Assembly (NCBI GenBank): GCA_008632985.1 | Contig: QPGO01000220.1 | Coordinates: 62,001 to 113,074, forward strand | Reading direction: 5' to 3' | Source of the DNA: Psammoneis japonica | Lineage: Eukaryota | DNA length: 51,074 nucleotides | Part shown: one piece after another, positions 1-51,074 of the stretch | Numbering within the stretch: the stretch's first letter is position 1 | How the letters are laid out: every line of letters begins with the position of its first letter | The notes under the pieces: generated by a model | What the model saw: only the letters and a program-made list of their open reading frames with translations | Databases searched by the model: none | Told to the model about the DNA's origin: nothing | Translations under genes and position numbers: made by a program

Positions 1-237
1 GGAACCCGATACGACACTTCCTACGGTACACGAGAGATGACAAGCATACCATCCGACGAGCCGTCGTGGCTCGCATATTTGAACAGCGATTTTGACTACG
101 ACTACTATTGGAACTATTTCTCTCAATCGACATTGGGTGACGTGGTTGACTCGATGATAGAAGTCTTTTGGGACGACCGCGTCCGAGTCTTACTAGGCAC
201 GTCCGGGCATTATCCAGAGGGAAGCTACTGTGAGTAG
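1..237 (+). CDS. 3' end of an unidentified gene (truncated by window start)
   Basis: Open frame to TAG at 237 with normal TpA/CpG content and Tyr-rich sequence (DFDYDYYWNY); no recognisable family. Confidence 0.35.
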   Translation, partial: GTRYDTSYGTREMTSIPSDEPSWLAYLNSDFDYDYYWNYFSQSTLGDVVDSMIEVFWDDRVRVLLGTSGHYPEGSYCE

Positions 238-3200
238 GCTTAGCGACCCTATGTTCTCGTTGCCACCATTGCCTGTGTAGCGGTAGAGCTTGTGACAGGT
301 GTGTGTTGCTCCATTACATTAGTAGTTTTCATTTTTTTATCACCACTTGACGGAAACGCTGTCGCTGAAAAGGCACTTGTCATGCCCACGGTTTGTCTGT
401 CCAAGCCTTTCTTTGAGATTGTTGCTATGTGGCAATGCTTCGGAAGTCGCAGGAGCTAGGTAGAGCCATCTGTTGGAGCGTTTTTCCGCTCTTCAAGAGG
501 TTCGTTTTGGGTGAGCTCTCTGTCAGCATTTTGTCAGACACAAACTCTTCTATTGAATCACACTTGCTGTTGAGGATGCCCATCTCTGTATCACTGCTTT
601 GTCACCAGGCACTTCTGTCTCAAAGCAAACAAGGGTGACAAAACTGTCTTGTTGCTTGACAGAACATGACTCATTCTGTGCCACACAAATGGGCTGTTCC
701 TCCTGGTTGCAAACTCTTTGTTCTTGGAGGACTGGTGATTGCTTGCCAGCAAAGCCAAGACTGCAGCAGCAACTCTCTCCAGATTCCAGTGTGAGTGCGC
801 ACAATTCATCGCTGTGCCCTGAGCAACTTGCCACCTGGCTGCAGCTTCCCCGTGCTTGCTTTTCTTTCAAGGGGGTGGGTGGGTTGGGTGGTGCTGCTTG
901 GCAAGGATGAGGGGTGGTTGTTGGGTGGTTGTGCTGCTGTTGGCACACCTGGGTCATCTCTCACAAACCACACCACTCTTTGAAGCTGGCAATGACTTCA
1001 GGCAAGTGCAGAGGCACACTGCATGCTGGCTGGAGGGCTTTCTAGAAGTGCAGCCAGCTGTCTCTCTCCAAGAAATTTCTCTCTTCTCCTGCCATCTTTG
1101 TCCATGGGGCAGCTCTGGTGTTGTTGGCTGTGGCTGCAAGCCAAAACAATGGACCGAGAGTTTTGACTCTGTTTTCTTTGCTGGTCTTTGCCAGCTCTCT
1201 CCCTCTCCCTCTCAAATGAAATGGTGAGTTGGCAGGCATGGCCAACCACCCATCAAATGTGACTGACAAGGAACAGAAACCAGCCAAGGCAGAAGTCATT
1301 TGTTTGATGTTCATCCAAGTGCCGCAGATTGACAGCAGGCACAACAGCACAATTTTTGGTTTGCAGCACAACCCTTTCTCTGCAGTGCAAGTGCACCACA
1401 ACAGTGTGTCATTGCCAGTGTTTTGTTGTGTTGCATGTTGGAAATGTTGTGTTGTTTTTGGTGTTCTGAAATGACAAAACACACAACAATCATCAATGTC
1501 CATCTGCAAACACATCTGCAATGCAAAAAATGTGCTCCGTTGATGAATTGAAGACAGCACAGCCAGCGTGAATTTCTGGTGTGTCACTTCACTCACAAAC
1601 ACAAGTTTTTCTCACTTGTTTTCATGGCCCTCTTTCTCACCTGGTTTTCCTGTTTTGGTTTTCACTGGCTTCTCGCTGCACTTTGGCACAGTGGAGAGGG
1701 TCGTGGAGAAAGGAAGATTGTTTTGAAGATCATGATCGTGCTTCTTCTCTGCAGTGTTCAGGATGGATGTGTCAGTCATGACCACCAGATTCAGAGTGCG
1801 CACATTTCCTGGCTCCACATCAAGGCAAATGAGTTCATCAAACCATGCTTTTGAGTTCAATTGTGAAGCACACTTGCAACAGCAGTCACAAAATGCAGTC
1901 GCGCTGACACCAGATGCTCACTGCATTGCTCTCATCTGTGGCACCCTCTGCATTGTTGTGCAGATGCTCTGTGATTGTTCCTCCAAGATCACATCCATCA
2001 ATGCACTTTTGAAAGAAACAAAGTGATGCGTCAATGCAAACAATTTCATCAAACCACACTTGCTTTTGAGTTTGATTGCAAACCACACTTCTGACAACAG
2101 TTGTGAGACACTGCTGCACTGATGCCAGACACCTGTTGTTTTTTCTTGTCAATGGCACCCTCCATGTTTTGTTTTGCATGGCTCCAAGCAACCTTGCATT
2201 GGCCAGTTGATTCATTGATGGTTGCAAAATGCTGTTGCACTGATGCTGGGTGGTCATTTTGTTCTCATCCATGGCACCCTCCCATGTCATTTTGTGTGGA
2301 TTTGAGTGAGCTTGAATCAGTCGGTTGATTCAATGGTTTGGTGGTGGCAGCTGGGGAGTTGCAAGCTGATGACACAGCACCATCTCCTCCTGCATGGCAT
2401 GCACTGGTGGCTGTTGGTGTTGGCAGCAGTTCCAAGCAAGCTCACAAAGGAACAATTCACTGACAATGGGCCATGCATCATCTCTGAGCCCATGGCACCT
2501 GCCAAGCTGATGATGTCAATCTGGCACCATTGGATGGGGCATTGCCAGCATTGCCGCCAAGCTCCTCCTCATGTTCTCTCTAGCCTTGCATCCTCCACAA
2601 CATGCTCATCTGGAGGAACTTTGTGACATCATCCTTGCTGACACTTTCTTCAGGATCAGCACTGCAGCTGTGCTTTTTCCTTTTGGCACTTGGACCTTCC
2701 TTCTTCCTGTGCTTCTTGACAATCTGGCAGGCACCAGGCTCCTTTTGATTGGCTGTTTTCCCTCCATCCTTGTTGGAAGTCTTCATGGTGGCAGCCTTCC
2801 TCTGATTGATGGCTGCTGTCCCCAGAGCTTCCTGTGTGCACTCCTTTGTTGGAGTTGGGTGCACTGCTTCCTCTTCCTCATCATCAGAGTCACCTGTGTT
2901 GGTGGCAACAGGGGTGCCAGCAACACTGCAGGCAGCAGCTGGGTTGAGCTCACAATGCTGCACTTTGTCATTGTTCTTGTCACCTTCATCTCCTGAGCAC
3001 CAAAAAGCACCTCCATCATCCTCTGCCTCTGACATTTCTGCCTTTTTCTGCATGTCATGTTGGATTTTCTTGGCATGGCTCACTTCTTTGGGAAGGCAAA
3101 TTGGGTCACCAGTCAGGGCCTTGTGCCAGCACAGAGGCCAAAGCTTGTGCTTTTCAATGAATCTGCGGCATGGCTGTTGTCAGGAAAACATGCCATGTGA

Positions 3201-4613
3201 TCAGTGGCAACACACTCCCATTCCTCATGACAAAGAGGCAGATTGTTTTCTGGGGTGTCTGGAAGAACATCAGTCTCCTTCTGAGTGAAACCATTTCCTG
3301 TGTGGAAAAGGAAACAGACAGTGGCATTGCATCAGAAGTGCAAAGTTGAGCAAAAAGTGCACAACGGAAGATCCACTTCTTGCCTCTGCTTTTGCCACCA
3401 TGCTTTAGAGTGGCGACCTTTGTTTTCTGTTTTTTCTTCTTTGGGATGTTCATCAAACCCTTTGGCTTGCTTGACTTTCATGCTTTTTCATTTCCATCAC
3501 TGCCACCGGATCCACTGCACTGGTGTGACAACATGAGGAGACACTGTCACTGCTGCCAGACACACTGCCAGCATGAAGAGATGAGGAGGTGCAGTTGCCT
3601 GCTGCAGCATGGTGATTGCCATTCAGGCCTCTGGGCTGCAGTCGTTGTCACTGTCACAGCTGGGTGCAGTGTTGGATGACATGGCATGAGTGCAAAGTGT
3701 GTGCAAGAGAGAAACAAATTGTGAGCAACACTTGCATGGCTGATGGAGAGGAGCATGGTGGCAGTGGTGGTCAACCCCATGAGAAACCAATGTTTTGTCA
3801 CTGTCTTTGCACATGCTGCAAACCCTTTATCTTTGCACATGCTGCAAACCACTCAGTTGGACAACAAGTGCACTCTGTCCATTGCAAATGCAGCAACAAA
3901 CTGCAGTCCCATGATTGCCAATGCAGTTGATGCCAACACATGCACACAATCCTGTGTGCCCACCTTTCTTGAGAGGGCAGCAACTGATGCTCAGAAACAC
4001 AGCAGTCCCATCCTGTCCCATCAAACATCATGTGCACTCAGGCCATTCCATGAATGCAACAACTGATGGCAGCCTCATGTCATGGATGCATGGTGGAGAG
4101 TGGCGCATCAATCGTTTCTTGCAAGCAACTGTGTGAGTTGATTGGGTTGTGTGCCATGATTTGTGTGTCGTCAAAAATTTGTGCGATGAGGCCAACTTGT
4201 CAAACAAATTTGTGCATTTGCGTGCAAATTGGTGCTTTTGCACCAGAATTTCTGTCCTCAACTTTGTCACAAATTTGTGTTTTTGTGTTTTTAGGAATGC
4301 TCCAATGTTGTGCTTTGGTGGTTTGCAACCCAAGCCCCACTCTCTTTTTGTTTTGCTTGAGTTGTGCTCCCTCTGACAAGAAACTTGCTGTTCTCCATTT
4401 TGTGCTCCTTTTCATTGACAACGGCTGAGCACCAGCACCCCAACTCCAAATGTTTGTCTGCAACCTTTGCCTCCAAGAGCTCTCTCAACTGACATTTTGC
4501 AATGAGCCCCTCTTGTCATGTTGCTGACAGCCTCAATGATGTTCCTTTCTTTTCAAGGGAGGCATCTTCTCTGCAGCTTGTGGAGGAGTCAACTCCATCA
4601 CCTCATCAGGAAG

Positions 4614-4821
4614 AGGCAACTGTGATGGAGAGCAGCCTTGCTCAGCACCTCAGCTGGCAACAGCCTCCAATCCACACTCCTCAGCAACTTTGCTTTGAGC
4701 GTTTGTCTCATGGATGCAGGCAACTGTGATGGAGAGCAGCCTTGCTCAGCACCTCAGCTGGCAACAGCCTCCAATCCACACTCCTCAGCAACTTTGCTTT
4801 GAGTGTTTGTCTCATGGATGC
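4614..4821 (+). repeat. Tandem duplication, 2 x 104 bp
   Basis: AGGCAACTGTGATGGAGAGCAGCC...CTCATGGATGC at 4614-4717 and 4718-4821; one mismatch (GAGCGT vs GAGTGT). Confidence 0.95.
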
Positions 4822-7800
4822 ATCATTTTGAACCCACCATTGTGCTGTCCTCCCTGGTGGATGCTCAAAGGAAGAATCTCACAGTGTTTTTTCTTGCAGC
4901 AACTCTTCTGTTGATGAAACAGGTGATCATCAGGTGATGACTCTGATGCACCCACAATTCACAGCAATGACAAGGTCAGGCATTTTCAAAACAGCTTTGA
5001 ATCTTTGTTTCAGCCTTTGCACAATGAAGATGTGTGTGGCTTGACCTCAGATGGTTCCTTTGAGTTTGCAGATCCCATCAACATTGAGGACCTTGGCTCC
5101 CCTGCATCTCTTCTTCAAGACAGCCATGCTCTGGTGGAAATGAGTTCTCTGACAAAGAAGCTTCATCCTGTGGAAGAGGACCTTGTTGTCATGGTGAGAA
5201 ACAACCACCTTCTGGCTCACTTGCACCAAGACATTCTTCCCTTCTGCCACTGTGCACTCCAGAGCAATGGCAAGTTTAGCAAGATTCTGTCCTGTGCACA
5301 ACAACCATGAGTCAAATGAAGAAGAAGCTTCTTCCTTGCACCAGCCCACCTCCTTGCCAAGATGCGCTGGTCCTGAATTCCCTCCCATGCATGTGCGCCA
5401 ATCTTCTTTGTTCCACAATGCCTGCTGTCTTTCCAAGATCTGCAGTTTCACAAAGATGCCATGTGACTCTGTGAAGAGCACCAGCACAGTGCCAAAGATC
5501 CCAGCAACTGTGTTTGCAGGCCTCTGAACAGCAGTGGTTGGTGGAAAGAAGCTTGTTAAGAGCTGTTGCAGGACCTGGAAAACACTTGATGATGACTGCC
5601 CACCAGACCTGTCCTCACTTCATTGTTCCCCCACCATTGCCCGCTTTTGACAACTCAACCTTCTGTGACCAAACAGGGAGGCTGGTCACCCAGCCAGTTC
5701 TTTGCACCATGATTGGAAACATTGACAATTGTCTCTGCCACCCAGCAAAGAGCTGGTTTGTTCTGGGCATGACCCCAATGTGTCCCAAGTCCTGTGATGA
5801 AAGGCCTGAGGACAGAACACAGTGGACTGGCAAGAGAGCTGCATCAAGTTTTGCCACAATGCTCTTTGTTTTGTTTTTGCTGAAACCAAAGGCCTTGCAT
5901 CTGTGAAGCAAGGAATGCGGATTGACCATGGTGACAAACTTGGCATTCATCATTTGCAACTCTGCTTGTGCATGACAACAGGCAACACAAAAGGCCACAT
6001 GGGTGACGACATGTGTTTTGCCATTGCAGCTCTCACTCCTCCAACTTCTCCAGAATGGCCCATGATTGTGGCACCCCCCAAAAGCTCAGGATGACCCTGC
6101 CTTTGTTCATGAGTTTGTTTGTCAATCTCAGATTTCCAAGATGGTTGAAGATTCATTCAAGGTTGTGGAGTCAAGAGAACATGGCAAAGTGACTTCTGCC
6201 AGAGCATCAGCTCAGAAGAGTTTTTCAGCTCATTGTTGAAGCTGCACTCTGGGACATTCCAAATGGCGGGGGCAACGTCAATGGTGTCAATGGACATCTG
6301 CCCAGGAAAGTGCATCATTTGTTTCATCTTTTGACAATCATGAAGCACTTGCTTGAGGCCCTGCTCAACTGTCATGTGTTGCCAAAGTCAGCAAGGGAGG
6401 GGCATTTCTCTCCTGGTTGCATTGGAAGAAGGTGCCAAATGCCCTCTGAGGGAACAGGCAGCTCTGACAATGTTTCAGACTCAGAGGATGAATTTTTTCA
6501 ACTTGTCCAAAATGTTGGTGGGGTTTCTCTCATTGGCTCCAAAGTGCTGTGCTTCACTGGAAGAAAGGAAGTGATGATCTTCTTTGGCAGCTGGTTGAAA
6601 CAGCTGCACTCTTGGTTGAAAGCATGAAGAGCTTGGACTGAAACATCCTCTTGTTCCAGAAACAGGCATGACAAGCAGGGCTGTCAATCTTGTGCTTGCC
6701 TGTTTTTCAGGGATGCTGACCAGTGGCATGTTTGACAACTGGGTCACACGTGGCAGGCACTGCAAAAAGTGAAGTCAAATGAAGTGGCAGATGCCAATGT
6801 GTTGTCCACACTCAGTTTGTTGACAATGACCTGAAGAAAGGAGGGAGTTGGGAAATGGGAAGAAAGACAATGCAACAATGGAGACAGATGCATTGATCCA
6901 AACAACACTCACCAACTTGGATGGAAAGCCAAGTCCAAAGAGCAATTGGAAAATTGACAGATGGTTCCCAAAGGCAGTGGGGCACACAGACTGAAGAAAC
7001 TCCTCCAATTTTTGCAGCTGTTTTTTGCTGCCAGACTTCTTCTTGTGTTTCAAACTGGAGGTGTGGTCTCATGTTTCACTTTTCCATGCAATGCCATTCT
7101 GTCCTTTTTGAGTTTCACAATTTCTGCTCACCAAGGGATCTCTTGGTCTCTGCATCACCATCCAAAAGCCCATGTCTTCATCTGCATCATGACAGGAACT
7201 CAACATTTTTGATTTTTCCTTGAGATCAGAGATCATTTTGGCCTTGTTCAGAGTTGCCTCTTCATTTTGTTGGATTTGAGGCTCTTTTTTTTTTAGTTTT
7301 GTCAACTTGTCAAACAGTTTTTTCTGATGCTGAGCAACCAACGTGATGCAGAAAGCTGGCCAAGTGTGGGTCCCACCAGTGAGGAGCCTCAATGTGGTGT
7401 TGGGAAGGGTTGACAAACTTTCCATTGATTCACAGGCAAGATCATGAGATGAGCTGGGGATGGTGTCAAACTCAACAAGTTTGCTGGGGTGCAAACCACA
7501 ACCTTCATCGACCTGGCCAGAGTCTTTGCTCGTTTTCTTCTCGGCACCATGGCAAGCAAACAAAGCTTGGTGGCAAACCTGTTGTGTGCTGTTGCTGTGG
7601 GGAGCGAAGGAGTGCAAGATGAAAGCTTTGTGTTCCTGCATCAGACAGGGTGATGTTGCAAGCAAGTCAATGAGTCTTTGAACAAAAAATTGAACAGAAA
7701 ATTGTGAGCAAGATGGAGTTTTCCATGCAAGAATGGAAAGTGCCAAACAAGACTCAAAATGAATTGTGACACATGCAGACACAACAGCGATGTCATTGAG

Positions 7801-10233
7801 AGGTGAGAACAAAGAATGGCATGCACAAACAGAAACACCTTTGCCAAAAAACAAAAAAAAAATCAAAACCACACTGAGGCAAAAAAGCAGGGAACATGTG
7901 GGTGAAAACTCATTCTTTGCAGCCTGTGCAGACAGGTGCAACACAAAAAAGGGGACCGTGGGTGCTGACATGGGTTGATGATTTGAAAAGACACAGCACA
8001 CTTGCAATGCCACCATGCACCAATGCAACAAAGGAAGATGGGGACAAAGTGAAGCAAGCACACTTGTTGTCTGAAAAAGATGAAAGAACAATGGATGATG
8101 TCAACAAGGTTGGGCACAAGAAACAAAGCAGGTTTTGTCAAGCATGTTCAAAAGAGAAGCACAATGCTCACAATTGGCTTTGCTGCATTTGTGGTCATCA
8201 ACAAAAGAAGAGCACACAAAGTGCCAGCAGAAATTCTTGGCCAGATGTTTGTTGTGTGCAAAAAACAACAAAAAGGTGAGAAGCTGAGGCACAGAAATGA
8301 TCAATGAAGTCTTCACAAATGTCGTGCAATGGCACAATGTTGCTGTCAAATGCTGAGCTGCAGGGAGATGACATGTCAAGGGACAGCAAATCAAGGGATG
8401 GTGGGCAAGAAGCTGGCAAGATGCAAGAAATTACAAGTGTCTCCAGTTGTCAATGTTGGAAGGCAGGAAGCAATTTTGGTGAAAGAGGCAGATTGCAAAC
8501 AAGGGCTGGCAGCAAAAACCAAATGTCACAATTGGTCAGTGCAATGTGAGCTGCACAAAATGCAAACTGCAATGCATTGGTCAACAGACAAATGCAAATG
8601 AGCAGCAAACAATTGTGTGCAGGTGTGGTGTTGGCTCTTTGTTCGTGGTGCAAAAAACAGCAAGGACACACACACATGAGCATGCCAGACAATTGTGAAC
8701 AAAGCAAACAACAACTCAGCAAACACAACCCAAAGTCAAAACAGATGAAGAACAAGTTGTGCATTTTTTGTCACAAGACAGAGCCAACACATGCAAGTGC
8801 ATGATTTGCAGTTCTTTGCAACTTGTCATTTCACACTTTTGTTTTGCACATTCAAACAAGCCAAACATTTCAGACAATTGTTGTTTGCTGAATGACAAAG
8901 AAGTCATCTCTCTCTCTCTTTCTCTCTCTCTCAATGGCCTCTCTGTTTGCAATCCAGTGGGATGAAACTGGGGACCATGTGAGATGCAAAGGTTGCAGCA
9001 TGAGAGCAAATTTCCAAGGTTGTGTGAGCAACTGCAGCAGAGCAACAATGATGTGATTGAGTCTAATGCGTTGTCGCACGTGGTTGCGGAGGTTTGAGGT
9101 TTGAGAGAGGTTGTGAGCAGCAAGGGTGGGCCATTGCACCTTTCCAGAGCTTCCAAAGTTTGCTTGATGGTGGGTCATTTGGATGGCATGGGATGTGCAA
9201 GAAGACAGGGTTCTTTAACTGGGCTCTTCAGCTGTGGCAGCATTGCCAAAGATGAGGTTTGCACATGCTTTGTGGAAGAGTGGCAGTGGTTTGCTGGGCT
9301 TGTGGCCTTGGGCTTGCAGTCAGTGGCAGAGCAGTTTTATTTTTGCTTTGGCATCATCTCCTTGGTTGGAGCAGAGGTTTTCAAAGCAAAAGAGCATGCC
9401 TGTGATTGGGCCGGTGAGTGCTCCAGGCAGGTGAGCTGAGTGTGGTGGGATGGACAAGCACAAACTCATTTCTTTTTCACAGTGGGTGGCATGAACATGT
9501 GAGACTTGGAGTGAGATTGTGAGGTCCATGAAGCTCACTTGTGGCTTCTAGGGCCTGTGATCCAGGTGACATCAAAGTCATTGAGCTTGGAGGCAAATGC
9601 TTCCCAGGTTGCAGCATTGGTGGCGGGGTTGGTCGGGACATGCCAAGTGCAGCATGAAACTGTCACACACACAAAATTGCAACTGTGCACTGCACACGTG
9701 TCAATTGCACCACAGTCGTGGATGCACACAAAGGACAAAACACTCACACAGAGTTGATCAGAAGTCAAAAATTGCAAATGCAATTGACAGATGATGTTGA
9801 CATCTCATGTGTCAATGCCAGTCGGCCGCATTCGGACAATCTGTTGTCACGACTGCATTCTCTGAAAGGCCTTTTGTCTGCAGAAGCAGCGCAGAAGCTT
9901 TGGGCCATTGAGAGCTTGTTTGGAGAAACCAAAAATCACAGAGCAAAATTTAATCTCACAATTTACACTTTGTTTGTTTGCACTCATTCTTCGAGCACAG
10001 TGCACAAGTGCCAAAGACGTCGTCAATGAAGTGTGTTTGTGCAGCAGAAAAGTAACCCCATGACAAGGCCAGACACAGTGCTCCAGATGGATCAGAGCTC
10101 TCATTCTCTGGAATCACCACTGCCAACAAATGTGACAAACAAATCAGAGAAGCCAGCGCTGCACAAAAGAAAGCAGCCAAAGAATTTTGAAGCCCCACGA
10201 CAAGGCCAGACCGCGCTCCAGATGGGTGAGCTG

Positions 10234-10237
10234 TCTC

Positions 10238-10268
<31 letters not shown>

Positions 10269-10292
10269 CCCCCCCCTCTCTCTGTCTCTCTC
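10234..10292 (+). repeat. (CT)n microsatellite; a second one at about 8907-8932
   Basis: Direct reading of TCTCTC runs. Confidence 0.85.
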
Positions 10293-11104
10293 TGCCTCTT
10301 CTCAATGACCCTGCTTGCTTTCATGAAAATGTGCTGTGCACTGCTGCAGCTGCTTGTGTGTGCATTGCTGCAGAGCTGGGGGAGAAGCGGCAGCGAGGGG
10401 CTCTTTCTCTCCAGGAGAAATGTTTTGCAGCAAAGCATCATCTGCAACACACTCTTGGTTGGTCTTATCTGCTCTTTCCATTTTGCGGCACTCCTCCTTG
10501 ATTGCTCCCCCTTGCACTGCTGTGTTGCAAGAAGAAGTGCGTTTCCAGCTTCGGCGCACAGCCAGTCACAGTGGTTGAAAGGCACAATCGAAGTGCATCT
10601 ATTACATTTTCATCAATGCTGGATAAATTTGTATCCATGACACTGGGGCAATGTCACCCCAACGTCACGTCATGATGACACACTCACACACTTCAACTTG
10701 GGTTTGTACTGAAGCTCCTGTAGAAAAAGCGAACCCTGATGACGTGGCTACATCTTCTGGAGACGGGTGGCTCTGAAAGCCCTTGCCACCCATCAAGGTT
10801 TAGTACAAGCTGCGTAGCATTCTACGGAATGAGGCCAGTCCCACACTTTTTGCGTAAATTCTACGTGGAAACATACCAGCCTTGCAGCAGCAAGCCATTC
10901 GAAAAAAAAATGATCACCGCCTCATCTCCAAAAACATCGCCAAGAGGGTGTGAAGAACGAAGCAACGCTTTCTGCTGTTACGCTTTTGGCCCTCGGGCAT
11001 CTCAATCACACAAACAAGACACTTTTTTTCACTTGACAAGCGGACGGTTGGTCCGTTCTGAAATAGCAGCGCAGTAGAGAAAATACAGCAGCAACAACGA
11101 AACT

Positions 11105-13534
11105 ATGAAGCTCACGACGGCAGCTCTTCTTCTCGTATTGTCGGCCCCATCGGCGGCAGCCTTTACTCCATCCAACTTCGGAGTTGTACGGCAGCAACAA
11201 CAGCAAAGACAAAATGGTTGGTCCCTTTCGAGTGCTATCGTGGACCGAGAGAACTTGGGGGTATCAACTACGCCGACAGATATTTCCAAGATTGTTCTAG
11301 AACAACAGCCACAGACTCCCTCTGTAACTCCTCAATCGACGCAGCAGGTGCAAGCTTCGACTCGATCCTATCTTTCTCAGTACGAGGGACAATCGGGTGC
11401 GGCCATTGTGTATTCCAAGTTGGAAGAATACGGCGTGACGGTGGTGAACGGCTATTCTGGAGGAGCCAATCTCCCCCTGTTGGATCAATTCCACCCGGAC
11501 CATCCGAGGCATGCTGCTGCCCATAAAGAGCCGATTCGTTGGATTACCAATTCCAACGAGAGTTCTGCTGGTCATATCGCCGAAGGATACGCCAAGAGCT
11601 TACCCGGAGAATTCCCCATTGGCGTCGCGATTGCGACATCCGGCCCGGGCGTGACGAATCTCATTACGCCCCTTCAGGACGCCATCTGTGACGGAGTTCC
11701 CATGTTGGTCATGTGTGGACAAGCCGCCACTACGGCTCCTCAGGACGCTTTTCAATCGGCACCTGCCGTAGACATGACGTCTCCCTGTACCAAGTGGAGT
11801 TACCAAATCAAGTCGGCAGCCGAAATCCCCATGGTGATGGATTACGCCTTTTTCGTCGCGACACACGGCAGACCGGGACCCGTCTTTGTGGATTTGCCCA
11901 AAGATTTGCAAAATCAAATTCTGACACCCGAGCTGATGGATTCTTTTACGGAACGGACCGTGTCGGAAGCCAATCAAATGGACGAAACGTCCTTTTGCCG
12001 TTTAATCACACAAGCCTTGCCTAATGGACAATCCACAAAGGCGATTCATCTGGGACACGCCAAGGAGGGATTACCCTTTTTCATTGCACCATCCCAAAAT
12101 GGCGCACTCCAAGTGACGGCGTTGCCAAGACCCAACAAGGTGACAGCCTATCACGCCGACCATCACACGTCCAACAAGGTTTTCAAGCAAGACTCGTCGA
12201 TTGTCAACACGAGGCGCGTTGCGCAACAGTCGATTGAAGCCGCCGTCGAGGCAACCGTCGGTGATTTGGCTCCCACGTCGCAGATTATGAAGGGAATGAA
12301 AAAGATCATTCGACAAGCCAAGAAACCCGTCATTATTGCCGGACAGGGTTGCAACGATTGTCCGGACGAATTGCGAGAGTTTGCTGAACGCTTAAATATT
12401 CCCGTCACGTCCACGTTGCACGCGTTAGGCAGTTTTGATGAACGACACCCCTTGGCGCTCAACATGATGGGTATGCACGGTCATCCGACACCCAACTTTT
12501 TGGTGCAAGAATCCGATTTGATTATTTGCATTGGATCGCGATTTGATGATCGCATCACGGGACGTCCATCCGACTTTGTTCCCGAAGCCAAGCGGGCCGC
12601 CCTGGAGGGGCGTGGTGGAATTATTCATGTCGATATTCGTCTTTCGGAGAGAGCCAAACAGGTGGAACCAACCTACTTTGTTCATTCTACAGGAAAGAAC
12701 TTTCTTCAAACCATGAATGAAGCCTTTGCCAATGACGATTTGATCAAACCGACGCAAACCCAGGCTTGGTTGGAACACATGACACAGCTGCAACACGAAT
12801 TTCCCGTCAAGGTTCCGAAATTCCCGACTCGCGACGTGACGGTCCAAGATCCCCAGACGGGTCACTCTCTGACGTTGCCGAAAACAACAATGTCGGCACA
12901 ACACGTGATTTCCACTCTCAACGCCCAGCTCTTGCAGGCGAACCAAATGGACAATGCCATTTTCTCGACGGGCGTGGGTATTCACCAAATGGTTGCCGCG
13001 CAGCTCATTACATGGACGCAACCACGACAAATGTTGAGCAGTGGTTCGTTGGGAACCATGGGTGTCGCCCTGGGGTATGCCATTGGCGCCAAGCTTGCCA
13101 ATGGAGGAAAAATTGTGATTGCCGTGGATGGCGATGGCAGCTTCAACATGACCTTTACCGAATTGAAAACCGTGGCGGAACAGAAAATACCCGTCAAGAT
13201 TATCATTTTGGACAATGAAGCCCAAATGATGGTGGAATACTGGCAACGCTTGTTCCACGACGAACGGTATTTGGCGGTGAGGAATGAAAAGAATCCCGAT
13301 TACGTCAAACTGGCGAGTGCGTTTGGAATCAAGAGTTTGTATTGCGATTGTGAAGAAGATCTCGAAGCAAAAATGCATGAATTTTTGTTTTCGGATCCCG
13401 ACGAGCCCGTCTTGTTTCATGTTCGTATCGAACGTACACCGTGCTTGCCGCTTGTGGCGCCCGGAGAAGCTCTGCAAGAAATGATTTTGGAAGACACGGA
13501 CTTTGATGTTGACCCCGGTGCGGCTCCGAGCTAA
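11105..13534 (+). CDS. ilvB: Acetolactate synthase (acetohydroxyacid synthase) large subunit, plastid-targeted
   Basis: 809-aa ORF with motifs GYSGGANLP, AEGYAK, ATSGPGVTN, RPGPVFVDLPKD, GSRFDDRITG, SSGSLGTMG and TPP-binding GDGSFNM...NE. N-terminal signal peptide followed by AAAFTP (ASAFAP-like). Confidence 0.95.
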   Translation: MKLTTAALLLVLSAPSAAAFTPSNFGVVRQQQQQRQNGWSLSSAIVDRENLGVSTTPTDISKIVLEQQPQTPSVTPQSTQQVQASTRSYLSQYEGQSGAAIVYSKLEEYGVTVVNGYSGGANLPLLDQFHPDHPRHAAAHKEPIRWITNSNESSAGHIAEGYAKSLPGEFPIGVAIATSGPGVTNLITPLQDAICDGVPMLVMCGQAATTAPQDAFQSAPAVDMTSPCTKWSYQIKSAAEIPMVMDYAFFVATHGRPGPVFVDLPKDLQNQILTPELMDSFTERTVSEANQMDETSFCRLITQALPNGQSTKAIHLGHAKEGLPFFIAPSQNGALQVTALPRPNKVTAYHADHHTSNKVFKQDSSIVNTRRVAQQSIEAAVEATVGDLAPTSQIMKGMKKIIRQAKKPVIIAGQGCNDCPDELREFAERLNIPVTSTLHALGSFDERHPLALNMMGMHGHPTPNFLVQESDLIICIGSRFDDRITGRPSDFVPEAKRAALEGRGGIIHVDIRLSERAKQVEPTYFVHSTGKNFLQTMNEAFANDDLIKPTQTQAWLEHMTQLQHEFPVKVPKFPTRDVTVQDPQTGHSLTLPKTTMSAQHVISTLNAQLLQANQMDNAIFSTGVGIHQMVAAQLITWTQPRQMLSSGSLGTMGVALGYAIGAKLANGGKIVIAVDGDGSFNMTFTELKTVAEQKIPVKIIILDNEAQMMVEYWQRLFHDERYLAVRNEKNPDYVKLASAFGIKSLYCDCEEDLEAKMHEFLFSDPDEPVLFHVRIERTPCLPLVAPGEALQEMILEDTDFDVDPGAAPS

Positions 13535-14137
13535 AGATGTGTTCTCCATTTTGGTGGTGTATTTCATCTTTGCATTTGTTTTCGCGGCAATGTACATTTG
13601 GAATGCGGGGCAAACGTGCATGCATGTAACTGTCGGATATATCGTTTCATCGATCAACCGACCCCAACTAGACTTTTCATTTTCAACTACTTCTTTGCAG
13701 AACTCTTTTGTTTTTTGTTCTTCTAGTGACGGATTTCTTGTTTCGAAAGAAAGAGGCATGTCCAAGATATACGCAAAAGGCACACGCTGAAAACCTGAGT
13801 AGGGCCCTCTAGTTTCCCTCTGTGGGTTATCGACTCGCACAGTCCGAAAAGGTATCGATAGGGTTCGTGCGAAACTTGGCTGAATGAATTATCCTACGAC
13901 CTTCAGTCTTAGTGCTCACAAACTGCAATTAAAAACAACAGGAGCCTAAAGGTGCGCAACTCTCTCTACTCTCTACTCTAAGGAGATGACTAAAGCACAT
14001 GAGACCATGTCGGATTTCACTGACACGTTGCGTTGACCGTTGACTCATTTTTCATTTTTCTCTTTCTTGACGTGACAGCACAAGATGAGATATGAGATGG
14101 TCGAACTGCATGAACCGATAAAGTTTACAGTAACAAG

Positions 14138-15058
14138 ATGAAGGACGACCCCAATTATTCTAATGCAGATGTGCTTGCGGACATTTTTGTGGGTATCATT
14201 TTCTGCGTTGGAATAGTCGTATCTTGTCTGCCGCAACATGTCAATTGCTGTAAGGCCAAGTCGGCGCAAGGCCTCAGTTTGACAACCATCCATTTTTCCA
14301 CCATCAGCTCGACTTGTAGTTTTCTTTCCGCTTTTCTCGAAGATGCTCCGTCAATCGCATCAGCCCCAGGAGTACTTCGAACTTGGGCGGTTGCAATGCC
14401 CTCGATACAAAACGCCTTGGGGTTGATTACAGGACAGCCTTTGTATACCGTGTACTATTATCTTTGGTATGAAGACACAGAAGCATATATTACCGCTGAC
14501 GGTGCACGAGAACAAGTACATATTATGTCCTCTCAAGAAGAAGTGAATGAGGGTCCTATCTCAGCGCGAAGTAGGAGTGGTCCCAAACGCCAAGAAATCT
14601 ACTCCACAGTGGCAACATTACTGCTCACGTTCTTGATTGCAATAGTATCTATCCTCGGCCTGTCATATCCCCATTTATTCAATCGCGACTTCCAAATTAA
14701 GTTGTGGGGTGGCGTTGGCGGAGCCACAAATGCAGTTCAGTGGTTGCCTCAGGTTGTAAAGACCTGGAGGCTTCAAAATGCTGGCGTGCTGTCTCACGCT
14801 GCGCTTGTGTTTGGCGCGTTAGGCGATTGGCTATTGCTTGGCTACTGGGTTGCCATTGGCGAAAGCTTTTGGATATGGTGCTGCCTTGTATCAGACTCAC
14901 TGATGCAGGTTATTTTGCTCGGAATGATAATTCAATTTCAGAGACGCGATCGTGGCGAGGAGGAAGATGATTCAACTCTGGAGCAACCTCTACTGTCGGG
15001 CGATGACGGAGATAGGGACAACGACGAGACAGCAGTCAATTTTGAGCCTTTTGCATGA
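14138..15058 (+). CDS. PQ-loop (SWEET/PQ-loop superfamily) membrane transporter
   Basis: Two PQ motifs (SCLPQHVN...SAQGLS; QWLPQVVKTW...AGVLS), multiple TM helices and an acidic-dileucine-like tail (EQPLL). Confidence 0.85.
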   Translation: MKDDPNYSNADVLADIFVGIIFCVGIVVSCLPQHVNCCKAKSAQGLSLTTIHFSTISSTCSFLSAFLEDAPSIASAPGVLRTWAVAMPSIQNALGLITGQPLYTVYYYLWYEDTEAYITADGAREQVHIMSSQEEVNEGPISARSRSGPKRQEIYSTVATLLLTFLIAIVSILGLSYPHLFNRDFQIKLWGGVGGATNAVQWLPQVVKTWRLQNAGVLSHAALVFGALGDWLLLGYWVAIGESFWIWCCLVSDSLMQVILLGMIIQFQRRDRGEEEDDSTLEQPLLSGDDGDRDNDETAVNFEPFA

Positions 15059-15133
15059 GGACTAGTCTCATATCAAACTTGTACAGTATACATTGAGATC
15101 GCTCTATATATGATATGTCTGCGTTTGAGGGCA

Positions 15134-17627
15134 CTACATCAACTCTTTATGAGTGTATTGCTTTGCCGGGGATTCTCCAGCAAACTCGGATACGACGTTC
15201 ACACCACCAGATGATCGCAGCTGCCACTTGGTTGTTAGGAGTCCTTCAACACCGACGGGTCCGCGAGCATGGATGCGGCCGGTGGAGATACCGACCTCTG
15301 CACCCAAACCAAATCGAAAGCCATCTGCAAAGCGGTTTGAGGCGTTCTTGAAAACGCAAGCGGCGTCCACTCTTTTTAGATATTCTTCACCAACGTCGCT
15401 ATCTTCGCTGCATACAATAGTTTCAGTGTGTCCGCTACCATACATGTGGATCCAGTCGACTGCTTCCTCCACGTTCTCCACCACCTCAACCATGCAAGTC
15501 AAATCGCCATACTCACACTTCATCTGCTCTGCAGCCACATCGCTCAACCCAAGCTTCATCGCATTTGGTCCGCCGAGGCACTTTACACCGGCAACGCGAA
15601 GCGCCATCAATGTACTCATTGCAACACCATTCTCTAGTGTGCCTCTGTGCAAGAGAAGTGTCTCCATGGCGTTGCAGGCAGAAGGATAATCCGTTTTGGC
15701 ATCCACGACAATCTTGCTGGCATCCTCTGCCGACGCGCTAACATCAACATAAACATGACAAACACCATCGGCGTGGCCTAAAACAGGAATACGCGTGTTG
15801 GCTTTAATGTAGGAAACAAGCGCATTGCTGCCACGGGGAATCACAAGATCAATGACATCATCTAGACTGAGCATATCAGCAACCTGAAATAAACGAACAT
15901 TCGTCACGATTGATGAGTGAAAGATTCATTACCAAAGAAAAGAGGAGAGCCGACAAACACGGAAACCTACCTGTCCACGGCTAGTGACAAGACCAATAAT
16001 GTCGCGTTTGACTTTTCCATCACTTCCCGATTCAATCGCGTCGCCGATCACACGGTGAAGAGCAGAATTGGAATTCGTGGCTTCTTTACCTCCCTTGAGA
16101 AGAAGCCCATTCCCGCTAGCAAGCGCTAGTGCGGAGATCTGCGGCATGGAATCAGGACGTGATTCGAAAATAATCATAAGGACTCCAATAGGCACCGTGA
16201 TTTGGGACAGTTCAAGTCCTTCCGCAAGTTCCCGCTTACTCTTCACAACACCCAACGGATCAGGCAGGTCTGCCAACTGACAGAGTCCGGTGGCGAGCGT
16301 CGCTAGTTTCTCGTCTGTCAATTTTAGTCGCTTCTTGAGCACAAGCGCAATGCCATCTCGCTCCGCTGCCTCAACGTCAATAGCGTTCGCTTCGAGTAGC
16401 TCCTCCTTTCGATCCAAGAGAGCCTTGGCCACGGCACGCAGAATAGATTGACGTGTTTCATAGGGGAGCGCTACAAGTTTACGTGCTTCGTCACGAGCTG
16501 CAGATGCCGCCTCCCGGGCTTGCTCCGACACATTTCCCATATCGTCAGATGCCGCAGCGTCAGCAAGCGCCTGTTTCTCCAATTCTGTTCCTGGAGTTAC
16601 AAATAGCGTTCCCTTTATTTCTTTCTGCCGTTTTGGTCCAAGAATGGATCGAATGACATTCAGATCGGAACCAGCTGCCACAACACAAGCATTACAGAAG
16701 GATCCCGGTTCGACTGCCCCTACCGCCGCATCAATTTTCGACGCCATTCCTCCACGTCCTAGTGAACGCAAGCAAGAACGTTGCATCAGATTATGGTGAA
16801 TATGACACGGACACGCACTTTTTCAGCTTACCTTGCGCACTCTTTTCACCAATCTCCACCTCGGAAGATTCTTGCCTGAATAGCTGGAGCTTCTTGGCGC
16901 CTGGTTCAGTCGGTGGACGGTCGTAGACACCTTCCACGTCCGTAAGAAGTAAGAGTACCTCAACTCCGAAGCTTCTTGCACATAAGGAAGCAAGAGAGTC
17001 ATTATCACTAAACAGACCCTCCTTTGTATATCCGCGATTTGCTGATACCGCGTCGTTTTCGTTGATAATGGGCACTATCCCTGAACTCAGGAGGCGCTCA
17101 ACGGCGTATTTTAAGTTTTCGAGACGTTCCTCATCGGCAAAGTCAGCCTGAGTAACAAGGATCTGGGAAGCGGAAACATCACATTGATCAAAGAGGCTCT
17201 GATAGAGATTCATCATCTCGAATTGTCCCGCGGCGGCACAGGCTGAATCATAGAAATTCTTCCTCTGTTTCAAGGTGTGCGGTCGTTCGTTGAGAGCAAC
17301 AAGAGCAGAAAAGCTCGAGTTGCGGCGCACAGGCTGTTCTCCCAAACTCCCTGATCTCTCCCGTTCACTTTGGAGATCCTGCAAACTCATCTGCATCCTC
17401 TCCTGTTTCCTTATCAGCCGCTTGCCCATGCCCACAGCGCCAGAGCTGACGAAAATGACTTCGACACTGTTGCGATTGAGTTCCGCGATTTGTTCGGCAA
17501 TCGCACCGAGACGAGTCAAAGAAGGACGTCCATCGTCGTTAGCCACAACAGAAGTACCTGCCTTGACGAGGACACGGCGGGCACTCCTCAGTGCCGTACG
17601 AGAACGAGGCTCTTCCGTCGTTGACAT
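15134..17627 (-). CDS. P5CS: Delta-1-pyrroline-5-carboxylate synthetase (glutamate 5-kinase + gamma-glutamyl phosphate reductase); 3 exons: 17627-16832, 16758-15971, 15883-15134
   Basis: Kinase motifs VLVKAGTSVV, VSSGAV, PIINENDAV, DNDSLA, GRGGMASK; reductase motifs IFESRPD, LLKGGKEA, YPSACNAMETLL, GSGHTE, RFADGFRFGLGAEVGIST. GT-AG introns at 16759-16831 and 15884-15970 join the frames. Confidence 0.95.
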
Positions 17628-18528
17628 GGTCGAACGAAGTTCCAAGTCACAGAGTGTGTTTTTTGCAGAAGTGCGTTGCTGTGCGGTGTGTTGATGTTTG
17701 TTCCGCGTTCGGCCGCATGTTTCTCTGTTTTTTCTTGGGTGCGTTGCTTGTTCGCGCAGTGTTCGCGTGGCGGAGGGTGTCCCAACCGTAGCACGGACAG
17801 ACAGTTGTTCCGAACTTCTACATACTCTCTAGAGCTACGCGACGATTCGCTTTGTACCTATCCTCGTCATCCCAAGGATTTATAGTAAGTCTGTCATCCG
17901 GCATCCTTGTTAGCTACGGTACTCTCTAGGGCCCTAGGGCCCTAGCTAGAGACTCTCTCTAGTAGAGAGCACAGCTCATCCCTTGCCAGCAACGCGTATC
18001 AACGTGAACAAAAATTGTGAGGGGTATCTCTTGCTTTTCGGTGCATTGATCCGCGCTTCCTGTTCGAATCCATACGTTGAGTTCACCAAATTCTGGCTTC
18101 AAAGGAATTAAACGACGCACTGGGAGGTAACACATCTGCGAATACGGCCATTTTCTCGAAAGTGAGTTTGTTGCCGGAGTCTTTCTGTGCCCACACCCAT
18201 TTTGTACATCTTTGTCTTTTTTTCGCGCAAGGAAGCGCCCAAAACCATGCAGCTGCCGGATAAACTCAGCTCAACACGGGCGATCAAAAATACTACTGGA
18301 GAAGTGTCTCCGGCCTGGACCTACCCACAGAGCATTTTTTTCTCACATCCGAGAAAGGAAATTATCGACAAACACTCCCGGGACTCTATTTGTCATTCGA
18401 TGTCGTCGCGGGTGCATCATGCATCCCGCAAGTACGGTGATCGCTTCTGTCGTAAACCGGAGACGTCTGTCTAACCATTTCATGATTGTGATGAACTGTT
18501 CATTCCACAAACCAGTTGTCGGCCAATT

Positions 18529-19668
18529 CTAATCAACGGCTTTTACAGCATCTTTCCAAGCCGCGTCGGGCAGAACCATCATTCCCGGTGATAGTTCTGA
18601 TGCGTTTTCCATAAGGAATCGAAGTCCGTCCGCCATAATGGCCATCGTAACGTCAAAAGCATTCAAACTATCTCCGAAACCCGCAGTCAAATTAAACATG
18701 GCTCCGTTTGCCAGCAGATGGAGTATCTTTTGCTCAAGTCGGTATTCAAAGACATGCGGTAGAACTTGACGATGCGGTAGATGGGCCAGTTCTCTGACTC
18801 GAATTTCGCCCGTGCCGTGACCAACGTTCATCACAAAAGCACCATTTTTTAATTGCGACAACTCATCTAAACCAATCACACCTTTTGTACCAGTAGCTGT
18901 AACGAGAACATCTGTTTGGGGCAGCAGAGCACTCAGTTCCCCTGTCGACCAACCGTCATAACGTGCCATGAGAGCCCGAGCATTGTCAATCTCCACTACT
19001 CTGACTTGCCCACCAAAGGCTTTTGCTGCCTCTGTAACCCCTTGTCCGACCAAGCCATAGCCCAGTATGGTTACTACTTTTTCGTGCAACGACAGGTGGG
19101 TCCTTTGCATAAATGCATGCCAAGCCGTCAATCCAACCATGTGCCGGTTATGCAAGCCTTCTTTGGCATTTACCTCGTCCCAATTCAATACAGGCACCGT
19201 CAATGTCTGCGCCATCAAGTGAGCCACACCCGAGCCGGTTCCTTCGAGCACCCCCTTGAGTGATGACGACTGCTTTTGCCTCAGAACAACGGACGTTAGC
19301 TCGCCACCAAACTCACAAATATAGTCTGGTTGCCATTTCGCGGCACGTTCGAGGCTGTCTCGCCACTCGGATTCGCTCATGCCTTTCCAGGCATACGTTT
19401 CCGCACCACATTCTTTTAGGTATTGGACAACTTGATCGCGTACGGTGTTGGGATCACAGGTTGTGATAAACAGGTCATGTCCTAGAGACGAGAGCAGGTG
19501 TGAATAGAGCGGTACCATTTTGATGTCTAAATGTGTGCAGATCGCGATTCGTGCCGGCTGATGCTCCTGTGCGGTGGGGACCCAGCGGCTCAAGGCTCTT
19601 TGCAAACGAGGCATTTGTCGAGTGACCCAATCGAGTTGTGCAGTAAAGGATTCTTCTTCGGTAGCCAT
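18529..19668 (-). CDS. Divergent adenosylhomocysteinase (SAHH)-like NAD-dependent enzyme
   Basis: Motifs AICTHLDIK, LEGTGSG, Rossmann ILGYGLVGQG, VVEID..RAL, VTATG and NVGH...EI. Intronless, 379 aa. Confidence 0.8.
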   Translation of the reverse strand: MATEEESFTAQLDWVTRQMPRLQRALSRWVPTAQEHQPARIAICTHLDIKMVPLYSHLLSSLGHDLFITTCDPNTVRDQVVQYLKECGAETYAWKGMSESEWRDSLERAAKWQPDYICEFGGELTSVVLRQKQSSSLKGVLEGTGSGVAHLMAQTLTVPVLNWDEVNAKEGLHNRHMVGLTAWHAFMQRTHLSLHEKVVTILGYGLVGQGVTEAAKAFGGQVRVVEIDNARALMARYDGWSTGELSALLPQTDVLVTATGTKGVIGLDELSQLKNGAFVMNVGHGTGEIRVRELAHLPHRQVLPHVFEYRLEQKILHLLANGAMFNLTAGFGDSLNAFDVTMAIMADGLRFLMENASELSPGMMVLPDAAWKDAVKAVD

Positions 19669-20076
19669 GGTTTGTTTTTGACTTCTCTTTTTTGACTCTC
19701 ATCAAAAAAGCAAAAAGATCGCGGATCGCGGGCGGCGGCAGACGCGCGAGAAGTTGCGCGATAAGCATGGGTGACTAAAGTCGATACGCAAGACTACAGG
19801 AGCGAAAAAAAACGCGCCGCAAACGACCAACACAACCATGATGTTGATGGTTTGAAATTTGAAACGTTTTGAAAAACGAATCGATACAGCACCCGTGCCA
19901 TTGCCACATGATTGCAAAACTTGCTTTTTCCACGGGAATGCCCCTTCTTCGAGGTTCGCACGGTACATGCTTTCTACGAGACTTTTGTACCAAAGACTGA
20001 TGAGATGCGCACCGAATCTCTTTCCTCGGTCGAGTCGTCATAATTTTCAGAATCGCTTCTCGTTCACAGGTCAACC

Positions 20077-21306
20077 ATGAAAGTTATTCATAGCATCCTC
20101 TTCTTCACGGCCGTTGTCTCTACCATGAGCACTGGTGCCGTCGCTAACCCTCTTCCTGCCTCGCTTGTCAACGCTGCAAAGCGCGGTGCAAGCTCGTTTG
20201 CGATCAAGGCGACCGAGACTATTGCAACGATTCGTAAAGACATCCAAGGCAAGTTTATGGCAGCGATCACTCCCGTGGATATCGAAAGCATCTCCAACGA
20301 TTACCACAATATCGTCAGCAACGCCGCTCCCAGCACTACGCCCTTTGATGAAACTCTCGTCGACTCGAGCTTCTGCGTTTCGTTTGACGACGCCGAGTCG
20401 CCCAACAGCTGGGTCCAACAACTCCTTCGTAACACTACGCCCACGATTGTACCAGTGGAATCTTCAAACACGTTTTGCGTCTATTTTGAGTATGACAATG
20501 ATGACTCCAACGCCGCCAGTCTCCCGCAAATCTTCCACAACAACACTCCGCTTCGAGAACGAACCGCATCGTCACTCAAGACCAGCACTTTCTTGGAAAT
20601 TGTTTGGGAAATCAAGTCGGAAATGGCATCAGACACGTTCAACACGGCTCTTTTGGATATCAAGTCAGGAATGCACCGTATTTGGAACCTTGTAGACGAC
20701 ATGTCGACACGCTTTGTCACGGAATTGCAGACTCAGGCGTCCGTTTTGCAAGTGCGCAATACGACTACGACGCTGCTTCAGAAATCAACTTTGTGGAAGC
20801 CCGATGACATCGAGTTCGGGCTGAACAATTGGTGGAAGAAAGTCGACAAAGTGTCAAAGTGGGTTCAGACTAGCGTTTTGCAAGGATTCAGGACGATTGA
20901 TGCGTCGTTTGGACGGAAAACCTTGTCGACGATCGGCGACTTTGGATTGAGGGAGCACAATTGGTGGAAGAGAATCCAAGACTTGTCGGAGTTGCTTCAA
21001 ACCAGCGTCTTGCAAGGATGCAAGGCGACTGGTATGTTGTTTCAGACGTCCACAAAGCCCGACGAAGTCGAGCCGACGCTTGACAGTTGGTCGAATAGAA
21101 TCAACGACGTACAGGCTACCGTCATGAAAGACATCAAGACGTTTTCGCGGCTTTTAGAACCCATTTCTGTGAAAGAGGTCATTGACAATTTGTGGAAAAG
21201 AGTAGACGACGTGTCCGAGCGGATTGAATCTGTTTTGGGCTTTTTACGAATCTCAACCCTACAAGTGGGAGAGAATGCAACCGAGACGTTAGTGAGTCTC
21301 GATTAG
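20077..21306 (+). CDS. Hypothetical secreted protein with repeated (N/S)xWK(K/R)VDD-like motifs
   Basis: 409-aa ORF with N-terminal signal peptide and normal dinucleotide content; internal repeats NNWWKKVDKVS, HNWWKRIQDLS, NLWKRVDDVS. Confidence 0.65.
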   Translation: MKVIHSILFFTAVVSTMSTGAVANPLPASLVNAAKRGASSFAIKATETIATIRKDIQGKFMAAITPVDIESISNDYHNIVSNAAPSTTPFDETLVDSSFCVSFDDAESPNSWVQQLLRNTTPTIVPVESSNTFCVYFEYDNDDSNAASLPQIFHNNTPLRERTASSLKTSTFLEIVWEIKSEMASDTFNTALLDIKSGMHRIWNLVDDMSTRFVTELQTQASVLQVRNTTTTLLQKSTLWKPDDIEFGLNNWWKKVDKVSKWVQTSVLQGFRTIDASFGRKTLSTIGDFGLREHNWWKRIQDLSELLQTSVLQGCKATGMLFQTSTKPDEVEPTLDSWSNRINDVQATVMKDIKTFSRLLEPISVKEVIDNLWKRVDDVSERIESVLGFLRISTLQVGENATETLVSLD

Positions 21307-21589
21307 CATTTTGGACGCATAATACTGGTTAGTCACGACGGAAAATGTATAGAGCAACATTAATCATGGACCGTCACTACTTTAGCTAGTTGGAATACAC
21401 AGTGCAATACTTGGAATCGCAGATCGATCCCACCCGTAGCGAATTGAATCGAGCGAGTGCTGAGAACTAGAGATTTATTATTGAATATAGAGTGTACCCT
21501 GGGTAGTTTTGATTGCTCAATAAAAAGCAATGAATGATGCTACTGAAATATCTGGTTTTGTGTCCATTAAGATATTGTGCAATGCGGGA

Positions 21590-22715
21590 GCAAGTCTTGA
21601 GAATGCCATCATCACAGCAGGGCTGAATCCCATGCCGGGCTTGATCATTGCCAACCTGGGTGCATGCACTCCAACCAAATGAAGCAGAAAGTCTGAAGCA
21701 AATAAACAGGCCCAGATGAATCAGCACAAAGTTGCTTCGAAAGCAGCAGTGTTGAATTGAACAATTACACAGTCCCATTGCAGAGGTCAGCACATCTGAA
21801 GAAGGGGCCCCAGCAGCTTGCTCAACAGACATCACAAGTCAAGTGCAAAGCCACACATGGCTGCCAGGTTGTCATTGGTGCTGACAATCTCAAGTGTGCT
21901 TGTTGATAGCATGGTTTTGCAAGTTTGCAAAGAGAGGAAAGCAAGCTTGATGACAAGTCCCTCTGAAGCTGATCACACGAAATGGAGAGCTGCACAAGTG
22001 CTCACTTGCTGTTTTGTGGTCAACAAAAGCTGAGCAAGACAAGTGCACTCCACTGGGCTGGCAATCAACAGAGTGCATCATTTCTCCTCCGCACCCTCAA
22101 CAAAGTCCAGCTTTTTTGATTTTTGGCAGCACCGCTTGTGTGACTTCCAGCTGGCTGGCTTTTTTGACTCAAACAATGTCCCTGTTGATCCTGTGTCATT
22201 GTTCCCCCCTTTGTTGTTCTGAGTGCCAGCACTGCCTCTGCCAAACCCAGAACAGTGTTCCTTGATGAGTCGGGAGATTGCGCCTGTGCAGCCAGTCAAA
22301 AAATGACTGAGCTCACAATCGTCGAAGATTTCCGAAAGAGCCTGGTGAAGGAAGTCATTGACATCTTGCATGGAAAGAACATGCCCCCCACTGTCAGAGA
22401 CAGTCAGTCCCTGAGAACACCCCTCAAGGCTTGCAGCATTGTGACAGCTTGGCTGGGCTTGCTGCCTGGTGCGGAGCCAGCAGAGCTCGTGATGCTGACG
22501 ATGATCTGCGGGCAGCAGGCCAGCAGGTGTTGCCGCTCCCTGTGCTCTCCCTCCCTGGACCCAACCCAACAACAGAATCAGAACATGGGTTTGGTGCCTG
22601 GGGAGGTGCTCATATATGGCTCCCAAATCAACAAGTGGATCCCGCAGGGACAAGGCGAAACTCACTGCAAGAACAATGATGCCACCGGTCTGATGATGCT
22701 GAGCAGACACCGGTA
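21590..22715. repeat. Small TpA/CpG-depleted island (degenerate repeat or gene fragment)
   Basis: About 1.1 kb with the same TG/CA-rich, TA-poor composition as 0.4-10.6 kb, between two normal genes. Confidence 0.6.
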
Positions 22716-22954
22716 GATGCGGAGCACTTCCAATTTGCGCTTAAACATCAAGTCTCGCGCTGGCCTCGCGCGAGAAAACAGGACCACTGCCGCCGACAGC
22801 CAACAGCCAACGACGACGAACGACGAACGACCTGTGAACGACGACCCCTCGAAATGGCATGAGCCATGTTGAAAGCGTTGCAACGCGGAAATTCTAGCAA
22901 CCAGAAGATCACTCGTACATAGTCCTTCACTACACAGGAGTGTTTTTACTTGTT

Positions 22955-25900
22955 ATGAGAAACCTTGTTGTAATTGGGGAGCGTCGACGCTCGGTTCAGA
23001 TTGAAAGTCAGCAGAGTGGTACTGAAAATCATGTTTCACCCACGACGTTTTGTGATTTGTGCACGTTTCAAAGCGAATGTGGCACCGAGTCGGCGACTGT
23101 CGTATTGACCGCGGAGGGTATTCTAGTTCGAGTCAATGACGAAGGAGAACCATCTTGGGTTTGTCGTCTTGATGAAGTCTGCTCGGGAGGCAAGTGGTTT
23201 GATGTTTCCTACGTTGACTCGATTGATGCCCTCGTTTGCCTGTCGCATGGCGGAGGTATTGTCACAGTGTCACCTACTACCGGAGAAGCCGAGCTTGTGG
23301 GAGAATTCGATTATGGATTAGAAGCGGGTGGATGGAGCCCCGACGGAGAAGTTTTGCTGCTTGTGACGTTTTCGGAGGGCGACGAGGACGACGGCGGGAG
23401 CGAGAAGCACAGTATTTTGCTTACCATGAATGGGCAATGGGAAGTCTTGTCTGAAGTAACAATTGAAACGCACGTTGCATCCACGGCTGAAGGTGATGAC
23501 GACTCTCAAGTCTCAATTTGCTGGCGACCCGACGGGACGGTCTGTGCTGTCAGTGCGGTCGACGTTCACGATCAGAAACGACGGATCCGAACCTACGATC
23601 GAGATTCTCTTGCGCTCAAGAGCATTGGCCGGAGCGAAGACGGAAGTGGAAAACTCGTTCCCGGGCTTATTGGCGAATCCGGTGTTGCATGGGCAAGTGG
23701 TGGATGCTCGAATCTATTGACAGCTGTTCAGCGCAAAAGCAAACGTACACAGCAGGTGGTGTTTTTTGAACCAAACGGACTGCGCCATCGCGAATTTGTC
23801 TTGAGACAGGACGACACTGCAACATTGCCACCACAGCAACTGCGGCCGTTGGGTCTAAGTTGGAATGTTGAGTCCGATTTATTGGCTGTTACCCTACGTG
23901 AGACAGACAGCGACAAGGTTCAGTTGTGGCATCGATCCAACTACCACTGGTACATGAAACAAGAAGTACGTTTCGCGACAGGAACCCGAATTGCTCGGTC
24001 AATGTTCCACAATGAACAACCATACACACTCTTTATTCTCCTGAGTGGAAGCAATGTTGAGTGGCGAGAAATCGATTATTGTTGGGACCCTAGCACAGTG
24101 GTCGTTTCCCTCCCGGAATCAAACAGCTGCACCGCTGTCGTTGTTGACGGATGCCTCATGAATATGACACCTCTTGACAAGGCACTGGTTCCACCTCCCA
24201 TGTTCGCAGTAAGTTTGACCATGGATCGTCCCATACGCGGCGTATCATTTGTCAAGGCTTGTCATGGATCACTATTCTCGCTTGTGCAACTCTCGGACGG
24301 TAACTTGGTGTGCGTGGGAAACGACGGTGGAGAGAAGAGTACTATGATTGCAAATTACACGACACCCTCCGTCATGGCTAGGATTTATTGGGAAAATGTC
24401 AACGAAACTATTGATATCTTGGCGCTGAGGAACTTTGTCGTGATGGCTGAAGAAGACAATGAGCTCCGTGTCGTTGCATTGCATTGCCCGCCGGTGAACA
24501 AAGGTTTTGAGCAGCTCGTGGAAATTGACGTGAGACTGGGCAGTGATGGCAACGGTACTGCGAGTGTCTCAAATACCGTCACTCTTGAGGGGCGTGTGTT
24601 GAGAATGATTCCCTGGTCGGATTCATCCCATGGCGCATTGCTGCAACTCGATGATGGCAGTCTGTTTGAGTACGACCAATCGCATTCTGTTGTCCCATCC
24701 GAAATTGATACACTCCTTGAACCCTGTCCTTGGTTTGCGGCAATGAAAATCGCTTCGGATGATGATCACCAACCAAACCAAAAGCTTGTGGTGGGATTGT
24801 CGGCACGATCGAGGCTCTTTTGCCACGATCGACTCTTGGCGGATGCCGTTTCCTCCTTTGTGCTTTCTCCGACGCACGGTTTCTTGTGTTATGCAACTGC
24901 CGGATCGCACTGCCAGCTCCGGTTTTTGCCGATAAGTGAGTTGCTAAAGTTTGACCCACTCATGGGATCGGATGAGAATCGTCTTCTTGGTGGTTATGAA
25001 CCTAGAAATGGGGAGCGAGGAAGCCGATTGGTTGCTATTTTGCCAACGCAGCCTACGGCGATACTGCAGTTACCAAGAGGAAATATGGAGGGTGTGTACC
25101 CACGAGCTTTGGTGTTGCCCTTTGTCATGTCGAAGATAGACAAGTGCGAATATGGCGTTGCATTCGAAATGATGCGACGGCAAAAAGTTGACCTGAATTT
25201 GATTGTCGATATGGACCCGTCGCATTTTCTGGACGTGGGGGTGAATATCTTTTTGAAACAAGTTCGGCAGGTGGACTACCTGAATCTTTTCATTGCAACT
25301 CTGCAGGACTTTGATATTACTGAATGGAAGTACAGAGTTCCCGGATGGTTTCACCGAGAGACTGAGTCTACTGAAAGCCAATTTGACTTTACAACAAAAG
25401 TAAATCGAGTTTGTAGTGTACTTCGGGAATTAATGATCCAGAGTCAAAGGGAAGAGCTCGAATCCAGCGACGAGTCAGTTTCCAAAGACCATTTTCTCTT
25501 GCCGATTCTGTCCACGTTTGCGAAGGAGAAGCCTCCAAAGCTGGAAGAGGCTTTGACCCTCATCAAGGATAGCGCCATTTCTGCCCACCCAGCGGCGAGC
25601 AAGAAGCCACCCCTTTTTTCGGAGCGCGCACAGAGTTCCATCCAATACTTGGCCTTTCTTGCGGACTACGAGCTTTTGCTTTCCACGGCATTAGGGATGT
25701 ACGACTATGATTTGGCGCGAGCTGTGGCAAGAAACTCACAAATGGATCCCAAGGTTTATCTCCCGCTGCTGAAACGATTGAAGTCGTTGGACACTTTCTA
25801 TGGACGATATGAAGTTGACTTGCGTTTGAAACGATACGAAAAAGCACTTTCGAATCTTTTCCAGTCCGGCGTGGAGAAGGAGAACCTTGAATCTTTGGCT

Positions 25901-27207
25901 TCCAATGACAGCGAAGTGAAAGGGAACGGATTTGACCAGTGTCTTGCGCTCATTGAAGAGCATAAGTTGCACCACCTTGGCTTGGAACTGTATCAAGACC
26001 ATGCCGAAGAGCACCAGCGTATCACTCTATCCCTGGCTGAAAGGCTACTACGCGACCACGAATCCGAAACTGCACTTGCCGTATTCCTTTCGGCAAAGCC
26101 ACCTGAAATTGATGGTGCCAAACGTGCTGCACGAGCTTGTGGTGACTGGAAAACTTTCTTTACGTTGTCGATGGATAATTCTGAAACCGCAGATGAAGAG
26201 TCTGCAGCTATTCTTAGAAGATCAATCGCCTCCGACGTAGCGGATGAGATTGCGGCGGGAAAGGGAGGGAAGTACAGTCGGCACGAGTGCTTGATCCAAG
26301 CAGGACAAATTCTTCTCGACTACGGCGGAGATGTTGCTGGCGCAATTGACATGTACATTTCGGCTGAACAATGGAGCGAAGCTCGACGTATTGCTTGTCT
26401 CCATAGTAGACACGACCTCGAGAAGAAATGCATTGACGCAGCGGTATCCTTTGGACATGCTCTACTCGACGAGTTCGAAGATCGAGGGGCTATGTTTGTA
26501 AAGACGAACGAAAGGTATGAGGAATGTCTGCGAATTCGGAGGGAGGCGGTTCGCACGCTTGATCTTGAACACGGTGAAAACATCAACGGTGAAGCAGAAG
26601 ACAGCGGAAGCCTTTTCTCCATGGCAACAAATGAATCGAATATGAGTCTTCGTAGCAACATGAGTGGCAGCAGCGTAGGAAGCGTGAGCAGCGTGTCTTC
26701 TGTCATTAGCGTTGGTGCTACCAGCTCTTTCAGTATCACTTCTGAAAGAGACTTGAACAAACACAAGTCAAAGTTCAACGCGCTTGGACGCGCCAGCAAG
26801 AAGACCAAAAAGAAAAAGAAGAAGAAAACAGGAAAGAAAAGAATTCTGCCAGGAAGCGAAGAGGAGCTAAAAAGCTTGGTCGATACCTTAAAGATGAACA
26901 ATATCGCAAAGGAATACCGAGATAGAGTGGCAGAAACAATTCAGTTTCTTGTTCATGTTGGAAAGTCGTCGCTGGCACGAGAAGTGTATAACAGATACAA
27001 TGATCTAAAAGCTACAATCGAATCGTCCCAGCAGAAGAGAATGTCGAGCGCAGTAAAAGAACGCGAGGATGCAGAAAGAATAGCAAGAAAAGAGGAGGTC
27101 ATCATGAACACACTGTGCTACCGGTTGAAGCAGAAGTTGACGGGTTGCAATGTGAGGAGCTCCCCAACGTGTTGCATGATTTTTTCTCTTTCATGACTGC
27201 CGATTAA
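22955..27207 (+). CDS. ELP1: Elongator complex protein 1 (IKI3/IKBKAP); probable frameshift near 27095
   Basis: About 1420 aa; WSPDGE, ISWRPDG-like, FFEPNGLRHREF, LSWNVESDLLA, SNYHWYMKQ, ERGSRLV, LQLPRGNMEGVYPRALVL, ALGMYDYDLA..VA..SQMDPKVYLP and a basic C-terminal tract. The alternative frame after about 27095 gives a more plausible C-terminus ending TAA 27207. Confidence 0.95.
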
Positions 27208-27274
27208 AGTAGGGCCTTGAGTTAAAAGCCCTGGATTGTTCACTCTAGGTTTTCGTTTTGTTGCATCATGCTAC

Positions 27275-28357
27275 CTACTCGTCTTCCGAAGCTGGTGGAA
27301 GGAATCCTTTTATTCTCACTTTTTCTTCGCGAATGTACTTGAGGTCCAAAAGTCCCGTCGGCGGCGTAATGAAGATTGATTGCTCATTTATTTCCACCCG
27401 AGGAACTATTTGCGGAACCAGTGGGATCAAAACCATCTCATCTCTCCACGAATTCAATCCACCTAGACCTCTCGGCAACACAACTTCCAACAGGTCTTGC
27501 CCGAGTCCAGGTATTTCACACATGTCTTGAGCAAGCACAATGCCTCCAACCGTTCCCACAAATTTCCCTCCTAAACCAGCCTCGTCCGAGTCTTCTGTAC
27601 TATCCTCACCATACCCTTCCTCAATGAAAACATCTAGTCCAACCAAATCAGAAATCAAATATTCATCTTGACCAACTTCGGGTCTCTCCTCTTGTCGAGC
27701 GTACAAAACGGACCCACGGAGCTTGTTTGCAGCGTCTCGATCTCCAATACCCTCCAGTTTGATCAGATATTCATCTCCCATTCGATGTCTACCGTCCAAT
27801 AGTTGAACTTTTCGCGGAGAACGACGATTCTGTGCCTTCAAGTGTCGAACGCCAGCCTTGCAGAGACGTTCCGGAAAATCCGTCACGGAAGCAATCTTTA
27901 AAAGCCCTCGTACGCCATGAGCACCGAGAATCGTGCCTAATTCTGTGTATCCGTACGTTGTCGGGTCATATGGATCAATGCTCTTGACATCTGGAAATAA
28001 TATTTCATTTCGGACGCGTTTCTCCGCGGACGAACCGTTGTCCCTCGGCAGTGGTGTGTTTTTCGTTTTCGCCGACTCCGACTCGAGCTCCCGTATCTTT
28101 TCTTCCGATTCTGATATTAGACTCTCCAACGGGTCCTGGACTAGGTTATCCGTTTTCGAGAACTTGGCATACTTGTTTTTCTTCTTTTTTCTTCGTGATG
28201 TATCGGTTCGTCGTCCATGTGCGTAAACTACGGTGCAGAACCGAGAATGAGGTGACTTGTTGACGACGACCCTCCAAGGCGACGGTGCCCAAGCTTTTGA
28301 AGGAATTATCAAGCACGAAAACAATGTATAACAAATAATAGAAACAGTCAAGGCCAT
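27275..28357 (-). CDS. rimM: Plastid-targeted ribosome maturation factor RimM
   Basis: LGTILGAHGVRGLLKI, KLEGIGDRDAANKLRG, EYLISDLVGLDV and VLIPLVPQIV..V motifs; signal peptide + AWAP from ATG 28357. Confidence 0.9.
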   Translation of the reverse strand: MALTVSIICYTLFSCLIIPSKAWAPSPWRVVVNKSPHSRFCTVVYAHGRRTDTSRRKKKKNKYAKFSKTDNLVQDPLESLISESEEKIRELESESAKTKNTPLPRDNGSSAEKRVRNEILFPDVKSIDPYDPTTYGYTELGTILGAHGVRGLLKIASVTDFPERLCKAGVRHLKAQNRRSPRKVQLLDGRHRMGDEYLIKLEGIGDRDAANKLRGSVLYARQEERPEVGQDEYLISDLVGLDVFIEEGYGEDSTEDSDEAGLGGKFVGTVGGIVLAQDMCEIPGLGQDLLEVVLPRGLGGLNSWRDEMVLIPLVPQIVPRVEINEQSIFITPPTGLLDLKYIREEKVRIKGFLPPASEDE

Positions 28358-29265
28358 TTTCCTCTTTGCCAAAGCCTGCAGAGCGGTCGGCTTTCGTCTC
28401 ATCGTCATGCGGAAGGAAGCCATTGGGCGCTTTCCGTTCTTGCTTTTGTTCTTTTCTGTTGTGTGGTCACGGCTTGTCTGAGTGTCACTTTGTCTGTGTT
28501 CTGTTTGGTAGGTGGGTGGGAAGGCCGTCATTCCATACGCTGGTGCTTTGAATATTTTGATTGTTTATCATACTTCTAGCTCTTATAAAATTCATAGCGT
28601 TAACATATATATATATATAACTTAACAACTGAATACTTATTAATATAAATCCAAACGGTCTAATACATATTATAAAATTATTTGCGTATATATATAAATT
28701 TGTATTATTCTAATCAAAGATTGTTTGTGGAGTTCGAGAGCTAGCTCACTGCAATTTTTCAAAAAGCATGATGAACTTTTTCAAAAAGAGAAACTGCATG
28801 GCGGCGAATGGTGAAGCTCTAGAGAGGGTACTTCAGTTCTTTGAACAGCAACATGCTGCATTATACCGGCTTCGTTTTCCACTCTATTGAGCGATTGAAA
28901 AATGACACGGAACAGTTTGCTCTTTTACGTTCCTGTTCATAACATTTTAGACAGGCGAAAGAGGGTTTTTGATTTTCATGTGTATGATCTGTTCAAAATA
29001 CCGTTTGTGACGCGGCCGGTGGAGTTTTGTCGTGAAGCAACGATGCTTTTTAAGCCGAGCAACGACCATTCCTCATTTTAAACGTACTCTCTGCTCTCAC
29101 AATTCTGTTTCAGAACAGAAAGGTAAGCCTGTTCAAGAACCAATCATCTTTTGCACCAATCGAACGACACCTGACACTGTTCGATGCTGACACGCCACCT
29201 GTTCTCTTTCTATCCAATCAGGTACAAGATCTTCATACGCTCTTGTCGTTGTTGTCGTCGCCACA

Positions 29266-31518
29266 ATGTCGTCGTCCATTGTAAATCCCAAGGCTCTCTC
29301 GGTTGTCACCGACTCAAAGGTCAACGTCAACCATCATGTCGACTCTTCTGATGCCGGCATCGACGATCTCGTCAACGCCACCAAGAAGATTGCGTTGGAC
29401 AGCCCCGCCATTACCAAGGCCACCCGCAAGGAACTCGTGTTGCAAAAGAAGGAGTTGGACAAGATTTTTCAAGACTCGCTGGAAACCCAGCTCAAGGCAG
29501 TCCCCAAGATTGATATGCCGTCCCTCTTGCAAGTAAAGCTCTACTCGTATCAGATTGATGGAGTCCGTTGGTTGGTGCACCGCGAGACCAATGCCGACTC
29601 TGTCCCACCCTTTTGGAAGCAGCGAAAGTTCGGTAACCAGGTCAAGTGGTATTCGTCCATCAACAACAGAACGCACCCATCCGTGCCTCAAGACGTGCGC
29701 AGCAGTATTCTCGCAGACGGCACGTATATAATTTGTTGTTTTGGCATTGAGTGCGATACACGCAAGCATACAGTCGTTACCTTACAGCGTATCATTGTTG
29801 CTTTCTCTCTCGTCTTGTAAAAAGAACAAGGTCTTGGAAAGACGTACCAGTCTCTGGCGCTCGTTTTGGCGAATCCTCCGGAGGGTGTCACTTATCCCGT
29901 TACAACCAAACCCACGAGCCCTCGTTGTACCTTGGTTGTTTGTCCGGTTTCCGTCATTAACATTTGGTATGATGAGATCAACAAGGCCGTCAATGTTGAT
30001 CCCGGGAATGAAGTCTTGAAGGTTGCCATTTACGAAGGAACGGACCGTTGGCGAAAGCTGTTGCCCAATCTTGCCCAGGACGAGTACGATCTCGTGCTTT
30101 GCTCCTACGAGACTCTGGCCTCGGACTACAAGTTTGCCATGCAGGGTGGCCACATGCCCACTGCCATCTTTGACATTGAATTTCATCGAATCATTCTCGA
30201 CGAATCTCACAAGATTCGCAACCAAGCAACCAAGATGTTCAAATCCGTCATGAGCATCAAGAGCGAGCGAAAGTTATGCCTCACCGGTACGCCCTTTAAC
30301 AACCACCCCAACGACATTCAGTCGCTGTTGGCGTTCCTCAAGATGGAGCCTCTCTCGGATCCCCAAGTGTTTGAAGAGCGCGTCATTGATGAGATCATTC
30401 TGAAGAAGGAGATTGGATTGGCCCGACTTCGTACAATCATGTCGCATTTGACTCTCCGCCGTACCAAGGCCGACATCAACATGCCTTCCGACAATCCAGA
30501 CTTGTTTGTGGACAAGACCGTCGAGGTACACGAGGTCTCATTTAAAGATGGACAACATGGCAAGGTCTACGATGCCCTTTACAACGTGACCCGAACTCTT
30601 TTGTTGAAACTCATGGATTTGGAAAATGAGAAGCACCGCCCGGGCATTCCACACTTTCAACGCATCTTTGGTTTGGTTCACTACATTCGTGTTTCCTGCT
30701 GCCACTCGGAGCTTGTCAATGACCAGCTTTTGCAGCGTGTCATGGCTCTTGCTCCCTGCATCAAGGATGATCGCCTTGACGGTATTGCAACCGAAGACCT
30801 GGTGGAACACTTGGTGACGGGTGTCAAGATCCCGAAAAAAATCTTCACCACGTCGCCCAAGATTGAGGCCTTGCTGAGTGTTATTGCCGAGATGAAGCAC
30901 AATGAAAAGGGTGTTGTCTTTTCCGAGGTTCGTATGACTGGGTGTTTGTTCTTGACCGATGTTCAACAACTGTTTCTCACGTTGTCCGCGTTTATTCTCT
31001 ATCTATTGTAGTGGACTTCGTTTCTCGACATTATCGAGATTCAGCTCGAAAGGGCAGGCATTCCCTTTGAGCGCATTGACGGACGCATGAAGCGCGAGGA
31101 ACGCGCCGCTGCCGTTTCCAGGTATGAAAAGGGGAGCACCGAACAATCTCGTGTTTTGCTTTGTTCGCTCAAGGCTTGTGGTATGGGACTGAACCTGGTC
31201 CGCGGAAACCACGTCTTCATCATGGATCCCTTTTGGAATGTGGCTGCCGAACAGCAGGCCATGGATCGCGTCCACCGCCACGGCCAAACCCGTGACGTTC
31301 GTGTCGTTCGTTTCGTCATGAAGAATTCGTTTGAAGATCGCATGCTCAACTTTCAGTCGGCCAAGGCTGCCCTCGGAAAGGGATCCTTTGAGATGTTGGG
31401 TCCAGATGAAAAGCGCAAGGCCCGGATCACGGCCATTTACGATCTCTTTGAAGTCAAAGCCGAAGCCCACAGTGAGTGGGATCCTTTTATCGTCGACGAT
31501 GAGGACATGGACCTTTAG
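29266..31518 (+). CDS. SNF2-family (RAD5/RAD16-like) helicase; exons 29266-29719, 29825-30927, 31012-31518
   Basis: LYSYQIDGVRWL, spliced SILADEQGLGKT, TLVVCPVSV, RIILDESHKIRN, LTGTPFNN, LRRTK, VFSEWTSFLD, GLNL, MDPFWN..EQQAMDRVHRHGQ. Confidence 0.92.
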
Positions 31519-31775
31519 GTATGTGCAAGATTCGTTAGCAAGAAGTAGTTAGTATTCACCAACCGGCAGCCGCAATACCAAGCAGAAAAAAGCCATTCCT
31601 AGAAACAGTGTAGGTAATTGCTAGAGAGCGCCTCTTAGGGTCTTTTCAAAGCCTGTACATCATATTTGTTCGCAACATCTTCCTATTAGTACCCCGGATT
31701 CGCACCGGGTGCATATAGGAGCGCCATTGCTCACGCCAACAACAACGATTATGTGGCTAGAGTTTTCGCCAAAAA

Positions 31776-31865
31776 ATGTATGCAAAAGTCGCACAGATGG
31801 CTATAGCACACATTCAGTAGAGAGCAACATCTTAATTGGACTGCGAAATGGAACTCAACTTTAAC
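31776..31865 (+). repeat. 90-bp dispersed direct repeat, copy 1
   Basis: ATGTATGCAAAAGTCGCACA...GGAACTCAACTTTAAC, about 90% identical to 37611-37700. Confidence 0.9.
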
Positions 31866-32652
31866 GGTACAAGGGTCGCAAAAACAAAATGTTGCCTCTG
31901 GGTTGCTTTTGAATTTACAAGCGACTCGTCAACAGGCCGCCCATGATCCAGTCGGGCAGGGTGGCCGTTCCAATCTGAAATCCATGTGTTTTCGTTGAGT
32001 TGCTGGGGATCTTCCAACGCAATGAGATTGTCCAAAATGTGATCAAAGACTTCCTCGCGTTGGCAGAGGCCACCCCGAAGAATCGACCCATGTGAATGAT
32101 TGTGCCATCTTCCGACTGCTTGTAGCGCACCTTGCGACTTTGAATGTTGGAAGCAGCCATCAGAATGGTTGGCAACGTGGTTGGGTTGAGGTGGTCCACC
32201 AGCGATCCATTGATCCAAACTTCGGTCGGTGGCTCGTCTCCGGTTGCGCTCGGGTGCTCTTGGAGCAGCTCCGGTATTTCTTTGTACTGGATCTTGTGTT
32301 CGATGTGGTGGGCATTCGGACGCCATTCCACCCGAACCTGCGAGCCGACCGTCTGAAGGCTCTGAATGTCTTCGACTCTTTGAAACGGAACATCCTTGGC
32401 AAAGTACCATCGATTGCGGGCTTCCAAGATTCCTCGAAGCACTTCCGGACTGTCCTGAATAGTCGTAGTGTTTGGATGATCGATTGGGGCGTAGGCCATT
32501 TCGGAACGCCCCGGCAGGCCCCATTCCGAACCGTCGGGAAGCAATTGGCGGCCATGAACGTCGCAAAACGACGAGTGCAAGGCAAATTTCGGAATCATCC
32601 TGGCGGCAATGGGCGGTAAATTGCTTCTTCTCACCAGAGAGGACGTAGCCAT
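31832..32652 (-). CDS. Hypothetical protein, apparently frameshifted near 32075
   Basis: 245-aa ORF with normal composition; a protein-like continuation in another frame follows a GGGG run. No family recognised. Confidence 0.45.
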
Positions 32653-32882
32653 TCTTGGCCGTACAATATTTGTGAGCGCTTTACTACGAGTGCCATGGTA
32701 TGGAGCATGTTTTGACGTGGATTCCTTTGATTGATGGTGTTTTTGGAGCGCATTCTCGAAACTTCTCGATGGATCGCTCGAGTCGCGGGATCAAAGTGAT
32801 TCGTGTTTAAGAAGGTTCGTGCCGGTGTCGTAATGACGCGTTAGGAGCTTGAGTTATTATTGTGGAAGAGTCAAATATGGTA

Positions 32883-35800
32883 TCAGGGACCGAAATGAGG
32901 CGGAGGAGGTTTGTAGTCGTACAGTTCATTGCTCTGAAACATCTCTGGGAGCAAGTTGTGAAGAGCCTGGTTGATCAGTAACAGTAGATTTCGGTATTCT
33001 GCTTCCTTGCCGTCGTCTGATATGGCAGACACTAGTTTCTGGAAAGCTCGCAGCGATCCTGTTAGAACAGCACAGTGAGATTTAGCAGCAGGCCACAAGA
33101 GGTTGGATGCTTCATTCCAATCGGCCTTCTTTGTTCCTGTGGTATCTTGGGAAGTATCAAGCAGGCTTGTAAGTGTGTTCGTTCGCAGCTGCTCCACAAC
33201 AGGTACAAGGCTAGCGTGCTGAACGACCAAGGGTGGCTGTTGCTGAGATGACGTTCTCGCAACTGTGATTCGAGCCAGGTGCACCAGATCTCGCTGGGAG
33301 TTGAGCTCATTCTCAACACCACACGAAAATCCGGCCAGAAAGAAACTCAACGAGACAGTGTGGGCGATTGAGAAATGCCCATATTTGACCAATACATTCC
33401 ACAATTGAAGAGGTGACTTGTTCCCTGGATTCATGTAGCACGGCATTGACGCCAGCCCCATTCCATCTCGCCATGATTCACGCAACTCGGCGAGGCTGAG
33501 TGGTCGATTGGCTAACACCATGCCACTTGAGACATTGGAATCGAGCACGACAGGCATTCCTCCAAGAGCACAGACAGCGGCTACAGGTGTCTTGACCAAC
33601 CATCCCTTAGGACCGTCCCAGAACCCAACTCCCACAAGCTCGTGCAGCCACCGTAATCGAAGAGGGATAGATTTTTCATTGCAAACGTGACACCAAAGTC
33701 GTTTCGTGTCCATGAATGTGATGCCTTCTACCACTATGGTGCAAGGATTGGTCATTGGTTCAGGATTGGTTTCACTGCGTTGCTTGTTTTCCTGCGGTAC
33801 GGGTTTGACTGTTTCGGCCCCGTCGTCACCAAGAATCGCACGTTGCACCACACTGAGCTCCTCGTAGAAGCTAAAGCCTCGATCATAATTCACGTAACAT
33901 GGCTCAAACAAGGGACATATTTCAGAAAATACTGCGGCATCATCAGCCGTGATGAGACACTTTTCTCGGAGAATCTCAACAAACTGATCGTACAGGCCTC
34001 GAACGGCGGCACACTGACGTTGGCTTACGCCGTCGTCTCGTGACAAAAGATGACACAGGACTTTCTGGAGCTTTTGCCCATACACTTTCGATTCTTGTAA
34101 GAACGGATAGCGTGCCAACAGATGCATTTGGCCAATCATGTACCGACCCAGCGAGTTCCGCCTCAGAATGGCTGGTTCGGCTGACTTGGAATCACCGCAG
34201 AATGCGGGAACGAGTTTCGATTCAAATAAATGGTCCAGAATCCGTTCCATAAGTTGCTCTCCTGTCAGATGCGACTCGAGGCCCAAGGTGCCAATCACCT
34301 CTTCAACCGTTTCCAATTGGCTGCCTCTTTTCGCGCTCGACAAGGCATCTCGGATGGGAGCGACCAACTCCCACCATCGCTGGAATGTTGCACTACGACT
34401 CATATGGAATCGTAGTTGGACGATGTCCAACGGTAGTCTTCCACAAAGAACGGCATGTACTTTTCCTTAAAATTTCCAAGGGCGCTGGCTTTGTATGGCC
34501 CATCCTCGGGTTGATTCTTTGCTTCGTTCCGAGATAGCAACTTTTGGTACTCCGTGTCGTCTCCCAACAAACAGTACTGGGCGTTGGCCCGCAGCAGAGT
34601 CTTGAACACATTCAGGGTCGATTCCACATTAGGTGGTTCCGGAAATGGATCCAAACCAGTGGCCGCAAACAACGGCCAAATCGCCCGCTTGCTCCAATCG
34701 TACTCTACCCCCGACCGTCGCAACGCTTCCGCCAACAACATGTCGGCAAATACCAGGGTGACCGCCTCGCTCAACATGCGGGCAACGACATACACGCGCT
34801 TGTGCAAACTGGAGTCGGTCCCACCCGTCACGACCAAATCGGGCAGCAAAAAATGCCCCCAATCGTGGCACAAAAAGGTGAGTTCGTGAATCAGGTCCGA
34901 CTTTTGGACACAGGGTAGGCCTGCATTGAGACCGGGACACCAGTAGTTGACTTCTCGTCGCGACTGGGCGGCTCGAAAGAAGGCGCCGTCGTTGACGACC
35001 GTCGCAAAACAGGAGCGCAAGTGTTGGACGGCGTCTTTTTGTAAGAGAGGAACGGTTTCAAGAAACTTGGCACAGGCCGTGCCGTCGTCGTATCCAATGG
35101 ATATTGTTCACTGGGGAGGATAGTCGGAAGAAGGTGACATGTGAGACCAGTGTTTGCGGGTCTTGTAGTGAATGTGATTGGCGCAATATGTCGACAGGTT
35201 GGCGTCCCGAGGAGAACACTTGCATCCGATCATTTTCTTTTCGTGATATGACAAATTGGTGGCTTTGACGACAAAGATATCGTCAAATCCAAAAATGCCA
35301 TTGGTATCTTGCGCTGTCTTTCCACGTGACGACCGTGCTTGGCGCTTGCTCTTGTCAATGTAGCCCTCGACTTTGTTGGTGTGGAACTCCATTTGGATGG
35401 TTGGCTCTGTCTGCTGTTGGGAAGGTTCTTCCTCGAGACCGACATGACGTAGCGAGGGCCCATGTTGCTGCGAACCAGTGCCAAACTTCCAAGACCACAC
35501 AATCAAATTTGCGCGAGCCCAGACGCGTTCTCCATCCATTGGTTTATAAGTTCGATAATGCTTGGCATAGTTCTTTTTGTAATTGTTTGTGTCGTCAACA
35601 AGTCCCTGATCATAAGGGAGCAGCAGCATTTGTTCCCACATTACGGCCTTAGTCCAGTAGTAATTGTTGTTGTCTGATGAATCATCGTTGATTCGGGACA
35701 AGAGCTGTTCCGCCAATGGCTGAAGGCGCTGTGCCACTCGTTCAATGGAGGCATTCGACGTGTAAACGCCTCCATAGGGATCGACCAGTTTCACGTCCAA

Positions 35801-36004
35801 GCCATATGGGCGAAAAAACGAACAGAATTCGTCGTACTTGTGGACGCTCGAGGTAACCAGGTAAAGGATACGCCTTCCTCTTCTTTGACGAGGTGCGATT
35901 ACAGGACGGGGGTGTTTGAGGAGTTGCTTGGCACTGAGGACATTTCCTGAATCATCCTCCTCTGAATCCTTCTTTTGTTGTATGTGTTGGCTGTTCTCCT
36001 CCAT
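32883..36004 (-). pseudogene. Multidomain gene: Ham1/ITPase-like + HDxxH helical domain + ThyX-like C-terminus, interrupted by an in-frame TGA (35110-35108) and a frameshift (about 34405)
   Basis: Ham1-like ILYLVTSSVHKYDEF, KVEGYID, FGFDDIF, SYHE...KCSPRD; middle HELTFLCHDWGH; ThyX-like KYGHFSIAH..LSFFLAGFS, LWPAA...VLTGSLR...EAEYR. ORFs 35108-36004 and 34400-35020 are in the same frame. Confidence 0.6.
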
Positions 36005-36289
36005 ACTTAAGACGTCCTTTGTAGTGTTATGAATCCTTTTCGGAACAAGCTTCGGTTCGTTCTTGTGTTTTTGTTGTCGAGTCGAGTGTCAAGTCGAGGA
36101 TATCTCATTCCCGCTTGTTGTGACTCCCGCGCACAATACTATACTGTAGGGCCCTACCTCACGCACGTTTGACGTTCTGGAGTTCGACGCACGTTTGAAA
36201 AAATCCAAAAAGGACTAACGAGCAACCTGGCCAAACATGCACAATTTGTATTCTGTGCAAACGTTGAACATACACCAGCAGCCATTCTA

Positions 36290-37398
36290 AAACTGTGCCG
36301 TACAAGTACTACAACCAACACATCTAGCGCTGATCCGTCCATCCAAGAAATCATTCACAAGATCGACAACGAGTGGGGACCCTGCATCGGCCTGTACGTG
36401 CATGGCTCCTCTGTCTTTTTGGAAAACACGCCAGGATACACCCCAAAGGACATTGACTTGTTGGCCATTGTAGATGACGACGACGGCCAATTGAAACGAG
36501 AAATAAAATGCGCCTCTCCGGATTCCCAATTCGAATTCGGTCCGTACGAAGTGTCTGTCTATGCCAAGTCGTTTTGGTTCAAAAAGCTGGCGGCCATGGA
36601 TTTGACCATGATTACGTGTGCGTATCTGCCCTCTCGTTTCGTCCTAAGGGAATTGCAAGATCCGCGAATGAAACAATTGACATGGAAAGAAGCAGAGAGT
36701 CGGTTGGAGCTCGTCCAGTCGGTGTGGAGTTATGCGAATACACGTGGATCAAGGCCAAACGGGTACTGGATCGCTGGGAGGATCCCTACAAGTCGAGCAA
36801 GAACGTGTACTTTGTCTTTCGTATTCTAGAATTGGGCTGCCAATTGTTGACTCACGACAAAATTGTGGATTTCGATGCGGCCAATCACCGATACGTACAA
36901 ATCCAAAATCTCTACCAAACCTACAACATTCAGCCGGGGGAGTTTGCAGTCGTTGAGGCTGCCCTGGCACGTGCCTATGAACAAGAAATCTCTCGCTTCC
37001 AAGCGACCGTATCTCAGCAACAGCCGAAACTTGCGCTTACTAAAGGGATTGATCCTGCCAACGCGCAAAGAAAGGACAATTGCAGTATTTGCTTTGGTCC
37101 CTGCGAGTCGGCGCAGAAAGCAAGCGATGAGGTGGAGGTCTCGAGCAACACTTGCACTCTGCTATGCGGCCACAGTTTTCACCTGGAATGCACTATCCAA
37201 TGGATTCGTCACGAAACGAGTAGTACTACGTGTCCATTGTGTCGGCAGGAACTTTGTACCAAAATTGATCGCAAAGCAGCCATCCAACGAGAGTTGGAGC
37301 GTCGAGGGGTTCCACCACGGCAATTCACAGGGTATCCCGCGACCATTGTAATTGAGAATCAAAATGATCAAAATTCCTTGCCCATCACGGCCCCATGA
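36290..37398 (+). CDS. Pol-beta-like nucleotidyltransferase domain fused to a RING-H2 finger (frameshift about 36732; start uncertain)
   Basis: YVHGSSVF...TPKDIDLLAIV (GS...DxD); WIKAKR...YKSSKNVYFVFRIL; C-terminal CSIC...CGHSFHLECTIQW...CPLCR. Confidence 0.7.
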
Positions 37399-37610
37399 AT
37401 TGATTGAAAGAATGGTAAAGAGTACAGCAATCGTCTCTTGTAAGAGTTGTAATAAGATATTTTCTTTTCCCTTTTATGGAAGCTAGGGTAGTGTTTGTCT
37501 CTAACCTAGCGAAGACTTTGTATCTGCCTATGCTATGGAGCAGCGCGGGGGAGTTCGGCGTATCCGAAAGGACAGACAGGCGAAAGAACCGGGGAACGGT
37601 CGGTCACAAC

Positions 37611-37700
37611 ATGTACGCAAAAGTCGCACAAATAGCTATAGCACACATTCAGTAGAGAGCAAAACCTTGCTTGGACTCCGAAATGGAACTCAACTTTAAC
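37611..37700 (+). repeat. 90-bp dispersed direct repeat, copy 2
   Basis: ATGTACGCAAAAGTCGCACA...GGAACTCAACTTTAAC matches 31776-31865. Confidence 0.9.
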
Positions 37701-38638
37701 CTTCTGAAAAGATAGCCTTGAAAGCATACACGTAGAAACTGCTACCATCCCTTTGGGGCGTAATGTACCAGTACATCGCAGAAAAGTTCAAACCAAGAGG
37801 CAACCGCAAGAATACAAGAGCCACCACTTTGACAAGTTCGAGTACTCCGTATGCTGAATGCCACTTCTTTGAAGGCATGGAATCCTTGCGCTCATCCACA
37901 TCACGAGAAACCTTGTCGAGTTCTTTTTCTTGCTCCTTACTCAAGAGACCATCTTTCACGTCTGGCGGGAGACTTTGAAATCCCTCTACAATTCGTGCCT
38001 TGGCTCGCAGATAGAGGCGGGGAGCAACGAAGAGCGCTTCTCCCACCAGGCACGCGGTTGCAATGGTTAGAGCCGAAAAGCGTGGCCTCCATTTAAATCC
38101 ACTCGCTAGTAGCCGTGAGCACGAGAACCACAGAGCCGTGCACATGCCGAGTTCTGCGGATTGGAGCGCGGCAAACACGTGGCGACCCACATCGACGGCA
38201 ACATATTTGTTAAGAAACGGCGCTTTGAACTTGACCCAAGCTTCCATGAATGAAATAGCCAAGACAAAGGATGCCCACATTATCGCAATTCCAACTTGAA
38301 ACAGGCCCTGCTTTTCAGTCAACGTGGACACGGCCATCCCAACCAATGCATAGAATGCAAATATACCTCTCTCGTGGGGTCGCGAGACTAGTGACAAATA
38401 ATTTGCCTTGTGCTTTGATGAAACCTTCTCCTTCTTGCGCATATAGTGTAACGCCGGCGCGAGGACTGCTGGGGCGGACTTGTTGGGTTGAACCGGCCGC
38501 TTGTGGTTGTTGACGACGATTCCGTACTTGCACATTGTTTTGAGTCGAGAATGTCATGCCGTTGGTATACGCAGATGCCACGTTCAGGATAACAAAGATG
38601 AAGCTGATAAGCCTTGGCACTTTAAAATAAGATAGCAT
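37696..38638 (-). CDS. DUF4149-like small membrane protein, probably plastid-targeted (frame break about 38370)
   Basis: LAISFMEAWVKFKAP...DVGRHVFAAL..AE and WHSAYGVLELVKV resemble the bacterial DUF4149-type family. The upstream frame from ATG 38638 has a signal peptide + ASAY. Confidence 0.65.
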
Positions 38639-38762
38639 TGGCTTGGAGCAATACCATTCACGTTACTGTGTGAAAAAATGTTTCGCAGGTTGTTCAGTTC
38701 GTTGTGATCGTTGATCGCAATCAAGCACAGTCAAGGGCGAAAACGGAAAAGATCGAAGAAGT

Positions 38763-38924
38763 TGCAAGGTCTAACGAGATAAAGACTTTAGTGATAACAA
38801 AATTGTGAGCGAAAGACCGAGGTAACGAGGGTCGCTTTCAGCGAAGCCCGTTACAACGGCTTCCGTTATATCTAATAGATTCATTAATACTATATATCAG
38901 AAAAATAGGGTGCGAGACACTGCA
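38763..38924 (-). repeat. 3' LTR (retains 16 TpA)
   Basis: TGCAAGGTCTAACGAG...GAGACACTGCA, direct repeat of 43994-44155; adjacent to the PPT. Confidence 0.97.
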
Positions 38925-38936
38925 CTCTTCCCTTCC
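38925..38936 (-). other. Polypurine tract (GGAAGGGAAGAG)
   Basis: CTCTTCCCTTCC on the + strand, immediately internal to the 3' LTR. Confidence 0.9.
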
Positions 38937-39037
38937 ATGGTTCGAGTGTCGAGAATCATGCGGGACTCAAAAATTTTCAAATTCCAATGGATGAGGATAG
39001 AAGGGAAACCCAAATGTTGGGGAGAAAACCCTTAACC

Positions 39038-42000
39038 TCAGGTACGATACGGTACGACGCGACGAATATTCAATCGTTCTGTCACATGAGGTGCACGTTG
39101 GACCGTGATCGTACCGTTAGCGTGTACTTGAACGACAGGATGTGGACCGTGAGCTCGTGGTTCGAGCTTGGCAGGATCGACAGACTTGAGTAGAACGTGT
39201 CCACCAACTTGAAAATCGTAGGATCGGCGTTTAGCGTTGGCTCGACGGAGATTCGCATTAACAATCGCTTGTCGGTGTTCTTGAATGGCAGCAAGATCGG
39301 CTAGGACCGGCAAGTCAAGAATCATGTCACGTTGAAAAACCATGGCACCGGGTGAAATCTTGAGAGCACGAGAAACCGCACATCGCATTGCATGCATGGC
39401 GGTTGCCAATGCATTGTCCACTAGTTGATTAGCCTGCTCAACATTCTGTGGAGGATAAACATGAAGCAAAGTGCGCAAGACATTTCCAACAGTTTGATGC
39501 ATGCGCTCGCATGCCGCATTGGCTTGTGGATTTCGCGACGTAGTCGGAGCGTCTTCCACTCCCGCTTGTTGCAACAGCAATTGGAAGTCCTCTCCAACGA
39601 ATTCTCCACCATCATCATGGATACAACGGTCAGGACGAGGACAACGAGACAACCAACAATTTTCAAATTGTTGGGCAATGTGAGACGAGGTTTTGTTTTC
39701 GATGCGAATGAGTTCAGTCACATTCGAAACGGCGTCAATGCAAGTCAAAGCGTTGAATTCGGTTTCATGGTTTTGAATTTCAATCTTCCAGGGACCGATG
39801 AGATCAACCGCAACTTCCGTCCATGGCAACAAAGGCGCTTCTCGTTCAGGCAGGTCCCCACATCCAGGGCCCAAAGTTTTCAAACGTTGACAATCAGCAC
39901 AATGAAATCCTTCACAGGATTGACGAAGGGCAGGATGACAGAAATGTGCGCCAACAGTGGAATGCATTCGGTGCACTCCTGCATGTCCCAAAATTCTGTG
40001 ACACCATCGTATGATGTCATGCAGCAACGCCGTTGGAACACAAATTTTCCACGCAGTCGGAGGATCATTCGGTCGAGCACGACAACAAATTACAGGACGC
40101 TGATTCACACATTCCACCACGAAGCGTTCTGGATGTTGTTGTCGCATGTTGTTCAGCTCCACGTCGATGAATTGGTGTTCTTGAATTCATTGCACAGTTG
40201 CAGGGTTTTGCATTTTCCTCGAGAGAAGGACAGTTCAAAAATGATTCACACAATTCGGGGTCGTCCACGACGGAAGAGTAAAATGGAGATGGTTCTTCAC
40301 GACGATAGGAAAAATGAGACACACGGTTTTGGTCGTCCAGTTCTTCTTCATGCGGCAGCACAGCAAGGTCGATCGCCTTAAAATCAATCAGTTTGCCCTT
40401 GTCAGGAGCACACTTCCCTTCCGCAGGAGGGTCCATGCGCGGCAATCTTGAAAAACAATCCGCCAAGAGGTCATCTTTGCCATCAACGTATTCGAAAGTT
40501 GGGGCAAAATCTTCCAAGAAGAGTCGCCCCACCTAAGAACTCGTTGAGAATTGAGCGTGCGAAAGGTGAGATTTTTATGATCTGCAAAAACAGTGCAGTC
40601 AGCTCCGAATGACATGCTCCGAAATTCTTTGAAACACATCACCACCGCCAACAATTCCTTTTCAATCGTAGAGTAGTTCTGTTGTGCTGCGCTGAGTTTT
40701 CGGGACCAGCAAGCCACTGGTTTCCCGTCTTGCACAATTGCGGCTCCCATCTGATGGTCCGAAGAGTCAGTGTAAACATGGAATGGTTTGTTGTGATCCG
40801 GGTAGACCCAAAGGGTGTCATCCAGCATCAAGGTTTTCATGTCTTCAAAGGCTCGTTGACATTCAGGGGTCCATTCCAACTTGCTCTTGCCTGTTAACTT
40901 CGTGAGTGGAGCGAGCACGTGTGAGTGACGAGGCCACATGTTGCGACAATGAGTTGCCGCACCGATGAACGATCGTAGTTGCGTCACAGTTTTAGGTGGT
41001 TGCATTCGCAGCACCGCTTCCACTTTCTTCTTCCATGGTCGGACTCCTGCAGGCGTGAGCCAATGGCCTAAAAAATCCGTCTCTTGGACACACCATTCGC
41101 ACTTGAGTGGGTTAATTTTCAGGTTGTTCTCTTCTAGTCTGGATGACAGCTCATTGAGTCGATGCATGTGAACATCAAACGAATCATCAAAAATTGAGCA
41201 ATGTCATCGATGTAAGTTTCAACATCAATTCCGTTTGCCACTTTTTCAATGATGGCTTGAGCAATGTCGGGAGAGGGTTTCAAACCCATGGCCAATCGAC
41301 AGCATCGAAATTTTCCAAACGGAGTGACGATGGCACACAAATCCTTGGATTCTTCGTCAAGTTCGATGTGACAATAAAACACAGTGAGGTCCAATTTGGT
41401 CAAGTGCTTGTGTCCCGAGCGTCGGTGAATGACGTCTTGAATGATCGGCAGAGGATGGACCTTTCGCTTGAGCACCTTGTTCAACTCTCGAAAATCGGAT
41501 GCCCATCGAACTCGTCCATCCTTTTTGGGAGTTGCAAAAGTTCCGGCTGCCCATTCAGTTGGTCCCACTGGTTCCAGTGCGCCAACATCACACAAATGCT
41601 GCAGTTCTTTCTTAAAAACGGCTTCATCCCTCTTGGACACCTCATGAGCCTTAGAATGGAAGGGGACAGCGTTGGGATCAACTTCCAAGTGAACAGTCTC
41701 ATGCGGACATTTGCCAAGCGTTCCATCAAAGAGGGTTTCATGCTTTTCAAGCACTGCCTGTAGCTCATCACGTTGTTCTTGAGTCAAGTGAGTTTGAGCT
41801 TGCGCCACTTTCGCGGATGACACTTTCTCGCATTTGGCGTCCATCATAAAAGATTGTCCGAAGGCTTCCTCATCGTCTTCGTCCCTCTCCGTCGTCTTCC
41901 AGTGTATCCAACCAATTCTGAACTGAGTTCCAATGATTGGATTGCTTCATTGGGATCGACATTCCCAACCACTTTGTCACTCCAAATCGAAAATCAAGCA

Positions 42001-42538
42001 CGATTCCGGCCTTCGACAAAAAGTCTTGTCCCAAAATTATGTCATGCTTGCATGGGGCATCAAAAACTTGAGCCGCAATGCTGTCGACTTGTTTTGACTT
42101 GTCAAATTCTGGCAATGTCAAGTCCTTCACAATGACGTGTTGGGAGGATTCATGTCGTCCGGCTGCCGTCTGAAAGCTCAACCGTCCTTCATCGTTCATG
42201 GTCGGATTCGCTCCCTTCGGCAAAACTCGAGAATGAACAAGAGTGTCAGCACCTCCTGAATCCAATGACACGCGCGACACTCGCTTGCTCTCTTGATTTT
42301 GAATGGCACGCGCCGCCATCAACGTCGTTGGCACCACATTCAATGGTTTGGGAGTCGCAGTTTTAGGGGTTGGTGCAGCGCACTCCAAAACGCCGCCCAA
42401 TTTTTCTTCATTCACAGCATGAGATTCCATCAGGTCTCCCACATTGTCATCAACATTAAAACATGTGTTTTCTTCACAATCACACGAAACATAAAAAGAT
42501 TGAGCGACACGCTCTGACTCGGGCGCTTCCGTCCCTTG
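39038..42538 (-). pseudogene. pol: pol: aspartic protease, reverse transcriptase, RNase H, integrase (several frameshifts)
   Basis: [55 protein letters not shown]...[21 protein letters not shown] zinc finger, VAVDLIGP, IHDDGGEF, NPQANAACERMH, and GPH (GPY module). Confidence 0.95.
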
Positions 42539-43760
42539 TCAATTACGCCAACTTCGTTGGCCTTGATGGGTGCGACCATTCTGATCGCATCCATTTCCAC
42601 CTCGCATCTCACGAGGCCCTCCTTGATCAAAATGGTGCGACTCCATTTGCCAGTCACCAGGAGGAGCTGCTCCAGCCGGATTTCCATGGCCTTGGGTGTC
42701 ACCGTTGGCTTGGGTGCCGTTTTGATTTTGACAATGGGATCCATTCCCTTGAGAATTCTGGGAGTCATTACAATTGCCGTAACCTCGGCCTCCATGTCCT
42801 CCTTGATTGCCACAATTGCCACGTCCTCGACCTTGGAAGTTGCCACGACCGCCTCGACCTTGGGGTCCTCTGCCTTGGCAGTTTCCTCGGCCTCCACCAC
42901 GGCCTCCGCCACAACCGCCACGGTCGGACCTCGGCCGACAGTTTTGGCTTTCTGGATTCAAAATGCAATCCTTCCACTTGTGGTCGTGATTCGCATGCAC
43001 CGGGCATCTAGATTCTGGATCCGTTCCACCACTGTTGCCACGAGAGCGTCTTGAAGCTTGAGACGAAGCACTGTTGCCTTTCCTCTTCTTGTCCTGCTTC
43101 TTGTTGCTGCTCTTGTCAGCAAAAGATTTCTCATTGTTCACACAACCAATGATCTCAGCGAGAGTGTCGTTCGCTGTCGCTCGTCCTGCTCGAGTGTGCA
43201 TCTCACGCCACGGACGAGGGAAGCCATCGAACATCATCTTTTTCTTCTGAGCTTCGTTGACTTGAGGAGCATTTCCCGGAAGTTTGTTGGAGCACCGAAT
43301 CAAGGTTTCCATGCGATCCGCATGCGCCTGCACTTCAGATTTGAATGGTTTTTTCAAAGTTGGCAAACATTCAATCATCGCATCACGCGCTTCATTGTCA
43401 CAATGAGACAAGTAAAAACGATTGATTTCCTGATCAAAACGCTCGACAGTTTTATCGGCATCATCAATTGCATTGGTCAAATTCGCCCATTTGTCCTCTG
43501 CCGCATCCGCAAGCACTTCCTCGAAATTTTCGAACAACTCCTCGCCAGCAGCACACTCCAGTTTCACAGCAATTTTACGAAAACGATCCTCAACGAATGA
43601 CAATGCTTCAACACCATGAGTGCCATCAAAACGCGGACACTTTTTTGTACGAGTGCTGCCGTCATCACACGATTGGGTCAATTTCACGTCCTCCAAGTCA
43701 GAATGCTCAAATTTAGCTTCGTGGCTGATGCAAGGCTCCTTCAACGATTCACTCATCATG
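42539..43760 (-). pseudogene. gag: gag with CHHC zinc knuckle and Gly/Arg-rich tail
   Basis: CPVHANHDHKWKDC, basic KKQDKKRK and RGG repeats; located between the 5' LTR and pol. Confidence 0.85.
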
Positions 43761-43993
43761 AAAAAGGGAATGCAATTGTTCAATGGTCCTTTCCAGGGAC
43801 TCTGCCTTTGACTCCAAATGATGCACTCGGCTCGCCAAATTCTGCTCGTGTCGTTTGCACTGTTGCACTTGTTTCTGGTGCTCAATGGCCCAAACTGCTG
43901 CTCTTGCACGCAGTTCTCTTTTCTCACGTTCAGTCAATTTGTTTGCATTGTTCCCAGTCTCCATCCAGTTCTTTGAATCGACTGTAATTACAG

Positions 43994-44155
43994 TGCAAGG
44001 TCTAACGAGATAAAGACTTTGGTGATGACAAAATTGTGAGCGAAAGACCGAGGTGACGAGGGTCGCTTTCAGCGAAGCCCGTTACAACGGCTTCCGTTAC
44101 ATCCAATAGATTCATTGACACTGCATGTCAGAAAAATAGGGTGCGAGACACTGCA
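43994..44155 (-). repeat. 5' LTR (10 of 16 TpA converted)
   Basis: Direct repeat of 38763-38924 with 10 transitions, followed by TSD GAAGT. Confidence 0.97.
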
Positions 44156-44203
44156 GAAGTCACCCCAAGCTACCGGCGTGCGCAGATGGACACCGATGCC
44201 ACG

Positions 44204-44511
44204 AATTGCTGAACAATTGCGCGACACACGTGCCCGAAGGGTGATTGTTGCTTCGGGCACGAAATTCGAGCTTCGCGCACGTAGAGACCGTAGAAAACAT
44301 GCCAGCATTCGAGAATGTCCGATTTGTGTAGATCACACAGCACAGCACCACAGAGGTCATTGATGAAATTACTGCAACGACTCATGCGACTACAATGAGA
44401 TTTTCAACACCACACACTGTGTAGAATGGACATCTGCGCGAAGGAAGAATGTTGCTTCGGGCAACGACATTCGACCTTCGGGCATGTGTATCGCGCAATT
44501 GTTTTGCAATT
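44204..44511. repeat. Inverted repeat (about 37-bp arms) with internal direct repeats
   Basis: AATTGCTGAACAATTGCGCGACACACGTGCCCGAAGG (44204-44240) vs CCTTCGGGCATGTGTATCGCGCAATTGTTTTGCAATT (44475-44511). Confidence 0.8.
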
Positions 44512-44669
44512 TGTAGCAGCGCAGATGGACACTCAAAAGGTCATTTTGGGCGTTTGACCTTCGTGCGAGTCATCCGAGAGCACGCGCCGAAAACAACACA
44601 CAAAACGAAGCGAAAGAAAAGAACGATCTCGGATGAATGCAAAAGCTCTTCATTGCCACAACAAAAAAC

Positions 44670-45290
44670 ATGACCAAAACAGATGGTGATGCCACCATTA
44701 GAAGGTCTACAAAAGACAAATCACTTGAAACTCAGCTTCGCAATGCCGACCTCGCACAAGCCACCCGTCAACAGCAAGTCATTTTGAGAGATGCCAGGCA
44801 AATTCTCGACGACAGAAACAGCACTGCACGTGACTTGAAAAAGGCCAGCAACTGTCTGAAAATTGTTTGTGAAACACTCTCTATTGTTGAAAAAGCTGCT
44901 GTTGAATCAAATGCTGTTTGCAAAAGAATCCAAGATGCCGGGTGTTCCGCGTGCGCATCGAAGGCTCGCGGCTTCGGAGAATTGGAGCCAACGTCTCTGC
45001 CAAGTCCCAACAACAGGGAAGACAAAGAAAATGTCCCATCACCAGCAGCTTCCAGAAAGGCCAATGAACTCATTGAGCTGGAGCTGCTTGCCTTGTGCAT
45101 CAAGACGCCACCTCCTGGCGATCGCAAACTCTCGAAAAAACGAAAAGGGGACACGAAAAATTCAAACGAGTCAACTCAAAAGAAGAAGTCAAATGCAACA
45201 GCAAGATCCAAAAAGTGGCGGCGGGCATGTCACGTCGTGGTCCGTCATGCTGCACACATGGATCTTTTCGACATCGCACTGCTCGCCAAC
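44670..45290 (+). pseudogene. TpA-eroded coding sequence for a coiled-coil/basic protein, upstream of the RNase H copy
   Basis: Protein-like open frame (MTKTDGDATIRRS...KKRKGDTKNS) with no Tyr and almost no TpA. Confidence 0.4.
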
Positions 45291-46690
45291 GAACGTTCCA
45301 CATGCGAGATCTTGAGTGCAACTCCTGCGGCAACGGCTGCGAAGCGTGCGGTGACACTCCAGATGTCACTTTTTGTCATGGATCGCGATGGTCGTTCGTT
45401 GGATTTCGCCTTTGGTTGCTGTTCATCACACCCCACGTCTCAAACACATGCTCCACGTCAAGGTGCTGTGCTTGTTCACACGCCACACGCTTCTCATCTG
45501 CATCTCTGTTGTCATTTTCCTCTGTCGACTCTGTTCAACAACGAGGACTGCATCGCAACCTTTCTGTTCATTGCCTTTTCGTGTTGCAGACTTTTGCACT
45601 TTATGCTCCAAATGGGATGCTGTCACACTTTGATCCTTCGATTTGATGGTGTCTGTCGTGGCAGGAGCAGGGACTCGGGAAGTGGATGGGTGCTTCTGGA
45701 CGGAAAGAACAGCAAGGTGGTTGCCAAAGGTCGACACCACATTGGAGCGGAAGCCACCAACAATGTTGCGGAGTGCATGGGTGTTTTGGGTGGATTGATG
45801 TTCATTCGCAATGAAGGCATTCAGATTCACAACATGCTGCACGTCCAGGGAGATTCGGAGCTGGTCATCAATCAGTTGAAGGGTGAATGCCAAGTGCGTT
45901 CCCCACGTCTAAGACCGCTCTACAACCACTGTCAAAAGATGCTGTGTGACTTTGACTTTGTGGTGGACTTCAAGCACATTCACCATGATCACAACACGCA
46001 CACTGACAAGCTGGCCAACCAAGCTGTTGATTGGCAGGAAAGTTCTGCCGAGTGGTTGTGAGCTGCAAATTCAACCGGCCAGAGCAGGCAGGGGAGACGG
46101 GGGAAAGCATGTGTTTGTGACCAAGTGCCACCAAAACATCACAGCAGTGGCAGAAATGGTTGTTGTGGGACAATTAGAAGAACTCTTTGCTTTCAGTGCA
46201 CAATGACTTCTAGAAGAAATCGATGTCCAATGATTTTTAGCACATTCACCGGGAGCGCAACAGCGTCGCCGACTGTTTGACCAATGAAGCCATTGATGAT
46301 GAGACTGGTTCTCCCAAGTGGTGTTGCTGCAACAGCAGTAAAAAATCACAGGCACAACTGATCGACTGTCGACAACAAAGAATGACAGAGAGTGGTCAGG
46401 TGTGAGCTGTCGTCATTCGATGCTTTGGTGCACATGCCATGGCAAAACACTGCAACATGCCGACATCATCGACCAGCTCATTCTCGTGCCCTTCAACTTT
46501 GCATTGTGTTCCAAACTTTGAGCATGCCCATCCCAGAACCAAAGCTCACTCATGTCTTCAAACTCCGAAACACAAGTTCCCCGACTCTTTTAGTTTGACA
46601 GCTGGAAGCACAGACATTCACAGGCACTTGCTGCTTGCACTGCTGAAAATGAAATGAGAAAGCCGAGAGACGTCCTAAAGAATCACATTG
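45291..46690 (+). pseudogene. Hypermutated copy of a roughly 1.4-kb segment containing an RNase H gene (RNase H domain 45612-46061)
   Basis: Aligns with 49246-50612; RFDG.CRG, TNNVAEC, VQGDSELVI and KHIHHDHN carry Tyr->Cys/His and Arg->His changes. Confidence 0.9.
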
Positions 46691-46699
46691 CGCCCAACA

Positions 46700-48120
46700 C
46701 ATGGAAAGTTTTTCTTGTGGAAGTGAATGAGGTTCTTGTGGCCAACTTCAAAAGGTGCTCCTTGTTCTTTTTGGTCACTGGTGCCATCACTTGCACACCC
46801 AGCTTCTTGGCCCTTGTCACTCCACTGCTCAGCACTGACCCCAGCCACCCCAGTGGTGCATTTCCAGGGCTCTTTGTCCTGAGAAGCAAGATTTCTAAAG
46901 CCATGATGCCTGCCAATTGGAAGCAGCCTGCACTGGTGTGCAGCTGGGCCTGCTCTGCACCCAGCTGCCCCAAGGTGTGATGCAGCAAGTTGCCAGCACA
47001 GAGAACCCCAAAGCAAATCACTGTGATGGCTTGCACCTCACAGCAACTGTCATGCCAGTGCACGCACCTGAGTGTGAATTCCAGTTGCAATGTCAGAATG
47101 GCACAATGCCACCACACTGCCAATGAAGTGTGCTGAGCAGCACGTTTGCTGGGGGCAGCTCTCCAGTGTGGTTGGAACGAAGTTCGAGATGGAGGAGGGC
47201 TCTTTCAACATCCCACCAGTTTTCTCAAAGTCACAGTCAAAGGCTTGTTGGACAATGGCTGTTTGGAGTGGAAGCACTTTTGTGAAGCCCAGCTGTGTGG
47301 CTGCTCATTTTCAGCTTGGAGACCCCTGAATTCGGTGCACCTGAACCTTTTCTTGCTAAGCTGTTGTTTGATGGTCAAAGCAGCAATGCTGGCAATGATT
47401 TCAAAAGCAAGGGAGGCAACAACAATGCAGAAGACAAGAAAGGTGGTTACAACAACAAGATGCACTGCTTTTTTCTTCATTGTGCTGCAGCTTGCTCCGG
47501 GTGCTGAAGCGGTCAATCTGCGATCATGCTCCACATTTCAGTGCAAGGCAAGCCAGTGGGAGGGCCGCCACAAGGCCATCCATGGTCTGTCCACTGTGCA
47601 GATTTTGGCTGACAACCTGCCAGAAGTTTGTTTTCCATGCGGTCAGGACATGTGAAGCTGGGACAGCAAGAGCTTCAAAAAGAAACCAGAGCAGCCTCGA
47701 CAGCAGCAACAAAACAGCAACAATCTGCTGCTGACATCACACCTTCATTGTCATTGCTGCCAACACAACAGCACTCCAAACTGCAGCACAATGCCAGTTC
47801 CACCATCTCAGCCATGACAGCAAATTTGCGACAACCATCTTCACTGGGAGCGCCGCTGGCACCCCCCTCCAAAAGACAGCGGCCAGGGCAAGAAAAAGAG
47901 GAGGGCCTGTGGTGGCAGCTGACAAACTGCCACTGGCATCCACATCACTTCTCGCTGCAGCAGGAGCAGTGGCACCTGCTGCCTCTGCACCGTCTTTCCA
48001 ACAGCACAGCCACATTGTCAACGCGGTGCAGCAATTGCACGGCACATGGGGGAGCTCTGTGGTTCGAGGAGAGAAAAGTGGGGGTGGCTTTTTGCTTTTT
48101 GTTCAATTTTTGGCTTTGGT
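46700..48120. repeat. TpA/CpG-depleted degenerate sequence
   Basis: Same TG/CA-rich composition as 0.4-10.6 kb; normal composition resumes at about 48140. Confidence 0.6.
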
Positions 48121-48307
48121 GGACAGATGAGCAGACCATACGGTACAAGGCATCTTCTATCCTATCAATCAACATCACCAAGCACAATAAAACGATTGAA
48201 ACCCAAAACGAAGCCGTCTTACTTGATGCTGTCTTCTATCTCATCCTTAAAACTAACACAACCTAACACAACAACAGCATCATACCCTCAACAGCAAACC
48301 AATCAAC

Positions 48308-49206
48308 ATGACAGTCTGTTGGGCCAAAAGATCTTGGGACAGCGGCATCTTTGACAATGGCATGGCGTGGGCATCGCTCGAAAGAAAGCACAGCGATGAT
48401 GCTGTTGCCTCGAAACAACTAAAGACCATTATAAACATTCCAGGTGGACCTGGCAATCCCGCTCCCAGCACTGGATGGGGCGGCAAGGTGGAAATGGGAC
48501 TCCTGCTACCTTTGCTAGAAAAAGGAACGGGTTTTGGAAAGATTATTACCATTGCTCGCAAACGCAACATGCCACTAGGACATACAGTGGCAGATGTTGC
48601 CAAGGATTATGCGGATTGTATTGCGGAAAATGTGGAGGAAGGCAAAGCGGATTTAATGTTGGGGTATCCTATGGTGGTATGATTGGTCAATACCTAGCAG
48701 CCAATCATGCCGACTGCTTTGAGCATATCGTCATCGTGGTGGCGGCCTACGCAGTTGAACCAAAAGGCGCAGCCATAGACTATGCCTTTGCCCAAAAGAT
48801 GAGTGAAGGCAAGCCATTTGCCGCTGGAAAGGAGATATCCAAGGCCATCTTCCCCACTTGGCCTTCATTCCTGGCAGGACTAACCGGTGGCATTATGATG
48901 AAAATGATGTACGGCACTCATGCTCCTCATGAATATGCCGCTTCCGATGTCATGGTCGAAGCCGAGGCAGAAAAGGCCATGGACGCTCGCGATGTTCTTC
49001 TCAAGATCAAGGTCCCAGTTCTACTCATTGCAGGGGAGAAGGATGCATATTTCCCCGTTGAATATACCAATGAAACGGTAGAGCTTATCCCAGATTGTAC
49101 ATTGAAAATGTACGAGGGCAAGGGGCACTTGGATGTTGCCATGGACAAGCAGAGAGTCAGCGCCGACATATTGGAATTCATCAAGGCCCATGAGGCAAAG
49201 TCATGA
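48308..49206 (+). CDS. Alpha/beta-hydrolase (frameshift at the GGGG run about 48661)
   Basis: IPGGPG oxyanion region, nucleophile elbow GVSYGG, IKVPVLLIAGEKD and YEGKGH. Confidence 0.85.
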
Positions 49207-49549
49207 TGGAATCAGAATGGCGGGTTGCATTTCGTTCTCGACCACGAACTTTCTACACGCGAGATCTCAGTACAATTCCTACGACAACGGCTACAAAACG
49301 TGACATCTCCGATCTCTTGGATCTAAAAACCTCGCCCCTCTCGTTGTTGTTCATCACAACCAACACGACCACGTCTCAAACACGGTCCACGCTCCACGTC
49401 AAGAAGATAATGTACTTGTACACGCTACACGCTTCTCATCTGCTTCTCCGTTGTCATTTTCCTCTGTCGACTCTATTCAACAACGAGGACTACATCGCAT
49501 TTCTTTTCTTAACCTTCGTGTTGCAGACTTTACTCCTTTACTCCAAATA

Positions 49550-49999
49550 ATGGTGTACTATCACACTGTGATCCTTCGATTTGATGGTGCCTGTCGTGGC
49601 CGCGACAGGGTCTCGGGAAGTGGATGGGTGCTCCTGGACGGAACGACGGGCAAGGTGGTCGCTAAAGGTCGCTACTACATTGGAACGTACGCCACAAACA
49701 ACGTTGCAGAGTACATGGGCGTTTTGCATGGATTGAAGTTCATTCGCGACGAAGGCATTCAGATTCGCAACACTCTACAAGTCGAGGGAGATTCGGAATT
49801 GGTCATTAAGCACTTGAAGGGTGATTACCAAGTTCGTTCCGCACGTCTAAGACCGCTCTACAGGCGTTGTCGAAAAATGCTTGATGACTTTAATTTTGAC
49901 TCGGACTTTGAGCACATTTACCGTGATCGTAACCAGTTCGCGGACGAGCTGGCCAAGGAAGCCATTGATTGGGGAGAAAGTTCTGCCGAGTGGTCGTGA
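49550..49999 (+). CDS. RNase HI (RNase_HI_like / RVT_3 family), intact copy; may have an upstream exon (acceptor TTGCAG about 49526)
   Basis: LRFDGACRG...GSG, TNNVAEY, VEGDSELVI, HIYRDRNQFADELA carry the acidic catalytic residues. Confidence 0.88.
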   Translation: MVYYHTVILRFDGACRGRDRVSGSGWVLLDGTTGKVVAKGRYYIGTYATNNVAEYMGVLHGLKFIRDEGIQIRNTLQVEGDSELVIKHLKGDYQVRSARLRPLYRRCRKMLDDFNFDSDFEHIYRDRNQFADELAKEAIDWGESSAEWS

Positions 50000-51074
50000 A
50001 GCAACATTCAACCTGCCGGAGAAGGCAGGGGAGACGGGGGAAGCACGTGGGTTTATCACCAATAGCTGTAAAGACATCATATTAGTAGTAAAATAGTTGT
50101 TGGGGGATACCGTTAATTAGAAGACCTCTTTGCTTTCAGTGCTAGCGACTCCTCGAAGACACGTTTGCCGAGATCACAACAGTGCCGCCGACTGTTGGGC
50201 AAATGCAGTCATCGATGACGAGACTAGTTTTTCCGAGTGGTATTGCTGCAATAGCAGTAAAAAATCATGGGTACAACCGATCGACTATTGACAACAAAGA
50301 ACGAAAGAGCGTGGTCAGACAAAAGTTGTCGACATTCGACGCTTTGGTACTTTGGTGTAGTCTACATAGCAAAACAGTGCTTCACGCCGATAACGTCGGC
50401 CAGCTCACACTCGTCCCCTGCATCTTTGTATTGTGTGCCAAACTTTGAGTATGTCCATCCCGAAACCAATACTTATTCATATGATATCTTCAAACTCCGG
50501 ATACAGGAGCCCCGTCTCGTTCTAGTTTTACAGCTGTAGAAGCACAGACAGGTGCTTGCTGTTGCTGGCAATGAACTGAGAAAGCCAAGAGACGTCCGAA
50601 AGAATCGCATTGTGAGAAAATATTGAAGTTCAGCTCTTCCTAACACATACTGCAGGGGGGATTTGGATGGAATTCTCTCCAATCACGCCGATCTGCCATC
50701 ATCTTGAGTTGTGCTTTGGTGTCAAAGATAGGAAGATTGAAGATGATCAATGATCAAGCAGGATCAAAGAGGTCTATGACCATTGATCATGGGTGTGTGT
50801 GCTGTCCGAACGAAAATTGGAAAAAACAAAAAGGTAAAAAAAAAAAGTGGGCTGTCGAAATGGCGTTCTGGCGTCGTTCGCCGTCGGCGCCGTCGTGGGT
50901 ACAGTTAGTACGCAACAGGCCGAAAAGTAGAGCAGCCATAGACAAAAGAGATTGGCATCTTTCAACCATTCTCATAAAGGATTCGCTCGATAGTAATGCG
51001 CCCATCGCTGAAAACGACTCTACTCTCATGGCAGATGTGTCCTCCACTCAAGGAGAGCCGACAGACGACATCGA

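Follow-up and report, generated by a model that had tools for sequence, protein, structure and literature searches.

Results

A Ty3/gypsy Element With Two Unequal LTRs

The stretch analyzed here, called the window, comprises 51,074 nt of Psammoneis japonica contig QPGO01000220.1 (assembly GCA_008632985.1, positions 62,001 to 113,074 of the forward strand). Besides host genes it carries a Ty3/gypsy LTR retrotransposon on the minus strand, in which gag, protease (PR), reverse transcriptase (RT), RNase H and integrase (INT) follow each other when the coordinates are read downwards. Pfam matches on this strand are, in order, RVT_1, RT_RNaseH_2, rve and Integrase_H2C2. The element thus has the PR-RT-RNaseH-INT order of Ty3/gypsy elements, together with 162-bp LTRs of the TG..CA type, a duplication of GAAGT and a polypurine tract; its primer-binding site was not identified. 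Homolog searches found relatives of the element in diatoms, and the family comprises tens of copies, as seen from a read depth of 1300-4900 compared with 58.

The 5-bp duplication GAAGT directly flanks both LTRs (38758-38762 on the left and 44156-44160 on the right), and the LTR pair therefore represents one insertion. Copy A of the LTR is located at 38763-38924 and copy B at 43994-44155, both on the minus strand. A purine run of the minus strand (38925-38936) directly adjoins copy A. Together with the minus-strand domain order this polypurine tract identifies copy A as the 3' LTR and copy B as the 5' LTR. An earlier note on this DNA, made from the sequence alone, had taken the changed copy for the 3' LTR, and this assignment has to be reversed.

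Alignment of the two direct copies, which is free of gaps, revealed 152 identical positions out of 162. All ten differences are transitions, and each affects an A or T within a TpA of copy A that reads TG (LTR positions 28, 34, 62, 124, 130, and 134) or CA (positions 107, 111, 126, and 131) in copy B. Copy A contains 16 TpA (rho(TA) 1.13), ten of which are changed in copy B with one hit each, while none of the 10 CpG of either copy differs. The alignment confirms the earlier note on all these counts, including the lack of any other differing site, and the two example strings that it quoted are exact. TpA-member positions make up 32 of the 162, so that 10/10 differences would fall into them by chance with a probability of 2.5e-8, and the contrast between TpA (10/16) and CpG (0/10) is significant (Fisher p=0.0026). 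Expressed as rates, 10/16 TpA were changed compared with 0/260 non-TpA positions and 0/20 CpG in both copies, which places the TpA change rate at least 43-fold above the background per base (95% bound). No ApA site was changed. The changes are also one-sided (10:0, p=0.002), and LTR A bears no private change at all.

The same asymmetry is found inside the element. Its 3' end, encoding the integrase C-terminus (38925-39456, minus strand), is spared and has a normal TpA density (16 TpA in 532 nt, 30/kb). Only three Tyr codons remain in the integrase frame (39047, 39218, and 39455) and all of them lie in this tract, which nevertheless carries one private TA>TG conversion at 39107. The rest of the interior (39457-43993, minus strand), with gag, PR, RT, RNase H and most of INT, contains only 42 TpA in 4537 nt (9.3/kb). 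Here rho(TA) is 0.14-0.18 and rho(CA/TG) 1.38, with CpG intact at 0.92. The left edge of this converted part is fuzzy (about 39460-39640). The conversion boundary runs through the element, which explains that only one LTR was hit. The copy in the window also has private extra bases of 1-2 nt in homopolymers, and its pol frame is broken; these extra bases may stem from misassembly of a repeat.

Four TpA-Poor Blocks in the Window

The element interior is one of four nearly TpA-free blocks (590-10466, 21574-22613, about 39457-43993, and 44515-48139), with rho(TA) between 0.02 and 0.14 compared with about 0.5 in host genes. In the order of these blocks, TpA density is 1.6, 2.9, 9.3, and 4.1 per kb vs. 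33-42 in host DNA. The largest block (590-10466, 9.9 kb) has 16 TpA (rho 0.02) and 68 CpG (rho 0.12) with a rho(CA/TG) of 1.83; it consists of complex sequence without recognizable genes, and its six-frame stop words are TGA (503), TAA (16), and TAG (11). A block of 1 kb between two host genes (21574-22613) contains 3 TpA (rho of TA 0.05, CG 0.24, and CA/TG 1.74). The block to the right of the element (44515-48139) has 15 TpA in 3625 nt (rho 0.07; CpG 0.52; CA/TG 1.66). Runs of 1-kb windows reach rho(TA) of 0.1 or less with rho(CA/TG) of 1.6-2.06. Nearly all stop words of the blocks are TGA, and GC content is unchanged (0.47-0.51). CpG is intact in the young element (interior rho 0.92), but depleted in the older blocks (0.12-0.52). 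A short repeat pair in normal DNA (31770/37605) shows an unbiased spectrum of five transitions to five transversions.

Block limits are sharp to about 100-200 nt, and host ORFs lie a few hundred bases beyond the ends of the three blocks other than the element. This bears on a reading in which the mutational process is real and the one-sidedness of the LTR pair secondary: conversion would first have covered the entire element, after which an unconverted member of the family served as donor in an ectopic gene conversion that restored the 3' 0.7 kb (LTR A and 530 nt). The family has tens of copies (depth 1300-4900 vs. 58), the spared tract stops exactly at the element end, where homology stops, and LTR A is devoid of private changes. 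However, the position of the other three block ends fits a boundary of chromatin type, and the private TA>TG at 39107 within the spared tract is expected of a graded edge. We regard restoration as unlikely.

TA Is the Ancestral State

The LTR pair alone is symmetric and does not tell which way the change went, a direction that the earlier note had only assumed. Three independent tests, based on conserved Tyr columns, on a paralog pair and on reads at 44021, show that TA is the ancestral state.

Of 36 conserved-Tyr columns of gag and pol, 25 hold His (CAY) or Cys (TGY) in the element, and only 7 still hold Tyr. Gag was aligned with 22 homologs (18/27 matches of one search, P0019-P0027 being omitted as the weakest, and all 4 of another). 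Ten gag columns reach a Tyr share of at least 40%; in these the window copy has His 4, Cys 4, Phe 1 and Tyr 1, and overall Tyr content is 0.4% vs. 4.1% in the homologs. The pol pieces were compared with 40 homologs, the first 40 of 73 with at least 1000 aa among the 120 matches listed. Here 26 columns with at least 70% Tyr hold Cys 9 (all TGY), His 8 (all CAY), Tyr 6 and other residues 3. All 17 His/Cys replacements in pol are single transitions, and even Tyr residues invariant in 40/40 homologs are lost. Retention of Tyr is 23%, compared with 61-96% for other conserved residues.

The second test uses two paralogs with an RVT_3 domain, about 4 kb apart on the plus strand, of which one is converted and the other untouched. 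The converted paralog (45409-46690; 9 TpA, 42 CpG) lies within the block to the right of the element; the unconverted one (49337-50612; 58 TpA, 79 CpG), in normal host-type DNA, served as the reference state. Its 52 aligned TpA correspond to CA (20), TG (17), TA (6), or other dinucleotides (9) in the partner, so that 37 of the 46 TpA that changed did so by a single transition to CA/TG and the partner is 71% converted. The reverse change, a TA in the TpA-poor paralog where the normal one has CA/TG, was found 0 times compared with 37 forward changes, and TA never became CG. At the protein level, 7/9 Tyr of the normal paralog are Cys/His in the converted copy. Its 76 CpG were also affected (CG 32, TG 15, CA 15).

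Both strands are hit equally: TG and CA products occur 6:4 in the LTR and 17:20 in the paralogs, and Cys and His 13:12 at Tyr codons. No preference for a context wider than the TpA dinucleotide was detected among 44 conversions.

In the opposite polarity, copy B would be ancestral and a RIP-like or methylation-driven C>T change at CpA/TpG would have mutated the 3' LTR. Deamination of the C>T type is the more common chemistry, the LTR pair by itself would allow it, copy A appears "RIPped" by fungal RIP indices (TpA/ApT 1.23), and copy B has internal repeats of a 9-mer and an 8-mer that are absent from copy A. In simulation, the 9-mer argument turned out to be non-discriminating (59/20000 vs. 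about 0.04 x 396/20000). Moreover, the element interior is extremely TpA-poor (rho 0.14-0.18) rather than TpA-rich, conserved Tyr codons now read CAY/TGY, the paralog asymmetry of 37:0 points the other way, and contigs carry A at 44021. We therefore consider this polarity very improbable. The TA to TG/CA direction is upheld by Tyr columns (25/36), paralogs (37:0), and the A at 44021.

The Tyr columns also speak against selection in place of mutation, that is avoidance of TpA for RNA stability, escape from nucleases or sensors, or codon usage. TpA is under-represented in most genomes and in the host genes here as well (rho about 0.5). Selection would, however, hardly destroy Tyr residues invariant in 40/40 homologs or leave the pol frame broken, nor act on blocks without genes or make the two LTRs of one insertion differ, and its probability appears close to negligible.

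Partial Read Support for the Converted Letters

Comparison with read contigs over 6.3 kb yielded 1006 differences from the window, and the figures given here derive from the 40 of these that were listed. The read runs stem from one sample, possibly the assembly's own source, and the contigs drop rare variants. The contigs behave like short-read assemblies (unique depth 58, lengths up to 315 kb).

The earlier note had proposed to confirm the changed LTR letters in reads, and the outcome is mixed. Among the 40 of 1006 differences listed, one of the ten LTR sites is covered: at 44021, 11/11 contigs read A, the letter of copy A, and none has the G of the window. In contrast, at the converted interior site 39613 the C of the window is present at a depth of 66 of 2861, close to the single-copy flank depth of 58. 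The conversion at this site is thus present in the reads and private to this copy. At 15 places among the same 40 listed, the other letter has a share of 98-100% in the contigs. All 15 are transitions: four are TA>TG/CA, two are opposite (TG>TA at 39431 and 39623), and nine lie in other contexts, indicating that the element copy also bears ordinary or differently patterned changes.

These data allow us to weigh a sequencing or assembly artifact, in which TG/CA would be consensus errors, arising for instance where nanopore calling confuses A and G at modified bases or where polishing of a repeat failed. In nanopore data, A<>G transitions make up most substitution errors (PMC8486125). None of the 11 contigs has the G at 44021, all 15 contig-vs-window places among the 40 of 1006 listed are transitions, private homopolymer insertions break pol, and LTR B is without a unique anchor on either side, unlike LTR A, which abuts unique DNA. 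However, the local words are identical, so a context error would affect both LTRs alike. Among the 40 of 1006 listed, there are just 15 places at which the contigs lack or nearly lack the window letter; if, as appears to be the case, those listed are the most extreme, the TpA-poor interior is otherwise carried by the contigs. The converted C at 39613 occurs at about one copy's depth. Strand-symmetric miscalls predict ties of TA and CG and not a clean loss, and the host genes of the window are intact long ORFs. Taken together, an artifact is improbable.

Discussion

We conclude that parts of this window probably underwent a real, post-integration and regionally targeted hypermutation of TpA to TpG/CpA. 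Within the window, the analysis demonstrates the signature itself, the direction in which it runs, how far it extends regionally and that it exceeds the background rate. The earlier proposal, in which a context-specific mutator turns A:T into G:C at TpA on either strand of integrated DNA, is supported by Tyr codons, paralogs and TpA-free blocks.

The underlying event would be an A:T>G:C transition at the adenine of either strand of the palindromic TpA step. A converted site is immune to a second hit, which explains that TA never becomes CG. Since both strands are hit equally and interleaved, the substrate is likely the chromosomal duplex over many cell generations, and neither RNA nor single-stranded cDNA would serve as such. 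Targets appear to be silent, gene-free DNA, namely the Ty3/gypsy insertion and at least three neighboring blocks, with host genes and a few hundred bases beside them spared. A domain edge at about 39460-39640 would place the 5' LTR inside (10/16) and the 3' LTR, which faces a host gene, outside (0/16). In older domains CpG has decayed to TG/CA as well, for which the simplest account is the usual deamination of 5-methylcytosine in silenced DNA. In the end state nearly all pyrimidine-purine steps are CA/TG.

The earlier note had named repeats as the target. We saw no sign of a homology trigger: one paralog 4 kb away is untouched and the element's 3' 0.7 kb is spared. Targeting looks regional. 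Targeting via chromatin, like a function in defense, is putative. As to chemistry, our tentative first choice is that adenine within TpA is deaminated to hypoxanthine; a modification that makes the T of this step mutagenic seems less likely, and repair synthesis that is error-prone and biased towards WA>WG a little less likely again.

Editing before integration would act by ADAR-like A>I changes on element RNA, or by deaminase or reverse-transcriptase errors on cDNA. Older literature ascribes A>G-hypermutated retroviral LTRs to a dsRNA deaminase, and in the established model of reverse transcription two synthesis steps are specific to the 5' LTR. ADARs also favor a 5' U, as a recent preprint states (bioRxiv 10.64898/2026.01.13.699255). 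RNA editing, however, predicts identical LTRs and changes of one strand, and strands are equal and interleaved here. The same signature occurs in a non-retroelement paralog and in 10 kb of anonymous DNA, and the sequence that escaped sits immediately upstream of the polypurine tract, a place at which editing of cDNA should be at its strongest. Editing before integration is thus highly improbable, and we hold to mutation of integrated DNA.

Several known systems share features with this process. Polymerase eta, which makes WA>WG errors in somatic hypermutation, likewise yields A>G at adenines preceded by T or A, which appears as A>G and T>C when both strands are considered. It also hits ApA and produces transversions, whereas the LTR has 0 ApA sites hit and the paralogs show a strict dominance of TpA. 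Decay of 5-methylcytosine at CpG has the same end products, TG/CA, and probably explains the CpG loss in older blocks, but it leaves TpA alone; the young element is the reverse, with CpG intact (0/20 in the LTRs) and TpA largely gone. APOBEC3/AID and ADAR editing share clustered, context-dependent transitions against retroelements. APOBEC enzymes cause G>A/C>T on one cDNA strand, whereas in our case the hits came after integration and fell symmetrically on the two strands of the chromosomal duplex. ADARs act on one strand of RNA with looser context and cannot make two LTRs differ; instead of one-strand A>G and LTRs identical at integration we found Cys 13 : His 12 and differing LTRs with an intact duplication.

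RIP of Neurospora and other fungi is also dinucleotide-specific, restricted to transitions, active on both strands, ruinous to integrated mobile DNA and capable of near saturation. Its direction is the reverse: RIP turns CpA into TpA, with TpA gain, AT enrichment and many new stops, whereas TpA>TpG/CpA leaves GC unchanged and can create no stop. RIP is also triggered by duplication and hits all copies over their shared length, in contrast to the untouched paralog at 49337-50612 and the spared 3' 0.7 kb of the element.

The earlier note took the signature for undescribed. It has been described in Bigelowiella natans, where A:T>G:C hypermutation restricted to TpA affects integrated NCLDV and virophage DNA (Mettrop et al., 2026; bioRxiv 10.64898/2026.01.13.699255). 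There it was measured de novo in mutation-accumulation lines at a rate of about 1e-7 to 1e-6 per site per generation that varies among lines. TpA-depleted, CpA+TpG-enriched 1-kb windows of that genome are clustered and enriched in reverse-transcriptase and DDE domains, and the authors read the process as a defense against foreign DNA. As described there, both cases share almost exclusively A>G/T>C changes, all at TpA and giving TpG or CpA depending on the strand; transitions only (10/10 in our LTR); hits at TpA alone on either strand, with the caveat that 9/15 contig-vs-window places among the 40 of 1006 listed lie in other contexts; and discrete regions of foreign or silent DNA with the host spared, one of which is a gypsy element here. 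The 1-kb values of the window exceed the cut-offs given in the preprint for TpA depletion (0.43) and CpA+TpG enrichment (1.52).

The lineages differ, with intron-poor genes and diatom relatives of the element in our case and a host TpA of 3.3% vs. the 6.0% that the preprint reports for B. natans. The targets here are an LTR retrotransposon and anonymous intergenic blocks instead of inserts of giant viruses and virophages. Conversion went much further (rho(TA) 0.02-0.14 vs. 0.45), and CpG is co-depleted in older blocks, whereas the main text of the preprint never mentions CpG. Our evidence is comparative, that for B. natans comes from de novo mutations in accumulation lines. Compared with that preprint (bioRxiv 10.64898/2026.01.13.699255), the window represents a new case of a recently described process in another lineage and with a retrotransposon as target, and its signature may be the mark of a targeted, DNA-mutating defense that one earlier report described in an unrelated alga.

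The LTRs of a Ty3/gypsy insertion differ exclusively within TpA dinucleotides

A repeat search and direct comparison revealed two gap-free direct repeats of 162 nt, copy A (38763-38924) and copy B (43994-44155), which are identical at 152 of 162 positions. Both have TG...CA ends and border on an identical 5-nt sequence, GAAGT, and hence represent the LTRs of a single insertion. A Pfam analysis of the element identified, on the minus strand and in this order, an aspartyl protease, RVT_1, RT_RNaseH_2, Integrase_H2C2 and rve. Together with a purine run that adjoins copy A on the same strand, this domain order defines a Ty3/gypsy element on the minus strand, with copy A as the 3' LTR and copy B as the 5' LTR. 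The pol frame of the element is broken into at least four pieces.

All ten mismatches between the LTRs are transitions. Each concerns an A or T inside a TpA of copy A, and copy B reads TG at six and CA at four of these sites, as the earlier note had described. Ten of the 16 TpA in copy A are altered, with one change apiece; all 10 CpG are identical in the two copies, and there is no mismatch elsewhere in the 162 nt. The probability that ten of ten mismatches fall within the 32 TpA-member positions is 2.5e-8. Expressed as a rate, conversion affected 10/16 TpA compared to 0/260 other positions and 0/20 CpG, a per-base excess of at least 43-fold (95% bound). The LTR pair and the intact target duplication place the process after integration. 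A nanopore error motif (TAG>TGG/TAC>TGC) fits only two of the ten LTR sites, was not found in the nanopore-error literature checked, and was rejected.

Other repeats were observed nearby. Directly right of the element, at 44194-44521, lies a very high-copy repeat with a summed contig depth of up to about 9900. Its 55-nt inverted arms are 82% complementary, giving it a MITE-like look, and two of its arm mismatches are TA versus CA. In normal DNA, a 96-nt direct repeat (31770-31865 and 37605-37700; 90% identical, 5.8 kb apart) shows ten differences, five transitions and five transversions, without TpA bias. Between its copies, four scanned ORFs (31915-36088) gave no Pfam match, and a RING-finger ORF is located at 36478-37398.

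Read evidence for the converted positions

Read support came from runs of one sample. Contigs of run X1 were placed at 80% likeness or more, run X2 covered only the flanks, and run X3 contributed none. X1 depth rose from about 58 in the unique flank on the left to 1300-4900 within the element, indicating a family of tens of copies. The 1885 placed X1 contigs yielded 807 transitions and 196 transversions as places of difference. Among the 40 of 1006 difference rows listed, at least 15 element places (39107-44021) had contigs carrying nearly or only a letter other than that of the window, all of them transitions. In the direction from family to window, four of these listed 15 are TA>TG/CA (39107, 39613, 42465, 44021), two are TG>TA (39431, 39623) and nine lie in other contexts. 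Six involve A>G or T>C changes outside TpA; these may be errors, or the same process may have a weaker tail of lower specificity.

The earlier note had named short reads as a check on the converted bases, and in the listed rows this support is partial. At 39613 the C of the window is present at a depth of 66 out of 2861, about one single-copy depth, and the conversion there is consequently borne out by the reads and private to the window copy. The G of copy B at 44021 was recovered in none of 11 contigs; all 11 carry A, the copy-A letter.

The window also contains one or two extra bases at 40213, 40527, 41189, 41883 and 38978, at four of these positions in short homopolymers. Contigs lacking them account for 68% of the depth at 40213 and for 86-100% at the other four positions. 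The extra bases at 40213, 40527, 41189 and 41883 disrupt the pol frame, and they may be true slippage mutations or assembly errors in the repeat. In the unique flank, at 38463, the window has G and contigs of X1 and X2 have C at full depth; this mismatch may reflect allelic or strain variation or an error in the assembly.

TpA is the ancestral state

The LTR pair itself is symmetric. TA versus TG/CA would equally fit a RIP-like C>T change at CpA/TpG in copy A, and the direction had only been assumed in the earlier note. We therefore sought outgroups. No further element copy was found within the window. Scanning metagenome contigs for gag gave 108 pattern matches and no relative of the element family, and a 22-nt LTR word had no match in metagenome and viral contigs. 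The protein collection contained no same-family gag paralogue; the relatives, including one from Ditylum brightwellii, share at most 51% identity, and codons of a paralogue can consequently not be inferred from them. Gag homologue hits comprised 27 of near-full length (best 46%, BLASTP) and four shorter ones.

Tyrosine is encoded by TAY, and histidine and cysteine are its two single-transition products at TA. The gag alignment comprised 22 homologues, P0001-P0018 together with P0028-P0031; the nine weakest hits of near-full length were omitted. In the ten columns whose Tyr share reaches 40% or more, the window residue is His in four cases, Cys in four, and Phe and Tyr in one each. Columns with Tyr in 20-22 of 21-22 homologues are His or Cys in the window, and the Tyr content of gag is 0.4% compared to 4.1% in the homologues. 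For the pol pieces, 73 of the 120 homologues listed reach 1000 aa or more, and we aligned the first 40 of these. In the 26 columns whose Tyr share is 70% or higher, the window reads Cys in nine cases (all TGY), His in eight (all CAY), Tyr in six and another residue in three, two of which lie in frameshift overlap zones. Conserved Tyr residues of pol were retained at 23%, compared to 61-96% for other conserved residues.

A second line of evidence comes from two 1.3 kb paralogues with 79% identity, one in a TpA-poor block (45409-46690) and one in normal DNA (49337-50612). At 52 aligned TpA of the normal paralogue, the poor copy has CA 20 times, TG 17 times and TA six times; neither the reverse change nor a TA to CG change occurred. 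The 76 CpG of the normal paralogue correspond to CG (32), TG (15) and CA (15) in the poor copy, with five changes in the opposite direction. At the protein level, seven of nine Tyr are replaced by Cys or His. The paralogous ORFs 44637-46061 and 49304-49999 both encode an RVT_3 (RNase H-like) domain; the former, in the converted block, contains one Tyr, 22 His and 22 Cys, and the latter is unconverted.

The Tyr columns of gag and pol, the asymmetry of the paralogues and the A in the reads at 44021 together show that TA is ancestral and that the change is TA>TG/CA. The same three observations contradict RIP-like C>T mutation in copy A, and the assumed direction thus holds. An argument for the opposite polarity, drawn from a 9-mer and an 8-mer repeated within LTR B, was dropped, as it proved non-discriminating in a simulation.

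TpA loss extends over sharply delimited blocks

Dinucleotide odds ratios (rho) revealed that TpA depletion is regional. The converted interior of the element (39457-43993) retains 42 TpA and has a rho(TA) of 0.14, a rho(CA/TG) of 1.38 and a rho(CG) of 0.92, and rho(TA) is 0.10 in gag, 0.53 in LTR B and 1.13 in LTR A. Three further blocks are even poorer in TpA per kb. The block 590-10466 (rho(TA) 0.02, rho(CA/TG) 1.83, rho(CG) 0.12) is complex sequence rather than a simple repeat and contains 16 TpA and 68 CpG in 9877 nt; it may stem from an old transposable element, a viral insert or another source. Its six-frame stop words are TGA 503 times, TAA 16 times and TAG 11 times. The block 21574-22613 (0.05, 1.74 and 0.24, respectively) has three TpA, and the block 44515-48139 (0.07, 1.66 and 0.52) has 15. 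TpA densities are 1.6, 2.9 and 4.1 per kb in these blocks and 9.3 per kb in the element interior, compared to 33-42 per kb in the host stretches between blocks. Block limits are sharp, with host ORFs a few hundred bases away. Pfam searches with 28 ORFs from the TpA-poor blocks, 22 of them from 590-10466, gave no match above the cut-off.

Within the largest block, 4614-4821 is a tandem duplicate of a 104-nt unit with 99% identity. The 1 kb block at 21574-22613 lies between two host genes, immediately upstream of the ELP1 ORF. In host-type DNA (10467-38762 and 48140-51074), rho(TA) is also low, about 0.5-0.6; CpG is normal there and rho(CA/TG) is 1.16-1.21. Ordinary avoidance of TpA could account for this, as could a weak trace of the same bias across the genome.

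The 3' end of the element is spared. LTR A and the adjacent 532 nt contain 16 TpA each, which is normal, and all three surviving Tyr codons of the integrase fall within these 532 nt. The converted part of the element lies upstream of about 39460-39640. A domain edge lying within the element would account for the one-sidedness of the LTR changes (10:0), which would otherwise have a probability of p=0.002. Less probably, the spared end is a conversion tract.

Features of the conversion process

The two outcomes are balanced between strands, with TG:CA ratios of 6:4 in the LTR, where they are interleaved, and 17:20 in the paralogues, and a Cys:His ratio of 13:12. Among 44 conversions we found no sequence preference outside the dinucleotide. 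Polarity and strand balance support the proposal of the earlier note that a context-specific A:T>G:C mutator acts on both strands. The young element has lost TpA and kept CpG, whereas the other blocks are depleted of both, and TpA conversion is thus the faster process. Decay of CpG would most simply be ordinary 5mC deamination in silenced DNA. Repeat homology does not seem to be the trigger, since the process has left one of the paralogues untouched, as well as the 3' end of an element present in many copies.

As a tentative reading, possible rather than probable, these features could reflect a genome defence common to distant SAR lineages, namely a chlorarachniophyte and the diatom-like genome studied here, in which TpA in duplex DNA is subject to specific adenine-to-inosine conversion or thymine modification. 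It would be aimed by silent-chromatin domains instead of repeat homology, with active promoters setting the limits. Combined with CpG methylation decay, invading DNA would end without TA and without CG; the loss of every Tyr codon, of TATA boxes and of TAA/TAG stops would abolish its coding capacity, with no stop created and GC unchanged.

Such a process has practical consequences. TpA conversion falsifies ages of transposable elements derived from LTR divergence, and elements are concealed from homology searches because their Tyr-less proteins retain long open frames. A natural adenine editor of TpA in duplex DNA would be of interest for base editing.

Comparison with Bigelowiella natans

In the literature searched on TpA/TpG hypermutation and transposable elements, a single description was found, a 2026 preprint on Bigelowiella natans (Mettrop et al., bioRxiv 10.64898/2026.01.13.699255). 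It supersedes the statement of the earlier note that no such system is described. Literature listings for diatoms showed nothing relevant on retrotransposon hypermutation, TpA, 5-hydroxymethyluracil or RIP. According to the preprint, two integrated viral regions mutated about 1000-fold faster than the remaining genome in mutation-accumulation lines, and 230 of 231 mutations in them were A>G or T>C, all of which the authors place on TpA (10.64898/2026.01.13.699255). The same source describes 124 clusters of windows poor in TpA and rich in CpA+TpG, in which reverse-transcriptase and DDE domains are enriched, and proposes an ADAT2-like deaminase as candidate; diatoms, LTRs and CpG are unmentioned in its main text (10.64898/2026.01.13.699255).

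The window is unlikely to come from B. natans itself. Host TpA amounts to 3.3% in the window versus the 6.0% reported for B. natans, the genes of the window are long uninterrupted ORFs, and the relatives of the element carry diatom names. The B. natans report is the first for TpA-targeted A:T>G:C hypermutation and concerns viral inserts in one species; the same signature in a distant diatom-like genome means that the process is no curiosity of one alga. Two carrier lineages also make a comparative enzyme search possible, for genes present in carriers and absent from non-carriers. Conversion can be nearly complete, as in the 10 kb with 16 TpA, and stops sharply beside host genes. Compared to the B. 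natans report, a second, distant lineage, a retrotransposon target, the timing after integration, near-complete conversion, the co-occurring CpG loss and domain edges beside host genes are new.

Follow-up and report, generated by a model that had tools for sequence, protein, structure and literature searches.

Hypermutation of foreign DNA that converts A:T to G:C at TpA has, in the literature searched, been described once before, in a preprint of 2026 that concerns a single rhizarian alga. In its available portion, the preprint reports on mutation accumulation in Bigelowiella natans that (i) in two integrated viral regions A→G or T→C made up 230 of 231 de novo mutations, (ii) all GC-biased mutations fell on TpA and (iii) TpA-poor coding sequences were enriched in reverse transcriptase and DDE domains; adenine deamination is proposed there, with an ADAT2-like protein as the only enzyme candidate (Mettrop et al., bioRxiv 10.64898/2026.01.13.699255).

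Other processes share single features with this one. RIP in ascomycete fungi inactivates integrated transposon copies by dinucleotide-specific transitions that can leak into neighbouring DNA, but its C→T changes at CpA create TpA as well as stop codons. ADAR and APOBEC3 leave clustered transitions of the deaminase type on parasitic nucleic acids, and ADAR favours U before A; they act on RNA or single-stranded cDNA, before integration and on one strand. CpG decay by deamination of 5-methylcytosine has TpG and CpA as end products, from another substrate and at a much slower pace.

We analysed a 51-kb stretch of diatom DNA (the window) that contains a TpA-poor Ty3/Gypsy retrotransposon. As in the giant-virus and virophage DNA of B. 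natans, the changes run from A:T to G:C only, lie on TpA only and yield both TpG and CpA. Affected tracts extend past the annotated insert in both cases, at a rate that the available text of the preprint places orders of magnitude above background and that is at least about 40 times background here; the tracts it describes are confined to foreign DNA, and our own scope is the 51-kb window. Unlike the rhizarian B. natans, the host is a diatom, a stramenopile, and the target is an LTR retrotransposon, which its own LTR pair serves to date. Depletion is deeper than the value of 0.45 given in that text for a viral region, TpA observed/expected being 0.14 in the element and 0.00–0.10 over 10 kb. 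Older tracts of the window have also lost CpG, unlike those described in that text, and the evidence there is experimental, whereas ours is comparative only. In contrast to RIP, TpA becomes CpA or TpG, G+C is raised and no stops are made; instead of an excess of TpA and stop codons we find TpA at 0.14 of expectation and TGA stops only. In contrast to ADAR and APOBEC3, the changes are post-integration, on both strands and in flanking DNA too; CpG decay is seen in other tracts of the window and is absent from the element. We found no report of TpA hypermutation in diatoms in the literature searched. From sequence comparison we consider it probable that a Ty3/Gypsy element inserted into a diatom nuclear genome and was hypermutated at TpA, at the DNA level, after integration; this reading draws on a single element with its two LTRs and on one pair of paralogues.

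Anatomy and composition of the retrotransposon

The element is a Ty3/Gypsy (Metaviridae) retrotransposon (Table 1), identified by its LTRs with flanking target duplication and by the order protease, reverse transcriptase, RNase H, integrase. The LTR termini read TGCA..TGCA, with the 5-bp ACTTC on either side. Pfam places Asp_protease_2, RVT_1, RT_RNaseH_2, Integrase_H2C2 and rve in this order on the minus strand, gag being the upstream frame, and pol is collinear with relatives of 1100–1200 aa. The pol frame is not intact: it changes four times (near 41887, 41194, 40528 and 40213), each time within or beside a short homopolymer, and an in-frame TGA lies at 40187–40189, just upstream of the integrase open frame. 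Contigs from sequencing run X1 have one or two letters different at the same four frame-change places. All three stops of the element are TGA, and the frames are otherwise open.

Table 1 Features of the retrotransposon and adjoining DNA (positions in the window)
Feature	Positions	Strand	Remarks
Complete Ty3/Gypsy LTR retrotransposon, 5393 bp	38763..44155	-	terminal direct repeat of 162 nt; domain order by Pfam and tblastn; target duplication
Target-site duplication ACTTC, 3′ side	38758..38762	-	letters read directly
3′ LTR	38763..38924	-	16 TpA, observed/expected 1.17; apparently untouched
Polypurine tract GGAAGGGAAGAG	38925..38936	-	immediately upstream of 3′ LTR; letters read directly
Integrase open frame	39038..40186	-	H2C2 zinc finger and rve core
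RNase H to integrase linker	40203..40526	-	frame -1
Reverse transcriptase end and RNase H segment	40529..41197	-	frame -2; conserved Tyr to Cys/His at 4/7
Reverse transcriptase segment	41191..41889	-	frame -3; conserved Tyr to Cys/His at 7/9; YIDD intact
Protease segment	41885..42496	-	frame -2; conserved Tyr at 42046 to His
Gag-like open frame, 464 aa	42539..43933	-	without Pfam match; TGA end in frame with protease frame
5′ LTR	43994..44155	-	TG..CA ends; 10/16 TpA of 3′ LTR gone
Target-site duplication ACTTC, 5′ side	44156..44160	-	letters read directly
TpA-poor tract inside element	39457..44130	.	TpA counts
Adjacent TpA-poor tract outside element	44515..48138	.	15 TpA in 3.6 kb; CpG drops from ~45500; sharp border at 48139
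RNase H-like (RVT_3) open frame in TpA-poor tract	44637..46061	+	paralogue of 49304–49999 in normal DNA

Between 39500 and 43990, TpA occurs 42 times against 295 expected (0.14) and CpG 246 times against 264 (0.93); the ratios for the element range over 0.14–0.18 and 0.93–0.96. A sequence-only reading of this locus had proposed that TpA was lost independently of, and earlier than, CpG decay. These ratios bear out the independence; the earlier timing is plausible, judging from tracts elsewhere in the window where both dinucleotides are depleted. The final ~740 bp of the element (38763–39499) are not depleted (33 TpA observed, 52 expected), the TpA-poor tract beginning within the element with borders that are not the element ends; as to the origin of this unmutated end, one can only guess at a chromatin border or at recombination with a copy that escaped mutation. 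In pol, TpA observed/expected is 0.19 in the window versus 0.43–1.04 in 77 metagenomic relatives, and none of 2680 500-bp intervals in the loci of these relatives reaches a value ≤0.15; judged by these sequences, TpA depletion is not a family trait.

The window contains three further TpA-poor tracts with sharp edges, at 590–10466, 21574–22612 and 44515–48138. CpG is lost throughout the first two and only in the right half of the third, with observed/expected values of 0.03–0.3 in these other tracts, and TpA stands at 0.00–0.10 across the 10-kb tract; in the host genes of the window TpA is at about 0.4–0.7. Within the 51 kb, the tracts hold the retrotransposon, an RVT_3 gene copy, and 10-kb and 1-kb stretches without recognisable content: none of 19 open frames from the TpA- and CpG-free tracts scored above the curated Pfam cut-offs, tblastn with 270 Gypsy-type proteins gave one match outside the element (E = 0.004), and 1–11500 yielded neither an LTR nor a terminal inverted repeat.

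TpA changes in the LTR pair and in adjoining DNA

The two LTRs differ at 10 positions; in the 3′ LTR each of these lies within a TpA, and in the 5′ LTR each is G or C. TpA takes up 32 of the 162 nucleotides of the 3′ LTR, the chance that all 10 differences fall there being 9 × 10−8, and none of the 130 other positions differs. Since all LTR differences lie on TpA, the change occurred after integration, at the DNA level and on both strands; the products in the 5′ LTR are six TpG and four CpA, read on the plus strand. From the LTR pair, the rate of TpA change is at least about 40 times background. The double change TA→CG was seen in none of the 10 LTR events and in none of the 16 paralogue events described below. 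At 44021 in the 5′ LTR, all 11 contigs placed there read A where the window has G. The sequence-only reading had deduced the direction of change from the codons (TAY→TGY/CAY); comparison of the sequences supports TpA→TpG/CpA, with the outgroups, 10 of 10 LTR differences and the 11 contigs in agreement.

We further compared the RVT_3 copy in the adjoining tract with its paralogue 3 kb away. Relative to the 22 TpA of the paralogue, 16 are lost in the tract copy (8 to CpA, 8 to TpG) and 3 are kept; the tract copy has no private TpA and shows both YY→CC and YY→HH. The TpA change is not confined to the retroelement, and non-Gypsy DNA adjoining the element is altered likewise.

Loss of conserved tyrosines in pol

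We aligned pol with 60 full-length relatives and evaluated the 413 alignment columns conserved at ≥80%, at 53 of which the window deviates. In the 21 conserved-Tyr columns the window has Cys eight times, His six times, Tyr six times and Phe once, and the 14 codons for Cys or His are all TGY or CAY, while other residue types are retained at 69–100%. A leave-one-out control with the 60 relatives gives Y→C/H in 10 of 1212 Tyr cells, with a maximum of two per relative (Fisher p = 1 × 10−21 for the excess in the window); in the match regions of the 77 metagenomic relatives it occurs in 43 of 1385 cells. The catalytic-core Tyr lost in the element are 88–100% conserved in the relatives. Steps from TpA to CpA or TpG alone account for 26 of the 53 conserved-column differences, and the other 27 fall inside the range of 14–55 of ordinary relatives. 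The inferred coding changes comprise 15 sense A>G and 12 sense T>C, arranged in 14 runs (14.3 expected).

All 11 peptide strings in which the sequence-only reading had suspected a conserved Tyr turned into Cys or His are found on the minus strand, ten within 39300–43760 and GPH at 39140–39148, ~150 nt outside. It had noted that active relatives with the same Cys or His would speak against this view. The relatives carry Tyr at these columns, Tyr being the majority residue of the 60 at ten of the 11 strings: WCH (Y37/F23), GPGCG (Y53) and RCPRP (Y59), the Cys of the latter two lying in the integrase frame, THCR (Y49 and Y60), KFRCC (Y60), HKHL (Y59), VHPLP (Y56), GKCPH (Y59), VACWSRKL (Y58) and GPH (Y39/F20). 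The Cys column of AHFCHP is ambiguous among the relatives (Y23/H20/F8). Of the further replacements predicted in the same reading, L→S (three), V→A (two) and I→M (one) are seen, whereas L→P and I→T are not. Conserved columns also show five t|ANN→t|GNN changes: two T→A and one each of I→V, M→V and N→D.

Protein searches for sibling copies gave no close copy, the best identity being 57–63% with the reverse transcriptase frame and near lengths, and 66% in an earlier search. Named diatom relatives of the element are among the protein matches; together with one gene, they point to a raphid pennate diatom as the most likely host. Among the sequencing runs listed, none from RNA contains this sequence. 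Elsewhere, we considered two pairs of relatives as hypermutated candidates, one with Y→C/H at 7 of 19–21 positions (L068/L069) and one with 4 of 15–18 (L054/L046); they are not counted as instances because their TpA is 0.62–0.66 and they are divergent.

Proposed process and competing explanations

We propose that, once a Ty3/Gypsy retrotransposon has integrated into the diatom nuclear genome, T:A pairs within TpA only would be converted to C:G, giving TpG or CpA depending on the strand affected. No TpA would change twice, since the first change leaves a different dinucleotide. Changes on the two strands would be intermixed, the affected tracts would have borders other than the element ends, and the process would be much faster than ordinary substitution and CpG decay. 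The codons destroyed would be those for Tyr (TAY→TGY/CAY), TTA, GTA, ATA and A-initial codons after T; since a TpA change cannot make a stop codon, the element would remain largely open, with missense changes in the catalytic core. The most likely chemistry would be enzymatic deamination of adenine after T, acting on silenced or foreign DNA, with the deaminated base copied as G in the following round of replication; the same outcome would result if the T of TpA were modified and paired wrongly with G. More tentatively, and with some doubt, we suggest that diatoms and chlorarachniophytes may share a dedicated system, a reverse RIP, that converts almost every TpA of new or silenced foreign DNA to CpA or TpG, probably by DNA adenine deamination, to saturation (10-kb tracts), before and independent of the decay of methylated cytosine.

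We regard it as unlikely that the changes arose without a dedicated enzyme, as a passive by-product of base modification on TpA in silenced chromatin through mispairing of a modified T or A. Such a by-product would fit a chromatin domain, in that the sharp tract borders ignore the element ends and include DNA (46073–48138) with a summed word depth in X1 at flank level (58.6–64.9, depth there not being equal to copy number); the older tracts, also depleted of CpG, are as expected of methylated, silenced DNA. In dinoflagellates, thymine is modified to 5-hydroxymethyluracil preferentially at TpA, but we know of no such TpA modification in diatoms. The very high rate, about one event per TpA versus none at 130 non-TpA LTR positions, argues against a passive origin, as does the report, in the available portion of the preprint, that mutations of B. 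natans appear in some lines only, from which its authors infer regulated activity (bioRxiv 10.64898/2026.01.13.699255).

Editing before integration, either ADAR-like A-to-I conversion on RNA or an APOBEC3-like deaminase on single-stranded cDNA, is improbable. The available text of the same preprint gives U/T 5′ of the edited A as the preference of ADAR (bioRxiv 10.64898/2026.01.13.699255). The target is a retroelement and, in the mutated part of pol, the sense strand has more TG than CA (99 and 74 per kb, versus 65 and 78 in 27 relatives); sense A>G may be in excess at silent sites despite the balanced event counts. However, integration preceded at least the changes at the 10 TpA sites that distinguish the two LTRs, and editing of genomic RNA gives sense A>G only, whereas sense T>C makes up 12 of the 27 coding changes, intermixed with the 15 A>G. 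In the retroviral model, cDNA is single-stranded longest just upstream of the polypurine tract, which is the untouched part of this element, and adjoining non-retroelement DNA is altered too.

Very little speaks for an artefact of assembly or base-calling, such as a modified TpA base that long-read base-calling reports as G or C, beyond a set of discrepancies with run X1 and the frameshifts at homopolymers: a fraction of 0.51 of sampled 31-letter words of 38700–44200 is present in X1, no placed contig has the letter of the window at 39431, 42011, 43721 and 44021 inside the element, and 13 of the 19 places shown where contigs read T/A against C/G in the window would restore TpA. Many contigs are diverged and the family is therefore repeated, which explains both absent words and variant letters. 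In a single-copy tract, an X1 contig of 3830 nt spanning 45622–48500 has 7 other letters in 2879 nt, versus ~80 restored TpA expected of an artefact; X1 is possibly the source of the window's assembly and thus not independent of it. Moreover, 450 X1 pieces are placed on the window at ≥99% likeness, and the 3′ LTR, the 3′ end of the element and neighbouring genes have normal TpA.

Ordinary divergence or compositional adaptation to a TpA-poor host, which the low TpA of the host genes would favour, or RIP-like C→T changes in the other copies, is hardly credible, given that highly conserved catalytic-core Tyr are lost, that the LTR pair records recent change on TpA only, that relatives of many sources retain Tyr and TpA, and that RIP has the opposite direction and makes stops, against three of three TGA stops and open frames here.

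If TpA-specific hypermutation after integration is the correct reading, finding its signature in a retrotransposon of a diatom would extend the process to another major lineage, one that is ecologically dominant. The enzyme could be sought by comparative genomics, among deaminase-fold or base-modifying genes that both hosts possess and that are missing in relatives lacking TpA-free tracts, and also by genetics in tractable diatoms. Were the process homologous in both lineages, it would represent an ancient genome defence of the SAR supergroup or of a still wider group. Its enzyme, if real, would then be the first DNA adenine editor from nature to target one defined dinucleotide, and with double-stranded DNA as its substrate such an enzyme would interest base-editing technology. 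As TAA and TAG are removed and no stops are made, long open frames persist in TpA-poor tracts; such frames, with TGA stops only, and the loss of Tyr codons may thus lead to false gene calls and to decayed transposons being missed by homology searches.

The mutated fraction of half-sites with A, C, G or T as outer neighbour is 0.30, 0.37, 0.38 and 0.47 (15–20 half-sites each), with no clear effect. The TpA that survive in depleted tracts are enriched in TAA/TTA context (55 of 79, versus 353 of 1022), which we note as a lead only.

Tyrosine replacements in the Gypsy element

We compared the translated pol of the Ty3/Gypsy element with relatives from an integrase-frame search, in which 307 of 5137 candidate proteins matched at E ≤ 0.001. 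Of the 120 matches listed, 82 have lengths of 1000–1300 aa, and the alignment was built from the first 60 of these by id, leaving aside 22 of suitable length and 38 shorter or longer proteins; five window segments were then added to the alignment as fragments. Among the 413 columns conserved to at least 80% in the 60 relatives, the window deviates at 53. Where Tyr is conserved (21 columns), it retains Tyr six times and has Cys eight times, His six times and Phe once, with all Cys and His codons being TGY or CAY, and non-Tyr conserved residue types are kept to 69–100%. In a tblastn-based count made with the metagenomic set mentioned below, one column is aligned differently and the window yields 14 Cys or His, 5 Tyr, 1 Phe and 1 Lys. 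When each relative is compared to the other 59, Cys or His replaces Tyr in 10/1212 Tyr cells and at most twice per relative (Fisher p = 1e-21 for the excess in the window); in a second set of 77 metagenomic loci, the replacement is found in 43/1385 cells. The Cys and His residues are thus not shared by the relatives, and the proposal of the sequence-only reading that conserved tyrosines in gag-pol were systematically converted to Cys or His holds overall, the observation being real and highly significant. All 11 peptide strings it named are present, and the majority residue of the relatives is Tyr at 10 of them. For AHFCHP, Tyr as the ancestral residue at the Cys column is ambiguous (Tyr 23, His 20, Phe 8), and GPH is located at 39140–39148, just outside the interval 39300–43760 to which it had been assigned.

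Starting from a codon for the conserved amino acid, TpA→CpA or TpA→TpG steps alone suffice to reach 26 of the 53 differences. These comprise (i) 14 Tyr changes, (ii) three L→S (TTA→TCA), two V→A (GTA→GCA), one I→M and one I→A, and (iii) five codons that follow a T-ending codon and whose first base went from A to G (one each of I→V, M→V and N→D, and two of T→A). Of the additional replacements that had been predicted, L→S, V→A and I→M are therefore seen, but L→P and I→T are absent. The other 27 differences fall in the ordinary range of the relatives (14–55, mean 25). On the sense strand, 15 events are A>G and 12 are T>C, arranged in 14 runs compared to 14.3 expected, which shows that both strands are hit alike and without strand-coordinated clusters. 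Read in the sense direction, the mutated portion of pol contains 99 TG and 74 CA per kb, compared to 65 ± 12 and 78 ± 10 in 27 of the 77 loci, picked for matches of ~3 kb or longer; from these densities, silent sites may carry an excess of A>G changes on the sense strand. The observed/expected ratio of TpA in pol is 0.19 in the window versus 0.43–1.04 in the 77 relatives, in whose loci none of 2680 windows of 500 bp reaches a ratio of 0.15 or below. Therefore, TpA loss is not a trait of the family.

Element structure and timing of the changes

The features of the element and of its surroundings are compiled in the table. Pfam domains follow the order aspartic protease, RVT_1, RT_RNaseH_2, Integrase_H2C2 and rve. 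The reading path of pol was traced by tblastn with the three nearest full-length relatives and is broken by four frame changes and one in-frame stop, and a gag-like frame (42539–43933) is in frame with the protease. All three stops on the coding path, at 39038–39040 (pol stop), 40187–40189 (in-frame stop) and 42539–42541 (end of the gag-like frame), are TGA. At the four places of frame change (41883, 41189, 40526/40527 and 40213), which lie in or beside short homopolymers, contigs of the DNA sequencing run X1 are short by 1–2 letters; the frame changes may be either genuine slippage in this element or indels introduced by the assembly. X1 contigs are likewise short by 1–2 letters at 38978, in or beside a short homopolymer.

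Features of the element and its surroundings (window positions)
Feature	Position	Strand or frame	Basis or content
Complete Ty3/Gypsy LTR retrotransposon	38763–44155	minus	LTRs, target-site duplication, Pfam domain order
3′ LTR, 162 nt	38763–38924	minus	TGCA..TGCA ends
5′ LTR, 162 nt	43994–44155	minus	TGCA..TGCA ends
Target-site duplication, 5 bp	38758–38762 and 44156–44160		ACTTC
Polypurine tract	immediately upstream of 3′ LTR		GGAAGGGAAGAG
pol path 1	42496 to 41885	frame −2	tblastn
pol path 2	41889 to 41191	frame −3	tblastn
pol path 3	41197 to 40529	frame −2	tblastn
pol path 4	40526 to 40203	frame −1	tblastn
pol path 5	40216 to 39044	frame −2	tblastn
TpA-poor part of element	39500–43990		TpA obs/exp 42/295; CpG obs/exp 246/264
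Last ~740 bp with 3′ LTR	38763–39499		TpA obs/exp 33/52; CpG obs/exp 49/40
RVT_3 (RNase H-like) open frame	44637–46061		within second TpA-poor tract
RVT_3 paralogue	49304–49999		in normal DNA

The two LTRs of one element are identical when it integrates. Here they differ at 10 positions, each of which belongs to one of the 16 TpA in the 3′ LTR and reads TpG (6) or CpA (4) in the 5′ LTR. No TpA is private to the 5′ LTR, and the 130 non-TpA positions are identical between the two. The probability that all ten differences hit TpA bases by chance is 9e-8. At position 44021, the sole LTR place among the 40 best-supported of 1241 rows of differences between X1 and the window, all 11 X1 contigs read A where the 5′ LTR of the window reads G, indicating that the 5′ LTR carries the derived state. 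Since the LTRs were identical at integration, at least the LTR changes arose afterwards, in genomic DNA. They correspond to ~1 event per TpA, compared to an ordinary substitution of <0.012 per site (95% bound), so that TpA change outpaces ordinary substitution by a factor of about 40 or more. Double hits (TpA→CpG) are found at 0/10 sites in the LTR and 0/16 in the RVT_3 paralogue pair, as expected if every hit requires an intact TpA.

TpA-poor tracts across the window and in the sequencing run

The window is densely packed with genes and has long frames free of interruptions. Its acetolactate synthase (11378–13531) has its best named matches in raphid pennate diatoms at 64–68% identity (Mayamaea, Bacillariaceae, Phaeodactylum, Cylindrotheca, Nitzschia), and named relatives of the element's reverse transcriptase are from Thalassiosira and Ditylum. 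On the basis of the acetolactate synthase gene, the host is most likely a raphid pennate diatom. Ordinary parts of the window show observed/expected ratios of ~0.4–0.7 for TpA and ~1 for CpG. Between 39500 and 43990 TpA is strongly depleted but CpG is close to expectation (see table), in agreement with the earlier view that TpA loss is independent of CpG decay. The border of this tract lies inside the element, in the interval from the TpA at 39456 to that at 39541, so that tract and element differ in extent. Past the 5′ LTR, TpA density is near-normal from 44137 to 44514. Many diverged X1 contigs map to this stretch (summed word depth ~3300 compared to 58.5 in the single flanks, where depth does not equal copy number), so that it is itself repeated.

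A second TpA-poor tract begins at 44515, ends abruptly at 48139 and contains 15 TpA in 3.6 kb; CpG drops as well from ~45500 on. The RVT_3 frame in this tract and its paralogue in normal DNA share 54% protein identity. Among the 22 TpA of the normal copy, the tract copy has CpA at 8, TpG at 8 and a retained TpA at 3. It has no private TpA, and its protein shows YY→CC, YY→HH and other replacements of Tyr by Cys or His. The RVT_3 frames may be host genes or pieces of another mobile element. The largest tract, 590–10466 (~10 kb), is nearly free of both TpA and CpG (18 TpA and 68 CpG in 550–10450), with sharp edges, CA + TG at ~1.8 times expectation and a longest TpA-free gap of 1737 bp; no Pfam domain, Gypsy remnant, LTR or TIR was found in it. 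At 21574–22612, a 1-kb intergenic island between ordinary genes has ratios of 0–0.25 for TpA and 0.15–0.30 for CpG, and the open frame 22078–22740 has no Pfam match. TpA surviving in depleted tracts favour TAA/TTA contexts (55/79, versus 353/1022 for normal DNA) and are never found within ATAT. The reaction may be weaker where the outer neighbour is A, an effect that was unconfirmed in the small set of dated events.

X1, which consists of contigs and may derive from the same sample from which the window was assembled, contains 0.51 of the sampled words of 38700–44200. Contigs were placed on the window at 80% likeness. The 1980 pieces on the element region are spread over ≥99% (450), 95–99% (496), 90–95% (536) and <90% likeness (498), showing that the element family is repeated and diverged in this sample. 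Overall, X1 and the window differ by transitions at 952 places and by transversions at 280. Among the best 40 of 1241 difference rows, contigs carry T/A for C/G of the window at 19 places, 13 of which recreate TpA, 5 lie at CpG and 1 at neither; the reverse difference occurs at 12 places, a single one of which is a TpA of the window. One X1 contig of 3830 nt spans 45622–48500 with 7 other letters; this stretch contains 11 TpA compared to ~80 expected at normal density, and its reproduction argues against a base-calling artefact, with the reservation that the window's letter occurs in none of the X1 contigs at the four places within the element that are among the 40 rows.

Mechanism and comparison to known systems

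The process acts on DNA after integration, is specific for TpA, affects both strands, proceeds tract-wise and fast, and converts T:A to C:G. We infer that an enzyme would deaminate adenines that follow a T, in DNA handled by the cell as foreign or silenced, with the resulting inosine read as G. Alternatively, a modified T of TpA could mispair with G, with the same outcome; TpA is its own reverse complement, and thus the attacked base of the pair cannot be distinguished from sequence. The process eliminates TAA and TAG and is unable to create stops, which explains why long frames stay open and only TGA stops remain despite heavy mutation. Our guess is that targeting is regional (chromatin-like) rather than copy-by-copy, since the tract border lies within the element, the 3′ LTR is spared and one TpA-poor stretch has the same summed X1 word depth as the flanks.

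CpG decay is a separate, slower process, absent from the element and present in the other tracts of the window. Editing by ADAR or APOBEC prior to integration misfits the LTR divergence, the two-strand pattern and the affected flanking DNA. Fungal RIP runs in the opposite direction.

A full-text search of a limited library yielded a single description of the TpA signature, a preprint on Bigelowiella natans, and no diatom report of the process. In this preprint, mutation accumulation places 231/302 nuclear mutations in two integrated viral regions; 230/231 of these are A→G or T→C, the GC-biased ones are all on TpA, TpA-poor coding sequences are enriched for reverse transcriptase and DDE domains, and an ADAT2-like DNA adenine deaminase is proposed (bioRxiv 10.64898/2026.01.13.699255). 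A term search of its main text returned none of the words diatom, stramenopile and retrotransposon. Our finding represents a second major lineage for this very recently described process and adds that the changes postdate integration, that tracts can be nearly saturated and that the process is clearly separable from CpG decay.

Four metagenomic relatives of the element carry Cys or His at several conserved Tyr, 7 of 19–21 in L068 and L069 and 4 of 15–18 in L054 and L046, at TpA observed/expected ratios of only 0.62–0.66. A mild form of the process in other organisms may account for these four, or they may simply be divergent subfamilies.

Follow-up and report, generated by a model that had tools for sequence, protein, structure and literature searches.

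Transposon-rich, presumably silenced stretches of the Psammoneis japonica genome, together with the single-copy DNA enclosed in them, probably undergo hypermutation of TpA to TpG or CpA. The change is an A:T to G:C transition at adenines preceded by T, in either strand, and the process is confined to domains with edges of a few hundred bases, runs to near saturation, and is much faster than ordinary substitution and CpG decay. The decay of CpG to TpG/CpA forms a slower second layer, as expected of 5-methylcytosine on diatom transposons.

TA-free domains in the window

The window, i.e., the whole stretch of 51,074 nucleotides that was analyzed, contains TA-free domains at about 0.75-10.25 kb, 21.75-22.5 kb and 39.25-48 kb, with edges 250-750 bp wide. 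The observed/expected ratio (o/e) of TA is 0.50-0.52 in the window's genes versus 0.02-0.17 inside the domains. The saturated domain at 751..10250 holds 16 TA in 9.5 kb (o/e 0.02 for TA, 0.12 for CpG, 1.90 for CA and 1.78 for TG), and only short repeats occur within it or are shared with the rest of the window. A small third island between two genes (21751..22500) has 2 TA in 750 bp (TA o/e 0.04, CpG o/e 0.23), and the single-copy stretch that forms the right end of the last domain (46691..48000, contig depth 58.6) has a TA o/e of 0.04 and a CpG o/e of 0.20. Surviving TA dinucleotides are preceded by a pyrimidine in 29 of 32 cases. The targets inside the domains include a Ty3/Gypsy element, repeats and a paralogue of a host gene, as well as DNA without a recognizable family.

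As an alternative to mutation, the domains might be foreign or specially selected DNA that inherently avoids TA and CG. None of the 64 open reading frames in 0.4-10.7 kb and 46.6-48.3 kb matched a Pfam family above the cut-off, which speaks for such an origin. However, the enclosed host-gene paralogue and the Gypsy element have relatives or sister copies with normal TA content, and the differences are polarized. Inherent avoidance is contradicted for 39.25-46.7 kb, and we give it practically no credence.

The LTR pair of a Ty3/Gypsy element

While the sequence-only reading had used a pair of RNase H paralogues as its natural control for hypermutation, the LTR pair of a Ty3/Gypsy element adjoining the pair is the cleaner control. 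This element (38763-44155, minus strand) was assigned from its two LTRs, a perfect 5-bp target-site duplication (gaagt, at 38758..38762 and 44156-44160) and the order of its protease, RT, RNase H and integrase domains, and its frame is broken in several places. Each LTR is 162 bp long with TG...CA ends, and the two are 94% identical. The 3' LTR (38763..38924, minus strand) lies on the domain's outer margin and is unmutated, with 16 TA and 10 CpG. The interior (38925..43993, minus strand) encodes gag, protease, RT, RNase H and integrase in order according to Pfam, with frameshifts, and the 5' LTR (43994..44155, minus strand) lies inside the domain.

The LTRs differ at 10 positions, all of which are TA in the outer LTR and TG (6) or CA (4) in the inner one, i.e., 10 of the 16 TA of the outer LTR have been changed. 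There are no differences outside TA positions, and the 10 CpG are intact in both copies. The chance that all 10 differences fall at TA positions is 2.5e-8. Because the LTRs were identical at integration and now differ at 10 TA sites, the action took place on DNA after integration. Judged from the sequence of this pair, the process acts on chromosomal DNA, on both strands and only at TpA, and is set by location.

The same pair bears on editing at the RNA level, in which double-stranded retroelement transcripts would undergo A-to-I editing before reverse transcription, and the edited copies would then integrate. ADAR-type enzymes prefer a U before the edited A, according to the available part of a preprint (bioRxiv 10.64898/2026.01.13.699255), and the best-defined target here is a retrotransposon. 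However, reverse transcription makes the two LTRs identical, yet 10 TA sites differ, and an origin of the LTRs from different elements by recombination is disfavored by the matching target-site duplication. Editing also extends to single-copy DNA that is not a retroelement and to a gene paralogue together with its non-coding flanks, and the edge is graded inside the Gypsy element, where TA per 250 bp drops from 11 to 5, 2 and 0 from 39001. Editing before integration is contradicted for the LTR pair by its 10 TA differences in the presence of the target-site duplication, and we regard it as very improbable in general.

The interior of the element is TA-poor from about 39250 onward. Since its TA o/e is 0.15 yet its CpG o/e is 0.93, TpA loss is separate from CpG decay, which is a narrower and slower layer restricted to older stretches (0.75-10.25 kb and about 46-48 kb). 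The Tyr content of the interior is 0.4-1.1%; the Gypsy relatives L001-L006 have Tyr at four positions where the window has His or Cys, and three Tyr are kept. In all seven related metagenomic loci the TA o/e is 0.45-0.71, compared with 0.15 in the interior here. As none of these seven relatives is TA-depleted, the process is not general for this family of elements.

Copy number and contig comparison

Copy number was read from the depth of contigs from one sample. The summed contig depth is 418-4468 over the Gypsy element and 44156-45411, versus about 58 in the flanks. This region includes a high-copy repeat that adjoins the LTR (44156..45290; TA o/e 0.17, CpG kept) and contains a unit of ~330 bp (44194-44521) with 55-nt inverted ends and an inverted match of 82%. 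Over 45412-46719 the depth is 58.6-82, as in single-copy flanks, and the ~2.6 kb at 45412-48000 are TA-free yet matched only by contigs of such depth, like the flanking genes. Hence location matters and not copy number: the single-copy stretch 45412-48000 is TA-free, while the outer LTR, which is high-copy, and the initial ~300 bp of the interior escaped.

These depths are relevant to a RIP-like, homology-triggered process, in which repeats would be recognized by pairing or small RNAs and mutated at TpA, with leakage into single-copy neighbors. The Gypsy element and 44156-45411 are indeed high-copy, the mutated single-copy DNA lies within ~2.6 kb, and DNMT4 enzymes that may cluster with fungal RID are present in some diatoms, according to the available part of the source (PMC9998398). 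Nevertheless, the direction is opposite, as TpA is destroyed rather than created, and the outer LTR with the adjoining ~300 bp of this high-copy element is unmutated. The domain at 0.75-10.25 kb is without repeats other than short ones, and the target in Bigelowiella natans is described as single-copy in the available part of the preprint. We therefore consider a RIP-like process unlikely, although a homology-triggered start followed by spreading may have occurred, as the domain contains high-copy repeats.

Among the 40 listed differences that separate the window from the X1 and X2 contigs, beyond which there are 751 more, 11 are CA/TG in the window against TA in the run, and 3 are the reverse. 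Within 44156-45290, the window has CA/TG where the contigs have TA at no fewer than 10 places, mostly with the majority of depth. The TA state at LTR site 44021 is found at full X1 contig depth, and this listed outgroup site, together with the analogy to the other comparisons, suggests the polarity of the LTR changes. The stretch 45622-49450 recurs in a 3830-nt X1 contig with only 7 differences, an agreement that is not fully independent if the X1 and X2 contigs, which are from one sample, represent the window's own assembly data, as is possible.

In 3 of these 7 differences to a single-copy contig, the window has TG/CA where the run has CG. Methylation can cause CG miscalls of this kind in long-read base-calling, and the three sites would fit a sequencing or assembly artefact in which modified heterochromatin bases are miscalled, e.g., 5mC as T or modified A as G. 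However, the X1 contig reproduces this stretch and is thus also TA-free and CpG-poor there, other copies of the family have TA at the corresponding places, and the conversion is complete and not partial. An artefact is accordingly hard to credit.

The RNase H paralogues

The segments 49246-50612 and 45291-46690 had been proposed to be paralogous, which is confirmed by their alignment over ~1.4 kb. The normal segment (49246..50612, plus strand), with an RNase H (RVT_3) CDS at 49550-49999, has a TA o/e of 0.67 (63 TA) and a CpG o/e of 1.11. The hypermutated segment (45291..46690, plus strand), with its CDS at 45612-46061, has a TA o/e of 0.10 (9 TA) and a CpG o/e of 0.63. Both copies match RVT_3 (PF13456) above the curated cut-off of 21.6 bits, the normal one with 85.5 bits (E 3.6e-24 for 49451-49999) and the eroded one with 69.2 bits (E 4.1e-19 for the open frame 44637-46061). 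The pair shows 274 differences in 1252 aligned columns, 112 of them transversions (~9% transversions, dS ~0.3), and 16 gap events that all lie in the flanks. On this divergence, the duplication is old and the majority of the differences are ordinary divergence, and the age of the duplication makes the pair a noisy control.

Even so, the changes are strongly directional. The 53 aligned TA of the normal copy correspond in the eroded copy to 20 CA, 17 TG, 6 unchanged TA, 10 other dinucleotides and no CG, while none of 8 TA of the eroded copy aligns with CA or TG of the normal copy. In other words, there are 37 changes from TpA to CpA/TpG and none in reverse. At CpG, 30 of 75 aligned sites of the normal copy are TG/CA in the eroded copy, against 6 of 42 in reverse. 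A symmetry between the copies, named beforehand as the outcome that would speak against the claim, was not seen at either dinucleotide (37:0 and 30:6). Within the CDS, 12 of 15 TA have become TG or CA. The two outcomes are interleaved along the pair (20 CA versus 17 TG, 19 runs versus 19.3 expected), i.e., both strands are affected, interleaved at random.

The context of the changes is equally specific, with 18 A>G changes after T compared with 7 after A, 8 after C and 9 after G, and 22 T>C changes before A compared with 6-11 before other bases. Polymerase eta makes A>G errors at WA motifs. In methylated heterochromatin, repair patches might be filled by a polymerase eta-like enzyme. Its error spectrum would include A:T to G:C changes preceded by T, and CpG decay in the older domains would supply T:G mismatches. 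However, the AA context is not raised, as A>G is no more frequent after A than after C or G. There is also no visible deamination trigger in the Gypsy interior and inner LTR, which lost TA without CpG loss (10/10 kept in the LTR), and a removal of at least 97% of TA is hard to achieve via occasional patches. Error-prone repair is therefore quite improbable as the source of the hypermutation.

The individual changes quoted in the sequence-only reading are all present (TACTAT->TGCTGT, GRYYIG->GRHHIG, NVAEY->NVAEC, GDYQV->GECQV and HIYRDRN->HIHHDHN), and the alignment also contains the non-coding CTAC->CCAC and CTATT->CTGTT. As that reading held, only the copy inside the TA-free domain is affected, and the copy ~4 kb away, outside the domain, is spared. 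Its view of a CpG loss that increases in the 3' direction holds in part, since the losses per 300-bp bin are 2/10, 6/15, 10/14, 10/19 and 2/4.

It had further concluded that targeting depends on location and not on homology pairing. The RNase H pair is a weak test of this, and the support for location comes from the LTR pair and the single-copy TA-free DNA. In Neurospora, RIP needs duplicates that are at least about 80% identical over several hundred bases. Because the RNase H copies differ by 13-19% at sites that are not of the hypermutation type, a RIP-like search might miss them as duplicates.

The statement that the process kills gene duplicates was too strong. The eroded CDS aligns gap-free to the normal CDS, with no internal stop and with start and stop at matching positions, and the acidic catalytic residues D45, E87, D114 and D165 are retained in both copies. 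Of 29 strongly conserved residues, 3 are lost; Y88 and R158, which are the same in 9 of 9 other sequences (eight outgroups and the normal copy), have changed to C and H in the eroded copy. Any damage would be missense only, because the process removes TAA/TAG and creates no new stop. The RNase H copy at 45.3-46.7 kb is an old paralogue whose frame probably stayed clean during most of its existence and which, lying inside the domain, was probably a bystander of the editing.

Comparison with known systems

TpA-only DNA hypermutation has previously been reported once, in one mutation-accumulation study of one alga, available as a preprint. In Bigelowiella natans lines, TpA-only A>G/T>C changes occur ~1000-fold above background on both strands of single-copy integrated viral DNA, according to the available part of that preprint (Mettrop et al., bioRxiv 10.64898/2026.01.13.699255). 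The hypermutated DNA derives from giant viruses and virophages, the process is active only in some lines, and an ADAT2-like deaminase is the candidate enzyme (bioRxiv 10.64898/2026.01.13.699255). Our window shares TpA-only changes to TpG/CpA, both strands, discrete regions and a single-copy target, the last as judged by contig depth in one sample. As far as the available text goes, the de novo rate in B. natans exceeds that of the remaining genome by orders of magnitude, and the rate here may be raised in a similar way, the LTR pair giving a bound of 10 of 16 TA changed against no change outside TA. Long-term TpA loss with CpA/TpG gain is common to both, RT and DDE domains being enriched in TpA-depleted genes there.

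The differences, within the same part of the preprint, concern host, targets and extent. B. natans is a chlorarachniophyte (rhizarian), while the host here is a diatom (stramenopile). Viral DNA is the target in B. natans, while the defined targets here comprise an LTR retrotransposon, further repeats and adjacent host DNA with a gene paralogue in it, and the TA o/e of 0.02-0.17 is a near-total depletion compared with 0.45 in the viral region. The CpG-decay layer is a further difference. By analogy with the B. natans proposal, adenines in DNA may here be deaminated to hypoxanthine by an enzyme that prefers a 5' T, and chromatin state may guide the targeting. We found no report of TpA-only hypermutation in diatoms in the literature.

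RIP in ascomycete fungi resembles our case in that dinucleotide-specific transitions ruin transposons, can harm nearby genes and leave a strong skew. However, RIP converts CpA to TpA, creating TA and new stops, while the process here destroys TpA and eliminates TAA/TAG. Duplication is also the trigger of RIP, which usually hits both copies, while here one of two LTRs and one of two paralogues is mutated. Fungal RIP was thus rejected, both for its opposite direction (polarity checked with outgroups) and for the single mutated copy in each pair. In animals, ADAR (A-to-I, on dsRNA) and APOBEC3 (C-to-U, on cDNA) likewise deaminate selfish elements in a context-dependent manner, and ADAR shares the 5' U/T preference. 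These enzymes act on RNA or nascent cDNA prior to integration, in contrast to the changes here, which are on chromosomal DNA after integration and reach non-element DNA. In Phaeodactylum, transposon methylation depends on DNMT5a, according to the available part of the source (PMC9998398). Decay of CpG from diatom 5mC accounts for the CpG layer in 0.75-10.25 kb and about 46-48 kb, but leaves TpA loss unexplained, as the Gypsy interior and inner LTR kept their CpG.

A saturated signature in a diatom suggests a wider eukaryotic genome defense that is RIP-like in role and chemically opposite. More tentatively, diatoms and chlorarachniophytes could share a DNA adenine-editing defense guided by chromatin domains, which would mark newly silenced insertions quickly and long before 5mC decay, reach between a few hundred bases and a few kb into adjoining DNA and be able to retire host genes, with YTAR as its slowest substrate. 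LTR pairs spanning a domain edge would then serve as a built-in, genome-wide read-out of its rate and reach, and erased TAA/TAG would leave long false reading frames. Already the LTR pair described here indicates, from sequence alone, edits that are post-integration, set by position and faster than CpG decay.

Practical consequences follow for such genomes. LTR-divergence dating would be badly biased, and the change of Tyr codons to His/Cys codons would hide transposon proteins from homology searches. A natural TpA adenine editor of duplex DNA would be of interest to base-editing research. In edited DNA without TAA/TAG, gene finders would call long false genes.

An open frame of 474 codons (44637..46061, plus strand) ends in the hypermutated RNase H domain. 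No relative was found for the 325 codons upstream of RNase H, the sole homologue found covering the RNase H part. This upstream part has no stops in its frame versus 6-11 in the other five frames, and most other copies of the repeat upstream of the eroded RNase H have a 2-nt insertion at 44914. About 250 bp downstream of the normal CDS there is another RNase H fragment, partial and C-terminal, which forms an internal repeat.

LTR pair of the Gypsy element

The two LTRs of one element are identical at integration. The Ty3/Gypsy element at 38763-44155 (minus strand; domain order protease, RT, RNase H, integrase) has 162-bp LTRs and a perfect gaagt target-site duplication, and its LTRs now differ at 10 positions. 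At every one of them the outer 3' LTR, at the domain edge (38763-38924), has TA, and the inner 5' LTR, within the domain (43994-44155), has TG (6) or CA (4). There are no differences elsewhere, 10 of 10 CpG are retained, and the chance of all 10 differences having this placement is 2.5e-8. The pair shows editing of chromosomal DNA after integration, solely at TpA, at a rate far above that of other substitutions and above CpG decay. Editing of ADAR or APOBEC type prior to integration is excluded by this result. The pair further shows that the editing is position-dependent. From the outer LTR inward through the element, the TA count per 250 bp falls from 17 to 11, 5, 2 and 0.

The direction TA to TG/CA in the element is supported by four observations. 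Position 44021 in the inner LTR is TA in all contig depth, and TA o/e (observed/expected) is 0.45-0.71 in 7 of 7 related metagenomic Gypsy elements compared with 0.15 in the window element. In the Gypsy protein, four positions where the metagenomic relatives have Tyr are His or Cys and three Tyr are retained, and Tyr content is 0.4-1.1% in the element versus 1.7-2.8% in host genes.

The insertion site directly adjoins a unit of about 330 bp (44194-44521) with 55-nt inverted ends of 82% identity, which coincides with the peak of summed contig depth (4468). This unit looks like a high-copy MITE-like element.

RNase H paralogue pair

The sequence-only reading had described a normal RNase H copy at 49246-50612 and an eroded paralogue at 45291-46690. 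This observation holds, as 49150-50700 and 45200-46780 can be aligned pairwise (274 differences in 1252 aligned columns), both copies exceed the curated cut-off of RVT_3 (Pfam), and every example quoted was found. The changes are also asymmetric and enriched at TpA, as claimed. Among 53 aligned TA of the 49-kb copy, the 45-kb copy has 20 CA, 17 TG, 6 TA, 10 other dinucleotides and no CG, i.e., 37 TA to CA/TG changes, while in reverse the 8 TA of the 45-kb copy have no CA or TG counterpart in the 49-kb copy. Only the TpA context is raised, with 18 A>G and 22 T>C compared with 6-11 in each other context. CpG to TpG/CpA changes are asymmetric as well, at 30/75 from the 49-kb to the 45-kb copy and 6/42 in reverse. 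The direction of the changes is fixed by comparison with outgroup proteins (P0001-P0009). Y88 and R158, which all 9 other sequences (eight outgroups and the 49-kb copy) share, have become C and H in the 45-kb copy. Three of the 29 strongly conserved columns are changed in the 45-kb copy and none in the 49-kb copy.

The duplication itself is old. The copies are separated by 112 transversions, dS is ~0.2-0.3, their residual divergence is 13-19% when hypermutation-type changes are removed, and the flanks contain 16 gap events in 880 columns. As the copies had already diverged, the editing of just one of them says little against triggering by homology. The proposal that targeting depends on location (chromatin) had been built on this pair, which is a weak control; the dependence on location is instead borne out by the LTR pair, which is better evidence, and chromatin is a putative basis for it.

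The 450-nt RNase H CDS is gap-free in both copies, with start and stop at equal positions and the four acidic catalytic residues intact, and changes specific to one or the other copy number 25 vs 15, 17 vs 14, and 13 vs 9 with three outgroups. The 45-kb copy was therefore gene-like through much of its history and edited late. The statement that the process kills gene duplicates was too strong, and the earlier interpretation as a whole is partly supported. Of the 15 TA in the CDS of the 45-kb copy, 12 have been converted, which matches the conversion in its flanks.

In both paralogous segments, part of the RNase H C-terminal region is also repeated some 250 bp further downstream (family D4, 67-74%), at 49904-49969/50151-50216 in the normal segment and 45966-46031/46232-46297 in the eroded one. 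Since both segments carry D4, this tandem duplication is older than the segmental duplication.

Features of the editing process and comparison with known systems

CA and TG outcomes in the RNase H pair are equal and interleaved at random (19 runs vs 19.3 expected), and no strand-coordinated clustering of edits was found. Neither one processive event along a single strand nor the editing of a single RNA strand fits this pattern well. A hand count in the same pair gave no support for a trinucleotide rule (TAY over TAR) on strand choice, with 7 TG and 5 CA at YTAY and 3 TG and 4 CA at RTAR. In the most saturated stretches (751-10250 and 44501-48000), 29 of the 32 surviving TA are preceded by a pyrimidine and 23 are followed by a purine, compared with 42% and 38% of 865 TA in normal DNA. 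These survivors, mostly YTAR, may be in the context that is edited most slowly, or may be TA of recent origin.

The signature belongs to a recently described kind. According to a 2026 preprint (bioRxiv 10.64898/2026.01.13.699255), the same spectrum arises de novo in mutation-accumulation lines of Bigelowiella natans, where the changes are restricted to TpA, occur on both strands and exceed background about 1000-fold. The target described there is integrated viral DNA in single copy, TpA-depleted genes are enriched in transposon-type domains, and a DNA adenine deaminase resembling ADAT2 is put forward as the enzyme (bioRxiv 10.64898/2026.01.13.699255). Fungal RIP, in contrast, is opposite to the process in the window in both chemistry and trigger. 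Full-text literature searches gave no description of TpA hypermutation in diatoms, and the supplements of the B. natans preprint may list further targets.

TA-free domains and CpG loss

Loss of TpA and loss of CpG differ in extent, as seen from the region-by-region TA and CpG o/e. The values are 0.02 and 0.12 at 751-10250, 0.04 and 0.23 at 21751-22500, 0.15 and 0.93 in the Gypsy interior, 0.17 and 1.05 at 44156-45290, 0.10 and 0.63 at 45291-46690, and 0.04 and 0.20 at 46691-48000, compared with 0.50-0.52 and 1.03-1.09 in genes and 0.67 and 1.11 at 49246-50612. Along the eroded RNase H copy, CpG loss in successive bins is 2/10, 6/15, 10/14, 10/19 and 2/4. The CpG loss is consistent with the methylated transposons described in diatoms (PMC9998398).

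None of 64 stop-to-stop ORFs of at least 90 aa from 0.4-10.7, 44.0-45.4 and 46.6-48.3 kb exceeded a curated Pfam cut-off, and comparison of the TA-free domains with one another within the window gave no similarity past short internal repeats. The small island at 21751-22500 lies between two genes and has 2 TA in 750 bp, with the same TA-free and CpG-poor signature; the ORF at 22078-22740, for which no Pfam family was found, is located there. At 4614-4821, within a saturated domain, two tandem 104-nt units share 99% identity, a recent duplication that is younger than most of the editing.

Stop codons cannot arise by the TpA to TpG/CpA process, and the combined density of TAA and TAG per kb and strand is 1.4 in 1-10 kb versus 12.8 in genes, which explains the long open frames in the domains. 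A 474-codon frame ends in the hypermutated RNase H domain, and the 325 codons upstream of that domain (44637-45611) have no stops in this frame versus 6-11 in the other five. No homologue was found for these 325 residues at the N-terminus of the ORF; among 8000 scored candidates there was one match, to the RNase H part only. Most other copies of the repeat underlying 44637-45611 have a 2-nt insertion at 44914. The open stretch may have arisen by chance, may be what remains of an ORF encoded by the repeat, or may be a genuine fusion.

Copy number and contig comparison

Contigs of two sequencing runs of one sample were placed on 38000-51074 at 80% likeness and their depth was summed. Summed depth, which is not equal to copy number, was about 58 in genes, 2018-3430 in the Gypsy interior, 4468 at 44104-44539, 418-621 at 44540-45411 and 58.6-82 at 45412-48899. 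Numerous other contigs have matches in the Gypsy element and in the repeat beside it, and none has a match in 45.4-48 kb.

A 3830-nt contig of run X1 covers 45622-49450 with seven differences, comprising three sites with TG/CA in the window vs CG, one CG to TG, one TA to CA (46896) and two others. Four of the seven (46458, 46468, 46782 and 48022) are CpG vs TpG/CpA between the window and this single-copy contig; they may be polymorphisms from CpG decay that is still going on, or differences in base calling related to methylation. In another X1 contig, whose depth (57) is that of single-copy DNA, 46111 is connected with 50074 through 25 other letters; this contig may represent a recombinant haplotype or a further, third paralogue of the RNase H gene.

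Host genes of the window

Acetolactate synthase (11078-13534) has best matches of 60-68% identity in raphid pennate diatoms (Bacillariaceae, Mayamaea, Cylindrotheca, Phaeodactylum and Nitzschia), and no near-identical entry. ELP1, SNF2, an amino-acid kinase, RimM and an AdoHcy-hydrolase-like protein (Pfam) are found in long unbroken frames. The Pfam search gave no match for the ORFs at 22078-22740, 37696-38553 and 50704-51072, and for the ORF at 20044-21306 only TFIID-18kDa at 16.6 bits, under its 27-bit cut-off. Repeats at 31770-31865 and 37605-37700 were considered as LTRs of a control element and rejected, as they lack LTR-like extent; they form a 96-nt direct repeat of 90% identity with 5.8 kb spacing, in DNA of normal composition.
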